The notes: generated from the letters alone by a model not told the origin. DNA of 64,000 bases from an uncultured Planctomycetota bacterium (GCA_963823665.1 CAWGMQ010000005.1:1600001-1664000); one strand, 5' to 3'; counted from the first letter of the stretch, positions 1 to 64,000 are shown. Program-made: numbers and translations.

Positions 1-54
1 AGCGACGCAGAAAGGCTCGCGGGAAGAGCTTCGGCTCTTCCGGTGTCCTTAGCT

Positions 55-2154
55 TTACTTCTTCAACTCCTTCCAGAGAAACGAGAACGCCAGTGCGTCC
101 ATCAAGGCGGCTTGCTTGTTGTCGGCGGCCGCGCCGTGGCCTCCCTCGATGTTCTCGTAGAGCAGGACGTCGTGGCCTTGCTCGCGCATCTTCGCCACCA
201 TTTTCCGGGCGTGTCCGGGGTGGACGCGGTCGTCGCGAGTCGAGGTCGTGAACAGTGTGCGCGGGTAGTGCACGGATTTCTCGACGTTGTGATAGGGCGA
301 GAATGTACGGATATAAGTCCATTCCTCGGGCACGTCGGGGTTGCCGTACTCGCCCATCCAGCTTGCGCCGGCGAGCAGGTGGCTATACCGCTTCATATCG
401 AGCAGCGGAGATCCACAAACGATCGCGCCGAAGAGGTCGGGCCGTCGCGTGAGCATGTTGCCCACGAGCAGGCCGCCGTTGCTCCGGCCCATCGCACCCA
501 GGTGCGGTGGTGAGGTCACCTGGCGGCGAACCAGGTCCTCGGCAACGGCGATGAAGTCCTCGTAAGCCTTGTGACGATTCGCCTTGAGCGCGGCCTGGTG
601 CCACCTGGGACCGAACTCGCCGCCGCCGCGGATATTGGCGAGGACGTACACGCCTCCCTGCTCGAGCCAGGCCACGCCAAAGTTGGGACTATACGAGGGG
701 AGCATCGAGCTCTCAAAACCGCCGTAGCCATTGAGCAAGGTCGGATTCTTGCCGTCCCTGGTCAAGTCTTTGCGGGCGACCTCGAAATAAGGAACGCGGA
801 TGCCGTCTTTCGAGACGGTCTCGTGCTGCGAAATTGCCAGTCCTTTGGAGTCGAAAAACGCGGGGAGCTGCTTGAGCGTCTCGGCGGGACCACGACCGAC
901 AGTGCCAATAGCCAGCGTGCTCGGCGTCAGAAAGTCTGTTGTTCGCAGGAAATAGTCATCGGAATCCTCCGGGTCGACGCCGGACGCGCTCACCTGGCCG
1001 AACTCGGAAATGCCTGGCAACGGCTCGCGCAGCCAGCGGCCGTCCTGGTGCGTCAACACAGTGACACGGCTGCGCACGTTGTCCAGCTCGTTGAGCAGCA
1101 AGTGGTTCCGTGTTGACCTTGTGCCGAATGCTTCAAGTGACTTCCGCTCGGTCGGCTCGAACAGGACGTCGAACTTTCGTGTTCCCTTCAAGTACGCCTC
1201 GAGATCGGTCGCGATCAGGGCGCCGGCGGGATAGGTCTTACCGGCCACCGACCAGTCGGAGCGCAGATGTAACAGGAGCCACTCGCGATGCAGGGACGGC
1301 CAGGCATCTTCGGGCTTCTCGATCTGTATCAGCTTGCCGTCGCGGCGCAGGAAGTACTCAGAGCTGTAGCGGGTCTTCGAGCGGGTGACGAAATCGCGTT
1401 CGAAGCCGGATGTGAGGTCGCGAAAGGCGGAGACGCTCACGTCGCTCGCCTGGCCCTCGAAGACCACGACGGCCTCGGAGAGCGGTGTTCCCCGCTTCCA
1501 CTCCTTGACGATCCGCGGATAGCCCGACTTGGTGAGCGACCCGGAGCCAAAGTCCGTGCCGACGAAGACACTGTCAGACGCTCGCCAACTGATCCGGCTC
1601 TTGGCCTCGGGCAGTTGGTAACCGTCCTTGACGAACGATTTGGTGGAGATGTCAAATTCACGAACCACACTGGCGTCGGCGCCACCACGTGAGAGTGAGA
1701 TCAAGGCGAGCTTGAACTCAGGCCGGAGCACCAAGGCTCCCTTCCAGACCCAGTTCTCCTTCTCCTCTTTGCCAAGGGCGTCCAGATCGAGCACGACCTC
1801 CCAGTTCGGTTTGGCCTTGCGATATTCCTCAAGGGTCGTACGCCGCCAGAGCCCGCGCGGATTCCTGGCATCGCGCCAGAAGTTGTAGTAGTACGGGCCA
1901 AGCTTCTGAATGGCCGGGATCCTCGCTTCCGAGTCGAGGATCTCGAGGATCCGCCGCTGGAGCGACTGGAACCGCTCCGACCTGGTCAGCTCGCTCGTGC
2001 TCTCGCCGTTTCGTTCTTTGACCCAGGCCAGGGCTTTTGCACCAGCGGCATCCTCGAGCCACAAATAGGGATCAAGAGGCTCATCGCCGACTGCCAGGAG
2101 CGGATCGTTCAACGCCGTCAGCGCGACTGCCCAAAACAAGAGCCGCCGAATCAT
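55..2154 (-). CDS. Prolyl oligopeptidase family (S9A) serine peptidase, secreted
   Basis: DPYLWLED N-terminus, beta-propeller-like middle, NIRGGGEFG, GRSNGG nucleophile, DDRVHP and GGHG triad motifs. GAGGAG RBS lies before ATG 2154, followed by a signal peptide. Confidence 0.93.
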   Translation of the reverse strand: MIRRLLFWAVALTALNDPLLAVGDEPLDPYLWLEDAAGAKALAWVKERNGESTSELTRSERFQSLQRRILEILDSEARIPAIQKLGPYYYNFWRDARNPRGLWRRTTLEEYRKAKPNWEVVLDLDALGKEEKENWVWKGALVLRPEFKLALISLSRGGADASVVREFDISTKSFVKDGYQLPEAKSRISWRASDSVFVGTDFGSGSLTKSGYPRIVKEWKRGTPLSEAVVVFEGQASDVSVSAFRDLTSGFERDFVTRSKTRYSSEYFLRRDGKLIQIEKPEDAWPSLHREWLLLHLRSDWSVAGKTYPAGALIATDLEAYLKGTRKFDVLFEPTERKSLEAFGTRSTRNHLLLNELDNVRSRVTVLTHQDGRWLREPLPGISEFGQVSASGVDPEDSDDYFLRTTDFLTPSTLAIGTVGRGPAETLKQLPAFFDSKGLAISQHETVSKDGIRVPYFEVARKDLTRDGKNPTLLNGYGGFESSMLPSYSPNFGVAWLEQGGVYVLANIRGGGEFGPRWHQAALKANRHKAYEDFIAVAEDLVRRQVTSPPHLGAMGRSNGGLLVGNMLTRRPDLFGAIVCGSPLLDMKRYSHLLAGASWMGEYGNPDVPEEWTYIRTFSPYHNVEKSVHYPRTLFTTSTRDDRVHPGHARKMVAKMREQGHDVLLYENIEGGHGAAADNKQAALMDALAFSFLWKELKK

Positions 2155-2219
2155 CGAAGCCTCCTCAGAACTGAGTTCCTTTCGTGCGAATATCGACAAT
2201 CGAGACAATTTCGACCACT

Positions 2220-2735
2220 CTAGCTCATGGCCGGCCCGATCGAAAGGGAGACCGCGCAAAGACCAACGCCGGATCGCTTCAACGCCCACAGCACGCTGCT
2301 TCTCACCGAGCTTTGCCGCTTGCCGCATTTCCTGCCGCGAGCTCTCGCGGCTGCCAGCCCCGCGTACGTCCGCTCGCGGATGAGGTTACGCTCAAACTCC
2401 GCGAGCGCCCCAAAGATGTGAAACACCAGCTTGCCGCCCGGTGTAGTCGTATCAAGGGATTCGGTGACGCTTTGGAATCCGATCCGCTCGGCCTCCAGCT
2501 CGGCCATTAGCTCGATCAAGTGTTTGAGCGACCGTCCCAGCCGGTCGAGCCGCCAGACCGCCAGCACGTTGCTAGATCGGAGCGCATCGTGCAGACGCTC
2601 CAGGCCGGGGCGTTGCACCCTGCCGCCACTTACCGTGTCCTCGATGATCTTCTCGCAGTCGGCCCGCTTCAGGGCGTCACGCTGCAAGTCAAGATTCTGC
2701 TCCGTTGTCGAAACTCTTGCATAGCCGATGATCAT
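2220..2735 (-). pseudogene. Serine recombinase (Pin/Hin-like resolvase), copy 1; catalytic domain intact, C-terminal HTH lost by frameshift/truncation near 2280-2325
   Basis: MIIGYARVSTTEQNLDLQRDAL...VWRLDRLGRS...FGALAEFERNLIRERT. KLGEKQRAV continues in another frame and then similarity ends. Confidence 0.88.
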
Positions 2736-2825
2736 ACCGCACCCCCTTGCCTCTCGAGTTAAGAAGCCCGTCGGAATGTTTGGGAGCGGACTTTTTGCGG
2801 TCAAGCCGCTGAGTCATCGGAACAA

Positions 2826-2849
2826 TAAATAGACCCCAGGTTTGATTGA
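2826..2849 (+). promoter_or_regulatory. hix/res-like recombination site S1 (TAAATAGACCC-CA-GGTTTGATTGA), followed by a ~50-bp conserved arm
   Basis: Imperfect 11-2-11 inverted repeat upstream of the resolvase; homologous to S2-S5. Confidence 0.65.
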
Positions 2850-3119
2850 CGCCCCCTCAGATCGAGGACCGCCGCCCGTTCTTGAGGTCGATCGATGCCT
2901 CGAACTCCTTTCCGTCGTCGCATGGGCCATCGTGCGCGCGCCGTGTCGTCGGATCGACGCGGGTTGGGCAAAAAGTGTGCACTCGGGACACGCCCTCCTG
3001 TGTCGATATGGACTCGTCACATCGGCCGAATTCAGGTAGTGTCAGCGAACGGATCGTCGTCAACAGCGACATCCACTTCGATAAGGACGACCCGCGCAGG
3101 AATGGAATCCGGAAGCAGC

Positions 3120-4547
3120 ATGGGCAAGCGCATCCGAAACTACCGAACAGGCGACCGAGGGGAAGACCTTGGCATCTTCCTGTTGAGAGCGTTCTGCGCC
3201 GTCGCACCAATCCCCAGGCAGGAGGACTTCGGGCTGGCGGATGCCGTGGCCACGCTACTTCGGCCCGAGGGCAGATTTTGGTATGCCGAGGACTCCTTTC
3301 TGGTGCAATTCAAGTCCAGGACCGAGAAGAAGGTGACGCTGGAGGCGCCTGTCTTCGAACGGTGGCTCGCCCAGGATCTCTCGATCCTTGTTGGTCGGGT
3401 GAACCTTATAGAGAAAACCATCGAGTTCTTCACAGTAGGTGCGGCACTCTTCGACCGCCGTGTGCATCAGGCCAGGGGCCTCGTGCTCTGGCTGATAAAC
3501 GGCGAAGAGGGGCTCCACGACGAGGTTTTGCACTTGAGACTGGAAAAGCCGATCCTGAGGTGGTCGGCAGCAGACACCGAGGGCGTTGAATTCACCGACC
3601 GGACGTACGCCGTCCTTAAGCAATGGCTCAAACTGGAGCGATGGAACCGACGGTACTTCCGCGCCGGAGTGGCACGCGAGACCCTGTGGGAGACGAACAA
3701 AATGCCCACGGAAGGTAATGTCGTCCACACTTGGTCCCCTGCGCTCGGACGAGAGGCTCTGGCGGACATTGAACCGCTAGTTCACCTGATCGGCCTGTAC
3801 GCGCGTCATCATCCTGAGCTATGGACTCGGGTACATGCGGTTGAGGATGCCCTTCGGGGCCCGGACGATCCCAGCATGCTCGCGGGAATGCGGTCCTTCC
3901 AGCGCTTAACCGACGCGCCGCCACGTCTGGCAGCGATCGCCAGGAGACACCCGACGGCGGACGCGGTCGTAACGATCCAGATGCTACGCTGCGATGCGGA
4001 GGGTGCAAATTTCTGGATTTACATGTGCGGGCGGGACGGAAGTAGCGTATCGCTACGACACGAGGGGACATGGGCAGAACTGAAGCAGAAGGGTTTTGAC
4101 TACGAAATTAAAGGAGACGTTCCGAGTGCCAAGGTTACGTTGAACCTGAACCGATATTTCGCCAGCGCCCCGATCCCTCATGAGATCGTCGACGGCCCTG
4201 ACGAGACGCTGACCGTGGGTTTATGGGAGCACTCCCCGTGCTTCTTCCTACGTCGCGTCCAGGCGGACGAACCTGTGAGTGGTACAGATTTGATGCCGAC
4301 CGGGTCATCGCAAGAAGGCGCCAGAGCGTCCTCGAAAGCAACCAAGCGGGTCCCGAAAGCGTTGGGCAAGAGCCCGAAGGCGTCCGCTAAACCTGCCGCA
4401 AATGCTCCCAGAGCCGGGGGCGACGACAAGAACAAAACCGTGAAATCGAAGGCCGTAAAACCCGCGATCAAGAAATCAGCAGCCACTAGACTTGCCGCGC
4501 GTGCGGCAAAGGCGACCTCGAAAGGAAAATCCAGCAAGACGGGTTAA
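3120..4547 (+). CDS. PD-(D/E)XK nuclease-like protein (DUF4365-like N-terminus) with Lys/Ala-rich C-terminal tail
   Basis: GDRGE...RQEDFGLADAV...FLVQFKS motif; tail such as KAVKPAIKKSAATRLAARAAKATSKGK. Confidence 0.65.
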   Translation: MGKRIRNYRTGDRGEDLGIFLLRAFCAVAPIPRQEDFGLADAVATLLRPEGRFWYAEDSFLVQFKSRTEKKVTLEAPVFERWLAQDLSILVGRVNLIEKTIEFFTVGAALFDRRVHQARGLVLWLINGEEGLHDEVLHLRLEKPILRWSAADTEGVEFTDRTYAVLKQWLKLERWNRRYFRAGVARETLWETNKMPTEGNVVHTWSPALGREALADIEPLVHLIGLYARHHPELWTRVHAVEDALRGPDDPSMLAGMRSFQRLTDAPPRLAAIARRHPTADAVVTIQMLRCDAEGANFWIYMCGRDGSSVSLRHEGTWAELKQKGFDYEIKGDVPSAKVTLNLNRYFASAPIPHEIVDGPDETLTVGLWEHSPCFFLRRVQADEPVSGTDLMPTGSSQEGARASSKATKRVPKALGKSPKASAKPAANAPRAGGDDKNKTVKSKAVKPAIKKSAATRLAARAAKATSKGKSSKTG

Positions 4548-4799
4548 TTGTCGAATTGGTCTGAAGACTCGGTCGGGACCTGATCAATAGGGCAAGTCCT
4601 TCCGATACACCTGGTACTCGGACGGAATGACCGACGTTCAGTGGATTCGGAAGGCGTACATCGGGGGGTAGGCTGCGGCTTACCAACGGCTGAGCTGACC
4701 GTAGCCGCCATTCTGGTTTCCCGAGCTTCAACGTTCTTGCAGGCAGCAACTGCTGCGCAGCCGAGCGTTTCGGAAGCGCATCGGCCAGATCGACCGATG

Positions 4800-4881
4800 C
4801 GTCTCGCGCCGGCTTCAGTTCATCATGCCGCAAACGGAGACTGTTTTTTCGTCGTCGGGTCCCCCGCGTAGCCGATGATCA
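4800..4881 (-). pseudogene. Degenerate 5' remnant of the same serine resolvase
   Basis: Reverse strand GTGATCATCGGCTACGCG...ACGACG reads VIIGYA..PTT...LRHDELKPA, which aligns to IIGYARIPTTEQSLDLQRDALKRA. Confidence 0.7.
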
Positions 4882-4962
4882 CGCTCCGCAGGCTAGCCGC
4901 CGGAGTAAAGAAACCGGTGAGAGCGGGAATTTTGAGCTGAAGTCGCTAACCGACCGGCATGG

Positions 4963-4986
4963 TAAACAAAACCCAGGTTTGATTAA
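4963..4986 (+). promoter_or_regulatory. hix/res-like site S2 (TAAACAAAACC-CA-GGTTTGATTAA) plus conserved arm to ~5040
   Basis: Close to S1 over ~75 bp (..CCCCTGAGATCGAGCACTGCTGCCCGTTCCTGAAGTCGATCGATG). Confidence 0.7.
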
Positions 4987-5156
4987 CGGCCCCTGAGATC
5001 GAGCACTGCTGCCCGTTCCTGAAGTCGATCGATGACTCGAGCGGCGTTGGGCTCCGCGCCGGGCGCGTGTCGTCGTCGTCGGACCGAAGCTGCGAAGGCA
5101 ACGCGCAGTGGGTACAATGACCAACCTTTAGCGCTCGCAGTCAATTCAGAATTCGA

Positions 5157-5888
5157 GTGACCCCTGTGGCTATCATTCGTGAACCAAACAGCTACCTTCG
5201 CTCGCTCTCGACCGAATTGCAATGCAGGGCTGATAGGATTCGGCACCTGATCGGAGACGCGCATTTCCTCACAGACGGCCATCACAAAGAATATGTACTG
5301 CAGGGCATGATTGAAAACTTTCTTCCCGAGGGTCTTATCTGTGCGCGAGGTTTCGTAGTACGAGATCATGCGCTGTCGTTCATCAGCCTCGAACAAGACT
5401 TGCTTCTCGTGGATGTGCGGCGGTGCGCGCCTCTTTTCTACGAATCCGGCGTCATCGTGACCTTCCCGGAGAACGTCCGGGCGGCAATCTCGGTGAAGAG
5501 TACTCTGTCGGCCAAGACGCTGTTGGATTCGATCAGGGGCCTGAATTCCATTCCTAGGATTGAATCAGAACAACAGCCGTGGCTAGGTGTCTTCGCGTTC
5601 ATTTTAAATAGTGATTGGAGGAAAAACCCCTCTCTTGCAGTGGGATGGGTCAGAAACCGAATGGGTAAGCTGTTCCAACATTGGACAGACGGCGGCATTT
5701 GCTCTAATGGTGAATTGTTCGTACGCATGAACTGTCGCGAGCCGCGTAATGCGCGTGGCTACGCCACAGAATTGTCATCCGCGCTCTTTCTGGCAACCTT
5801 GGTAGATGGGGTTCTAGATCGCGCCGACAGAAGTTCCCGAGGAATTGGTGATCTTATGTCCGGCCTGGAGTTTCCGGAGATCGCGTGA
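5157..5888 (+). CDS. DUF6602-like predicted PD-(D/E)XK nuclease
   Basis: G.HKE.VL..MIENFLP...GFVV...S.EQDLLLVD...PLF...V.AAISVKSTL pattern. Confidence 0.7.
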   Translation: MTPVAIIREPNSYLRSLSTELQCRADRIRHLIGDAHFLTDGHHKEYVLQGMIENFLPEGLICARGFVVRDHALSFISLEQDLLLVDVRRCAPLFYESGVIVTFPENVRAAISVKSTLSAKTLLDSIRGLNSIPRIESEQQPWLGVFAFILNSDWRKNPSLAVGWVRNRMGKLFQHWTDGGICSNGELFVRMNCREPRNARGYATELSSALFLATLVDGVLDRADRSSRGIGDLMSGLEFPEIA

Positions 5889-5892
5889 CAGG

Positions 5893-8800
5893 CTAGGCAT
5901 CATGAACGGCGCGGGTGCCGCCGAAGCAAAACATGACGTTAGCGTGGTCGATCTCGCCTGGAGCGCACCAGCGGTCGCGTTTCTCAACGAGAACGTTTTG
6001 CCGCAACTCTCCAACATCTAGATAAACCCGGCCTCCATATTCTCGGACGGTACCCTGAACCGTCCTCCTGCCGCCCTTTGAGTTTAAGAAGAATGCGCGG
6101 GGGAGCCAGAGCACATTTGACGGGATATGTGACTGGCGCAGTCGGGTAAAAACGCCGGCAGCTGCGTCCCAATCGCCGAGATGCGCGAGGGCAAGCCCTT
6201 GAAGGAAATGAAAGAAGCTCTGTTGCTCAATGGCATCGTTGGTCAGAATCTCGTTGACGATCGACAGGAGTTCCGGCCAATTAATCTCGATGTCGATGGG
6301 CGAGAGCATTGCTCGATGGATTCGCCACCAGTAAAAAACCTCGGCCTGTATCTGAGAGAGCCGCCGGTCAATGTAGCGACCTTCGTCCTTGACTTGCTGG
6401 CGGCATTGGAGGACGTATTGGTATAGCTCGTTGAAATCGCGACCTTTCCCTTTCTCGCGTGCGACTGCGAGCTTTCTGCGGGCGACAACAATAAACCCGT
6501 CCTGGCTGCGGCTGGTCTTCCATACTTCGCTGGCAATCAACTCGGCGTCGGCGCGAGGAAGAGCGGCGTCGTAAATTGCCTCGCGAGCCTCACGTAGCAA
6601 CCCTTCGCTCTTTTTCGATCGTGACCGGACAGCAATAGGTGAGTTATCTAGGATAGCAAGCTTGTCGATCTCGCCGACGGCGTCACACGCGATCTTGAGT
6701 TTGGCTGCTGTAGCGTCTTCGCTGAGCGCGCGAACAAGTTGGAGGCTGATTCCCGCTCCCACGTGGACGGCATGAGCGTCGGCGACCGTTCCTTGTCGGG
6801 ATTTCTCAAGCAACTCTTCTGCCTCGACACGTCCGGCCTCCAAAGTTTTTTCACCTGACTTAATCTGTGTCAGGACCGCTGATGCCATCGACGTATAGAT
6901 GTTCGACTCGGGCTCATTGCGCTCAGTATACGGATAATTTGGTGTCGCCAGTGCGGTCTTATAGAGCCGAAGGGCTTCTGCTGGGTGATTATGCCGATCC
7001 TCCCAGAGTCCCTGGTGATGGACGAGGGCGCGATCCGGTGCTGCCAACGCGTCTATGGCGGCGATGTAAAGATCGCGACCATCGTCGTAGTTCAGTCTTT
7101 CAAGCTTAGGGTTTCCCACTAGCAGCTTGGCGACGAAGTTTCGATAGGTTAGCCCAGATCGCCCAGAGCATGCGCTGATTAGAGAGTGAAGTACGCCGAT
7201 TTCACCAAGACGACCATGCGGACCGCCGTTGATAAGTGTGACGATCGTATCTGTGACGATTTGGTTTCTGCATCGAAGCGAAATGCCGTCATCGCTGTTA
7301 ATCATGTAGAGCACGCCCCAAACTGCGCTGTTTGTCGCGAGTAGATCTTTCGCTTCGCTCCACTCAAACCCAATAGCCGCGCGCAGCAACTCAAACGGAA
7401 GAGCGCAACCGTACATATTTGCAACCGACGTGCAGCGGTACGCTTCCCGAACTCGGTCGGTGCTGATATCGTATTCTCCCTTGATCCTGTTTTTCAGCCC
7501 GTTGATGTCACCGAGACGGCAATACTCGTCTCTAACCGACGAAACGATGATGTGCCTTGTCTGCGGCACCGTGACGTAGAGCGTGTTCAGCACGTCTCTC
7601 GCGTGAGTGAGGTCGGCTCCCTTGAGAAGTTCGCGAGCATTCTGAAGTGAGGATGCGGCCTGGATTGTGCATAGGTATTCGGCCAGGCGGGCAACTTCCT
7701 CCTCACTGAAGTCATCCCCTAGACAGATTTCTGACACAGCAGTTGAATGACCTGTAATTTGGGTCGTGTCAATGGCAGCCCATTCCGATGAGCGGACGGC
7801 GATAATAAGTGTGACGCTGATGCCAAAAGACGCGCAACTGCGAAGGATATGTTGTACTTCTCCTGATCGGGTGTGGAGAGGGTCATCGATCACGACAAAT
7901 GTTTCCCGCGCCTCGGGGAGTTCCGCACGAAAGTCACGGAAGAACTCGTGGAAGACCCGCTCAGGTGTCGAGAGCGGACTGGCTGTTACCCATATGACGG
8001 TCTTGTCGGCTGAAGATAATTCGTAAGCCACGCGCTTGAGCATCGTTGTCTTGCCGTTAGCGGCACTTCCAGTAATAGCCAAGCATGTGTGTGACGCCGG
8101 ATTTTCCCGAGCAAGACGTTTGGCGGTTTCGACCACGTTTGACTCGATATCACGACGAAAATCCAAGTTCATTGAGTAGGCTGCCCACTCGGGCACGGAC
8201 GGCGAAAAAAGTGAGTCGAGGAGCGCCTCTCTGGGAATCTTGTCGACAACTGGTGCGTCAACCGGTTTAACGACGATGCAGATGTCGCGATATCGTTCCA
8301 ACAAGCTTTCATTCTGGGCAACCAGAGGTAACTGCCGAGTCCTGCCGAAGTTCTCCTGAGCGGAGATTCGGCTGACGAGTGCGGAAAGTGAATCCTGAAA
8401 CGCATATGCCGGTATTCGCTTTTCCAACAATCGGAGAAGGGTCCGATTTTGAAGCATCGGGCAGTCTTTCATGAAAACGAGTGAGCTCGGCCGGGTCTTC
8501 GGCGCGGCCAACATGTCGGAGACAAGGTCGAGGAACGCTTCAGCATCACCGTCAACGCCGATACAAATCGCGGGCGATCCAGCGAGCATGTCGCAGAACG
8601 ATTCCAGCGCAATTCGCCACGTCGCGCGAGATGAAAGGTATTCGTCCTCGAAGAGAACAAAGCAATTCTCAGTAAGCGACCCGAGCAGCTTGAACGACGG
8701 CGTGCATCGAGGAGGAACTGGGGCGGTCATGTCGGTGATCGTTGTGAGTGGCTTGCGAGCTGCCTTCTTGTCGATCTCGGTTTGGATTCGAGTTTCCAAA

Positions 8801-9114
8801 TAGGTGTCTAGCGTCAGGCTGAAGATTGACTTCCAATTCGGCTTGGCGAGAGTTGCGAGGTATGGGGATGCCTTTTCCTGCCCGTAGAATTCTCGGATTC
8901 GGTCTCTGGCTGCCGCCTCATCGCCACCTTGCGATCGCAGAAAATCGCCAAGGGTTTTGACGCCAATTACGGCGTCGGGATGGGGATGGTGCAGTTTCTT
9001 CGCTATAGCTCGGTAGAGATCAGCGTGAACAGTCACGCCCGGTCCCGCGATCAATCCGGCGCGGCCGAGTAGGATGTCGGAGATGGACTCTGAATTGACG
9101 GGTTTCACCTGCAT
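5893..9114 (-). CDS. SIR2-like / STAND-type P-loop NTPase / TPR / OB-fold protein (SAMD9/Avs-like architecture)
   Basis: Degenerate SIR2 motifs (LIAGPGVT, IFSLTLD, FKLLGS, CIGVDGD), Walker A GSAANGKTT, Walker B FVVIDD, helical repeats, and a C-terminal beta-rich OB-like segment (VQGTVREYGGRVYLD...VMFCFGGTRA). Confidence 0.72.
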   Translation of the reverse strand: MQVKPVNSESISDILLGRAGLIAGPGVTVHADLYRAIAKKLHHPHPDAVIGVKTLGDFLRSQGGDEAAARDRIREFYGQEKASPYLATLAKPNWKSIFSLTLDTYLETRIQTEIDKKAARKPLTTITDMTAPVPPRCTPSFKLLGSLTENCFVLFEDEYLSSRATWRIALESFCDMLAGSPAICIGVDGDAEAFLDLVSDMLAAPKTRPSSLVFMKDCPMLQNRTLLRLLEKRIPAYAFQDSLSALVSRISAQENFGRTRQLPLVAQNESLLERYRDICIVVKPVDAPVVDKIPREALLDSLFSPSVPEWAAYSMNLDFRRDIESNVVETAKRLARENPASHTCLAITGSAANGKTTMLKRVAYELSSADKTVIWVTASPLSTPERVFHEFFRDFRAELPEARETFVVIDDPLHTRSGEVQHILRSCASFGISVTLIIAVRSSEWAAIDTTQITGHSTAVSEICLGDDFSEEEVARLAEYLCTIQAASSLQNARELLKGADLTHARDVLNTLYVTVPQTRHIIVSSVRDEYCRLGDINGLKNRIKGEYDISTDRVREAYRCTSVANMYGCALPFELLRAAIGFEWSEAKDLLATNSAVWGVLYMINSDDGISLRCRNQIVTDTIVTLINGGPHGRLGEIGVLHSLISACSGRSGLTYRNFVAKLLVGNPKLERLNYDDGRDLYIAAIDALAAPDRALVHHQGLWEDRHNHPAEALRLYKTALATPNYPYTERNEPESNIYTSMASAVLTQIKSGEKTLEAGRVEAEELLEKSRQGTVADAHAVHVGAGISLQLVRALSEDATAAKLKIACDAVGEIDKLAILDNSPIAVRSRSKKSEGLLREAREAIYDAALPRADAELIASEVWKTSRSQDGFIVVARRKLAVAREKGKGRDFNELYQYVLQCRQQVKDEGRYIDRRLSQIQAEVFYWWRIHRAMLSPIDIEINWPELLSIVNEILTNDAIEQQSFFHFLQGLALAHLGDWDAAAGVFTRLRQSHIPSNVLWLPRAFFLNSKGGRRTVQGTVREYGGRVYLDVGELRQNVLVEKRDRWCAPGEIDHANVMFCFGGTRAVHDA

Positions 9115-9317
9115 GTTCTAGCGCCATGAACAAAGGTAGAGGCTGTCGTTGCTGGAGACCTGAATTCTACAGCGAGAGTGGTGCCAGGCGAAATCTTTGG
9201 GGGAGGTAGAATCGCCTTTCGCGCGCTTTGGTGGGATCGACCGAACCATCGGAAGGACTTTTCGACCGGCACCCGGCGAGGCGCACATTTGCCGCACCAG
9301 ACGCGCCGGATCGGTCG

Positions 9318-9877
9318 TCAAATCTGGCCAGGCTGCGCCGCGACATACTTGTAAAGCGTCGGCCTTGAGGTGCCGACCGCTTTGCAAATCTCGTCAATCG
9401 TGTGTTTCTTTTGCCGGTACACATTGACCGCCACGGCACGCTGCTTGTCTCCAAGCTTTTTTCGCCTACCGCCTTTCTTACCGCGTGCTCTCGCGGCCGC
9501 CACCCCCGCGTAGGTCCGTTCGCGGATCAGGTTACGCTCAAACTCCGCGAGCGCCCCAAAGATGTGAAACACCAGCTTGCCACTCGGAGTCGTGGTATCG
9601 ACGGATTCAGTGACGCTGTGGAACCCGATCCCCTGGCACTCCAACTCGCCCATAAGATCGATCAGGTGTTTGAGCGTTCGGCCCAACCGGTCGAGCTGCC
9701 AGACGGCCAGCACGTCGCCAGGTCGGGGCATATCCTGCACCCTCTCTAGGCCGGAGCGGTGCAGGTTGCCACCGGCCGTGTCCTCGATGAACTCCTCACA
9801 CACCGCCCGCTTCAGGGCATCACGCTGCAAGTCAAGACTCTGCTCGGTCGTCGGGATCCTCGCGTAGCGATGATCAC
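9318..9877 (-). pseudogene. Serine resolvase copy 2; full length with HTH, but has a 5' frameshift and catalytic Ser->Pro (YARIPT)
   Basis: Highly similar to copy 1; ends TIDEICKAVGTSRPTLYKYV (Hin-type HTH). Confidence 0.88.
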
Positions 9878-9968
9878 CGTACACCCCCTTGCCGCTAGAG
9901 TAGTGAAACCCCGTGGCAGCGCAAGCCAATGGGATTTAAGGTATCAAGACGCTAGGCCACCGCAGTAG

Positions 9969-10073
9969 TAAAGAGAACGAAGAGGGTTGTATGGGGAAGT
10001 GACCAGAGTGACCGTCGCCATCCCCACCCGCTGTCGTGGGCACTTTCCCATACAACCCTCTTCGTTTGATTGC
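9969..10073 (+). promoter_or_regulatory. hix/res-like site S3 split by an 83-bp hairpin insertion
   Basis: Left arm TAAAGAGAACG (9969-9979), right arm CGTTTGATTGC (10063-10073). The downstream TCGATC lies at the same spacing as in S1. Confidence 0.55.
9980..10062. mobile_element. Small MITE-like hairpin element
   Basis: Terminal inverted repeats AAGAGGGTTGTATGGGGAAGTG / CACTTTCCCATACAACCCTCTT (one mismatch). Confidence 0.55.
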
Positions 10074-10397
10074 ATCCCTCCGGCCAAACCATCCTATACT
10101 CGCGTGTTAGCTCGATCCCGGACCGCAAGAACGCCGTACCGGCAGACAGATCATGCTCGAGAGCAGACTACCCTCGAAACAAGAATCCCCGATCGAATGG
10201 TAGCCCCGGCTCAATCTCCGCCAGCAATCGTCGTCATTCCCACTCACTCAGTTCTGCCGACAGACGGCCATCAATCCGCGGAAGTTCATTTAATGGAGGC
10301 AGCGCTCCGCAGGAAATGAATGCGGCCAGCTCGGGCTGCCAATTCAACCCTCCAGAAGGAATGGAATTCGACTTGGGCACGGTTAAGAGCCGGGGAC

Positions 10398-10421
10398 TTG
10401 AGAAAACGCAGGTCTGATTGA
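10398..10421 (+). promoter_or_regulatory. hix/res-like site S4 (TTGAGAAAACG-CA-GGTCTGATTGA) plus conserved arm to ~10468
   Basis: Followed by CGGCCCCC...CCGATCCTGAAGTCGATTGATG, homologous to the S1/S2 arms. Confidence 0.65.
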
Positions 10422-10647
10422 CGGCCCCCGGTTCTAGGAGCGCCAACCGATCCTGAAGTCGATTGATGGGACAAACTTCTTAGGGCTCTGCACACTGGAC
10501 CTAACGTGCGGCCCTCAGCCGGTTGGCAGCCGGCGGTCGACGACGCGAACGTGAGAATCGTGCGCACTACGGACGAGACGCAGGCGACAGCATTCGGCAC
10601 ATCGCGTAGAATAGTAGATCGAAAACGCTTGCAGGAGGGGGAAGAGA

Positions 10648-11535
10648 ATGAACGTCGTGGAAAAACCCCGCAAGAAACGCGTCTTCATCGCGTCCTCGCG
10701 TGCCGATGCCGCCGAGGTCCAGAAGGCAATGCAGCACTTCGGCCTCGACGTCGTTACGCTGGAGCAGACCGCAACGCCAGGCTCCACGTGGGTTGATAGC
10801 CTCCACCGCTGCGTAAATGATGCCGATATCGTCATCGGGATCATGGCGGACCGCCGGAAAGATGCGAACGTTTTTTTCGAGCTCGGCGTCGCGAGCGCGC
10901 TCAACAAGCCCGCTCTCCTGTTCATCACGCCGGAGTATCCGTCCGACCTCATTCCACCATCGGGTATCCCGTACCTGCGAATGGATCTGCGGAACGAAGA
11001 TGCAGTGATGTTCGGCTTGAAGCAGGCGCTGTCGATTTCTTCGCAACGCGCGCATCAACCCGCGGAGGGCTTCACGACGCGGCCGATCGGGCCAGTAGCT
11101 GATAAGCTGCTAGAAATGCTCCCTCAAACAAATCCGCGCGAGTTTGAGGACTTGATTTTCAACGCCATCAATGCCAGCGGCGCTTCGACAATCGCGCGCG
11201 GAAGCGAGGCCGAAGACCGGGGCGTCGACTTTGCCGTCTGGTCGAGCGACCTGGAACCGACCGTTACGAACCCTCTGCTCATCGAATGCAAGTCCAGCCT
11301 CCGCAACCAGTCCGACGTTGACCAAGCGACCGGCCGTATGTTTCGTGCCCTGCAAGCGATTCACAACGGCTGCGGACTTGTCTTGTACAAGGAGGCCGGA
11401 ACGGTGGCGATGGTGGCACCCCGGTCAATCCCAGTCGAGTTCGTCTCCGCGGAAGACTTCATCAATGGGCTTCGAGATACCGGGCTGGCCGAGTACATTC
11501 GGAAACTCCGGAACACCGCCGTTCATGGGTTCTAA
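10648..11535 (+). CDS. TIR/nucleoside-deoxyribosyltransferase-like domain fused to an Mrr-like restriction endonuclease
   Basis: N-terminal VFIASS...ADIVIGIM...NVFFELGVASALNKP; C-terminal REFEDLI...DRGVDFAV...LLIECKS. Confidence 0.75.
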   Translation: MNVVEKPRKKRVFIASSRADAAEVQKAMQHFGLDVVTLEQTATPGSTWVDSLHRCVNDADIVIGIMADRRKDANVFFELGVASALNKPALLFITPEYPSDLIPPSGIPYLRMDLRNEDAVMFGLKQALSISSQRAHQPAEGFTTRPIGPVADKLLEMLPQTNPREFEDLIFNAINASGASTIARGSEAEDRGVDFAVWSSDLEPTVTNPLLIECKSSLRNQSDVDQATGRMFRALQAIHNGCGLVLYKEAGTVAMVAPRSIPVEFVSAEDFINGLRDTGLAEYIRKLRNTAVHGF

Positions 11536-11538
11536 CCG

Positions 11539-12078
11539 ATGGCCGCGTATGACCCGGCGGTCATTTATGGATATCTGGCTGTCGTCGACAACCCGCCAAC
11601 CAACGCTGCGAAGGGCAAGGCGTTCGAGGACTTGGTCTGTTACCTGTTCAACGGTATTCCCGGCATCACGATCACCGCGCGCAACGAGATGAACACATTC
11701 GCGACTGAGGAGATCGACATCGCGTGTAAGAACGATAACGATCCCACGGGGCTCGGAGCCTTGGCCGATTTCTTTCTTGTGGAATGCAAGGGATGGCGGG
11801 ACGCCGTCAATAGCGAACAAGTTTCCTGGTTTCTTACGAAAATTCGGCATCGCGGGGTGCGTTTCGGAATCCTGATCGCGGCGAACGGGATCACCGGCGA
11901 GTCGGAGCACCTATCCAGGGCCAACTTCTTGGTCAGTGTGGAGATGGCCACCTTCGGCATCAAAATGGTCATCGTCACGCGGGAGGAAATCGAGAAACTC
12001 ACGTCAGGCGAGGATTTCGGCAAACTGATCATTCAAAAAGTCTGTGTTCTCCACGCTTCCGGCGGCCGTTGCTACTGA
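11539..12078 (+). CDS. Mrr-like (type IV) restriction endonuclease
   Basis: KGKAFEDLVCYLF...EEIDIA...FLVECKGW...GILIAANGIT; starts 3 bp after the upstream stop. Confidence 0.8.
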   Translation: MAAYDPAVIYGYLAVVDNPPTNAAKGKAFEDLVCYLFNGIPGITITARNEMNTFATEEIDIACKNDNDPTGLGALADFFLVECKGWRDAVNSEQVSWFLTKIRHRGVRFGILIAANGITGESEHLSRANFLVSVEMATFGIKMVIVTREEIEKLTSGEDFGKLIIQKVCVLHASGGRCY

Positions 12079-12162
12079 AGGCGAGCAACGGACCAAGCGA
12101 GTTTCACGACACGCAGCGCTTTCTACGACCCCGAGAGCCGCTTGCTGTGCCCTAATCCGTCG

Positions 12163-12470
12163 TCATGTGTCGCCAGCCGCCGCGACGTACTTGTAAAGCG
12201 TTGGCGTCGAGATGCCGACCGCTTTGCAAGTCTCGTCAATTGTGTGCTTCTTCTGACGGTACAAATCGACGGCCACGGCACGCTGCTTCTCGCCAAGTTT
12301 TTTTCGCCTGCCGCCTTTCCTGCCGCGTGCTCTCGCGGCTGCCAGCCCCGCGTACGTCCGTTCGCGGATGAGGTTACGCTCAAATTCCGCGAGCGCCCCA
12401 AAGATATGAAACACCAGCTTGCCGCTCGGTGTGGTCGTATCGATGGATTTGGTGACGCTCTGGAACCCAT
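12163..12470 (-). pseudogene. Serine resolvase copy 3, C-terminal half only (helix E plus HTH)
   Basis: GFQSVTKSIDTTPSGKLVFHIFGALAEFERN...TLYKYV; the N-terminal half is absent. Confidence 0.85.
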
Positions 12471-12523
12471 CGCAGCGTATGAAAGTGGTTGTCTGGGATC
12501 AAGACGCCAAACCACCAAATCGG

Positions 12524-12547
12524 TAAACCAAACGGCCGTTTGATTTA
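12524..12547 (+). promoter_or_regulatory. hix/res-like site S5 (TAAACCAAACG-GC-CGTTTGATTTA)
   Basis: Near-perfect palindrome preceded by TCAAGACGC, as at S1-S3. Confidence 0.7.
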
Positions 12548-12725
12548 CGACCGCCACGGTCCACTATGAGACGTGCGATCGAACCAGTTGTCTTCTTCGT
12601 GCGCAGTTACGTCGTCATCGTCGCCGGTCGCCTGATCGGTGTGAAGCACCGTCAGGGTTCTGCCGTACGCTCCCAGGCCAACGACGTCTTCGTTCATTTC
12701 GATGTCTGGAGCGCCGTCAAACCAC
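12545..12725 (-). pseudogene. C-terminal fragment resembling ImmA/IrrE-family metallopeptidases
   Basis: WFDG...EDVVGLGAYGRTLTVL followed by an acidic tail; no N-terminal part is visible. Confidence 0.35.
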
Positions 12726-12920
12726 AAAGCTAGTACTCCCAGGGCGATGCCCTGGGCTTTGTTGTTTTGGCCTTTCAGGCCGGGAAGTGGGTCGGACAAG
12801 AACAACGACAACGGGGCGGCGGTCGATCCGGCCCATTCACCTCGGTTCACTCGCGGCTTGCTCGCAAAGCGATCGGACTGGTATGAGCGAGCCGTCCGTG
12901 ATCTCGTTAACCGCGTAGTC

Positions 12921-13866
12921 GTTTTGATTCGACCGCGTGTTCACAATTAACAAAGAAATCGCGCAAAGCCGCGGCTCCTGACGTTGCAACCGCGTTGATC
13001 GAGTGATTGCACTTTTTTTGGACGCTTTTATTGCCGATCGCTGAAACCGGTCGCATATTATCCATAGGGCAGAGTCTGCGAACGCGCGATGCTGGCGCGA
13101 TGGGCGGCTCCGCTTTGCCTCCCTTTCCTACCTCCTCGTCGATCTCCATCTCATCCTGAAGAACAGCGCTGAAATTCACGCAGGAAGTGCCAAAAAGTGC
13201 CCTTGATAACGAGCCTGAGACCAAAACCGAAACCCAGGCAGGCCTGGCCGTTGCGCACGGCGACTCCGACGCCTTGGCGGCTTTGCCGCGTCGGCGGTCG
13301 AGCGCAGAGTTTGCTGCCCCGGACTCTGAACTGGGGGGAAGGCGAGGAGCTTCCGATTTTGCTATCATTAGTTATCATTTTGCTCCACGGGAGAGAAGCT
13401 CTTGGATCGACCGAAGCCGCTTTCGCATTTGCACTTGCGGAGGGCGGTGGACCCGGACTTGGGGGGTGGAGCGCTTCGCGAGCTGCGCCGTGGCGATTCG
13501 GGGCCGGAATCAGGACGGAGGACGGAGGGCGGAGGGCGGAGGAAGAAGCGCGGAGCGAAGGGAGCCGGAAGACGGAGAGCGGGGATCGGAAGAGACCTTC
13601 ATCGTGGTATCACTTTGGTATCATTTCGCACCAGGGGCGAGAGGCTGGTGGATCGACCGAAGACATGTTTGCATTAGCGTTTGCGGAGGGCGGCCGAACC
13701 GGATTCGGGGTCTGTGCCAGGTCGCGGGCCGCACCGTGGCGATTTGGGGCAAGGCCAGGCGGGCGTTTCGGCTTCGAATTCGGCCGATGGCTCGCCACCT
13801 CGACCGAGCGAGTTCATTCCCGTAGTCCTTGTGGCATAAGGGTGCGCGACGAATGTACAAAACGAA
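12921..13866 (+). repeat. Long non-coding dispersed repeat R1 (with internal ~135-bp duplication); inverted copy at 38076-38794
   Basis: Shared blocks such as GTTTTGATTCGACCGCGTGTTCACAATTAAC and CTCCATCTCATCCTGAAGAACAGCGCTG. Confidence 0.85.
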
Positions 13867-14044
13867 GTGGTCGGTCGGGGTGGACGGTTGAACATTTCGT
13901 TCTGTTGGGATGCTTGACGACGCGTTCCATCATCGAAGTCCATTCCTGCTGAAGAGAGACCATGACTCCAGCCGCATTGAGCGATCTTCAAGATGCCACG
14001 GATGACGACCACTGGCCGTTGCTGAAGAGCGGTCAATTTAGGCC

Positions 14045-14150
14045 TGGTTCAATTGCGGGTAACACTGCCGGCGAGCTGGCGTTGAGCGGGAACGCGATTA
14101 AGCGGAATCCTCGCTGGCGCTTCGGGTTAGTATCGTCGCCAGGACGGGTG
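14045..14150 (+). repeat. Direct repeat R3 with 15283-15390, containing a REP-like CCTCGCTGGCGCTTCGGGTT
   Basis: GGTTCAATTGCGGGTAACAC...CGGAATCCTCGCT.GCGCTTCGGGTTAGT..GTCGCCAGG occurs in both copies. Confidence 0.75.
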
Positions 14151-14399
14151 CGCAAGCTGTTACCCGGTTCGGGGACGGGAGGTTCGACAGGCCCGGAAGC
14201 ACGACCCCTGACAGAACGCGAGGCGACCGGACGCTTGGATGAAGATCAGGCGGCGGGAGTGGATTCGCGACGTGCGGAGAACGAGGGCCGGCGCGGGAGC
14301 AGAGGGCGAGGTTGCACGCCGGGGTCACGAACGTGGCACGAGTTCGCCGACATCGGGGGGAGCGGTGCCCCCGCACGATGTGTGTGAGCCGTGAGCCGC

Positions 14400-14945
14400 A
14401 TTGCGCTCAAACCGGGGGTTCGATCGAGTTCGTCGTTGCATCCGTTGCAAGCCGGATAAGAATCCGAGGTTTTCTGGTCGAAGAAATAGCCGAATCGCGA
14501 AAGTCGATCCATATTCTATGTACCTCAATCTCGATCACCGACATCGAAGTCGGGGCGACGGGCCAACCACTTCTCTGGAACCGGAAATGACTGCTTCGTT
14601 TGCTCGAGCGCATTCTCGAGGAGCTGGACTCGGTCTGACCACGGCTGCGCGGCGGGAAGAGCGGGGTGGGACTGCGCTTGAAAATGGGGGATCGGTGCGC
14701 GACGAAATCCCTCCGAATACTGAGCTGTGCCGAGCGCGGACAGGTTCGGACCACGGCCAGGATGGGTTTTCATCCTTTGGGCCGAGGGATTATGGAGGGC
14801 ATCTGGTGGCGTTATCCTCGTTGGCTCTCAGCATTTCCGTGCTCCGTGAGAGTGTTTCTGCCAGGCTTCGTATGGGGCTCTCGACCGCAATCAAGATGGG
14901 ATTGTTTTCGGGCTGGCAGTTCCATCCAGTTCCATCTAGTTCCAC
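14400..14945 (+). repeat. Non-coding dispersed repeat R2; inverted partial copies at ~41270-41640 and ~42510-42690
   Basis: CTCTGGAACCGG.AATGACTGCTTC..TTGCTCGAGCG and CATATTCTATGTA.CTC.ATCTCG are shared. Confidence 0.8.
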
Positions 14946-16861
14946 TTACTAATACTTATTTGAAACATGCGACGCGTGGCCAGGCTGTCGTGTGACACGG
15001 CGGGGGGATGTCGAACCAGGAATCTTACGAATCACACTAATTAGGGACGAGAAAAGGGGGTCGGTCATTCAGACAGAAGGCGAACGTCGGCCGGCGGGGC
15101 GATGTGCGGGGCGAGTGATCAGCGAGGGGAGGTTCAGCCAGTGCCAGACTTAAGTCGACCGGCGGGCGACTGTTCGCTTTCCCTTAACCCTTGTGGCGTA
15201 AGGACGCGCGACGAATCTACAAAACGAACTTAGCCCTTGTTCAGCGGCGTTGCGGTGTCGTCAAACGGGGCGAAAAAGGGCGTGGTTCAATTGCGGGTAA
15301 CACCGTCCGCAAGCTAGCACGATGCGGGAGCGAGACTAAACGGAATCCTCGCTTGCGCTTCGGGTTAGTGTGGTCGCCAGGGCGGGTGTGCGATGTGTCA
15401 CCCGAACTGCCGCGCGTTTGAACCAGGGGCGAAGAAGTGGGGCTGGACTGGGCTGGAACGGCTTCATCGAGTTGGCGTGCCTGTGCGCTGGCGGCTGTTC
15501 TGAGAGACGAAGAAGGAGTGTTTTCTGTGCGTGAGACGGTTACCTACGAAATTGATCGGGCGATTCGGCGTAATGCCTTGATATGGGAGGAGAACGGCGA
15601 TTGAGAGTGAGACGGAATCTCCTGATTTTGTCTCATTTCGTCTCATTTTGTCTCATCAGACCTTGAGGTCGCGGTGGGTTTCACCCGCCTACGGTGGCAT
15701 TGATGCCGGTATGCGGGGACGATCGCGCATTAGGGAGAGTGGGGCGCGAGCCTTCAATTCGGGCGGCCCACAGTCGTCCAGATCGCAACAGGCGACGAGA
15801 ATACCGCGGGGCTCCGCAGCTAGCTGCCTGCCGGCGCCGCCCCCAACCGCCCTCGGGGCGGCACGTAACATGGTTGGGGGGAGTTTTCAAAGCGTATTGA
15901 ACGGGCACGTCTGTATGAAAATGTTCGAAAGTTAATCATTTATATTGATTGAACTTGCGTCTTTTTCACAGAGATCGAGAGTGCGATTGAGAAATGGGCA
16001 ATTCCGAAAACCGGCGCATATATAGATAGGGAGAAAGTGCGTGGGTCGCCATAGTTGCCACAGTCGTGGCGTGCGTGACTATCAGCCGCAGCTTCGCGGT
16101 CGCGGGAACGCCGTTTTCATTCGCGCGGCGGGAAATCGTCGGGCTGAAGTTTAACCTGCTACGGTTGCGTAAATCGTCAGGCTGAAGCCTGACCTACACT
16201 GGCAGGCTCGTTCCCTTAATGCTTACGGGTAAAGGGGTATCGTCAAATCTACAAAACGAACTGGGGCCTGGTTCGAAGGAAGCAAGGGCAGGGCCACACT
16301 CGCGACGGATCGCAGCACGGGGCGGGTGCAGCCCACCGGCCATAACGCTATATGGGATGGTGGGTTGCACCCACCCTACGGAGAGCCCCGGCGGGCGGTT
16401 GCACTCGCGGACGCCCGGTTTATGCCGGCGATCGGATCACCGCGCAGAACGCGAGACGGAGCGCTATCGCGCTCGGGAGTTTTGGGGGAGGATTGGGTGC
16501 CTACTCCGCAGCGCTGCGCCGGAACACTGCTGGTCTGCGTGGTCTTCCCCCTGCGCGGGCCCCCTCCGCCGCCGGTGGCGGCATCTTCCCCACGACGGGG
16601 GGAGGAATGCGCGCCGCGACATTCCCTGCGCGCCGCCCCCCCACCGCCGCCGCTGGCGGCACCTCTTCCACAAGGGGGAGGAATGCGCCTGGAATGCCCC
16701 TTGCGAAGCCGGGCAGATTGTGATCGACTAAGCAGGAGAGCGACGCTCACCCCACGATCCCCTTAACTTGTTGTGAACGCTTGCTCGGCGAGAGCCTTTG
16801 GCTTGAGCCAATTGGGCTGCTCAGCCGGAGCGCGGGGCGTTGCCGCCTTTGCGAGGACATC

Positions 16862-18816
16862 ATGACTGCCACCCTCTCCGCGGTTCAAGAAGCTCCGGCG
16901 CGTGCCGCGGCGCGAGCACCACTCCCATCATCAACGATCTGGCGATCCGGGTCGGCACGGTGAATGGCTCGGGAAGCCAGTCGGCTAACCTGGTCATTCT
17001 GCGTGCGCTTTACGCGATGGGAATTCCATGCAGCGGCAAGAACGTGTTTCCCTCGAACATCGAGGGGTTGCCAACATGGTTCCACATCCGCGCCAGCGGC
17101 AAGGGATACGTCGGGCATATCCTCGACCCGCAGGTGCTCGTTTGCATGAACGAGGTCACGGCCAAGGACGACACGATGGCCCTCAAGCCCGGGGCCATCT
17201 GCATCTATCGCGATGATTTCGACGTGGATCTTCAATCGCTGCGAGATGACGTGCAGTTGTTCGCTGTGCCCTTTCAGAAACTGGTCGAAAAAGCCTACCC
17301 GCAAGACAAGGCCGACAAGGGGTACCGCGACAAGCTTCGCAAAGTCATCAACATGGTGTACGTCGGGGTTGTCGCGTCCGCGTGCAAGATCGAATTCGAA
17401 GCGGTCGAACAAGGCATCCGGCGCGAGTTCCCCGGGCGGAAAGCCAAGGCCGGCGAGATCAATATCAACGCGGCGCGAACGGGGTTTGAATGGGCCACCG
17501 CCAATCTTCCCGCGGACCTGCCGTTTCAGGTGCAGCGGATGGCGTCGTCCAACGACAAGATCTTGATCGAAGGGAACAAGGCTGCAGCGCTCGGAGCACT
17601 TTTCGGTGGCGCGAGCGTGCTGACCTGGTACCCGATCACGCCTTCGAGCAGCCTGGCGGAATATGCCGAGGAGTTTCTGAAGAAACACCGGGTGAACCCG
17701 GACGGGACGAAGACGTTTGCGGTCGTGCAAGCCGAGGACGAGCTGGCGGCGGTCGGCATGGCGATCGGCGCGGGCTGGGCGGGTGCGCGAGCCATGACAG
17801 CGACGGCCGGTCCGGGAATTGCACTCATGTCGGAGTTCGTCGGCCTGGCGTATTTCGCCGAGATTCCGGTGGTGATCATTGACGTGCAGCGGATGGGGCC
17901 GAGCACGGGACTGCCGACCCGAACCAGTCAGGGAGACATCCTGAAGCTTCACCTCCTGGGACACGGCGACACGCGGCACATTGTGCTCATTCCGGGCTCG
18001 GTCGATGAGTGCTACACGTTGACGATGGAGGCGCTTGACCTGGCGCAACAGTTCCAGACGCCGGTCTTCGTCGCCACTGATCTGGACCTGGGCATGAACC
18101 TGTGGCTGAGCGAGCCGTTCCAGTTCCCCACCAAGCCGCTGGTGCGGGGCAAGCTCCTGAACGCGGCCGATCTGGAGCGCCTGGGGCAGTTCGAGCGGTA
18201 CAAGGATGTGGACGGCGACGGAGTGTGCTATCGCACGATTCCCGGTACGCAGAACGCACTGGCCGCGTACTTCACACGCGGCACCGGCCATAACGACAAG
18301 TCGGGCTACAGCGAGCGGCCCGAGGACTGGAAGAAAAACCTCGATCGGATAGCGCGGAAGCATGAAACGGCCCGGCAGGCCTTGCCGAAGCCTGTCATCG
18401 AGGGAGATTCGAACACCAAGGTTGGCATCATCGCCTATGGCGGAACGCACTTTGCGGTGGTGGAAGCTCGCGATCAGCTCGCCGAGGAAGGGATCTCGAC
18501 GAGCTACTGCCGCATCCGGGCCTTGCCGGTCTCGGACGACGTGAAGCATTTCATCGAGCGCCACCTGAGGGTTTACGTGATCGAACAGAATCGAGATGCC
18601 CAGGTGACGTCGTTGTTGAAATCGAATCTGAGCGGGGCGCTGGCGGACAGGCTGATTCCGATCACGCACTACAACGGCACACCGATCGCCGCACAAAACG
18701 TTGTCCGGCCTATTCTGAGCTGGGAGAAGAGTCCGTCGGGGCCGGGGTGGCCGACGGGCGACGTCGAGGTGGATAACCCGCCGGTGCCCCACGAGGAGGC
18801 CGCGTCGGCCGAGTAG
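16862..18816 (+). CDS. 2-oxoacid:acceptor (ferredoxin) oxidoreductase alpha subunit; apparent frameshift near 16915
   Basis: GTVNGSGSQ, NIEGLPT, YPITPSS, QAEDELAA, TATAGPG, QRMGPSTGLPT; RBS GAGGA before ATG 16862. Confidence 0.92.
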
Positions 18817-18910
18817 CCGGGCCGGCCGCGGAGGAACCGCGTCGCATTAAACATAAACACACGATTACTGACTTACAACGTTTCAGAACGTCGAACCGAG
18901 GCGATCCAAC

Positions 18911-19964
18911 ATGGCGAGCGAAGCTGTCATTCAGGTTCAGAGCAACGGTCTCTCATTCACGCTGCCGACGGTGGCCTTTCAGGGGCTGCCCTCGACGCTT
19001 TGCAAGGGCTGCGGGCACAACAGCATCACGAGCTACCTGATCGAGGCGTGCAAGTCGATCGGCGTCAATCCGTACAACACGATCAAGCTCTCGGGCATCG
19101 GGTGCTCGAGCAAGACTCCGGCCTATTTCCTGGGGGCGAGCCACGGCTTCAACGCCCTGCACGGGCGGATGCCGTCGGTGGTCGACGGGGGCACTCCTGG
19201 CGAATGCCAAACTGCTGTGCATCGGGATCAGCGGCGACGGCGACACCGCGAATATCGGCATGGGGCAGTTCAAGCACATTTGCCGCCGGAACGTGCCGAT
19301 CGTGTACATCGTGGAGAACAACGGCTGCTACGGGCTGACGAAGGGGCAATTCTCGGCGACTGCGGACTTGAACCAGCACTTGCGGAGGCCGCAGGGGGAA
19401 GCCAACGACGTGGCGCCGTTTGATCTGTGCACGGAGGCGATCATCGGCGGTGCCACGTTTGTGGCGCGGTCGTTTGCCGGCGACAAGAAGCAGATGGTGC
19501 CGCTGATCAAGGCGGCGCTCAAGCACAAGGGAACGTCGGTGCTGGACATCATCAGCCCGTGCGTGACGTTCAACGATTTCGACGGCTCGACCAAGAGCTG
19601 GGATTGGGCCAAGGAGCACGAAGAGCCGCTGCACGACGTGAGCTTCGTTCCGCGGCTGCCGGAGATCGAGGTCGAGCAGAAAGCGGGTGAAGCGACGCGA
19701 GTGAAGCTTCATGACGGCTCGTGGATCACGCTCAAGGCTCTTAACCATCTGGACCACGATGTTACGAGCAAGGTGTCGGCGTTCAAGCTGCTGGAGGAGA
19801 GCACGCAAAAGGGCGAGTTCCTCACGGGGTTGATTTACGTTGATGCCAAGCGGCGGGATTTCTTGACGAATCAGACAATGGTCGACATGCCGCTGGCGCT
19901 TTTGCCGGATGAGGCGCTGCGGCCGACGGAAGCGGTGCTCAAGAAGATCATGGAGACGATTTGA
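18911..19964 (+). CDS. 2-oxoacid:acceptor oxidoreductase beta subunit; frameshift near 19185
   Basis: LCKGCGH, SGIGCSSK, HGR, GDGD, ENNGCYGLTKGQ, ISPCVTFN. Confidence 0.92.
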
Positions 19965-20181
19965 GCGCGTATCTTGGCACGGCTGGCGGCCGGTCTTCAC
20001 CCCCCCTGCCCGCCCTTGTCAAGGGGGGAAAGGGTGCGAGGGCGTTTGCAAGGGGGAAATCGCTTGCGCGCCGGGGACTTCCGCGCGCGTTTGGTCCGTT
20101 CGCGTGCACCCCCCCTGGGCCCCCCTTCTTAAGGGGGGGAAAGGGTGCGCGGGCAGACCGATCGCGTGTATCCTGGCGTGC

Positions 20182-22456
20182 GTGGTTCTGTGGTTTTCCA
20201 CGGGATTCGTGGCGCGGGCTCAGGATCTTGGTTCGCCTTTGCCGGGGACGAAGGTGCTGACCATGACGGGCGACCTGGCGAGTGAAATGGTCGCGGGGGC
20301 GGATCGGTTTTTGCTCAAGCAGATCGAGGAATCGGCGGCCAAGCGGGAGAAGTACTGGAAGCGGGATTTTTCGTCGGCGGAGGCGTATCAGGCTTCGGTT
20401 GAGCCTAATCGCAAGCGGCTGGCGCACATTCTTGGGGTGCGGGATGCGCGGGTGCCTTCGGACGTGCGAAAAGTTGACAATGGCGTGGTAGCGGCCGCAG
20501 CCTTTTTTCCGGAGCTCAACGCGAGTTATCGGATCGATTCTGTGAGCTGGGCGGCTTTCGGGGATGTGACTGGCGAGGGGATCGAACTGGATCCGAAAAC
20601 CGTTCGGACCGGACCGCTGCCCGTCGTGATCGTGATTCCGGACGCGGACCAGTCGCCCGAGCAGCTTGCCGGTCTGGCTGAGGGCGTTCCGGCCGAATCG
20701 CAGGTGGCGCGGCAATTGGGCGAGAACGGCTATCGCGTTTTTATACCAGCGCTGATTGATCGGAAGGTGGCGGCTCGCAACGGCCGGGCGCGGTTGACGA
20801 ACCGCGAGTACCTCTATCGTTCGGCGTTCGAGCTGGGGCGGCACCTGATCGGCTACGAAGTTCAAAAGGTGCTGGGTCTGGTCGACGCTCTGACATCGAA
20901 TCGGCAAGGGCGCAAACAGAAGATCGTGGTTTTCGGCTACGGCGAAGGCGGCATGATTGCGCTTTATGCGGCGGCCCTCGATTCGCGGATCGGTGCTGTG
21001 TGTGTGAGCGGCTTTTTTGGTGATCGGAGCGACGTCTGGCGGCAGCCGGTTGACCGGAATGTATTCGGGTTGCTGGAGCAGTTTGGTGACGCCGAGGTGG
21101 CGAGCCTGATCGCGCCGCGGACGGTTGTGGTGGAGGCGTGTCGGGGGCCGGAGGTCGTCGTGCCGCCGGGGACTGGTGGTGCTCCGGGCCGGCTAGCAAC
21201 GACGAATCTTGAAACAGTCAAGGCTGAGGTTGAGAAGGCGCGGCGGCTGGTGGCGGGGATGAGCCCGGCTCGTTCCGATCGCGCTGGTTGTAAGCGGGCC
21301 TGATGGAAGCGGGCCGTTCGGGAGTGTCGAAGCCGTGCAGAAGCTCATCAACGTGCTCCCAGCGCCAGAGAAGCCGGTGCCGGCGAAGAATCAGGCGACG
21401 GTCGACCGAAGCGCGCGCGCAATGGCTCGCCAGGCGCGTCAGCTTCACGAGCTTGACCGGCATAGCCAGCAGCTTCTGGTCGAAAGCGCCGATGTGCGCC
21501 GCGAGTTCATGAAGAAGCTCGATGTTTCTTCGCTCGACGCGTTCAACAAGACCGTCGAGCCGTACCGCGAGTATTTTGCGACCGAAGTGATCGGGCGATT
21601 CGACGTGCCGGTGTTGCCGCCGAACGTCCGGTCGCGACGGATCTACGACGAGCCGCTGTACACGGGCTACGAAGTGGTGATGGACGTCTTTCCCGATGTT
21701 TTTGCGTACGGCATTCTGGTCTTGCCCAAGGGCATCAAGGAGGGCGAGAGGCGGGCCGTGGTGGTTTGCCAGCATGGGCTGGAGGGGCGGCCGCAGTATG
21801 TTGCCGACCCGAAGGTGGAGAACCCCTCATATCACAAATTTGCCATAGGGCTTGCCGAGAAGGGGTATATCACATTTGCGCCTCAGAATCTGTACATCTT
21901 CCAGGACCGGTTCCGCACGCTGCAGCGCAAGGCGAACCCGCTCAAGAAGACGTTGTTCTCGCTGATTGTGCCGCAGCATCAGCAGATCACGGACTGGCTC
22001 AAGTCGCTGCCGTACGTTGACCCGGGGAAGATCGCGTTTTACGGGCTGAGCTACGGCGGGAAGTCGGCGATGCGGATTCCGCCGCTGGTGAAGAATTACT
22101 GTCTTTCGATCTGCTCGGCGGATTTCAACGAATGGGTGTGGAAGAACGCGTCGACAAAGAGCCCGTACAGCTATGTGTGGACGCCGGAGTACGAGATTTT
22201 CGAGTTCGATCTGGGGAGCACGTTCAATTACGCGGAGATGGCAGCGCTCATTGCACCTCGGCCGTTCATGGTCGAGCGCGGTCATTTCGACGGTGTGTCA
22301 TCGGACGAAGCGGTCGCTTACGAGTTTGCCAAGGTGAACTTTCTGTACGATGCCAAGCTCGGGATCGGGGACCGCTGTGCGATCGAGTTCTTCGTCGGTC
22401 CGCACACCATCAACGGTAAGGGAACCTTCGCGTTTCTTGAGAAGCATTTGAAGTAA
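20182..22456 (+). CDS. Secreted two-domain alpha/beta hydrolase (dienelactone hydrolase-like); frameshifted around 21270-21340; start uncertain
   Basis: GYGEGG in domain 1; CQHGLEG and GLSYGG in domain 2; repeated ALIAPR; C-terminal GPH. Confidence 0.75.
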
Positions 22457-22466
22457 TCGAATCGTG

Positions 22467-23954
22467 TCAGAGCTCCCAGACGCGGCGGCCTTTCAGGAAC
22501 ATGGTGATGTAGCCGTCTTCGCTCACTTTCAGCACGGGTCCGTGCTGGGAGGCAGCCAGGCCGGCCAGGGTGCGTGCGCCCTGGACGGCCCTGCCGAGCT
22601 CGAGTGTTTCCGGGGCGATTCGCAGGATGGCGCCGAAGGTGATCAGGTTGCCGTTCGAGTCGACGACCACGGCGCCGTCCAGGCAGGCGATTGCCTCGAG
22701 GACCGAGGGCTCGATGTCGGCCAGCTTCATGCCCCTCACGACGTGATGAAGGGCTCGCTTGGCGTGTTTGGGCGAGAGGTTTTCGGGATCCTGGGGGTCG
22801 TCGCGGACGATTTCGGTCTTGATCTGATCGGCGGGGGCGACGAGCTGCGGCACGGAATGCTCGGGGTCGCGCACCACGACGAAGAGTGCACCCAGGCGTG
22901 CTTCGCACAGGTTGAGTGCGGCCTGGAAGATCGAGGATGCGAGCTCGCGCCAGCCGGAATGTCCGACCGCGGCGCACCAGACTGCGAACTTGCTGGGGAT
23001 ATCGAGCAATCGCCAGCGAGCGTCGCTGAAGCTAAACATCAGGGTCCCTTCGGCGAAGACCTTGATTTCCTGGGAGGGAGAGAGGACGAGGCAGACGTGG
23101 CCGCCGGAGCGAGTGGCCTTGGCATGGCTCAAGTAGGGGCGTGGGCAGGGATGGACCAGGGGCTCGCTACCCTGGGTGGCCTCTGCCCAGCGGGCGATGT
23201 CGATCATGCGGACGAGGTCACCCTGGCGATCGACCAGGAAAAGGGTGCGGACGCCGTCGCAGAGGCGGTGGAAGCCCTTGATGGCGGTGAGGCGTGCGGT
23301 GAAGCTGGGTGCACCCTCGATGTTCTTGTAGGCCGGGGCGGCTTGATCGTGCTCGGTGCCGAGCAAAAGGGCACCAGTGGAGACTTTCCGGTTCTCGTAT
23401 GTCGAGAGCGCTGCGACGCGAAGTGCCTCGAGAGCAGCGGGTATGCGGTAGGGGCTGATCGAATCGAGGTAGTCGGCGACGATCAAGTCTTCCGTCTGAT
23501 ACTGGAAACGCTCGAAGCGGTGGGTGATCTCCTGATTGAAGAGCCCGCGAAATCGAAGGTCGATGGCCTCGACGATGACCTCGACCAAACGGCGTTCGGT
23601 CGCCAGAAGCGGAGATGGATTTCCGGGCTGGAACATCAGCCGGGTTCCGAGCCACTCGATCTCGACACCGAGGCCGTCGGCATCGTCGTGGAGACGATAG
23701 TAGGTCTCGTCTGCCGAGCCATCCCAGTCGATGATGCTTCGATCGCCGGCGACGTCGAGGACGGCGTCGGGAAAGAAATGCTCAAGCGTACGCCTGAGCA
23801 CCATATGGTAGACGCCCACGATTCGAGAAATCGGCCCGCCGGTGCGCTCGGCCTTTATCGACGATCTCAAGTCAGGGGGGTAATGCATGCGTTTCCGTGC
23901 ATTCCGAAAGTGATTGCGATGCCCGTGAGCGCGGTTCAGGTGTCTCATTGCCAT
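22467..23954 (-). CDS. Diadenylate cyclase (DisA_N/DAC) domain protein with N-terminal sensor-like region
   Basis: LGALFVVV...LDGAVVVD.NG.L..FGAIL...GARTLA...KVSEDG.I. Confidence 0.75.
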   Translation of the reverse strand: MAMRHLNRAHGHRNHFRNARKRMHYPPDLRSSIKAERTGGPISRIVGVYHMVLRRTLEHFFPDAVLDVAGDRSIIDWDGSADETYYRLHDDADGLGVEIEWLGTRLMFQPGNPSPLLATERRLVEVIVEAIDLRFRGLFNQEITHRFERFQYQTEDLIVADYLDSISPYRIPAALEALRVAALSTYENRKVSTGALLLGTEHDQAAPAYKNIEGAPSFTARLTAIKGFHRLCDGVRTLFLVDRQGDLVRMIDIARWAEATQGSEPLVHPCPRPYLSHAKATRSGGHVCLVLSPSQEIKVFAEGTLMFSFSDARWRLLDIPSKFAVWCAAVGHSGWRELASSIFQAALNLCEARLGALFVVVRDPEHSVPQLVAPADQIKTEIVRDDPQDPENLSPKHAKRALHHVVRGMKLADIEPSVLEAIACLDGAVVVDSNGNLITFGAILRIAPETLELGRAVQGARTLAGLAASQHGPVLKVSEDGYITMFLKGRRVWEL

Positions 23955-24339
23955 GAGCGACAGAATCCATTCTGTATTCGGAACGCCGATCGATCCAGCG
24001 TCTCGCGCCTCGCATCAATCCATCGAATGAGGCAGCAGGTTACACGGCGGAAGGATTATCGAGCAAGTTCGGCTGAACCCACGTTCAATCTTAACGGATT
24101 TCGGGGTTGGGGAGATGACAGGTTATCCGACCGAAACGTGATTGAAGCAGCACTGGCCGGAAGGTCGATGAAAAGCCGAGTGTGGTGGGTCAGGCAGGCA
24201 CCGGACTTGCCGCCAAGTCGAACTCCTGTTACGATCCGCCGCTTTTCGGCGCGGCAAGCCGAGACCTGGGATCGATCGCCGGAGCTGGAGACGGACTCGA
24301 TCAAGGCGGGCGGTCGCGTTTTGAAGGGAGACGGATGAG

Positions 24340-25002
24340 ATGACCCACGGGCGTGTATGGCTTCGCCGCGGCGTCCTGGTCGTGACGGCGGCGGTTGCGC
24401 TGCAACAGCTCTGGCGTCATGGCCATGATTATGTTTTCCCGAGCCGGCTGGTCACTGTCGAATCGGGCAAGATCTTCCGAGGAGCCTGGCAGAAGCCCTG
24501 GCCGATGCGCGCGATCATTCACGATCACAAGATCAAGACGGTTCTCGCGCTCGCCCACACGATCGACGATCCGCTCGTGATCGCGGAGAAGGAACTCTGT
24601 GGTCAACTGCGTGTGAACTGGGTGCATATTCCGATCGTGGATCAACGAGGCACGGGCGACAAGGCTGCTGAAGAAGGGATCTCGGATCTTCTTGAACGGG
24701 CAACCGGCATTCTGGCCGATCCGGGCAATTATCCCGTGTTCTTCCACTGCCACCACGGTCTCAACCGAACATCGATGGTTCAGATTGCGTATCGAACCAA
24801 GTATTGCGGCTGGACTCTCGAGCAGGCGGCGGACGAGATTGAGCGCACCGTCGGGCTCGTCAAGGTGAACCACGGGCCGGACTACCGGCATATGGTGTCA
24901 TTTTACGAGACGCGTGTGTTGCCGTTGCGCCGAGCAGCCGCCAAGACAGGCCCCGCCGCCGCGATGACACTCAAGGACCAAAATGAACAAGCGACGAAAT
25001 AG
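24340..25002 (+). CDS. Protein tyrosine / dual-specificity phosphatase family protein
   Basis: P-loop FHCHHGLNRT; IFRGAW and IKTVLAL motifs. Confidence 0.85.
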   Translation: MTHGRVWLRRGVLVVTAAVALQQLWRHGHDYVFPSRLVTVESGKIFRGAWQKPWPMRAIIHDHKIKTVLALAHTIDDPLVIAEKELCGQLRVNWVHIPIVDQRGTGDKAAEEGISDLLERATGILADPGNYPVFFHCHHGLNRTSMVQIAYRTKYCGWTLEQAADEIERTVGLVKVNHGPDYRHMVSFYETRVLPLRRAAAKTGPAAAMTLKDQNEQATK

Positions 25003-25132
25003 ATAGACGATCGGCGAATCCCGCCGGTGTTTGTTCGTACATGCTCAAACGCTTCTTGATTCCGACACGATCATGATTACAATGAAGATTTGACACCGGC
25101 CGGGATGAAGCCACAAGACTTAGTTCATCCTG

Positions 25133-25706
25133 GTGTTACGACGAGCGATTTTCTTTCAACTGCTGGCGGCTACGCCGGCTCCGGAGGTTCCTCTATTGAC
25201 GATCCGCCCTGCACGCGTGAGCGACGTTCCGGGAATTCAACAGCAAATCCAGGTGTTCGCCGATCGGGGACTGATGATCCGCCGGTCGCTAGCGGAGTTA
25301 TACCAGGCGGTTCGCGAATTCGCGGTCGCGGTGGATCAAGAGAATCGGGTCATCGGCTGCGTGGCGCTCCACGTATTCTGGGATGACCTCGCCGAGATCA
25401 GGTGCCTGGCGGTTGCGCCCGACGTGCAGGGTCTGGGAATTGGCCGGCGACTGGTTGAGGCTTGCTGGGAGCTGGCGCCGCGAGCTCGAGGTCAAATCCG
25501 TCTTCGCCTTGACGAGCTCGACCGGATTCTTCGAGCGGTGCGGCTATCAGCAGATCGAGAAGACGGAACTGCCTCAGGCGGTCTGGAGCGAATGTGTTCG
25601 CTGTCCATCGTTTCCGAATTGCCAGGAAACAGCACTAATTCGTTCGGTTGACCGCGAGGGGAACGCAGCGGAGGGGGCACCGAGGCTTGCGGCCGCCGAC
25701 GTATGA
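25133..25706 (+). CDS. GNAT N-acetyltransferase (short ArgA-like); frameshift near 25478
   Basis: IRPARVSDV, GCVALH...LAEIRCLAV..QGLGIGRRLV, FALT...FFERCGY, WSECVRCP.F..C.E.A. Confidence 0.82.
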
Positions 25707-25781
25707 CGGCGGTACGACTATTCGAGTGACAACATGACCCCAAGCGCGCGGTAGAGCCCAATCAAACAACAGGCTTGCACT

Positions 25782-27500
25782 GTGGGAATGCGGAAGGCGC
25801 GGAAGGCGCGGATCGAGGCACATCTGGTCGGTGTGTGCGTTGCTTTCGTCACCGCGTTCTTGATGATCCTCACCGAACCGATGATGGCCATCGTGTGGGA
25901 CGAGGGTTACACCCTCGGCCGGGAAGAGAGCCTGCGCGACTGGTTCCGTGCTCTGCGCGATCCTCCGCGGTTCGCGGCCAAATGGCAGCCTCGACAACGG
26001 GATGACGAACTGGTTCAACGGCCGCCGAGCACACCGGCGCCTCGACGTGAGCAAATCGATACTCGAAGCAAGCTTCTCTTCGACAGCGCCGTCCTGGCGT
26101 GGTTCTGGCCGTTTGCCCGCGAGGAACCGCACGGTCATCCTCCGTTCTACGCCTTGCTCGGCCTGGTTGGAGATTTTGTGGCTCCATCGTGGCAGGAGCT
26201 ACCGCGAGCGAGGCTGGGGCCGATTCTGCTGTTCAGCGTGACGGCGGGAGTGGTCTTTTCGTTCGTTGCGGCCCGCTGGGGGCACTGGCCGGCGGCCCTG
26301 GCAGCGGGAAGCTGGGTGCTCCAGCCCAATCTGTTCGGGCACGGTCATTACGCGGCCTATGATGCCGTGTTGTTATCTTTATGGGTTCTAGCCATCGTTG
26401 CGTTTACCTGGGCGGTTGACCCCGCAGGTGGGGGTGCGGGGGGGCGGTGGAGCCGCTGGGTTGCCGTGGCTGTATTCGGGGCGATTCTGGGTTGCGCGGC
26501 GGGTACGAAGCTGACCGGCTGGTTCCTGCCGCTGCCGTTTCTGGGTTGGGCCGTCTTGTACCGCAGCCGCCAGGGCTTCGTCACGCTGGCGGCCGGCGCA
26601 ATCATCGCCGCGGTCGTGCTGTTCATCCTACTGCCTCCGTGGTGGAGCGAGCCGGTGGTCGGATTATTTCGGTTTCTGGATTCCAACCTGAATCGAGCGA
26701 AATCGATCCTCATCAAGATTCAATTTCTGGGCACAACGTACGAAACCCCAAAGCAATCCCTGCCGTGGTACAACACGATCTTGTGGACCGTATTCGTGAC
26801 TCCGGTCGGGTTTCTCCTGCTGGGTGCCCTGGGCATCTGGACGGCCGTTCGGCATTGGCGAAGCGAATCATTGGGCGTGCTGTTCGCCGGTCACTGGTTG
26901 TTCCTGGTGCTCTTGCGGGCGATGCCTCACGTGCCGGGGCACGATGGAGTGCGGCTTTTTCTGCCGGCGTTCGGGGTGCTCGCTCTGCTGGGCGGGCTGG
27001 GTGCCCGCAAATTACTTGAGTGGTCGAGCCGATGGGGCAAGGTGGGGATTGGCGCGGCACTTTTTGAGGGCGCGGTCAGTGTCGCGGTGATGATGCCGGT
27101 GCCGCTCTCTTATTTCAGCCCAATTGTTGGCGGGCTTCCCGGCGCGGCGAAGCTGGGTATGGAGCCGACGTATTACTGGGATGCGCTCAGCCCGGAGGCC
27201 CGGCGCTGGCTTTCGGACCATACGTTGCCCGGGCGGACGATCGACTTTCGAGGCTTCCCGAATTCGTGGCTCTACCTGCGCCGGACGGGTGAGCTGCCGC
27301 AACAATTGGCACGCGTCGACCGTGGTATACCACAATGGGTCGTGCTGCAGAACCGTCCCGGGGCGTTTTCAGACGCAGACCGTGCGCTCTTGGCGAACGG
27401 TCGCCCGGAGTTTGAGGTCAAGAAGCTTGGCGTCCCCTTGATCTGGATCTTTCCCTACGCCGATCCGGACCGGTTCAATGGGCCGCGAACAAATCGAAGC
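25782..27500 (+). CDS. ArnT/PMT-like (GT-C fold) membrane glycosyltransferase; true 3' end uncertain (ORF runs on to 27965)
   Basis: WDEG, HPPFY, multiple transmembrane segments, PWYN, HDGVRLFLP, LSYFS..VGG. Confidence 0.8.
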
Positions 27501-27638
27501 AAGGAATACCCCAAGCGGGTGCGGCAAGAGTTCGCCGGGCACCCGCTGGGGTTGCTCCGTCTTGGAGAATGGTCACGATCTCGACTGCGTGATGCAGACT
27601 ATCGTGTGAGCTTGGCGGGAAGATCGCCGGAGGACCGG

Positions 27639-28010
27639 TCAGCGCTGGGCCGAGGCTTGGGGCGAGGGTGCGGCATAGTTGTAGACGACCGGCGCGGGCG
27701 TCACGCAGGCCACGACCACCGGAGCACACGTCTTCTTCTGACAGAACTTGGGCAGGCAAAGCTTGGGCAAGGTGATCTTGCAGCACTTCACCTTCGGTGC
27801 GCACGTAGGGGCAGGTTTGCAGTAGGCCACTTTTCGCACGCACGGAACCGGGGGTGTGGGGCAAACTGTGGGAGCCACACAAACCGCGGGAGCCGCACAA
27901 ACTGGTGCCTTATGCGCACAATTCCTCTTCCAACACGCCTCGGCGTTCCCGGTCAGGACCATTGACCCCAAGATTCCCCCGAGGATCAATGTCGTTAGGT
28001 GCCTTACCAT
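27639..28010 (-). CDS. Small secreted Cys/Pro/Lys-rich protein
   Basis: AAGGAG RBS, signal peptide ending AEA, mature part with ~14 Cys. Confidence 0.7.
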   Translation of the reverse strand: MVRHLTTLILGGILGSMVLTGNAEACWKRNCAHKAPVCAAPAVCVAPTVCPTPPVPCVRKVAYCKPAPTCAPKVKCCKITLPKLCLPKFCQKKTCAPVVVACVTPAPVVYNYAAPSPQASAQR

Positions 28011-28167
28011 CGATGCATCTCCTTGAGAAAAACCGCGCGGACCCGGCCCGAACAACTGGCCGCTCGATCAACGCGATATCGGAACTAGGAAAGCTGAGGA
28101 CTTTCCCGGAAGGTAGGGTAAATAATCCGGCGCTGGATTTCAAACCCCCTATCCGATTCGACAAACG

Positions 28168-30669
28168 TTGTGTGATTGCATGGATTTGAAACTAATCGCG
28201 GGCAACTCATCGCATGTTGGGAATGCCTCAGGTGTTTGCGAGGATGGATCGAGAACACAGGGTGCCCACGTCCTGACGCGATTGTCGGGCGAGAACCAAG
28301 GACGCCGTCGCCTCGGGTCGTGGACGGGCGCGTGCCGGGTGAGAGTGGCCACCCTGATTGTCTTCATTCTCGCGCTCGCCGCACTCGTTCCCACCGTCGG
28401 AGACTTCGGTCTGACGTGGGATGAGCCAGCTTACCGGTACAGCCAGGTGCTTTCCGCCCAGTGGTGGGAGGAGCTGGCTCAAGTGCGCGACTTGGATCAG
28501 TTGGAGACGGTGTTCGATCCCGTCACGCTGCTCTATTACTGGCCTTATGGTCGTTATGGGCTCAATTTCCACCCACCGCTGGCAGGTCAGCTTAATCTGG
28601 CGAGTTACGCAATCCTGGGCTTCTGGTTCGCGGATATCCCCGCGCGGCGGATGGCGAGCGTATTCGAGTTTGCCCTGACGATTGTGATTGGCTTCCATTT
28701 CATGGCGCGCCGTTATGGAGTCTGGGTTGGTTTCGCGATGGCCGGCTCATTACTTTTCATGCCGCGGATCTATGGGCAGGCGCACTTGATCGACACGGAC
28801 ACGCCCGGTCTCTTGTTGTGGGCGGCGACCACGCTTGCGTTCTGGAAGGGCGTTCACGAGCCGGGGGCGAGAGGCTGGCGGATCGCTGTGGGCGTGCTGA
28901 TCGGACTGGCATTCATCGAAAAGCTAAGCGCCCTCGCCGTGCTTGTACCACTCTTGCTATGGATGATCGGCGGGCACATTCTGAGGACGATCAGTCGCCC
29001 GGGGGGACGGTTCGACTGGATGGACGGTTTGCTGACAACCAGTGCGATGCTGGCTCCGCTGGCGGTGGCGTTCGAGCAGATCCTGATGTTGCAACAGCGG
29101 CTTCCGCCCCCCATCTTGACGGACCTGTTCGAAGTCCGCCCGGCCGGTGACTGGTCTGGGACAATCCTGGCTGTACCTCTGTTCGTGTGGCTGTTCAGGA
29201 GACTGCTCGGGAGATTATTTCAGAAGAGCAGGCTATGGGGCAGGGAACGACCGGCACTCGAGACTTGGTCGGCCATTCTGGCGTTTGCTCCGGTGGTGAG
29301 CTGGCTCGGCAACCCAGCTTGGTGGCGTGAGACTCTACCACGGCTGGCACATTATTACACGCTCTGCAACGGGCGGCGCGGCGCGTTGCCCGATATCCAG
29401 ATCATCTACTTCGGCCAGGTCTACGAATACAGCCTCCCGTGGCATAACGGCTGGGTGTTCCTGGGTATCACGGTGCCGGTGGCGGTTCTGGGCGCGGCGG
29501 CGATTGGTCTCTTGTGGGCGCTCGGACAGATCAGGAAAGACCGTCTCCCTCTCTATTTCCTGATCCACCTCGTGACGCTGCCGTTCATTCGAACGTTCGA
29601 GACGCCCGCTCACGACGGGGTTCGGCTCTTCCTGCCGGCGTTCTTCTTCCTGGCGGCGTTCGCCGGCTGGGGGGCAATCTGGTCGGCTGATTTCCTGGCG
29701 GGCAAGGTTCGGGTGGCTCGAAGCGTCTTGCGGCTGGTGGTATCGGGTGTTGTTGTTGGTTCGAGCGCAGTGGCGCTGGCCGCCATTCATCCCTACGAGC
29801 TTTCATACTATAACGAACTGATCGGTGGACCACGCGGCGCGTGGGCGAAGGGCTTTGAGCTCTCCTACTGGTACGATGCCTTCAACCCCCCGTTTATTCG
29901 AGCGGTGAACGCCAAGATGCCGCGCGGAGCGGAGGTCGATCTGCTCAATCAAATGACGAACGTGGTCACCTTTCAGGAACTGCAAAGCTTGGGCTTGCTA
30001 CGCCGCGATATCGTACTGATTTCGCGTCAGCCCGATCGGTTTCCGTACGCGTGGCTTCTGACCCAGGATTCGAAGGCAACGGCTCTCACGCGGCTGATGT
30101 TTGCAATGCGCCCGTGGTACGCCAGCGAGCCGCGCCAGCTTGGCGGGGCGCGAGTGGCGTCGGTTATCGACCCGATCGCGGTTTCACGCGCCTGGGCGCT
30201 GCAGGTGCTGCTCGACAGCAGCGGAGAGCGTAGAGAAGAGCCTCTGGCGCCGGAGTGGGTGAGGCGGCACGCGCCGTGGGCGGCTCGCTTCTGGGGCGAA
30301 GGACTCACGAGGGTGCCCCCGCTGGCGGTCTGTGACGAGGTGCTCGAATGGTCACGATCCGATCCTGTCGGGCTTCTTGCCGCCGGACGACACATCGCGG
30401 CGAATCAGCCTGTGGAAGCAACCAGCAGCGGCGGGCGATTGATGCGACTCTTGACCCAGGATCCCAATCCCAAAGGTCTGCGTCACCTTTACTTGAAGGC
30501 GCTCATGCATGCGCGCCCCGAGGCTCTGGTCGAGGCGATCCAGATGCTCAATGCACGCTCAGGCGATATCGAGCGGATACTGCTTCGATATGGCTACACT
30601 GAGCCCGGATCGATTGGCGGCTATCTCGATCGAGGCCTTTCTGATCCACTAATTGACGGAGCAGAATGA
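28168..30669 (+). CDS. Second ArnT/PMT-like membrane glycosyltransferase (start uncertain)
   Basis: GLTWDEP, NFHPPL, HDGVRLFLP, ELSYYNELIGG; paralogous to the gene at 25782. Confidence 0.82.
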   Translation: MCDCMDLKLIAGNSSHVGNASGVCEDGSRTQGAHVLTRLSGENQGRRRLGSWTGACRVRVATLIVFILALAALVPTVGDFGLTWDEPAYRYSQVLSAQWWEELAQVRDLDQLETVFDPVTLLYYWPYGRYGLNFHPPLAGQLNLASYAILGFWFADIPARRMASVFEFALTIVIGFHFMARRYGVWVGFAMAGSLLFMPRIYGQAHLIDTDTPGLLLWAATTLAFWKGVHEPGARGWRIAVGVLIGLAFIEKLSALAVLVPLLLWMIGGHILRTISRPGGRFDWMDGLLTTSAMLAPLAVAFEQILMLQQRLPPPILTDLFEVRPAGDWSGTILAVPLFVWLFRRLLGRLFQKSRLWGRERPALETWSAILAFAPVVSWLGNPAWWRETLPRLAHYYTLCNGRRGALPDIQIIYFGQVYEYSLPWHNGWVFLGITVPVAVLGAAAIGLLWALGQIRKDRLPLYFLIHLVTLPFIRTFETPAHDGVRLFLPAFFFLAAFAGWGAIWSADFLAGKVRVARSVLRLVVSGVVVGSSAVALAAIHPYELSYYNELIGGPRGAWAKGFELSYWYDAFNPPFIRAVNAKMPRGAEVDLLNQMTNVVTFQELQSLGLLRRDIVLISRQPDRFPYAWLLTQDSKATALTRLMFAMRPWYASEPRQLGGARVASVIDPIAVSRAWALQVLLDSSGERREEPLAPEWVRRHAPWAARFWGEGLTRVPPLAVCDEVLEWSRSDPVGLLAAGRHIAANQPVEATSSGGRLMRLLTQDPNPKGLRHLYLKALMHARPEALVEAIQMLNARSGDIERILLRYGYTEPGSIGGYLDRGLSDPLIDGAE

Positions 30670-31854
30670 TTCGATCTGTCGCGGAGAAATCTCGGAGCAC
30701 GGCCTGCGATCAGGAGCGCGACCAGGTCGACTCCGAAGGATCCCCAGTAAGGTGCCGCGGTCGAGACTCTGCCCAGCAGGAAGTTTGCCGTCGAGTAACT
30801 GATCATGCGGGCGAGCGTCTGTGCCGATGTGAGCGTTCCGAAGACAGCCCCCTGCTCGTCCATGGGTGTGATTCGCGAGAGCAGACCAGAAACGCTCGGG
30901 GTGAGGATCCCCTGTCCCAGGCCCAGGAGTGCGAGCGCAGCGATCAGTCCGGGCACATTCCCTGCTTGTGCCAGCGTGATGAAACCAAGAGCAGCGAGGA
31001 TCAGCCCGATGATGATCAACCGAGCCTCACCAAATCGCGGAACAAGCCGGCGAATCAATCCACCCTGCACGATTGCGCTCAAGAACCCCAGCCCGGCGAA
31101 TGCGTACGCCGCCCGCTGGGCGTTCCAGTGGAAGCGACGGCCAAGGAACAGCGCGAAGGTGCCCTCGAACGAACGCGAAGGCCAGTACGGCGAGGAATCC
31201 GATTGCGACCAGACGGCCGACACCGGGCAGTGCGACTGTGTCCACGATGCCTCTGCGACTCAAGGTGCGAGCCGGCTCGCGCGAGCGGCTCCCGCGGGGA
31301 CGCGACTCGGGAAGCCGGAAGAGCACGAGCAGCCACGCGAGGGTCGAGAAAGCGGCTGCGACCAGGAACGGCAGGCGTAGCCGCCAGTCGCGCTCTAGCG
31401 GCAACTCGAGCAGCAAACCGCCGAGCAGCGGCCCGAGCACGAAGCCCAGACCGAATGCCATCCCGATCAAGCCCATCCCCCGCGCACGATGCTCGGGCTC
31501 GGTCACGTCGGCCACATAGGCCTGAGCAACCAGGATATTCCCCCCCGAGGCACCATCGAGCATTCGCGCGAGCAGCATGATCGAAAAATTGTGAGAAAGG
31601 CCCAGGATCAAGAACGAGATGGCCGTGCCTGCCTGGCTGAAGATCAAGACCGGTTTGCGGCCGAAGCGGTCGCTCAGCCGGCCCAGGATCGGACCTGCCA
31701 CGAGCTGGCAAACCGGGTACGCGGAGAACAGGAAGCCAATCTGCCAATCCTTGAACCCATATTGATCGGCGAATGGCCCCAGGAGCGGCATGACCAGGGT
31801 GAAGCCGAGCAAGTCCACCAGGACGACGAGCACAATAACCCCGAGCGGCGTCAT
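30621..31854 (-). CDS. MFS transporter (TetA/DHA1-like); frameshift near 31170
   Basis: VDLLGFTLVMP, GRLSDRFGRKP, GFVLGP.LGG. Confidence 0.88.
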
Positions 31855-32528
31855 CGACTGGCAACTTCCTCACAATTGCGGGTTGGGAATGGGCCGGCGA
31901 CCGCCTGCACGTGGAATCGCCGCCGGTCAGGATGATTCACGTCAAGCGGAACCGGGCTATCGCTCACAGACGCGACGGGCCGGCTGCTGGATTCGTTGGT
32001 GGAGGGTGCGGCCAAGCCATAGCGATCTTCGCGCAGGCGGTCGGCCTGTTCCTTCAATTCCGTGAGAAGGCGCACGTGGGCAACGATCACGCTGTATTCG
32101 ACGATAAACGACCCGAGATTGAAGGCCACAGCCGCGGCTGCGACTGCCAGGTGCCAGGGGGCATAGGACGGGCTTCGAGTGTCCGCGGCCGCCCCCAGCC
32201 AGGCGGCGACGGCGATGGCTGTCATGCTCCACATGATGAATCGAAACGCCTTGCGCTTGTTCTTCTTGGCCTGGGCGTTGATCCAGTCCGGCAATTGATA
32301 AACGGTCACGACTTCTTTGGCCCATTTGCCGGTTGCGACAAAATAAGTGTAAACGATCGAATGTATGCCCAGGAGCACCACGACTGTCGCCAACGAAAAC
32401 AAGATGTGGACGCCCCGCGCGACCGCGCCGGGCCCGTGTGCATCGCCGGTTGCGAACAGGCCGATCACGAAATCAGCAACGAGAAGAGAGCCCCCGGTGA
32501 CCGCCAGGACAAGGAAGTGCCGATTCAT
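31851..32528 (-). CDS. Hypothetical membrane protein (~4 transmembrane helices)
   Basis: Hydrophobic helices; stop codon overlaps the MFS start (ATGA). Confidence 0.7.
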   Translation of the reverse strand: MNRHFLVLAVTGGSLLVADFVIGLFATGDAHGPGAVARGVHILFSLATVVVLLGIHSIVYTYFVATGKWAKEVVTVYQLPDWINAQAKKNKRKAFRFIMWSMTAIAVAAWLGAAADTRSPSYAPWHLAVAAAAVAFNLGSFIVEYSVIVAHVRLLTELKEQADRLREDRYGLAAPSTNESSSRPVASVSDSPVPLDVNHPDRRRFHVQAVAGPFPTRNCEEVASR

Positions 32529-32632
32529 TATGTTACTCGACGTTGATTCGAAGTCACGACCAGCAGATTCACCCTGGCAACACCGGAGATCGCGATCGGC
32601 GCTCGAAGGTATGATCTATAAACTAAGACAAC

Positions 32633-35408
32633 TCACCAGACCGCGCCTACTGCGAAGTTGAAGTATGCGACCCGGTCTCCGGGGGCTTTGAGCACAGGAA
32701 ATGCCAGGTCGAACTCGAAGGGCATGGGAGCGATCGGCAACACGACCTTCAACCCGGTTCCCACCGAGACTCTCATGTCGCTGAATTGATAGTTGCCGGT
32801 AACCGTTCCGAAATCGGTGAAGAAGATCTGATTGAACGTATCCGTGGCGTTCCAGGGAAACTGATACTCGACCGAACCGATCGCCATCATGACACCGCCG
32901 GTGGGAACGTTGAAATCATGCGGGCTGACCGTTCGATATTGAAATCCCCGCAAGCTGCCGAAATTGCCGGCGAAATACCGCTCATAAATGGGCGTCGACT
33001 CGGTGGCGATGCCGAAGTGGCCGCGGAGCGTGAAGAAGCGCTTTGCCCGTTCCATCCGGGCGGCTTCCTGTGGGAAAATAGGCACGCCCCTCTGCGTCAA
33101 ACTTGGTCCACGTAAAACTGCCCCAGCCCTGCTCGGTCGAGAGTTGCACATATTGGCCCTTGGTGGCCATGAACGGGCTGTTCGGGTTGTCGAACCGTCG
33201 ATTATCGAGCCGAAGGCTCGGCTTGATTGAGAACAATGACGTGTAGCCACTGGCGGCCAGGTAATCAGCAGGTGCCGGGGTTTTGTAGCCGAAGAAGTCG
33301 ACTTCTTCGGCACGCACAGTCACGTCGGAATACATCATGGTTCCGAACTGGCGCCCGAGCGAGAAAGCACCTCCGCCACGACGTTCATCCCAGTTCGGAT
33401 AGAAACGCGACGAGAGATAGCCTGAGGCGCTGGCTCCGATCGGCAGATCGAAGAGATAAGGCTCGCGTAGACTCACGCTCATGAAGTTCATGAGGTTGCC
33501 GGCCTGAAGGCTTACATTCAGCATCTGGCCTCCCCCTCGAAAGGCGTGGCCATTGACGATGTCGCTGAACGATCGAGGAAAGTTCGTGATGTCAAAGTTC
33601 TTCTCGGAGTACTGCACGTTTCCTATCAACCCCTGAAAGCTGTTGGCCCCCACACCGATCATGAATGCGCCGGTCGACCCTTCTTCGATTGAGGTGAGGA
33701 TGTCGGCGAACGACCGGTTGGGAAACGGATCGTTCCGGTCCGGGCTGACATCGGTCATGTTCATACCGGGGATGCTCGGATCTGTGGCTGGCAACTCACC
33801 CGCGCCGACCGGCGGTGGCGGAGTTCGAGTCATCGGAGGACCGGGTCTCGCAGGAGATGCGGGAGGGACGTCCACGGGCGGAACATTGACCTCCGGCTCG
33901 AAGGGAGATGATCCAAACGGCGAGCCGGCCGGCGGAATGGGTTCAAGCGATGTGCCCGGTGCTCCGCCAGGAACCTGAGCCGGTGATGGCACCAGGTCGG
34001 CGCCTGAGCCAGGGTCCTGCATCCGCGCCTGGGTCACGTCCTGCGCGGTGGGGTCCGTCAGCTCACCATAAGGCCGATCACTGGCCCGCTGGTTGACGAT
34101 GTCGATCTTGATCCCCGGGCCCTTCTGCGGGTTAGCCTGAAAGTACCCGAGCCGCGTGAGCCGCCGCCGGAACAGCTCGATCCGGTTTTTGTCGAGTACC
34201 TCGCCCGGTAACAAGCCCGCCATGTTAGCTTCGCGGCGAATGACTTTATCCTTGGTGCGATCGTTGCCGACGATCATGAGCTCGCCCAGCGTGAACGGCT
34301 CTCGCTCCTCAATCGTGTAGACCAGGTCGACCACCCCAAGCCGGTCGGTAAACCGCGGCTCACATTTGATCTGGGCGTCGATGCAGCCGATTTCGCCGTA
34401 TTGAATCAACATCCGCTGCTTGTCCGCGTCGCGCATCGCCATCATGAACGGCTTACCCGAGAGGAGCTCCAGGTCTTTACGCAGAGCTTCGGTCTTGATG
34501 CGCCTGTTTCCCTCGATGATCACGTTGCGCACCGTGTACTGCGTTCCCTCGGAAATCACGAACGTGAGCTCGATCTCGCCCGCTTTCTCCCTCGATCGCG
34601 TCACGGGTGCCACTTTTGCCTCGAAGAAGCCGTTCGCATGGTAATACTCGACGAGCTTCTGGCGGTCGTTCTCGAGCATCTCGGCGTCGTACCTGCCGAA
34701 AAGGCCCAGTATCGATGTTCGAGTGTTTATGTGGGTCTTCAGTGTCGGCGCGGAAGCAAACGTGTTTCCCTTGAAATTGATCGACGTCACCTTCGCCTTC
34801 GGCCCCTCAAAAATCTCGATCACGATCTTGGTGTCGCCGGGATTCCCGCCTTCGAGCAAGGTCACAGAGGCCAGGTCGTAGCCTTTTTCGCGGTAGAGTT
34901 CCTGGATCTGGCTGACAACCCTCCGGGTCTGCGACGGGTCGGCTCGTTTGCCCGCTTTCAGCCCGGTGACATCCTCGATCTCTTTCTGACGGATTGCCGT
35001 CCGTCCCCGGAATTCGACCTTGGTGAGCAGCGTCATGTCCTTGAGAGAGAAGATCAGTGTGAACTTCCCGCTCTTCGGCGGCGTCTCGTCGACCCAGTAA
35101 GTCGCGTCGGAGAAATCTTTGGTTCCGAGCAAGGTCTTCAGGTCGGCCTCCGCCTTCTCGTGACTGAGAGGCTGGCCGACCCGGCTGAGCAGCTTTGGCT
35201 TGATCTTCTCCGCGGGAATGCTCGTTCCCTCATACTCAATCTTGACAATCGTCCCTTCCGGGAACTTCTCGACCTGGGCGCCTCGCGCGGCAATCGCAAT
35301 TGTCAATGAAACGAACACCCAGGCGCATGTGAGCACGCGAGCCGCAGTTCCATGACGCGTCCTTCGCATCGCGGCCGCGCTCCGATGCGCGCATCTCGAC
35401 CGCCTCAT
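32633..35408 (-). CDS. bamA: BamA/Omp85 outer membrane assembly factor; frameshift near 33045
   Basis: POTRA repeats (GNDRTKDKVIRRE), EKNFD, LREPYLFD, YERYFAG..LRGF, FFTDFG, terminal aromatic residue. Confidence 0.88.
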
Positions 35409-36012
35409 GCCGGCGCCCTCGCTACGGGCCCGCATGGCGTCGTCGGTTTTCGACTCCCCGGAACCTTCCCTGGTACCGGCTGAGTCGAGCGTTCATCACC
35501 TGTCATGAGCGATCGTCCCTGAGCCGAACCGACCGATCGAGAGCCGCCCGGACGACCCCCGCATCCAGGCGAAGGTCGGGAGAACACGCTGACGACCGCC
35601 GTTCGTCTGGCCGATCACCCGCGCCCGGCAAGGGGGGGTGACGTTCAGGACTGGCCGATCATCGAAAACGCAGAGCAGGCGCTCTACCGCGCCCGCGAGA
35701 CATCGAACCCGCGGCGAGATCTCATGCGCCCGTCGTTCCTGGCTTGCACCGCCATCCCTGGCCGTGGCGCCATTGGGCCCATGTGCCGCGTCTGAGACGT
35801 GACTGGACCGCCCCTTCTACCTGAGATGTTCTGATCGGGCAAGCCCGGAACCGGGCCTGGTTCAACGGATGCGAATGTGGGATTACACCCTCGATCGTCC
35901 GCAGCATGTTCGGTGCAACGCAAAACGTGATCGCGCTACCCCGCCGAGAACGGAGGCAGGACTTCTCCGCCCGCAAAACCACCGATTTGCGTCACATCCT
36001 TACCACCATTGG

Positions 36013-36180
36013 ATTTAAGTGTGACGATGGAATAATCGGAACCCCGCGGTTTATCGTCGTAAACAATGATTCGGCTGGCATTTAGGGCGTGACGATCGAA
36101 TATTCGGAACACTGGCAATCTCAGATGTAAAACCATATGGTGACCAGAGTTAGGGCGTGACGATCTAGAATTCCAGACAT
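36013..36180 (+). repeat. Three ~30-bp direct repeats with an exact 68-bp period
   Basis: GTGACGAT core at 36021, 36089 and 36157, in the context TTAGGGCGTGACGATCGAATATTCGGAAC. Confidence 0.7.
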
Positions 36181-37719
36181 TTACGGCTTCGTTGACGCAA
36201 ATTCCGCATCGCCTCCCCCCAACTCTGCGGCAAGTCCCAGGTGCTCCACCCTCGTGACCTGGACGCGCCGGCGTTCTCGGGTTCGACTGCTAACGACAAA
36301 TACCCCCAGCATCCGAAGCTGAGGAGCCAGTCGGCGCACCTCGTTCATGAACAACTGGGTCGACTTCGGCCACGCACTCGACCTCGCCACTCCTCGACCG
36401 ACTTGGTCAGTCAGCAATTCGAACAACTCCGTCGGCGTTCCCTCCCACTCGACCATTTCATAGGCCAATTCCATCACCATTCTTGCCACCAGTGATCCCT
36501 CGAGCGAGACCTCCGTCGCTGCCATCATATTGTCTTCGTATGTTGAATCACATGTTCCAGACCCCCAGCCCAGCCCACGGCCGACAGCTTCACCCCACTT
36601 TGCAAAGTCGGCCATCCGCGGCAATCGAGACAACTTGACCGACGGCAGCTCCCGCATCCCCCCCGCCACTGCGTCGAGCACGGCCCCCAAGATAAGCGGA
36701 TGCTCGGCCTCGAACGCACTCCAGTATTCATCCTCCGCGCGTCGGCGTTTTGGCGTGATCGTCGGCAGGTGCAAGATCACGGTACGATCCATCAGGTCGC
36801 TCTTGCGCACGAAATCCTCGATGCCATTGAGAATCACCGGACGCTGCGCCTGCACGGTTACCCGCTCTTGATTAGAAAAAAGCGCACGCCCCGAAAAGCC
36901 GCCTCCGTAAACCAGCCGGCACAAGCTGTCTGAAAGCCAGTTGGGAATCGAACTGATATTGTCGTAGGCCAGAAGCCACCCGTTGACGGCCGTCACCATC
37001 AAGTCCCGAGTGCTCGCCGGCTCGACCAGCAGCGGACAGGCTTGCGGGTCAACGAGCAGCCGCACAACCTTGGCCAGTGTGCTCTTGGCCGAGCCTTGTT
37101 CACCGTGCAGGCTCAGGATCGGATACGGCCCGACCGGCCGAAGTGCCGCCGTCAGCCATGCAACCACCAGTCGAAACCCCTCATCGGTCACATTTACATA
37201 CGGGCGTAACAGCTCGATCGACCCCCCGCGCGCAGGCACCGGCAGCGGCAACATCCCTTCGGGACGCCGGAATTGAATTTCCGGCCGGTCGACCAGCTCC
37301 CACCCTTCGGCGCCAATCTTGACCGCTCTTCCACTGGCATCGCCCAGGTCCAGGAAATAGGCCGAGCCGTTCGGAGCCGCGCCTCGCGCGACGCGCACAA
37401 AAACCGACGGAGTCGCACCATCGAACCGCGCTCGGGCCTCGAGTACGCTGACAACTCGCTGAATCGCCGCAGGCGTTGCAGGCTCATGTCGCTCCGCAAA
37501 ATAGCCATCAACGAGCCAATCGCGGAACCCCGCCGACCTGAGCCCAAACGTTTCGTTTCGGCCCGCAACCGGCACCTGGACATGAATCCCACCATCAGAC
37601 GATCGAAACAGCCGCGCCGCCGCCGCCAGCCGCAAGAGCACGCCGATCGCCCCCTCCGCACCCGGCCAGTCGCCAGCCGTCTCGTTTGTAGAGGAAGGCG
37701 TATTCGTCACTGCTTCCAT
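36181..37719 (-). CDS. Mobile-element primase-associated P-loop ATPase/helicase (no primase domain visible)
   Basis: YFLDLGD, GEQGSAKST Walker A, LAYDN Walker B, RALFSN, ILNGI, PRMADF. Confidence 0.75.
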   Translation of the reverse strand: MEAVTNTPSSTNETAGDWPGAEGAIGVLLRLAAAARLFRSSDGGIHVQVPVAGRNETFGLRSAGFRDWLVDGYFAERHEPATPAAIQRVVSVLEARARFDGATPSVFVRVARGAAPNGSAYFLDLGDASGRAVKIGAEGWELVDRPEIQFRRPEGMLPLPVPARGGSIELLRPYVNVTDEGFRLVVAWLTAALRPVGPYPILSLHGEQGSAKSTLAKVVRLLVDPQACPLLVEPASTRDLMVTAVNGWLLAYDNISSIPNWLSDSLCRLVYGGGFSGRALFSNQERVTVQAQRPVILNGIEDFVRKSDLMDRTVILHLPTITPKRRRAEDEYWSAFEAEHPLILGAVLDAVAGGMRELPSVKLSRLPRMADFAKWGEAVGRGLGWGSGTCDSTYEDNMMAATEVSLEGSLVARMVMELAYEMVEWEGTPTELFELLTDQVGRGVARSSAWPKSTQLFMNEVRRLAPQLRMLGVFVVSSRTRERRRVQVTRVEHLGLAAELGGGDAEFASTKP

Positions 37720-37957
37720 CTCCGCACTTGGAAATCCACGGCGAACAACCGCGCGCCCCGCGCAATTCCCGCGGCTGCGATCTCGACGTCCCGCGCATGG
37801 TCGTCCCAACTCCAAGACCGATCCGCGAAGAGCGGCTCGACATCCGTCATCTCGTCCCATTGATCGGCACATCAACCCAAGCGTATTGCGTTTTCTAAAA
37901 CCATTTTAATTTTTATTTTGGCCCAAACGAGAGGCAGACACCCAGCGATACACGGAC

Positions 37958-38013
37958 GCGCAGGTCAGGCTTCAGCCTGACGATTCTCCAAAGTAGGTCA
38001 GGCTTCAGCCTGA
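37958..38013. repeat. GTAG-type REP palindromes (GTAGGTCAGGCTTCAGCCTGA); further copies at ~16175-16197 and ~41720-41741
   Basis: Palindrome TCAGGCTTCAGCCTGA is repeated. Confidence 0.75.
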
Positions 38014-38075
38014 GACGGCCCCAGCCCGATAGTGCCGGCGCAAGCGTCCTTTTCTCGGTCTCCGCCCAGGGGGAA

Positions 38076-38794
38076 TTCGTTTTGCAGATTTGTCGCGCGT
38101 CCTTACGCCACAAGGGTTACGGGAATGCACTCGGTCGGTCGTGATGGCGAACCGTCGGCCGAATTCGAAGCCGAAACTCCGCCCCAGAGCCACGTCGCTT
38201 CGACCCAGAATCGACGCGGCCCGGCCTGCGGAGCGCTCCATCCCCCAGATCCGGGTCCCCGGCGATCCGCAAGTGTCTATGCGACAAGGGATTCGGTCGA
38301 TCCAGCAGCGTCTTTCGCGTGGCCCAAAATGATAACTAATGATAGCACAAAACAGGAGATCCTCGCCTTCCTCCCAGTGCAGAGTCCGGGGAGCGAACTC
38401 TGTGCGCTCGACTGACGACCCGCCAAAGCCGCCAAGGCGACGGAGTCATCCTGCGCAACGGCCAGGTCTGCTCGAGTTTCGGTTTTGGTCTCAGCTTCAT
38501 TACGCGTTGCAGTAGTTCGCACTGGATGTCACTCCCTGCGTGAATTCCAGCGCTGTTCTTCAGGATGAGATGGAGATCGACGAGGAGGGAGGAAAGGAAA
38601 CGGAACCCGCCCATCGCGCCAGCATCGCGCGTTCGCAGACCTCTGCCCTATGGATAATATGCGACCGGTTTCAGTGATCGGCAATAAAAGCCTCCAAAAA
38701 AACTGCAATCGCGCAATCGACACGGCTGCAACCTCACGAGATACGGCTTTGCGCGATTTCCATGTTAATTGTGAACACGCGGTCGAATCAAAAC
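38076..38794 (-). repeat. Inverted copy of repeat R1
   Basis: Reverse complement matches 12921-13866. Confidence 0.85.
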
Positions 38795-39475
38795 GGGGCA
38801 CGCGGTCGTCCGCTCGGACTTCAACGGCATGCTGACAAACAAGCAGATCGCCTCGGAGAACCGATCTCTTTAGAAATCGGCCGAGCTTGGGTTCGTTCGC
38901 GCATTTCAGCCACGTTGTTAAGTCATCGTTCATGGGTGTTTTCGTGATCCAACTTTCACTCCAATTCCAAGTTACGCATTTCCAGCCACCTGAGCTGCAT
39001 TGGGTTCGTTCGTCACGTTTTGCGACTCACGGGCTTGTCTCCCGGGAGGGCGAAGCTCCTGCTGTGCCAAGACCGAGCCGATTCCGATGCCGGGAGGGCG
39101 AAGCTCCTGCTGAGCCAAGACGCGCACACGTCGGCCGCGCCCTCCCCTGCCACGACCGTGAAGGCCACTGAAATGGCCGCTCTCATTCGTGAGATTCGTA
39201 AGATTCGTGGTTCGACGTCCCCCGCCATGTCACACGGCAGCCTGGCCACGCTTCGCACGCTCCAAATAAGTAGAAGTGAATGGAACTCCCCATGAACTCC
39301 CCAAGCAATCAACAACATGACTCGATTATTTGGGGTTTGTTCCTGCATTTTGTAGCGAACGACGCGCAGATTTCCCCCAGACCCCCATAACAACGAATAT
39401 GCGAGAAGTGGGCTTCGCGGCGTTGAGCATTGTGACAGGCCTGTAGCGCGATGGCGACGGCCTCGATCGATTCCT

Positions 39476-40959
39476 CTATAGCGTTGCTATCGGACTGAGC
39501 TGGAAGCCCATCGCCGCCGCCTTCCGCTGGAGCGCTCTCACCAGATTGGCTTTGATCTTGGCCTCGTACTCCTCCATCGACTGGGTCACATACTCTTCGC
39601 CGTACTTGAGCATCCTGTAGACCAAACAGGCCAGCTTGTGTGCAGTCGCCTTGACGGCTCCAAGTCCACCGATCCGACTTTTGATCCGTCGGTAGTACAT
39701 GCCCAAGGGTGTCATCGTCTTGCCTGCTGACTGCGCGGCCATCCGTAGGGCGATAGCGACTCGGTTCTTCCCTTGGCGATGACCGCGACGTCTTTTGGTC
39801 TTATTGCTCTCATCCTGGGAAGGACAAAGACGCAGCCAACTTGCGAAGTGCTTCTCCGTGGGAAACCGACTGACGTCCACACCGATTTCGGCCAGAATGA
39901 TCAGGGCCGTTCCCACGCCGATTCCCTCGATTTTTGTCAGGTCTACACCCAATGCCTGGAACAACGGGCCCGTCGCCTCGAATCGGGCATCGTTGCTTTT
40001 GCGACCACGCGTGCGTGGCTTACCAGTTTGTGTCTTCTCTCCCGCCCGGTTTTCGAATTTGGCCAGTTCGGCTTCAATCTGCTGGTCACACTCGGTGATC
40101 TGCCCATGATGGAACTGGTACAGCTCGCGCGCCTGCCGCAGCTCGAAGAGATGTTCGGGCCGCCATGTCCCTTCCAACGCTAGGGCAATCTGCTCCTCGC
40201 TGTGATTACAGCGCCCATGCCGCAGTTTGGCCAGCTTCTTGGGATTGCGTTGGCCTCGCAGAATGGCGTCGATGATCGAAATGCCCGTCAGTCCCGTGAT
40301 GTCGCTCATGACTTCCGTCAGTTTGACGTTCATCTGCTCCAAGGCCTTCTGCATGTGTTGGACATGAGCAGCGGCGTAACGCACCAGCATCTGCCGTTGC
40401 CGGGAGTAGGCGCGCAGGGCCAACACGGAGTCCGGAGGTCGGAACGACCCACGTAAGAGGCCGTAGGAGTGCAACCGCTGGATCCACTGCGCGTCGAGTA
40501 CGTCCGTCTTGGGGCGCGCGCCACAACGCGAAAGCTGTCCCGGTTCGACCAGCATAACCTCGAAGCCCTGGGATTCGAGGAGCTCGAACAGAGGAATCCA
40601 GTAAATGCCGGTGGATTCCAACGCGACGGTTTTTACGCCGCATTTCTTTAACCACACAGCGATCTCCTGAAGATCGGCGGTGTTGGCACCGAACTGGCGG
40701 ACTGGGTCAACGTCGCGGTCAGCGGGAACGCAGACCAGCGGACTGGGTCAACGTCGCGGTCAGCGGGAACGCAGACCATATGCATGTCGGAATGAACATC
40801 AACTCCGGCTGCGTCTGGATTCACGACACTGAGCGGTGCAGAGGAGGCGGGGACGGGGACGGGAAGCGACCTGACCCGCGGCTTGTTGGTCGGCTCCTTG
40901 GGTTTGCTCGGCTTCTTGGGCTTGCGTGGCTTCTTCGGCTCTTCGTGGGGGACAAGCAT
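39476..40959 (-). mobile_element. IS110-family recombinase, frameshifted by a 41-bp tandem duplication (40697-40778)
   Basis: AAGVDVH, ALESTGIYW, KTDVLDA (DEDD); GIG...ILAEIG.DVSRFPTEKHFASW.RLCP. Confidence 0.92.
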
Positions 40960-43138
40960 GGGATCTCTCCGCTTCGCGGGTAGGTGTGGTGAAACGACAA
41001 GGCGCCGCGAGCCAAGAGGGGTATCGGGAACGAAATAGTCTCCCCAACGGGATCAATACCACGCCGGAAAAACCCGGCATGGCAAGTCACCAATGACAAG
41101 GTCGAAGCCTCTCGGACCATGCTGAATGTCGGGCTAAGAGCACCAACGTGCCAACGGCCACTGACGCGCGTCGCCATATGGCAACGTCGACATAATGAGG
41201 TAAACCAAGCCAGACCTTTCTCGACCCAAGTTCACGGGCCGTGAGGGGGCCGTACGCGGCTCGACCCGTTAAATGGGACTAAATGGGACTCCTGGCCCCA
41301 AAAAAGTCTCATTTCGCTTGCAGTCTTGAACCCCGTCCGATGGCTGGCCGGAACGCCTTGAATCCGTACGGAAATGCTGAGAGCCAAACGGGATAACGCC
41401 ACGAGTCCCGCTCCATGATCCGTCGCCCCAACCGGTGAACACTCACCCTCCCCGTGGTCCAGACCCGTCCCGCGCTCGACACAACTCAAAATTCGGGGAT
41501 ATTTCGTCGCGCACCGATCCGCCTTTACAAGCGCAGTCCGGCCCCGTATTTCCCACGGCACAGGCATGGTCAGACCGAGCTGGGATCCTCGAGCACGCGC
41601 TCGAGCAACTGAAGCAGTCATTCCCGGTTCCAGAGACATGGGTGGTGTGGTCCCTCGCGCCGACTCCGGTGTCAGCGATCGAGACTGTGAAAGCCAGACA
41701 CCCAGCGATAGACGGATTAGTAGGTCAGGCTTCAGCCTGACAATTTCCCCGCTCCCACATCTGGATCGAAACGCCACAAGCGAGGCCAAACGCAAATCGA
41801 CATTACACACTCTCAGTGAAAAAGGGACGAAAAAATATACTGTACAACCCCATCGATCTGCCGTGGCAATTCTTGGTGGCACGCGCCACTCGCGTGCGCC
41901 ATTGCCGACGAACGCCTCGCGTTGTTCCCATTCGATGACGCCCATTGAACTTGCAAAGAATGCATCCACCCGAGGCAATCGTCGAACACATGGCGGAAAG
42001 TGGCGCAAAGTGGCGCTTTTGCGGCATGTTCGAGCATCCGAACACTAGTGTAAAGCGGCCGCATTCTGAATCCCGATCTTGATCTGAATTCAGTCTGTAC
42101 GCGCCCCCCAGCGCGGGCTGGCCTGTTGAAAACTTGCAGAATAAGGCGCGGAGATTTCCCCCCGCGAATGTTGCGCGGAGCTTCCCCCCCCCTTTAGAAG
42201 GGGCTCCTCTTTCCTTTTACCCCCCTTTAGAAGGGGCTCCCCTTTCCTTTTCCCCCCCTTTAGAAGGGGGGGCCAGGGGGGGTCCGTCCCGGCGGTCGCC
42301 ATCACAAAACCGTCGCGCAACAGACGACACCGAACCTTCGAGCTCGAAATTCGCCAGTACAGCCCGCCTTTCATCCGCCCAGGCGCGGGCACCCCCCGCC
42401 TGTCGGCCACGCCTCGGGCGATGTCCAGCCCCCACGGGGCGCAGATCAACAGGAAGGGCCATCGACCCTCTGGAACATTTCGCACGCCTGGAACTCTTCC
42501 GTCGGTAATCATTCCCGGTCCCAGAGACATGGGTGGCCGCTCGCGCCGACTCCAGTGTCAGCGAACGAGATCGAGCTACATAGAATATGCGACGGGTTTC
42601 CCGAATTAGACGATTTCGTCGACCAGAAAGCCTGGGATTTATTTCACGTCGCAACGGATGCGACGGCCAACTCGATCAAAACTCCAGCTTTGCGAACGCC
42701 ACGCCCAGAAAACGGGAAAAAACACCCGGCGCGATCACCGCATCAAGGTCGTCCGTCCCATCGGTGCGCCTCCACCCCTCGGCTCTATTCTCAGCGGTCG
42801 TCCAGCGAGCGATGTAAGATCTCCGCAAAACGCCGAAACCCCCCCGGCGATTCCAAGCAAGCCAGACAAGTCGCTGGAACCAGGTAAAAAGGAGGAAACG
42901 TTCATCATGGCTGGGTAGAAGCGCGAAGGGTGTAAGTGTGCGTCGGGTAACGAGAAAACGAGTGGTTTACGGGACTGAGCTAATGTGACAGGATAGGCGA
43001 AGTATTCCCGCGGTTGCGGGTCGGGTCCGTCAAGGCGAGCAAGGCGGACGGCAGCCGAGTAACGACATGCAACGGAACGCTTCGCGCGGCCGTCGTTGCC
43101 CGTCATTCGATCCTGTTTCTTCCGGAATGGACCTCACC

Positions 43139-44290
43139 ATGCTCCGCCGTCACCTGCTTCGTGGCCTGATGGCGACGCCACTCGCCAGTTGGCTCAGGCC
43201 GTGGGTGTCGTCCGCGTTCGGCGGCGCGGTGACCGGGGGTCCCAACGCAGCGGACGTGTACCGCAAAGCTTTCGGCTGGGCAGAGGGTTTGCGTCCGGAA
43301 CAGTCGGAACGGCTTCGCGAGGCCGTAACGATCGCGATCGATGACCAGCACGTCGGCGCCATAATCCAGCAGGTTCGCCCCGTGCTGAAAGCAATCCGGG
43401 AAGCGGCAGCGATCGATCAGTGTCGTTGGGGGCCTGAAACCGTCGTGAGCGACGACCTGGGGAAGGGGCATCTCAACGTCTCGAGCCTCAACGTCATCCG
43501 CATCGCGTGCCTGTCCGCCCGTCGGCACGCCAAATTGGGGAAGTACCAGGACGCCCTGGACGACGCGTTCGCCGGGCTGACACTTGCCCACCGCGTAGGG
43601 GCGGGCGGGTTTCTGTTTGCCCGGCTCCTGGAGTGCGCTGGCGAGACCACGGCGTTCCAGACCCTCGCCCGCATCCTGCCGGGGCTAGGACGCGCGGCGC
43701 TTGATGACCTTTCGCGGCGTCTCGCAGTCCTTCCGCCGCCGGAACCAGCATCGGCCGCGATCGGACCCGAGTCGCGGTTCATTTTGGGCTCGCTCCGCAC
43801 CAAGCTCATAGTGACCGGGCCGGTGGTTGAGGGCGCCGATTGGGCCGAACTCGGTTTCGATGACGACGAGGCCACGGCGCTAAAACGGCTAACGGGAGGC
43901 GACCGGGCGAAATTACTCGCACACCTCGAAGCGACGGTCCCGGCGTTCGCCGAGTTGGCCCGCCGGCTCGACCTCCCCCGTCCGAACTGCCGGGCGGCGC
44001 TCGATGAGTTCGCCAAAACGGAGCGCTCAAACTACCCGATTGCGGCCGGACTGGTCGAGAACGCCTGGGGCGTCCGCCACGTAGTCGACCGGATGCGAGC
44101 TCTGCGCTCAATGCTCCATGCCGGTGTCGCCCTGGTCCGCGAGGGGGAACTCGCGTTCCGAGCGAAGTCGGACCCGTTCGGCACCGGTGCATTCCGGCTC
44201 GAACGCCGAGGAAAAGGGTACGTGATCCGCTCGGCGCTAATCGACGAGGGAAAGCCCGAGTTGAGTCTCGAGATTGGCGATGCGGCGTGA
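43139..44290 (+). CDS. Hypothetical exported helical protein (possible Tat signal)
   Basis: MLRRHLLRG signal-like N-terminus; long ORF; DPFG...Y.IRS near the C-terminus. Confidence 0.65.
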   Translation: MLRRHLLRGLMATPLASWLRPWVSSAFGGAVTGGPNAADVYRKAFGWAEGLRPEQSERLREAVTIAIDDQHVGAIIQQVRPVLKAIREAAAIDQCRWGPETVVSDDLGKGHLNVSSLNVIRIACLSARRHAKLGKYQDALDDAFAGLTLAHRVGAGGFLFARLLECAGETTAFQTLARILPGLGRAALDDLSRRLAVLPPPEPASAAIGPESRFILGSLRTKLIVTGPVVEGADWAELGFDDDEATALKRLTGGDRAKLLAHLEATVPAFAELARRLDLPRPNCRAALDEFAKTERSNYPIAAGLVENAWGVRHVVDRMRALRSMLHAGVALVREGELAFRAKSDPFGTGAFRLERRGKGYVIRSALIDEGKPELSLEIGDAA

Positions 44291-44856
44291 CCTCTACCGC
44301 GGAGCGGTTTAGTCCAATCCTCTTTATTTCCTCTTGTTGGGTGTCTTGGTGCCTAAAAGGGAGGTTGCCTGTTGTGCTTTCGCGATTTCAGTTCACCATT
44401 GGGCAATTGGTGCAAGTAATCATGCTGTCCGGCTTCGTCTTCTGGATGATGCGTTGGACAGGCGTTACGGCGGTGTTGTACGTATTCCCCTGGCTTGATT
44501 TCGTCGTCCGCGCCCGGATCACACCGGCGCTGAGTATCGGACGACGCACGCTTTACCGCAGTCTCGTGCTCATCGCCTTCGGAAGTGCATATTGCTCGTA
44601 TCTTTACTTCATCGATGCTCAGGATGCGTTGCGGGTTGTGGGATTCACATTTGGTATGTACTTTCTTTTTATTATCGCTCCACTTCTCAGCAGACTCTGG
44701 TGGGTTGTCATTAATCGCGGTTATGAGATGCCTCTGACGGATGGGACATGTGGCCCCATCGCCTTGAGGGGATTTGGGGATCGGGCGGAGCCAGCCGCGG
44801 CGGTCTCACAACGTGCGGTAGAAATGAGGAGCGGGGCATCTGGAAGTAGTTCGTAG
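44287..44856 (+). CDS. Hypothetical membrane protein
   Basis: RFQFTI..L planctomycete-like motif and hydrophobic segments. Confidence 0.5.
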   Translation: MTSTAERFSPILFISSCWVSWCLKGRLPVVLSRFQFTIGQLVQVIMLSGFVFWMMRWTGVTAVLYVFPWLDFVVRARITPALSIGRRTLYRSLVLIAFGSAYCSYLYFIDAQDALRVVGFTFGMYFLFIIAPLLSRLWWVVINRGYEMPLTDGTCGPIALRGFGDRAEPAAAVSQRAVEMRSGASGSSS

Positions 44857-44879
44857 CGGAAAACGTTCGAGAGGATAGG

Positions 44880-45175
44880 ATGGAAAGGAAACAGGCAAAC
44901 GAGCTGGTCAGGGCGTCTTCGGCGAGCGGGCAGGTCGCGAGCGTCGAGGCAAAGCTTCCGACGCTGGTGGAGCGGGCAAGGGATACCGCCCGGTTTGCCT
45001 GGGAGGAGTTCTTCTTTGCTGAGCACCACAACCCGCACACGCAACGGGCGTATCAGTCTGCCGTGCGGCGGTTCCTGACGTGGGCGGAAGGGAAAGGCAT
45101 CGAGCTGGCGAGCATTTCGCCGGGCATGGTTGGCCAGTATATCGCCGTCTTGGGTGGATCAGCGGCAAAGCGCAA
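44880..45175 (+). pseudogene. Tyrosine recombinase N-terminal (SAM-like) fragment, truncated at the MITE
   Basis: EEFFFA...NPHTQRAY..AVRRFLTW...L..ISP..V..Y. Confidence 0.72.
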
Positions 45176-45453
45176 TGTCACCGGGCGACTTCAAAACCAG
45201 CCAATTATGGGCGCTTATCGGTAGTTCGAAACCGGCCACCCCGTTCGGGTAGTTACATTGTTCAATTCAATACGCCACTATGGTAATCCGGACTGGCTGA
45301 AAACTTGCTTTGCTTGGCCGAATCGGTCTTCGACTTTTCCGGTGGAACCGAATTGGCTCCTCATCTTAACGCTTCGTTGTGCTCTTGCCTCCTCCCTTTC
45401 CGCTTGCGTTCGAGCCGGGGGGCGCTTTGGCTGGTTTTGAGCGCCCGCTGTCA
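45176..45453. mobile_element. 278-bp IS21-type MITE
   Basis: TG...CA ends; inverted repeats TGTCACCGGGCGACTTCAAAACCAGCCA / TGACAGCGGGCGCTCAAAACCAGCCA; no coding capacity; no TSD seen. Confidence 0.7.
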
Positions 45454-45570
45454 CCGCTTCTTGGGCAAATGATCACGCACCAGTCCCTTGTCGAGGCAAT
45501 GATCTACACGGCCCTGGGGCATTGAGTCGGAGCCTTTCCGACTGTTAGAATCGAAAAGGGAGGCCAGCCC

Positions 45571-46125
45571 ATGGCGATCGAACTCAGCCAGGAAGAACGC
45601 GCATCTCTCGAACAGTTCATACGGCCTTACCGACCGACCAAGCGACAGAAAGCTCAAGCCTTGCTCGCCTTGGCGGCGGGCGAGTCGCCTGAAACGGTAG
45701 CCATGCGCGTCGGAATTTCGAAGGATTTTGTTTCTGAATTGGCCACCGAGTTCGCCGAGCGTGGACTAGCCGGGGTCGGTTTGGGGAAAAAACCCGAGGT
45801 TGTGGTCACACTCATCCGGGCCGGGGTCGGCGCCAAGAAATATCGCCTTCCCGAAGGATCGACACTTGAGGACCTGATTAGCCGAAGTGGGGCCACGACG
45901 ACGAGACAGACCGTCTCTGTTGATGGGATCATTCACGAAAAGCAGCTGCCCCTACATAACGCGGCGGTTGTCATCATCGCCCCAGCGCCGAAGAACGCCG
46001 CCGGTGGCCAGCATCCCCATCCCGCCGTGCCGTCGCTCCGGGACGATGAGCTCTTCGAGCAGTACCGCAACATCCTTAAAGCCCGCAGGAAGTCACGCGC
46101 TCGAGATGAGGGTTCGGTGGAGTGA
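45571..46125 (+). CDS. Putative antitoxin: HTH + ThiS/MoaD-like beta-grasp domain + helical tail
   Basis: IELSQEER..L...ALLALAAGES..TVA.RVGIS (HTH); YRLPEGSTLEDL...VSVDG...PLHNAAVVIIAP...GG; overlaps the PIN gene start (GTGA). Confidence 0.6.
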   Translation: MAIELSQEERASLEQFIRPYRPTKRQKAQALLALAAGESPETVAMRVGISKDFVSELATEFAERGLAGVGLGKKPEVVVTLIRAGVGAKKYRLPEGSTLEDLISRSGATTTRQTVSVDGIIHEKQLPLHNAAVVIIAPAPKNAAGGQHPHPAVPSLRDDELFEQYRNILKARRKSRARDEGSVE

Positions 46126-46565
46126 ACATCCTAGACACCGATGCGCTTAGCCATCACATGAAATCAAACGCGATCGGTCAGGCGATCGGGGCTCACATAT
46201 CCGCATCTGAGCCAGATTTCAGGGTGACGGCGGTTAGCGCGTTCGAGATGGTGGATGGGGCGCTTCAACTCTATAAGGACTTGAGAAAAAAACACCGCGA
46301 CCTAATCCCCGGCTTCAACCTCATTCAAGAGATTGTCGAATATCTGGGCAGTTGGCAGGGACGAGTCTTGCCCTACGACGCGGGTGCGGATCAAATCTAC
46401 CGTGGGTTCTCGACCAGGATTCAGCAGGAGCTGGGGGACGACGCACGCATTGCGGCGATCGCGCTGGCGCGAGGCGCAGCGGTATGGACGTGCAACTTAA
46501 GGGACTTCAAGAGGGTCCCAAACCTCCCTGTCGTTCAAGCCGACACCGGTATCCTAGTCCCATGA
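46122..46565 (+). CDS. vapC: PIN-domain (VapC) toxin
   Basis: ILDTDALS, VTAVSAFE, DARIAAIAL, TCNLRDF.RVP.L. Confidence 0.88.
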   Translation: MNILDTDALSHHMKSNAIGQAIGAHISASEPDFRVTAVSAFEMVDGALQLYKDLRKKHRDLIPGFNLIQEIVEYLGSWQGRVLPYDAGADQIYRGFSTRIQQELGDDARIAAIALARGAAVWTCNLRDFKRVPNLPVVQADTGILVP

Positions 46566-46665
46566 TCAGTATGTCAAATACTTGAAACCAGAACATAGGG
46601 TCACGCCGGTCGGCGCATGAGGGCGTCTCGTCCCATCCACGTCTACGGGGTCAGACCTTCCACGG

Positions 46666-47437
46666 GCCGGGTAGACCTGGGTGGTCGTCCACCCAGGCCC
46701 CCCACTGATCCGGACTTGCCCGTCGAAGAGGCATCCGGCTCGTCATCTCATGACTTCGCTACGCTGCTTGCCAAGCCGTGGACCACGCGGGCGCGGGGAA
46801 GATTGTACCGCTTCTCCAGGCGAAGGAATTGGGGCCACGTTAGTGGTCGGCCTCGGCGACGCCGAGACAGCCGGTGGCACCATATCTTTCGCGTGCCTTC
46901 CCGAAATCGCTGAAGGCTGGCGAAGTTGCCAATGATCCCGTAATACCCGAAGTGGCCCCGCAGCTTTTGCGTGAGCTTCTGGTGTTGTTCCTTGACCGAA
47001 GTGTGCAGGTTTCGCCGGCACCACTCCGACAGCGCTGCAAGCGCTCGCTTGAGTCGGCTCTTCGCCGTTTTCCGTTTGACCACCCACGCGCCTCGCTGAG
47101 ATCGTCCCCAGTAATGGGTGAATCCCAGAAAGTCGAATGTCGTCGGTTCGGGTGGGTCCCGTTCCTCGGTTGCGGAGTTGCCGGCCCGGGGCGGCTGAAA
47201 CCGCACCACGCGCGTCTTCTCCGGGTGGACCGTCAGACCGTACTTGCTCATCCGCTTGGGTAAGACCTCCATGATTCGCCGTGCGTCGTCTGCTCGGGCT
47301 GCCCCGATCACGAAGTCGTCGGCATAGCGGATCACGAAAGCTTTCCCTTTCAGGCGCGGGCGAACTTCCTTCTCAAACCATTCATCGAGCACGTAGCGCA
47401 GGAGGAGATTGGCCAGGAGGGGACTGATCACGCCCCC
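46666..47437 (-). mobile_element. Group II intron remnant A: 3' half of RT/maturase plus domains V-VI
   Basis: GGVISPLLAN, RYADDF, HPEKT, FDFLGFTH, LRGHFGYYG; DV GAGCCGGATGC...GCAAGTCCGGATCAGTGGGGG; DVI ...CTACCCGG. Confidence 0.88.
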
Positions 47438-47646
47438 AACAATGTAGCGAACTACCATGTTGGGGGCCTCGCTCAAAAGGGAACGGACTGACCCGATAGA
47501 CGATGCGAACCTCCTGCTCGTCGATTTCAATCTTCTTGACCAACTAGTCGACGCTACGCACCCGGGATGCGAAACCATTGCGGGCAAACCCATCGATGAA
47601 ACGAGAAAATGTCGCAGCGGCTTTGGAGTCGGACTCGTCGAAGGAG

Positions 47647-48910
47647 TCATCCAGTTCTTCTGGCGGGGGTGGACTGAATTGGGGCGACGGTTGTTCTGCT
47701 ATTTATTTCATCCAACATCCAGCGAAGACTTAGGAATTCTGCGAACAGACGTCCCCAAAAGTGGTTACTGATTCTTAGCTCCTGGACCTGGTTCTGACTG
47801 GTGCGCGGAATTGCGAATAATAAGACACCGGTCAGCATCCTGCTTGAACTCAACGGACATGCCCTTCGTTGCGAAATAGCGATGCACATGGTCGGTATCC
47901 ACCATGACGATTATTACTATTTCACCATTATAAAATGCTAATATGTGTTCTATGTTTGTGATTGATAGGGGAAACAGGAAATAGGCAACGTTTTGATGCT
48001 TGAGTTCATTCACAAAGGCGATCACCGGAGGGTTGTCGAAGGAAGACAGCACCTCCTTGAATCGGGATAGGTCTGAATTCGAGCCCGGGAGCGCCGCTTC
48101 AACCAGATAATACAGGCCTTCCTCCACTTCCCGAAATGCACCACCAGTAGGGTACGCCGCCTCCATCAAATCGTTCAATTCAGCTTTGTGATCACGTTCC
48201 GGCTGGGTCATGGACCGCCGCTCCAATTCGCCGGCGTAATACCAATCCGTCACTCGGTCTGTCATGAAATACTCGTACAACTGCGATAGTCTTTTCTGTT
48301 GGCGGTCCTCACGCGACCCCGAGCCTCTGCCACTCTTTACTTCAATAAGGTAGGGCATTCCCCACACGGGCAAAGTCAGATCACCGTATCGCAGACAATT
48401 CGTTAGGTCATTTAAGATGGCGGGCTGTCCTTGGGCAAAGGCGTATCGGAGGAGCCTTCGCTCGAACCTGGCACCCTTCTTCCCTGACAGAAAGCCCGCT
48501 GATTCCTTAAATGCCATAGGCTTAATGTTGTATTTATCTATGTAAATGAATGCTAGGCAATCGCCAATTTCCCGGAAAACCGTAAGCAGACGCTGGTATT
48601 CAGCGATTCGATCTTTGCAACCTGATATTCCTGCTTTGAGGAGGGCCGCTTGATCGCCAGTTAGCCGATGAGCCGGGTCGGCATTCCGTAATTGCGTTTT
48701 ATGCTTTTGGCAGCGGCGCCTGAGCAGGCGAACCTTGCGTTCTACATAACTGATCTTCTTGATCAGCGTTTCTTGCAGAGATAGGCAGGCGAAGTGCGAA
48801 GTATCCGGACTTGCACTGATCTGCTCATGCGGACAAAGAGTTCTCTTAGAGTGTTCTGATAGACGTGAAACACGGGCTGCTGTCCCAAATACTGCGGAAT
48901 TTCCGATCAT
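47647..48910 (-). CDS. Hypothetical protein with PD-(D/E)XK-like motif; probable frameshift near 47800
   Basis: DLTNCLRYGDLT...LIEVKSG; AT-richer than its flanks; an alternative frame supplies a plausible C-terminus. Confidence 0.55.
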
Positions 48911-49375
48911 TCACTACGAGATGACCGAACGTGGAGGTAGGTCCACTGCTAAGGTTGGCGAACCGAAACGTCTTGCGTCTTAAACGAGAGCCGGCGGACT
49001 AGCCGCCGTTTTCCAATCCCGTGTTCCGGCGGCCGAGGCGAAATAGGTTTTGATGTTTATTGGGATACTGCCCCGCTCGGTAGAGCTTAGAGATTTCTCT
49101 TGCAACTGCTCGATCAAACGCAACAAGGTGCTTCCAGGTGCGGATCGCGTATCTGAGCAGTTCCGTCCTCCTGCTGTAGCGGAACTGTCAGCAGCAACGA
49201 AACGCTGAGCCATTATCGCAGAGCCACCTGAGCCATTCCGCGATCGGTCGATGGTGGGTTTGGCTCTCTCTCAGCGTCTTTACCAAGTTTCTGGCACGTG
49301 TGATTCAATGCAGGTAGGCTGGAGTGTAATTGCCGCTCAGTCGCCGATGACGGCTCTTTCAATCCACGGCGCAAA

Positions 49376-50092
49376 GTGGCGGCGGGAAGTTCCACCTTCC
49401 CGCCGCCTGACCGCTCGGGAGCAATCCCTCCCGTGGGCCATTCTCAGTTTCCGCGCACATCACCGTCGGGTCAATCACCCCGATCTCGGCGTTGGCACCC
49501 CAACTGCCACCGTTGCCTGCTCAAAGGCTGTGAAGTCTGGTTCTTGCCGCGCCGGCCTCAGGCGCGATATTGCAGCCCGGCCTGTCAGGAATCCGCCTGC
49601 CGCTGGCGCCGCTGGCTTTCCTGCCAGCGCTTCAAGGCTACTACCCATGGCAAGGCAATCCGGCGAGAGCAGGCCCGACGCTATCGAATCCGTCTCCAGC
49701 AACGATCATTTCTTGCTGAACCGGCGCCGCCAGCCTGCGACGTCGAGCTGACTTCCCCAGTCGTCGAGTCGCAGACATCCACCGCATCCGAGCCGCCTCC
49801 GCTCGCCTCAACACCCGCCGAGGGCCAGCGCCCAGCCAAAATACCCGAACAATCTTGCGGTCTGCCTTGCCACAGACCTGGCTGCTACATGTTATTCCTT
49901 CCCTCGGGGCGTTCTCCCGATCAGAAATTCTGTTCCTACTCGTGCCACCAAGCGTTACGACGAGTTCGACAACGCGAACTTCGACTCCGGCAACGACGCC
50001 GGCGCGGGGTTCTTCCCCGTTATATGCATCGCCGCGGACCGCCTCAACATCCCCTTCTCATGTCGTCACGTATAGAGGACGTTACCCCCTAA
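49376..50092 (+). CDS. IS21 passenger: Cys-rich (two Zn-finger-like repeats), Arg-rich protein
   Basis: CLLKGC..F.P...RYCSPAC and CHRPGC..F.P...KFCSYSC. Confidence 0.55.
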   Translation: MAAGSSTFPPPDRSGAIPPVGHSQFPRTSPSGQSPRSRRWHPNCHRCLLKGCEVWFLPRRPQARYCSPACQESACRWRRWLSCQRFKATTHGKAIRREQARRYRIRLQQRSFLAEPAPPACDVELTSPVVESQTSTASEPPPLASTPAEGQRPAKIPEQSCGLPCHRPGCYMLFLPSGRSPDQKFCSYSCHQALRRVRQRELRLRQRRRRGVLPRYMHRRGPPQHPLLMSSRIEDVTP

Positions 50093-50197
50093 TACTTATG
50101 TTTGTTCTTGCCCAAGAACCGAGGAGGAAGCGGGAGGGCCGGGCCCTCCGGTCTCCCGTTTCCTTACTCGGATTGGGCCTTTGTGACGAGGTTTCTC

Positions 50198-51131
50198 ATG
50201 ACAGACTCGTACACGACGGACATCCGCTTCATGGCGGTGGATCAACTGGGTCAGCGGTATCGGCGCTATCGCCTTCCCGATCCCGACGCCGAGGCCGACC
50301 ATGGCGGCATCCCTGAGTCGCTATGGACAGCAAACTCCCGTAGTCGTCTGCCTGCGAGAGGAAAGATACGAGGTTCTCGACGGCTTCAAGCGTCTGGCAG
50401 CCGCGCAGACACTCGGTTTCCTGACCGTCAGCACGCGGGTCGTGGAAGTTAATGAGCGCCTGGCCAAGGCGACGATCCTGGGCCTCAATCAAACCGGCAG
50501 GCGGACTCAAGAGTGGGAGGAAGCTTGGATCGTGCACGCCTTGGTGCGCGAGGACGGTCTGACGCAGGAGGAGGTCGCCGAGCTGCTCTCCCACCACAAG
50601 AGCTGGGTCTGCCGTCGGCTGGCCCTGGTCGAGAAGCTGGCCGACGCGGCCAAGAACGACCTGCGATTGGGGCTGTTGTCGGTCACGGCCGCTCGCTCGC
50701 TGGTGCGGTTGCCGGCCGGCAACCAACCTGAGCTTCTTGCAACGCTCCGCCGCGACAAGCTGACGGCTGCCGAGCTCGATGGCGTCGTGAATCTGCTCCA
50801 AGCGGCGCCCGGTCAGACTCAGGAAGAGTACATCTTGGCCCAGCCGCGCCAGGCCTTGCGGCAAGCACGGGAGGAGACTGGCTGGGCCTGGGACCCAAGG
50901 CTAAGCAGTTCGGGCAACCGCGTGGCGCGACGTCTCACCTACGTCCTTGAGGACCTGGGTCGCATCGAGACCTGGCTGCGCAGTCAGGGCCGCGCCGGCT
51001 TGACCCCCTGCGATCACTTGGTGCTGACGTCAGCATTCTCCAAGTTGGCGCGTGATGCCTCCAGCGTGGCCTCTTTGGCTCAGGACCTCATCGGAGAGTT
51101 GAACAATCATGACCGAGCAAAAGCGCAATGA
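50198..51131 (+). CDS. ParB/Spo0J-family protein; frameshift near 50298
   Basis: SLSRYGQQTPVVV, VLDGFKRLAAA, HTH GLTQEEVAELLSHHKSWVCRRLAL. Confidence 0.85.
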
Positions 51132-52671
51132 GATTGTCAGCCGCTGGCGCGGCGGTGCATCAATGCGACAGATCGCCCGCGAGTTGGGACTGGCACGGAA
51201 CACGGTGAGCCGGGTGCTTGTCGGGATTGATGCCCAGCGGGCCGGCAAGGCGTCGACCTCGCGCAGACGACCCAGCCAGCTCGATCCCTACGAGCCGGTC
51301 ATCCTCGAGCTCCTGGGCCGATATCCCGATTTGACCGGCGTACGGCTCTTGGAAGAGCTGCGCCAGCAGGGCTTCCCGGGCAGCTATAGCACGGTCCGCC
51401 AGCGGCTACGCGAGCTCCGTCCGGGCTCGGGACCACAGCCGGTCATCCGCTTTGAGACTGGGCCGGGTGTCCAGGCTCAGATGGATTACGCCGTCTACGA
51501 TCTGGACTTCACTTGTGAAGGCCGGCGCCGCGTCAATTTGTTCAGCTACATCCTGGGCTATTCACGGCGGCAGTATCTGCGCTTCGTCGAGGCCCAGGAC
51601 ATGGTGACCACCCTGCGTGAGCACGTGCGGGCCTTTATGCATCTGGGAGGCGTGGCCGCTACCTGCTTGTATGACAATATGAAAGTTGTGGTCAGTGGTC
51701 ACGAGGATGACGTGCCGATCTACAACCCGCGGTTCCTGGCCTTCGCCACCCACTACGGATTCCGGCCAGTGGCCTGCCGCGTGCGGCGGCCTCAAACCAA
51801 GGGAAAGGTGGAACGCCCGTTTTATTACGTTGAAACCAGCTTGTTCAACGGCCGCAGCTTCGAATCGCTCAGTCATCTGAATGAGACCACCGATTGGTGG
51901 CTGGCGCAGGTCGCGGATGTCCGCGAGCTCCGCGCCGCCGGCAAGACGCCCTTGCAGCTGCATCAGGAGGAACTTCCCCACCTGATCCCGTTACCAAACC
52001 AAGCTTATGTGGTCGCCCCGGTTATCTATCGCACAGTCGACGTCGAAGGCTTGGTCACTTACTGCCAGAACGGCTACTCAGTGCCTTGGCGGTACATCGG
52101 CTGCGTGTTGCCGGTGCGGGTGACCGAGACCGAGGTGATCGTTTACGGTCCTCAGGTCGAGGAGATCACCCGGCACGCGCTGTTGCCGCGCACGGCCAGA
52201 GGGCAACGGAGCGTGCACAAGGAGCACCGGCCTAACGAAAGCACACACCGGCGACAGGCGCAACTGGAGGAACGCTTTGGCGAGCTGGGCGAAGTGGGCC
52301 GTCGGTTCCTGGAAGGGCTGCTGAGAGTTCAGCGATACGGTAAGGACCAGGCGCAGCGAGTGCTGGCACTATTGGGAACCTACACCCGAACAGACGTGAT
52401 CGCCGCGTTGGAGCGAGCGGTCCGATATGGTGCTTATTCTCATGCGGCGGCGGCACGTATCCTGTCGGTCCAAGCTCGACCGAAGACTATCTTGGAGGTG
52501 CTGGCCGACGAAGAGCGTCCGCTGCCTCCTTGGCTGGGCGAGGATAAGGTGTCCCCGCGCCCGACGTCAGGCTACCAATACCTTTGCGAGCCGGAGGAGC
52601 ACGAGGATGAAGACCCGACCAGCGCCCAAGGCGAAGCCGGCGGGGACGGAACTGCGCCAGAAGATCCTTGA
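51109..52671 (+). CDS. istA: IS21 transposase IstA
   Basis: N-terminal HTH, RFETGPGVQAQMDY, LGYSR, YDNMK, TKGKVER. Confidence 0.95.
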   Translation: MTEQKRNEIVSRWRGGASMRQIARELGLARNTVSRVLVGIDAQRAGKASTSRRRPSQLDPYEPVILELLGRYPDLTGVRLLEELRQQGFPGSYSTVRQRLRELRPGSGPQPVIRFETGPGVQAQMDYAVYDLDFTCEGRRRVNLFSYILGYSRRQYLRFVEAQDMVTTLREHVRAFMHLGGVAATCLYDNMKVVVSGHEDDVPIYNPRFLAFATHYGFRPVACRVRRPQTKGKVERPFYYVETSLFNGRSFESLSHLNETTDWWLAQVADVRELRAAGKTPLQLHQEELPHLIPLPNQAYVVAPVIYRTVDVEGLVTYCQNGYSVPWRYIGCVLPVRVTETEVIVYGPQVEEITRHALLPRTARGQRSVHKEHRPNESTHRRQAQLEERFGELGEVGRRFLEGLLRVQRYGKDQAQRVLALLGTYTRTDVIAALERAVRYGAYSHAAAARILSVQARPKTILEVLADEERPLPPWLGEDKVSPRPTSGYQYLCEPEEHEDEDPTSAQGEAGGDGTAPEDP

Positions 52672-53422
52672 GGACTTCGAGGTGCTGGGCATTCCCCTGC
52701 GGTCCGAGCAACTCGACGCGGTTGTAGGCCGTGCCGAGAGCGACGGGCTATCCCACCTGGAATTCCTACGGTTGCTGATCAGCGAGCAAGCCAACGGGCG
52801 TCGTGATCGCAGGATTGCCCACCGTATCCGCGAAGCCAGCTTCGCTGAAAACAAAACGCTGGCTGACTTCGATTGGCAGTTCAATGCGGCGGTTATCGAT
52901 CGAGTGCGGATCGAGGCATTAGCCGAAGGGGAGTTCATCGGCCGGCATCAAAGTCTGGTTTGGGTGGGTCAAAGCGGCGTCGGCAAAAGTCATCTGATCC
53001 AAGCGATTGGCCAGTGTGCCTGTGTGCTGGGTTACCGGGTGCGGTACGAGACCAGCAGCTCAATTTTGCAAAAACTGACAGCAGCGCTGGCGGACCAGAC
53101 GTTGCCGAGCCACTTGCGATACTATGCCAAATTCGATCTGTTGATTCTCGACGAGGTCGGCTTCGACCGACTGGAACGGATCGAATCGCCCCAAGCGGCC
53201 AGCCTGTTGTACAAGCTGATCAACGTCCGCAGTGGGCGGTCGACGGCATTGGTGACGAACATCGACTTCGACGCATGGGGCGACTACTGGGGCGATCCAC
53301 CGTTGGCAATGGCGTTCTTGGACCGAGTTGTCGACGGAGCGATCATCATGAAGATCAACGGCAAGTCGTATCGGGCGCATCGGGGCGAACAAGCATCGGC
53401 CGTCAAGCGACCGAAGAAGTGA
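52607..53422 (+). CDS. istB: IS21 helper AAA+ ATPase IstB
   Basis: KTLADFDW, GQSGVGKS, LLILDEVG, TN..F..W, LDRVV. Confidence 0.95.
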   Translation: MKTRPAPKAKPAGTELRQKILEDFEVLGIPLRSEQLDAVVGRAESDGLSHLEFLRLLISEQANGRRDRRIAHRIREASFAENKTLADFDWQFNAAVIDRVRIEALAEGEFIGRHQSLVWVGQSGVGKSHLIQAIGQCACVLGYRVRYETSSSILQKLTAALADQTLPSHLRYYAKFDLLILDEVGFDRLERIESPQAASLLYKLINVRSGRSTALVTNIDFDAWGDYWGDPPLAMAFLDRVVDGAIIMKINGKSYRAHRGEQASAVKRPKK

Positions 53423-54558
53423 AATAGCGTCGACGCCGGAGCTAGGGATCAGCCAGTCGACTTGATTTGATCCACGCTTCATCGAACGACGGCCGTCACA
53501 TCCCGAAGCACCTTGTCTGTGCTTCACGCGGCAACCATTCAAGTGGTTCAATTCTGGCTGCGAAAGTGGCTCACTTCCTGGCTGCCGTTGAAACGGAACC
53601 GCAGAATTTCTCGAGATTCTGGATTTATCGGCAACTTCGCCCGTAGCTCGAAGACGTCGGCATAGTGCACGAGGTTGACACTCAGTATGGTATCGACGGG
53701 TGTGTAATGCGTGAAACAATCGCGATATGCCTTCATCTTGTTCACCCACCGCGTCTTAGCAGCGACAAAAACTTCCTTTAAATTGCTCTGGGGAGCGGTC
53801 TTGCAGAAGCGATTGAAATTTGGCGGCGTGTCGCCCTTATAGGCAGTCCCGACGATTCGCGTCGCGATGTCAAGAGCTGAAGATACCGCTTGCAGTAAAC
53901 TTTCAAAATCCCAATAAATCGCAAACGTCGAGTACGGCGTCCGGCCCGATGCCATATGATGCGACTCGATAAAGCTGTCTGCGTTCTTAATTCTCGCCAA
54001 CTCCGCTTCTGCCTGAGTGCGGTGATACTCATACGCACGCCTTATGGCCGCCAATCTGTACTCCGCGTGACCGAAGTGATGCCGGTAGATTCTGGGGTAT
54101 TCCCTTATGAACCAGCAGAACTCGGCATGTTCATCGCTTTCTTCCAGCGGACCCGAGCGTATCCTGTCCAGAATTCGCACCAATTGCGGTGAGGACGCGA
54201 GCGGAAGAAAGGTCGGAATCGGGGCGAGGGGCTTATTCACCGAAAACGGTATGGTGTCGTCGTTCATGAAACGTCGGCCTTCCTTGGGAGGTCGCCCGCG
54301 TACAATTCTGTCGAACGAGCATCTGGCAAACCACAGCTGATTGGCACATCCTCGTCAAAAACGAATTGCTGGAGTTTTCCACTCCCACCTGCGTCAGCGT
54401 GTTGGGCGAGAGCGATCAAGATAATTGACATTGGGCCGATCACGGTAGCTGATAGTCGGTTTGAAGAAGGGACTCAAGAGACTCAGAAACCCACCCTCTG
54501 GGGCTCAGACACCCAGCTTCTGGAGCCGGTTCGGAGACCCAGAGGACCCAGGAGACCC

Positions 54559-55330
54559 GCTGAGTAGGTCTGGGTGGTTGACCACCCAGACCCCCCGCAG
54601 ATCCCTGCTCGCGCAATCAACGCACACGGCTCCTCATTTGAAACCTTCGCTGCGCGACGGTACACCGAGTGGACGACGATCGCTGGCGGATGCGGATACC
54701 GCTCCAACAGACGACACATTCGCTCCCAGGCGACTTCGCCGCCGCGGAGGCGTCGGCCAAGCCATTTCCTCCAGAGTCCGATGACACCCCACCGGAATCG
54801 TGACAGCGCAGGTGCGTTGCCCGTGATCCCGTAGTATGCGAAGTGCCCGCGAAGCTTCCGGCCCAGTGTATATTGCTGGGCGGCTAGCGCGTGATGTCGC
54901 TTCATTCGGCACAATTGACCAACCGTCACTAATCCGCGACGTAACCGGCTCTTGGATGTCGTGCGCTTCACCACCCACTACCCTCGCCGAGACCGGCCCC
55001 AATAGTGAGTGAATCCCAGGAGGTCGAATGTCCCCGCTGGTACTCGTTTTGAGGCCGTTGGTCGCCGCGGACGGTCTGATGGCCGGTCGAACGGCACCAG
55101 CCGCGTCTTCTCTGGATGGATCAACCTGGAGTTGGTAAGTCGGAACCCCGGCCGGCATCCACGACGGAAATGGAAGGGTCTGTCAGGTTCCCGAGCGACC
55201 CTCATGTCCCTTTGCCCTGTTCTTGGACCCCGGTAGGACCGAACACGCCAGGCCGTTGCGGCGTGTCGACGCGGCCCCCGCTTGTGTCGACAACGGAGGC
55301 TCCCGCAATAAGCGGTTTCGAGTCTCAACC
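54559..55330 (-). mobile_element. Group II intron remnant B: domain I-III fragment joined to the maturase C-terminus plus DV-DVI
   Basis: [44 protein letters not shown]...GCAGGGATCTGCGGGGG; 5' fragment TTGAGACTCGAAA...ACCGGGGTC..GGAACCTG. Confidence 0.8.
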
Positions 55331-55341
55331 GCGCCGCCCCC

Positions 55342-56103
55342 TTATCTCCTCGACTTTGCCTTCTTCCGTGATAGTGTGGACGTTTTCTTGACCAGGACCA
55401 GCCGTTCCGCGTTCTCGAGCGACTTCACCGCGGTCTTGAACGTAGGCGTCGGCCCAATCTTAAAACTGCCCGCCTCGGCTTTCTCCAGCTCCTGCAACGC
55501 TGATTTTACTGACGCATCCGCTTTAAGCTCGTCGTAACGCTTCATGACCGCATCGACGGATGCCCGGATTTCCGTCAGGAGCGCCTTGGCGGCCTCGAGG
55601 CTCTTCTTGTTCTCCGACTCAAGAGTTTTCTTATCGGATTCCGAAAGGGCTCTTACGGGCTTCTGGGCTGCGGTGACCTGGGCCAAGGTCGATTGAATCA
55701 TGTTGCGCTGCGAGATGAGCTGAAAGACGTAAGCCCCCTGTCCAAAGCCGCCTGCACGAGAGTTGCCTTGCTGCTGGAATCCTTGCTCGTTGATCCGCTG
55801 GTTTAGCTGATCCAGGTTCTGCTGCAAGTCGACACGGCGCTCCTCCAATTGCGCGTAATCCCGCGCCGCCAGCTCTGCCTCGTTCTTCCGCTCGACGACC
55901 GAGGTGTATTCGGCCAGCGCACTGCGGATCTTCGACGAACTCTGAAGGACAGGTTTCTCCGCCTCGATCACGAAGTAGCGTCCGGACCTCGTAAGCCCCT
56001 TCTCCTTGAGGATGGCAATCGCAGGCGAATCAGCCCACACAAACGGCGTTGATGAGAAAACGATCAGCGGCAGGGCAACTACGACGTGATTAAGCCGAAG
56101 CAT
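55342..56103 (-). CDS. Hypothetical secreted coiled-coil protein
   Basis: GGAGG RBS, signal peptide, Gln/Glu/Lys-rich heptads. Confidence 0.7.
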
Positions 56104-56270
56104 TGATGCCTCCCTGTCGAGGACGATTGATGCCAGATCGGCGAAGCCTCTACCCTAGATAACGTAAAAGACCCTGGGTAAGCGCACGCAAGTTTTCCGG
56201 TAGCCCTGCCGGAATTCTGTTGAGCCTTGTGCTCGAGATGATGTCTACAACAGACGCTCGTGTGGCAATC

Positions 56271-56320
56271 GTCCTGGGGGTCAGACCTTCCTGGGGGTCA
56301 GACCTAGTTTCAATTTAATT
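56271..56320 (+). repeat. Extra tandem copies of the RAYT terminal repeat
   Basis: CCTGGGGGTCAGACCT twice, then AGTTTCAATTTAATT. Confidence 0.8.
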
Positions 56321-56434
56321 GAGAAGAGGTCCAAAGACGCGCGCTCGCCTGAATTCTCATCGATTCCCAACGCCCTGGCAATGGGCCCGGCCGTGTCGGA
56401 TCGATCAACGCAGAGGTTGTCGCGTCACCCTTCG

Positions 56435-56630
56435 TCGCCCCGGCCGGCTTCGGCCAGGCAGACCGCTGGGCGCAGCTTGGCATGCGACAGGTCGGAGAAC
56501 GGGAACGGAACCAGCACTGCTCCGCCGGCTGAAGGTGCGACCACGCCGCATCCTCCTCCGGCCTCGACCAATCGGCGTCCAGGGCCGCCTCGGCCAAGAG
56601 CGCTGCCTCACGGAGCCAGTCATCCACTCT
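56435..56630 (-). pseudogene. Toxin-antitoxin remnant: DUF2281-like antitoxin end plus PemK/MazF 5' fragment
   Basis: ALLAEAAL..DWSRPEEDAAWSHLQ overlaps VLVPFPFSDLS.AKLRPAV.L. Confidence 0.7.
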
Positions 56631-56897
56631 CTGGAGCGGGTTGCAATACAGGCGCGCGCGTCAAGAGTGTTGAGAAAAACTCGACAGCAAAGACGGTTTG
56701 CTCGGAGCGAACCAGGAGTTCCGACGGCGATCGCCCCGGCTGCATCGGGACGAGCATGGTGGCGACATTTGGATCGGGGATGCCATCCTTACATCAGATC
56801 GGTGGATGTCTGCCTCCCTCCGACTTCCCAACGCTGTTCAGTGACAGTAATACGCAGTTCACGGTCACGCTCTGAGAGGCAGCGCCACTGGGAGCGC

Positions 56898-57559
56898 TCA
56901 GGGCAGCCACGCTGACAGCTTCTCCGCTTCCTCAGGCGTCGGATCAAGGCCCACGCACTCGGGGCCGCAGAGGGCGCAGACCTTCTCGCCGGCGAGGACC
57001 TGGCCGATCAACTCATAGCCGTCGAAGGTCCGTTCGGCTTGAGGCGTGCGGAAGCGGGCATCGTCACTCGAGGCGACCGTGGCGAGCAGCGTGTATCGGT
57101 AAAGGATCTCGGCGGTCCAAGCGCCCACAGCGCCAATCTCACTTTCGGTGGGGTCGACTCCGCCGCGCTCGGCGCGGTCGCAGCCGACGAGAAAGCTCAC
57201 GCGCATACGGTGAATGACCTCCTTCGTCGAGAGGTCCTCGATGAGATTCACAATCGTTTCTGACAGCGGCCTCCGCCTGAATCCGGCCGCTTGAAGCCGG
57301 GTGATCTCCTCGGCGCTTCGGGCGCGCGGGTGATGACCGCGTTGCCCTCGAGCTCTGCGATGGCGTCGCCGCGCACGATCGACAGCAGCACGCCTTGCCG
57401 GTGACAGGTCTCTCTTGTCCACTCCGCGAGAAACGAGAGTTCGGTCTGCGCGGCGAGGTGGCCCCGATCCGTGCGGCGCCCGATGCAGAATGAGTTTTGT
57501 ATTCGCTCGATCAGCTTGTGAATGACCGGGCGTTCATCTCTCTCTTGCGGTTCCATCAT
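56898..57559 (-). pseudogene. Hypothetical protein split by a frameshift near 57325
   Basis: Two consecutive ORFs; GAGGA RBS; C-terminal CxxC. Confidence 0.4.
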
Positions 57560-57739
57560 CCTCTCCGAATTCTAACCGGGACTATAGGTTCGCGGTTCAC
57601 GACTGGCGACTGCTTGGGATTGGTTGGCGGCAGCTTCGGCTTCCTCGGCCGGCGACGCGCTGGGGTGCCTCCGCCGTCTGCGTGCCCGCCATCCTCGGTG
57701 AGGTACATGTCGCGGATGTGCTCGGCGAAGTATCGACCC

Positions 57740-58829
57740 GTCCTGGGGGTCATACCTAGTTTCAATTTTATTCGGCGGACGAGTCGTCGGTCAACGCGTG
57801 CTCCAGTCGCTGCAATTGCTTGCGAACCCTTGAATCGCTTGAAAGCCACGCCTCGAATCGACGTGTCAGGTTCGGCACGCTCTCCGCGCGTGAGACACCC
57901 AGGATCTCGGTCAACTCGCCGTTTGTTGCCGCCGTGTGGCGTCTCGCCAGATAAGCCATCGCCGCTCGCGCAGGGTGCCGGCTACCACGTTCGCTCAACC
58001 CCAAAGGTTCAATTCCGTACTCAGTACAGACGACCTCGCTCACTCGCGCGATCGCCAAACCCCGCACTTGTCTCGCTTCCCGACGGCGATCGCGTTGCGG
58101 TTGTTTACTCACGATCGCTCTGATGCGATCGACGAAGTTCTGGCTCCCAAGAATCCAGCCGTGATGCGCCTCCGTCCAAGGCGACTCCTGCTTGAGCGAC
58201 AATCCCGCTGTGACATAGCGACGGTAGGCCTTGGCCGGCTCTGAACCGGAGCCGCCGAATTCCCCGGCCCATGCGGCCAACAACTCATCGTAGGCCACCC
58301 ACGCCAATCGCCGTCCATCTCGAACATAGCCCGGATAGCTCGACCATTTCCACCCCGCCGGATTCTCCACCAGTCGAGCGCGAACAGGATTTAAATGGAC
58401 ATAACGCGGAGACCGTCCACAGGTAGCTCTCGTCTTCGATCAGCTCCGTCCGATATCGGCCCTGGAAAACGTGCCCGTTGAAGCGGTGCCGTCGAGACCA
58501 GGCATTCGCGTAGGCCGAGAGAAACGTCTGCATCCCGCGAGAGAGATTGGGCCCGGGCGTCTTCAACACCACGTGGAGGTGGTTCGACATCACAACGAAC
58601 GCGTAAATCCGCCACGAGCACCGGACGGTCGCGCGCTCCAAGTATTCAACCAGCCGATCACGATCGGCGTCGTCACGGACAATATCCTGCCGCCCGTTGC
58701 CGCGGGCCATGAGGTGATAAATCGCACCGGGATACTGCACACGCAGTCTTCTTGCCATGCCCCCTATTGCAACTATCTCCTCAGCGGGATGCAAGCAAAT
58801 AACTTGAAACTAGGTCTGACCACCAGGAC
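57740..58829 (-). mobile_element. RAYT/Y1 (HUH) transposase with C-terminal DnaA-like HTH (CDS 57768-58758, frameshift ~58405), flanked by 33-bp inverted repeats
   Basis: MARRLR...YHLMARGN, MSNHLH, GHVFQGRY, HLNPVRA, W.WSSY; inverted repeats GTCCTGG.GGTCA.ACCTAGTTTCAA at 57740-57772 and 58797-58829. Confidence 0.88.
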
Positions 58830-58991
58830 GGACAGGGCTTCACGCTGCAGACATCCCCGGAATCCGCCCTCGACCAGGACCGGCGGCTTCGCGCCGCCGT
58901 GATTCGAAATACTTCTCCGAAAAAGTTGAATAGCTTGAAGGCGATCCACCCACTATGGGATAGAAGTCGAACGTCGAGGAGACATGATCCG

Positions 58992-60259
58992 ATGCCGAAC
59001 GACGAGTTGATGGCGAGCCTGTTCCGGTCGTCGCGATCGTTCACCCCGGCCCGGTACGTGGAGGAGGTGCCCGACGCGCTGCTCCTGGACCGCTTCGTCG
59101 ATCAGTGGGACCAGGCGGCGTTCGGCGACCTCGTGCGCCGGCACGGTCCGATGGTGCTGGGCGTCTGCCGCCGCATCATAGGCGACCCGCACGCAGCGGA
59201 GGACGCCTTCCAGGCGACCTTCCTGCTGCTGGTGCGCAAGGCCGCGTTGGTCCGGAAGCGGGGGTCGGTCGGCCCCTGGCTCTACGGCGTCGCCCGTCGC
59301 GTCGCACTCGAGGCGCGTGCGGCCGCCTCGCGGCGGCGGGTTCCGGCGCCCTTGGACCCGGAGGTGGCCCGGGTGGACGATCACGAAGGCCTTGAGCGCG
59401 ACGAGCTGCATGCGGCCCTCCACGAGGAGCTCGGCCGGCTCCCGGAGAAGTATCGCGCCCCGATCGTGCTCTGCTACATCGAGGGGCTCCCGCACGAGGC
59501 CGTGGCGCGACAGCTCGGGTGGCCGCTCGGCACGGTCCGCACGCGGATCGCGCGGGGCGCGACCTGCTGGGGGCGCGGCTGACCCGCCGCGGCGTGGCGC
59601 CGGCAGCCGTCTTGCTTGCCCTGGGCTTGCTGCCGAAGACGGCGGCCGCGGTCCCCGCGCGGCTGGTCGAAGCGACGGTACGGGCCGCGGCGCGTGTCGC
59701 GGCGGGTGAGAGGGTGCCCCAGGGGGAGGTCCCCGCCGGGGTCGCAGATCTCGAGAAGAAAGTGAGGAAAGTCATGCATCTGACCAGGCTGAGGTGGGCG
59801 ATGGCGTTCGCACTGGCGGTCGTGGTGATCGGGGCGGCGGTGACGGCCGGAGTGTCGAGGGCCCTCGCGGCCGCCGATGACGACCCCAAGGTCAAAGCGG
59901 AGCTGAAGAAGTTTCAGGGCACCTGGGTCGTTACCTACGGCGAGAAGGCGGGCGAGGAGCAGGAACAGGTCGGTGATCTTGAACTCAAATTCGACGGCGA
60001 AACAATCAGTGTTGCGGCTCACGGAACGGTTAAGGATAAGGGGACGTTCAAACTTGATCCGTCGAAGAACCCGAAGGAGATCGACATTCGGCTCCGGGAC
60101 ACAAATAATGACGAGAAGATCGTGCTGGGGATCTACACCTGGGACGGCGAGAACCTGAAGCTCTGCTTGGGAGAACCGGACGGAGGGACGCGCCCGAAGG
60201 ACTTCACCACGATGCCCGAGGGCCGCGACCTGATCGTCGTGAAGCGTCAGGACCCGTGA
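58992..60259 (+). CDS. Planctomycete-type ECF sigma factor with transmembrane segment and C-terminal TIGR03067-like domain; frameshift near 59555
   Basis: AFGDLVRRHGPMVLGVCRR, AEDAFQATFL, LPEKYRAPIVLCY; FQGTW...FKLDPSKNPKEID...GIY..DGE.LKLC. Confidence 0.88.
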
Positions 60260-60535
60260 CGGGTGAACTCCGGATCTCCGCGAGCCGGACGAGCGGCCGG
60301 AGTCTTCCTTCGAGACCCCGGCGCCCGGGCCGGCGGATTCGCGGCCCCGAAGCGGCAAACTGCCAGCAGCGCCGGGCGCCGGGGCGGCGACACGCGCACA
60401 CGCGCCGCGTCCGTCAAAGATCGGCGCCGACGTTCTCGAAGGGCACGCCGGGTCGAGCCGGTTCCCCGGCCGAGCAAACCGGCGCGCCAAAGTGAGATCC
60501 GTTCAGCAACCTGGACTTCGGAAGGACACTGTCCC

Positions 60536-62311
60536 GTGCATTTCCCGTATCCTCGCCGCCCCCTCCGTTGCCGTCCTGCCCTGGCACTCGTTCTGAGTTG
60601 GGTCTGCGCCGCGCAGGCGATCCTTGCCCAGGGCCAGGCGGTCGACGCTCTTCCGGACGACAGACTGTCAGCCAAGGAGCACGCTGACGCGACGAGCCTC
60701 ACGGCGCGGACTGACAGGCTGTTTGCCACCTGGGATAAGCCTGGGTCGCCGGGAGGCGCGCTGGCCGTCGTTCAGGACGGCAAGGTCGTCTACCAGCGTG
60801 GCTACGGCACAGCGAACCTGGAGTACGGCATCCCGATCACGCCCGCGACGATCTTCGAGGTCGCCTCCGTGTCCAAGCAGTTCACCGCATTCACCGTCCA
60901 GCTCCTCGCGCAGGAACACCGATTGTCGCTCGACGACGACGTCCGCAAGTATCTGCCGGAGCTGCACGACTTCGGCAAAACCATCACCATTCGCCATCTG
61001 CTGCATCACACGAGCGGATTGCGTGACCAATCGAACCTTCTGCGGCTTGCCGGCTGGCGCAGCGAGGACGTGATCACCGAGCAAGACGTTTTCAACCTGG
61101 TCTGGCGGCAGGAGGAACTTAACTTCGAGCCGGGCGCGGAGTACCTCTACAGCAACACTGGGTATACCCTGCTGGGCCTGATCGTGAAGCGGATCTCCGG
61201 CCGGTCGCTCAACGTGTTCTGTCAGGAGCGGATGTTCCAGCCCCTGGGCATGAAAAACACACACTTCCACTATAACTACCGGACGATCGTTCCGGGCCGC
61301 TCCTACTCCTACTCGCCGAAACCCGGGGGCGGGTTCGCGAACAGCCCCCTGCAATACGCCACCGTCGGCGCAAGCGGACTCTTCACGACGGTGGAAGACC
61401 TGGCCCGATGGGACCGGAACTTCGGCAACGCCTGGGTTCGCGGCCCGGAGGTCGTGGCCCGCATGCTCGAAAAAGGCAAGCTCAACAACGGCGAGGAGCT
61501 CAACTACGCCTGCGGGCTCGAACTGGGCGAGTACCGGGGTCTGAAGACGGTGAAGCACAACGGCGGCCTCGCCGGTTACCGGTGTTCGATGGTCCGCTTC
61601 CCCGAGCAACGATTCACCGTGATCGTCTTATCGAACCTGTCCTCGTCCGATCCCGAGGCGATGGCGAAGAAGGTGGCGGACCTCTACCTGAGCGACAAGC
61701 TCGCGCCGCACGCGCCAGCCCTGGTTAGGAAGCCCGAGACGCGCACGGAGGTCAAGGTCGACCCGAAGGCCTACGACGCGTACGTCGGGGACTATCAGAC
61801 GCCCGAGGGGCCCGTCGTGACCTTAAGTGCGGAGAACGGACATCTGATGATGAAGGAGGGTCGACGCGAGAAGATCCGGCTCCTCCCGTCGTCCGAGACG
61901 GATTTCTTCCTGAGGGACCTGTCGGTCGAATGGTCCTTCGTGAAGGGGAAGGACGGCACGGTCGATCGAGTCATCCTGCGTCGTGACGGTCGGGAGCAGG
62001 CGGCGAGGCGCTTCCGGCGCGAGCCCCTCACGGCCACCCGTCTTGCGGGTTATGCCGGCGACTACTACAGCCGCGAGCTGGGGGTCATCTACACCGTCTC
62101 GATTCGCGACGGGAGGGTCTGGATCCGTCACCCCCGAGGCGGGGCTTCGACGGAGGAAATCGGAAACGACGCGTTCTCGGTCGACTTTCCGATAGGCACG
62201 GTCACATTCACGCGGGACTCAAATCACCGCGTCAACGCAATGCTTGTGAGCACGAACGGCCCTGTGCGCAATTTGCGGTTCGCCCGCGCGGAGATCAAGA
62301 CCACACCGTAG
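60536..62311 (+). CDS. Serine hydrolase (beta-lactamase class C-like) with C-terminal DUF3471-like domains
   Basis: ASVSKQF (SxxK), LLHHTSG, YSN, HNGG; Y.G.Y repeats in the C-terminus. Confidence 0.9.
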   Translation: MHFPYPRRPLRCRPALALVLSWVCAAQAILAQGQAVDALPDDRLSAKEHADATSLTARTDRLFATWDKPGSPGGALAVVQDGKVVYQRGYGTANLEYGIPITPATIFEVASVSKQFTAFTVQLLAQEHRLSLDDDVRKYLPELHDFGKTITIRHLLHHTSGLRDQSNLLRLAGWRSEDVITEQDVFNLVWRQEELNFEPGAEYLYSNTGYTLLGLIVKRISGRSLNVFCQERMFQPLGMKNTHFHYNYRTIVPGRSYSYSPKPGGGFANSPLQYATVGASGLFTTVEDLARWDRNFGNAWVRGPEVVARMLEKGKLNNGEELNYACGLELGEYRGLKTVKHNGGLAGYRCSMVRFPEQRFTVIVLSNLSSSDPEAMAKKVADLYLSDKLAPHAPALVRKPETRTEVKVDPKAYDAYVGDYQTPEGPVVTLSAENGHLMMKEGRREKIRLLPSSETDFFLRDLSVEWSFVKGKDGTVDRVILRRDGREQAARRFRREPLTATRLAGYAGDYYSRELGVIYTVSIRDGRVWIRHPRGGASTEEIGNDAFSVDFPIGTVTFTRDSNHRVNAMLVSTNGPVRNLRFARAEIKTTP

Positions 62312-62949
62312 ACCGGGGAGCCCATCTCGGCTGCGTTCACGAGCCCCGCGGCGGCGGCGGCGCGCGGTCCGCAGGGGCGACACGTGACCCGTGATCCGCA
62401 AAGCGGTTTGCCCTTTCGGCTTTGGCCGGGCCTGCCATCGAAGGAGGCGCTGAGTATCTCAACATGATCCCGGTGCGCAGTGCGCCGGTTCCTCAGTCTA
62501 GGGCCATACACCCCCCAGCCCAGCCGAACCCGGAACTCGCCGCGCTTCGATCGGAAATCTTGCATCTACACGGCTCGACGTCGTCACCCGGGGTAGACTT
62601 GGATCGGCTCCAGGCACTTGAACCCAAGCTCGGGGCTCTGAGTAAGGACGCCCTTTTGTCTATTGCCGACACCGTTGGCCTCGTCGGAATGAAGAGTAGG
62701 CCCAAAGCCCAAATCTCAGGCGCGATCGTCAACCGAATCAAATCCATCAAACAATCGTCGATCCGAACCGCGATCAGTGACCGGCCGGGAAGCACGTATT
62801 AGCCAAGCAGTTGGTCGGCATGAAACGACTACGACGAGAACCGCCGGCGCGCTTGCAGCGAGATGACTCACGACAAGCCATCGGGTAAAATAGTCACCGG
62901 CAAACAGCATGTCGCGAAGCAGGCGGCCGGATTGCGCTAATGCAGAAGG

Positions 62950-63362
62950 ACAGCGAATGGGAGGTTGAGCTACACGAGGAGTTCGACGCTTGGCTTTTCC
63001 AACAGTAAGAGGGTCTCCGTCGGGAGATATTTGCAAGTGCGGGGCTTTTGCGACGTCTCGGCCCACAACTTGGTCGACCCAAGAGAGACTAGACGATGGC
63101 CGTCAATGTAAGAGACCGGATCGCGCAGTTGCCTCTAGAGGAACAGAAAGCGATCGAGGCGAGAACGGAAGAAATGTACGCCGAAGAAATGATCCGCCGG
63201 CTCCATAAGCGGGGGGCCGGAACAACCAAACGCCAGGTGGCACTGCCGCCCCTTCCACCAGGTGTTACACCCTCGTCCCGGCAACCCAAGGACGGCAAGA
63301 GAGGCGGCGAGAAGTCCCCTCTCGCATCCGCACGGCGGACCAGCAAGAAGACCCAGAAGTAA
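62950..63362 (+). pseudogene. Degenerate HigB/RelE-like toxin plus truncated HigA-like antitoxin
   Basis: WEVELHEEFDAW..*..LL...GPQLGRP; MAVNV.D.IA.LP.E.QKAIEART..M.AEEM with no HTH following. Confidence 0.6.
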
Positions 63363-63570
63363 TCCAAAAGGAGCCAAAGGAGCCGTAGCGTCGCGATGTG
63401 GCGCGGAGCTTTAGCAGGAAAGCTCTGCGATATCTGCGTTACTTTGCCACGGCATCCCGGAAGGCGCATTGCGACAATGCCGCCGATGCTGCGGTTTGGC
63501 CTCGGAGCCCGGTTCGTGGAATTGTTCTCACACGAGGAGTAGAATATTGTTTCCGTCAAGGGGTACCAAC

Positions 63571-63963
63571 ATGCCAACGATCGAGGTGAGCGGCCCGGAA
63601 TTGCTGAAAGCGGTGCAGCAACTCGCACCCGAGGAGCTCGACGCATTCCTCGAGAAAGCACTATTGCTTCGGAACCATCCAACGGCCGACAAATTGTCTG
63701 CCGAGGAAAGCAGGCTCATCAAGCGAATCAATCGAGGCCTTCCCGAAGCCGTCTGTAGCCGTTATGCGCGACTGTCGCAGAAACGGAAAAAGGAGTCGTT
63801 GAGCGACAAAGAGCACGCCGAGTTGCTTAAGCTGACGCATGAATTTGAGAGCCGGGACGCCGACCGTGCCGAGGCGCTGCTTGAACTGGCCAACCTCCGG
63901 CGCATTCCAATCCGCCTGCTGATGAAACAGATGGGAATCAAGGCCGCGCTGGTCAATGGCTAG
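63571..63963 (+). CDS. Conserved small helical protein of a type often found before HNH endonuclease genes; the next gene begins at 63956 and runs off the window
   Basis: LLKAV.QL...EL..F; ES.L..RIN.GLP; RY..L..KR..E.L...EH.ELL.L; R.EAL.ELA.LR. Confidence 0.6.
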   Translation: MPTIEVSGPELLKAVQQLAPEELDAFLEKALLLRNHPTADKLSAEESRLIKRINRGLPEAVCSRYARLSQKRKKESLSDKEHAELLKLTHEFESRDADRAEALLELANLRRIPIRLLMKQMGIKAALVNG

Positions 63964-64000
63964 ACCGAAAAAAACCGTGCGCGATCTCGTCTTTCGGCGC

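Follow-up and report, generated by a model that had tools for sequence, protein, structure and literature searches.

How did five candidate recombination sites, all facing the same way and interspersed with broken resolvase genes and defence-like cargo, come to lie in a row in the genome (16.46 Mb) of a soil planctomycete? We analysed a stretch of 64,000 nucleotides around them, hereafter the window. The question touches a wider association: small serine recombinase genes adjoin anti-phage defence genes across phyla and act as markers of defence, RADS (Andersen et al., PLoS Biol 2026, PMC13552941). The main text of that paper contains none of the terms 'res site', 'recombination site', 'repeat', 'excision' or 'Planctomyc', and describes no unit boundaries or arrays; a tycheposon preprint has tyrosine and large serine recombinases as its subject. 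In the literature searched we found no description of res-bounded cassette arrays of small serine recombinases. The reading that we favour, and hold to be fairly probable, is of a fossil: small mobile modules of a Gin/Hin-like small serine recombinase, stacked head to tail.

A degenerate 22-mer pattern derived from the sites matched eight times in the 64-kb window against 0.58 expected, and none of 100 shuffles reached eight matches. Among them are S1 (2826), S2 (4963), S4 (10398, with three mismatches) and S5 (12524), these four all on the + strand; two weak outlying matches fall at 12908 and 56296. With a pattern for the right half, five matches were found (0.69 expected), four of them in the array. 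At S1, S2, S4 and S5, as in relatives, inverted half-sites surround a 2-bp centre (11-2-11), the dyad of a crossover-type site. The five same-direction palindromes reported in the first-pass annotation are thus real, with S3 as a split site whose core is interrupted by an 83-bp palindromic insert (9980-10062). The only other copy of this insert in the genome, at G000:C4:1344562, adjoins a right half-site and arm. Sequence asymmetry and flank organisation place all five sites on the + strand, so that the array has no invertible segment. Sequence evidence supports S1-S5 as crossover-type sites of a small serine recombinase, with a predicted cleavage position. Their central dinucleotides are not uniform: CA at S1, S2 and S4, and GC at S5. 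Rfam gave no match on sites and arms; what it did return was Acido-Lenti-1, just below threshold and outside the array, and a spurious miRNA match on the S3 palindrome.

Table 1. Features of the array and its right flank, in window coordinates.
Feature	Position	Strand	Basis or remark
Resolvase copy 1	2217..2735	-	Pfam Resolvase E 6.8e-45, no HTH_7; YARVSTTEQ intact
Type A accessory region, resolvase start codon to S1	2736..2825		Conserved across loci
Site S1, 11-2-11, central CA	2826..2849	+	Degenerate pattern match
Type 1 arm after S1	2850..2965	+	Repeat families D5 and D8, alignment A2
Cargo unit 1, 550-aa protein	2895..4547	+	No Pfam, NCBIfam or PADLOC match
Perfect 8-bp-stem hairpin, 3' flank of resolvase stub	4777..4801		Position kept in other type B modules
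Type B resolvase stub, ~25 decayed codons	4811..4882	-	Alignment with full-length copies
Type B accessory region before S2	4883..4962		Half-site-like motif at -69
Site S2, central CA	4963..4986	+	Degenerate pattern match
Type 1 arm after S2	4987..5100	+	Repeat family, alignment; 85% identical to arm after G001 site
Cargo unit 2, DUF6602 / PD-DExK-like nuclease	5157..5888	+	Pfam E 5.3e-12; PADLOC PD_DExK E 3.8e-15
Cargo unit 2, 1073-aa STAND NTPase	5893..9114	-	nSTAND_NTPase5 and TPR, Pfam E 2.1e-17
Resolvase copy 3, full length with HTH_7	9318..9929	-	Pfam, alignment A1
Site S3, split	9969..10073	+	Left half 9969-9979, insert 9980-10062, right half 10063-10073
Interval S3-S4, no supported gene	10074..10397		Counterpart of 47-54-bp double-site spacer elsewhere
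Site S4, weak left half, central CA	10398..10421	+	Pattern match, 3 mismatches
Type 1 arm after S4	10422..10535	+	Repeat family, alignment
Cargo unit 4, TIR and Mrr_cat protein	10648..11535	+	CAP12-PCTIR_TIR E 9.8e-7, Mrr_cat E 1.9e-4
Cargo unit 4, Mrr_cat protein	11539..12078	+	Pfam E 2.2e-7
Resolvase copy 4, C-terminal part only (query residues 84-182)	12178..12468	-	Repeat families, tblastn
Site S5, central GC, last site of array	12524..12547	+	Degenerate pattern match
Right flank of S5	12548..12728		85% to same-genus genome G001; homology begins at site

Ahead of S1, S2, S3 and S5 lies sequence homologous to the resolvase (repeat families D1, D2, D6 and D9; tblastn), in line with the whole or partial copies first claimed for four sites, except that no copy is whole: all four are defective. 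Copy 1 keeps the nucleophilic-serine motif of PF00239 (YxRVSTxxQ) as YARVSTTEQ, its C-terminal HTH having been replaced by unrelated sequence. Copy 3 has lost the motif, with Pro in place of the catalytic Ser (YARIPTTE), and has a 1-nt deletion in codon 4, the usual start codon being out of frame. The profile matches nonetheless make the assignment to the small serine recombinase family secure (E 6.8e-45 for copy 1; 6.4e-38 for the catalytic domain of copy 3, whose HTH_7 scores E 1.7e-8). Relatives are 186-187 aa long; for the enzyme of the array the closest solved structure is the Gin invertase (E 7.6e-43), gamma-delta resolvase scoring 6.5e-26. Among 13 relatives on viral contigs, all at most 64% identical, nothing pointed to a phage-borne lineage. 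At a distance of 62 kb there is a paralogue whose reading frame is open and whose catalytic Ser is retained. Because all four recombinase copies are broken, the array is a fossil, frozen unless this paralogue acts on it.

Each unit begins with a site and its arm, continues with optional cargo and the resolvase, and passes through some 100 bp of putative accessory half-sites to the next site, from which the recombinase gene reads away. The type 1 arm, of about 110 bp, is conserved after S1, S2 and S4 (repeat family D8), three sites and not the four first proposed; folding an alignment of 17 arms gave 0 pairs and no consensus structure. Putative accessory half-sites were located by PWM at -79 and -50 in type A relatives (S1 itself has none above threshold), at -69, -50 and -29 in type B, and at -120, -84 and -71 in type C. 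These extra motifs are confined to the recombinase side of the sites; on the arm side there is nothing beyond two weak motifs at +27/+28 and, where sites are double, the second of the pair. S4 has an arm and no resolvase remnant. The interval between S3 and S4, first described as empty, holds no supported gene, and the 47-54-bp spacer between 'double sites', its counterpart, is kept in three genomes. G+C content is 0.54-0.60 in the array vs 0.61-0.64 in the flanks. Hairpins bracketing every cargo had been a candidate feature and were dropped, since a strict scan gave one perfect unit-end hairpin (4777-4801). Since every unit comes with a res region as well as a recombinase gene or its stub, the array looks like a tandem accretion of small self-contained modules; the integron-like platform that was first suggested, in which a single recombinase and primary site would capture promoterless cassettes, is not supported.

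Judged by its predicted domains, the array cargo (nucleases, a STAND NTPase and a TIR-Mrr pair) is defence-like. Pfam recovered the DUF6602 protein named earlier between S2 and S3 (E 5.3e-12, a modest value), gave nSTAND_NTPase5 plus TPR for the NTPase beside it, first labelled SAMD9-like, and matched the TIR-Mrr and Mrr proteins between S4 and S5 at modest E-values. The DUF4365-like nuclease proposed between S1 and S2 fared worse, with no Pfam match even at E<=5, and is a language-model lead only (score 0.90). PADLOC called no known defence system in the window array, and at E<=1e-5 it matched none of 27 ORFs from metagenome-genome loci (L031-L038) and none of five from the same-genus locus; its sole match among the cargo of related sites was an IetA/IetS-like pair in the array's own genome. 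The cargo of relatives is therefore without enrichment for known defence systems by PADLOC, and the idea of a platform that collects anti-phage genes is not sustained.

The IetA/IetS-like pair lies, with an open resolvase gene, between the two sites (centres CT and TC) of a single complete unit at C5:1538k; unit remnants occur at C8:1.88-1.94 Mb and at C4:799.9k. The flanks of the complete unit are multi-copy kinase and sigma paralogues, and a search for an orthologous empty site gave none. For the array, an empty-site comparison with genome G008 found only the left-hand peptidase gene in common. That homology stops at 2280, and the left boundary of the array accordingly falls at about 2280, inside resolvase copy 1. 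A left end within a resolvase gene, away from any site, counts against reading the array as the product of mobility at its sites.

In the same-genus genome G001, homology to the window starts at S5 (12523-12728, 85%) and at S2 with its arm (4962-5039, 85%); the flanks on the opposite side are unrelated to the window, and the 5.5 kb of cargo between differs. Among flank pairs from up to 33 sites, 57 were alike on the left only, 24 on the right only and nine on both sides, in an ungapped comparison that understates likeness where indels occur (S1 and L027 have a left-flank score of 0.28 though both are type A by eye). The switch in homology falls inside the 24-mer: L034_10732 and L046_17393 are identical at 40/40 positions on the left and 30% alike on the right, and L040 and L046 have 90% likeness on the right with 38% on the left. 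This reassortment of flanks among genomes supports recombination at the site.

The resolvase 5' end could be aligned in six of seven type B stubs, and the sequence just beyond it is common to four of these; a resolvase gene follows none of them, and the cargo beside each differs. Cargo-less units of 836 bp (L034) and 833 bp (L035) also occur. At least two sites were present in 9/15 planctomycete loci vs 1/65 other loci, a contrast that is biased because the site pattern was derived from planctomycete sites; a shuffled control for the site scan gave two matches in 1.13 Mb. In a metagenome scan with the arm pattern chance matches dominated, and true site-plus-arm copies were found at 2 of 80 loci (L187 and L213, on contigs of 1.5 and 1.0 kb). 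In one soil contig of 618 nt the left flank of S2 is fused to the S3 insert, and the 5,060 bp missing between them correspond to unit 2; the contig comes from another sample and organism, at a likeness of at least 90%. Further joints seen in these data had short sides or fell in paralogous resolvase sequence and were left out of account. The best match in public runs contained 0.26 of the words, and these runs, stored as contigs that were assembled from different soil samples, are unable to reveal circles or excision in the organism itself. Neither a circle nor an empty site nor an excision was seen in the data covered.

As a mechanism we propose circle formation, integration and mobilisation in trans. 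The recombinase would make a double-strand cut at the central dinucleotide in each of two sites and swap the halves. A pair of sites in direct repeat would thereby release a circle bearing a single complete site. Run backwards, with such a circle and a resident site as partners, the reaction would insert the circle, and repeated insertions would stack modules. Type B stub modules, which have lost the gene and kept the site and accessory region, could be moved by an enzyme acting in trans. The earlier claim that the units were stacked by repeated recombination stands as far as the head-to-tail order, the differing cargo and the switch within the 24-bp site go; the left end near 2280, the defective copies and the non-uniform centres do not fit it. 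Serine recombinases normally require identical centres, and the differing dinucleotides count against mobility at the array's sites. Classical resolvases disfavour intermolecular integration, which counts against stacking by insertion, as does a double-site spacer of 47-54 bp, too short to have moved as a circle.

Several of these difficulties would be at home in an account without site-specific mobility, in which homologous or illegitimate recombination made several duplicates of a res-resolvase locus, the copies decayed, the sites are simply the autoregulatory or resolution sites that go with each of them, and the cargo arrived by unrelated routes. Such an account fits the resolvase-derived sequence beside every site except S4, the decay of all resolvase copies, the left boundary away from a site and the lack of a uniform centre. 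We nevertheless judge it unlikely, because the flank switch inside the 24-mer recurs in many pairings independent of one another, between genomes and in types A, B and C alike; what G001 has in common lies solely on the right of S5 and S2; S4 has its arm without a resolvase remnant; and type B stubs carry the same resolvase 5' remnant next to different cargo.

It is very unlikely that the res sites were landing pads for res-hunting transposons of the Tn5053/Tn402 kind, or for small palindromic elements, which brought the cargo. Neither Tni genes nor a transposase nor terminal inverted repeats were found among the window-array ORFs, and units are bounded on both sides by complete sites, not target duplications. 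The 83-bp palindrome does lie exactly in the S3 core, its sole other genome copy also abutting a half-site, and elsewhere IS transposases are close to some arrays, while in L031 a double site has a fragment of TniB at a distance of 2 kb. The TniB matches of the planctomycete genome itself, however, are marginal (E 7e-4 and 9e-4, the cut-off being reached only when summed with neighbouring segments) and away from the array, and its one Tn3 transposase (DDE_Tnp_Tn3, C5:888340, beside a 41%-identical resolvase) is at a different locus. Very unlikely too is a working switch, in which the trans-acting paralogue would delete or reshuffle units between compatible sites and so vary the defence repertoire in the population: S1, S2 and S4 share their CA centre, the open paralogue with its catalytic Ser is at hand and unit 2 is missing from one soil contig, but a deletion could be undone only by re-integration, the recognition helix of the paralogue is PTLNKHA and not PTLYKYV, and that contig belongs to another sample and organism.

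We keep to the fossil stack of mobile modules as the more probable reading. That related genomes have the same sites joined to different neighbours suggests how such recombinases may move defence genes. Possible, though on the doubtful side, is a broader proposal: Gin-like small serine recombinases might run a general gene exchange, in which res-bounded modules, with or without a recombinase gene, are excised as circles and re-inserted at any resident site, a serine counterpart of integron cassettes and pdif modules and the missing mechanism behind the linkage of small serine recombinases to anti-phage genes. The locus and its relatives provide candidate sites, unit boundaries and natural recombinant junctions, so that whether and how these enzymes move defence genes becomes directly testable. 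If the modules do move, chromosomal res-site arrays would be a further route of gene capture beside integrons, Xer modules and SCC islands, and the cargo between the sites, here mostly of unknown function, would be a place to seek new defence genes.

Among known systems, Tn3 and gamma-delta likewise have a small serine recombinase (PF00239 plus HTH_7), a dyad crossover site some 100 bp ahead of the recombinase gene, and sites in direct repeat, at which resolvases produce deletions; between site and gene the array has putative further half-site motifs. The array differs in having no Tn3 transposase or transposon ends, in the several res regions on one chromosome that bound unrelated cargo, and in a protein nearer Gin; its accessory layout is predicted from motifs. 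The Gin/Hin/Cin/Pin invertases include the best solved-structure match (Gin) and also have their site just upstream of the recombinase gene, and gix and hix sites are short dyads with a 2-bp centre, similar in make-up to the array sites. Unlike these invertases, the array has no inverted site pair, all five sites sharing one orientation, and has putative accessory half-sites in place of an enhancer.

Integrons also hold unrelated genes between recombination sites, with cargo that differs among relatives and is in part defence-like. Their recombinase is a tyrosine enzyme that acts on attC sites as folded single strands, and an integron has a single integrase, attI and promoter. The array sites are instead double-stranded, resolvase-type 24-bp dyads and not attC-like, a site region and often a serine recombinase belonging to each unit; none of 14 ORFs scanned in the 1-15 kb part of the window had a tyrosine-recombinase domain. 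The pdif modules of Acinetobacter plasmids (XerC/XerD) resemble the array in that short recombinase sites bound modules in varied contexts, and type B stub modules are comparable to them, as pdif modules have no recombinase gene of their own. They depend on host tyrosine recombinases, and pdif sites alternate in orientation, unlike the array sites, which are all direct. In SCC islands the Ccr enzymes (CcrA/B/C) are large serine recombinases acting on attB/attP-type sites with no accessory-site region; Ccr profiles span 442-558 positions, vs about 186 aa for the array enzyme, and match the array resolvase in the catalytic domain only (44 bits vs a cut-off of 900). Anti-phage defences reportedly move in tandem alongside SCCmec, and SCC and composite SCC islands are like the array in being serine-recombinase elements that integrate successively at one site and leave behind direct-repeat junctions as well as remnants without a recombinase, which can be mobilised in trans.

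The array is made of units that share one order on the + strand: a 24-bp site (11-2-11), an arm of ~110 bp, cargo, a minus-strand resolvase gene, ~100 bp of non-coding sequence, and the next site. A degenerate 22-mer derived from the reported sites matched the window eight times, against 0.58 expected, and none of 100 shuffles reached eight. S2 and S5 matched the reverse strand too, because they are near-palindromic, and weak outliers lay at 12908 and 56296. The right half-site alone matched five times (0.69 expected), four of them within the array. With S3 recognized as a split site, the five same-orientation sites of the first-pass annotation hold up. Direct-repeat analysis gave three long resolvase-derived copies and shorter site-spanning repeats (families D1, D2 and D5–D9). 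The conserved arm, family D8, exists as annotated, but follows three sites (S1, S2 and S4), not four. G+C was 0.54–0.60 in the array versus 0.61–0.64 in its flanks.

Features of the array, in window coordinates
Feature	Position or extent	Strand	Description
Unit 0, truncated	resolvase copy 1 up to S1		
Resolvase copy 1	2217–2735		catalytic motif YARVSTTEQ kept; homology stops after E-helix; without HTH
S1	2826	+	22-mer match
Unit 1	S1 to S2, 2.1 kb		550-aa protein
Resolvase copy 2	4811–4882		decayed stub, ~25 codons
S2	4963	+	22-mer match
Unit 2	S2 to S3, 5.0 kb		DUF6602 nuclease and convergent 1073-aa nSTAND_NTPase5/TPR protein
Resolvase copy 3	9318–9929		full length with HTH_7; motif YARIPTTE, nucleophilic Ser replaced by Pro
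S3, left half	9969–9979	+	split site
Palindromic insert in S3	9980–10062		83 bp; 17-bp terminal inverted repeats
S3, right half	10063–10073	+	split site
S3–S4 interval	0.33 kb		without supported gene
S4	10398	+	22-mer match
Unit 4	S4 to S5, 2.1 kb		TIR+Mrr_cat protein and Mrr_cat protein
Resolvase copy 4	12178–12468		residues 84–182 only
S5	12524	+	22-mer match

None of the four resolvase copies is intact; in copy 3, a 1-nt deletion in codon 4 also puts the usual start out of frame. The solved structure closest to the recombinase is the Gin DNA invertase (E 7.6e-43), followed by the gamma-delta and Tn3 resolvases (6.5e-26 and weaker). Every site is direct, and relatives from many phyla carry a dyad of this kind ~100 bp ahead of their start codon. 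With a half-site weight matrix, further motifs resembling half-sites were predicted solely on the flank of the crossover site that faces the recombinase, at −69/−50/−29, −79/−50 or −120/−84/−71 depending on flank type. In the arms it gave none, save two weak ones at +27/+28 and, in "double sites", the second site. Judged from sequence, this appears to be the layout of a res site plus accessory sites rather than an invertase site pair.

We interpret the array as, quite probably, a fossil stack of res-bounded modules. Recombination at the 24-bp site would have built them up and rearranged them; circles would have formed as intermediates of movement and integrated again, and gene-less modules would have been moved in trans.

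Reassortment around the site was observed among relatives, for which 80 loci were fetched. At sites beside close planctomycete relatives, left flanks are of type A, B (a resolvase stub) or C, right flanks are arm 1, arm 2, a 47–54-bp spacer to a second site or unique sequence, and the two sides combine in most ways. When up to 33 sites were compared without gaps, 57 pairs had the left 40 bp in common and differed on the right, 24 showed the reverse, and 9 shared both sides. The measure is conservative and sometimes wrong owing to indels; S1 and a site in locus L027 scored 0.28 on the left despite both being type A. Sites L034_10732 and L046_17393 agree at 40/40 positions to the left and across the centre, with identity falling to 30% on the right, and L040_9838 shows the opposite pattern with L046_17393. 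In the printed alignments the switch in homology falls inside the 24-mer. Six of seven type B stubs keep alignable resolvase 5′-end sequence, and four also share the stretch just beyond; none has a resolvase gene next, and each adjoins different genes. This is what one would expect if gene-less modules had kept recombining. Cargo-less units of 836 and 833 bp (L034 and L035) mark the arm as the end of the minimal element, beyond the resolvase stop codon. The repeated, defective resolvase copies could instead be read as duplicates that decayed, with no site-specific mobility; set beside homology switches inside the 24-mer, this is an unlikely explanation.

At least two sites (symmetric pattern, ≤2 mismatches) occurred in 9 of 15 planctomycete loci versus 1 of 65 others, a contrast that is biased because the pattern was derived from planctomycete sites; its shuffled control returned two hits across 1.13 Mb. 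Order-wide, 18 of 81 genomes matched, the source genome having the most, and a reversed control pattern hit twice overall. Two other kinds of gene were noted near units. ECF sigma factor genes lie directly beside resolvase units at three loci (L032 7541–8038, L036 10525–11166 and L026 6820–7470; two truncated), which may be coincidence, since such genes are very numerous in these genomes. A TniB fragment (L031 5508–6242, E 5.7e-58) was seen on a contig from a related planctomycete, 2 kb away from a double site; TniB is the kind of gene carried by res-hunting Tn5053/Tn402 transposons.

Three features do not fit the module reading neatly. Serine recombinases normally need identical centres; the central dinucleotides are CA, CA, CA and GC in the array, CT and TC around a complete unit at C5:1538k in the source genome, and many others in relatives, a poor fit to site recombination. 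The double-site spacer, conserved in three genomes, is too short for a circle and fits the circle model poorly. The palindrome in the S3 core is awkward too: its sole other copy in the genome (G000:C4:1344562; L149 2062–2140) again sits against a right half-site with a type 2 arm behind it. Such insertions could mean that the res sites served as landing pads for other elements, a reading that we consider improbable.

Comparison with the same-genus genome G001 favours a stack of modules. The core genes right of the array (window 16691–24696) are 85% identical to G001:C7, and window 12523–12728, comprising S5 and its right flank, has an 85% match beginning at the site. To its left, G001 has a 590-bp AT-rich piece in place of resolvase copy 4. 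Farther left come a degenerate site, a resolvase without its first codons, ~5.5 kb with four ORFs (no Pfam matches), and a site plus arm that match S2 and its arm (4962–5039, 85%) with a left flank of another type. At these two junctions homology begins within ~1 base of the 24-mer, and the cargo is different. This agrees with the first-pass prediction that cargo would differ in relatives with breaks at the site; the contrary outcome that it named, the same fixed block in relatives, is not what G001 carries. At the left end, genome G008 shares the peptidase gene only, and homology stops at window 2280, inside resolvase copy 1; this end gives no site-junction picture.

Several other repeats were noted. 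A hairpin motif (window arms and source-genome loci L139–L146), whose stems co-vary and whose GTCGTCGG loop is conserved, closes the arms and also occurs at ~8 genome places without a nearby site, often just before a purine-rich stretch. A match to the Rfam Acido-Lenti-1 RNA motif (window 12738–12782, +; 34.1 bits versus a gathering score of 37, E 1.5e-4) lies 190 bp right of S5, and one soil contig has a 42-base "goes back" joint exactly there. Window 12910–16690, which separates the array from the conserved core genes, holds repeat families that are multi-copy in the source genome and its congener (12910–13895, for example, matched at least 10 places at 80–88%), with internal direct repeats D3, D4 and D10 and no Pfam matches.

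The source genome (G000; 16.46 Mb, 12 contigs), of which the window covers C5:1600001–1664000, contains further units. The complete single unit at C5:1538k, 62 kb upstream of the array, reads site, resolvase, IetA-like ATPase, IetS-like S8 peptidase, arm, site (Iet-like pair at L026 9533–12856, or G000:C5:1539533–1542856). A pseudogene with its own site and arm lies at C8:1881k, and more site-plus-arm remnants at C4:799.9k, C8:1908k, C8:1942k and C8:2067k. An open resolvase paralogue 62 kb upstream (G000:C5:1538442–1539038; 198 aa, Ser present) is 77% identical, with a different recognition helix, and locus L034 encodes an intact 186-aa enzyme of the family. Among public runs, all of which are stored as contigs, the highest share of sampled words was 0.26. 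A soil contig of 618 nt connects window 4915, to the left of S2, with 9976, where the left half of S3 ends, and runs on through the S3 insert and the S3–S4 interval; the 5,060 bp that it skips correspond to unit 2. From another sample, and with letters missing between its two sides, it is only a hint of unit 2 loss. That a deletion switch still works here, driven by the paralogue despite its altered helix, is the least likely reading.

PADLOC detected no known system in the window units, its matches there being a PD-DExK model and weak ones to TIR. For the 550-aa protein, annotated as DUF4365-like, a language-model search led to DUF4365 clusters (score 0.90, 24 of 30 hits) while Pfam gave no match even at E≤5; the assignment is a lead only. 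Cargo in relatives matched GNAT acetyltransferases, an alpha/beta hydrolase, MarR, an esterase and an AraC/GyrI-like regulator in Pfam, and many proteins had no match. PADLOC matched 0 of 27 ORFs in metagenome-genome loci and 0 of 5 in G001; outside the window array its matches were limited to the source genome's Iet-like ATPase and peptidase (E 5.3e-61 and 2.4e-28, both under NCBIfam equivalog cut-offs). These results therefore do not establish the proposed defence enrichment outside this genome.

Andersen et al. (PLoS Biol 2026, PMC13552941) describe small serine recombinases as marking defence loci and postulate mobilisation; their main text, when searched, mentioned neither res sites nor recombination sites, and neither repeats nor excision. 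Full-text literature searches returned no description of such res-bounded site arrays. In its outcome the array is comparable to integrons, to pdif modules and to composite SCC islands, while lacking a defining feature of each. Its enzyme is nearest to the invertases, whereas its sites are direct. These units come without a Tn3-family transposase; the single one in the genome is at C5:888340, beside an unrelated resolvase. The array would work like a res/resolvase system, yet one that is not part of a Tn3-family transposon.
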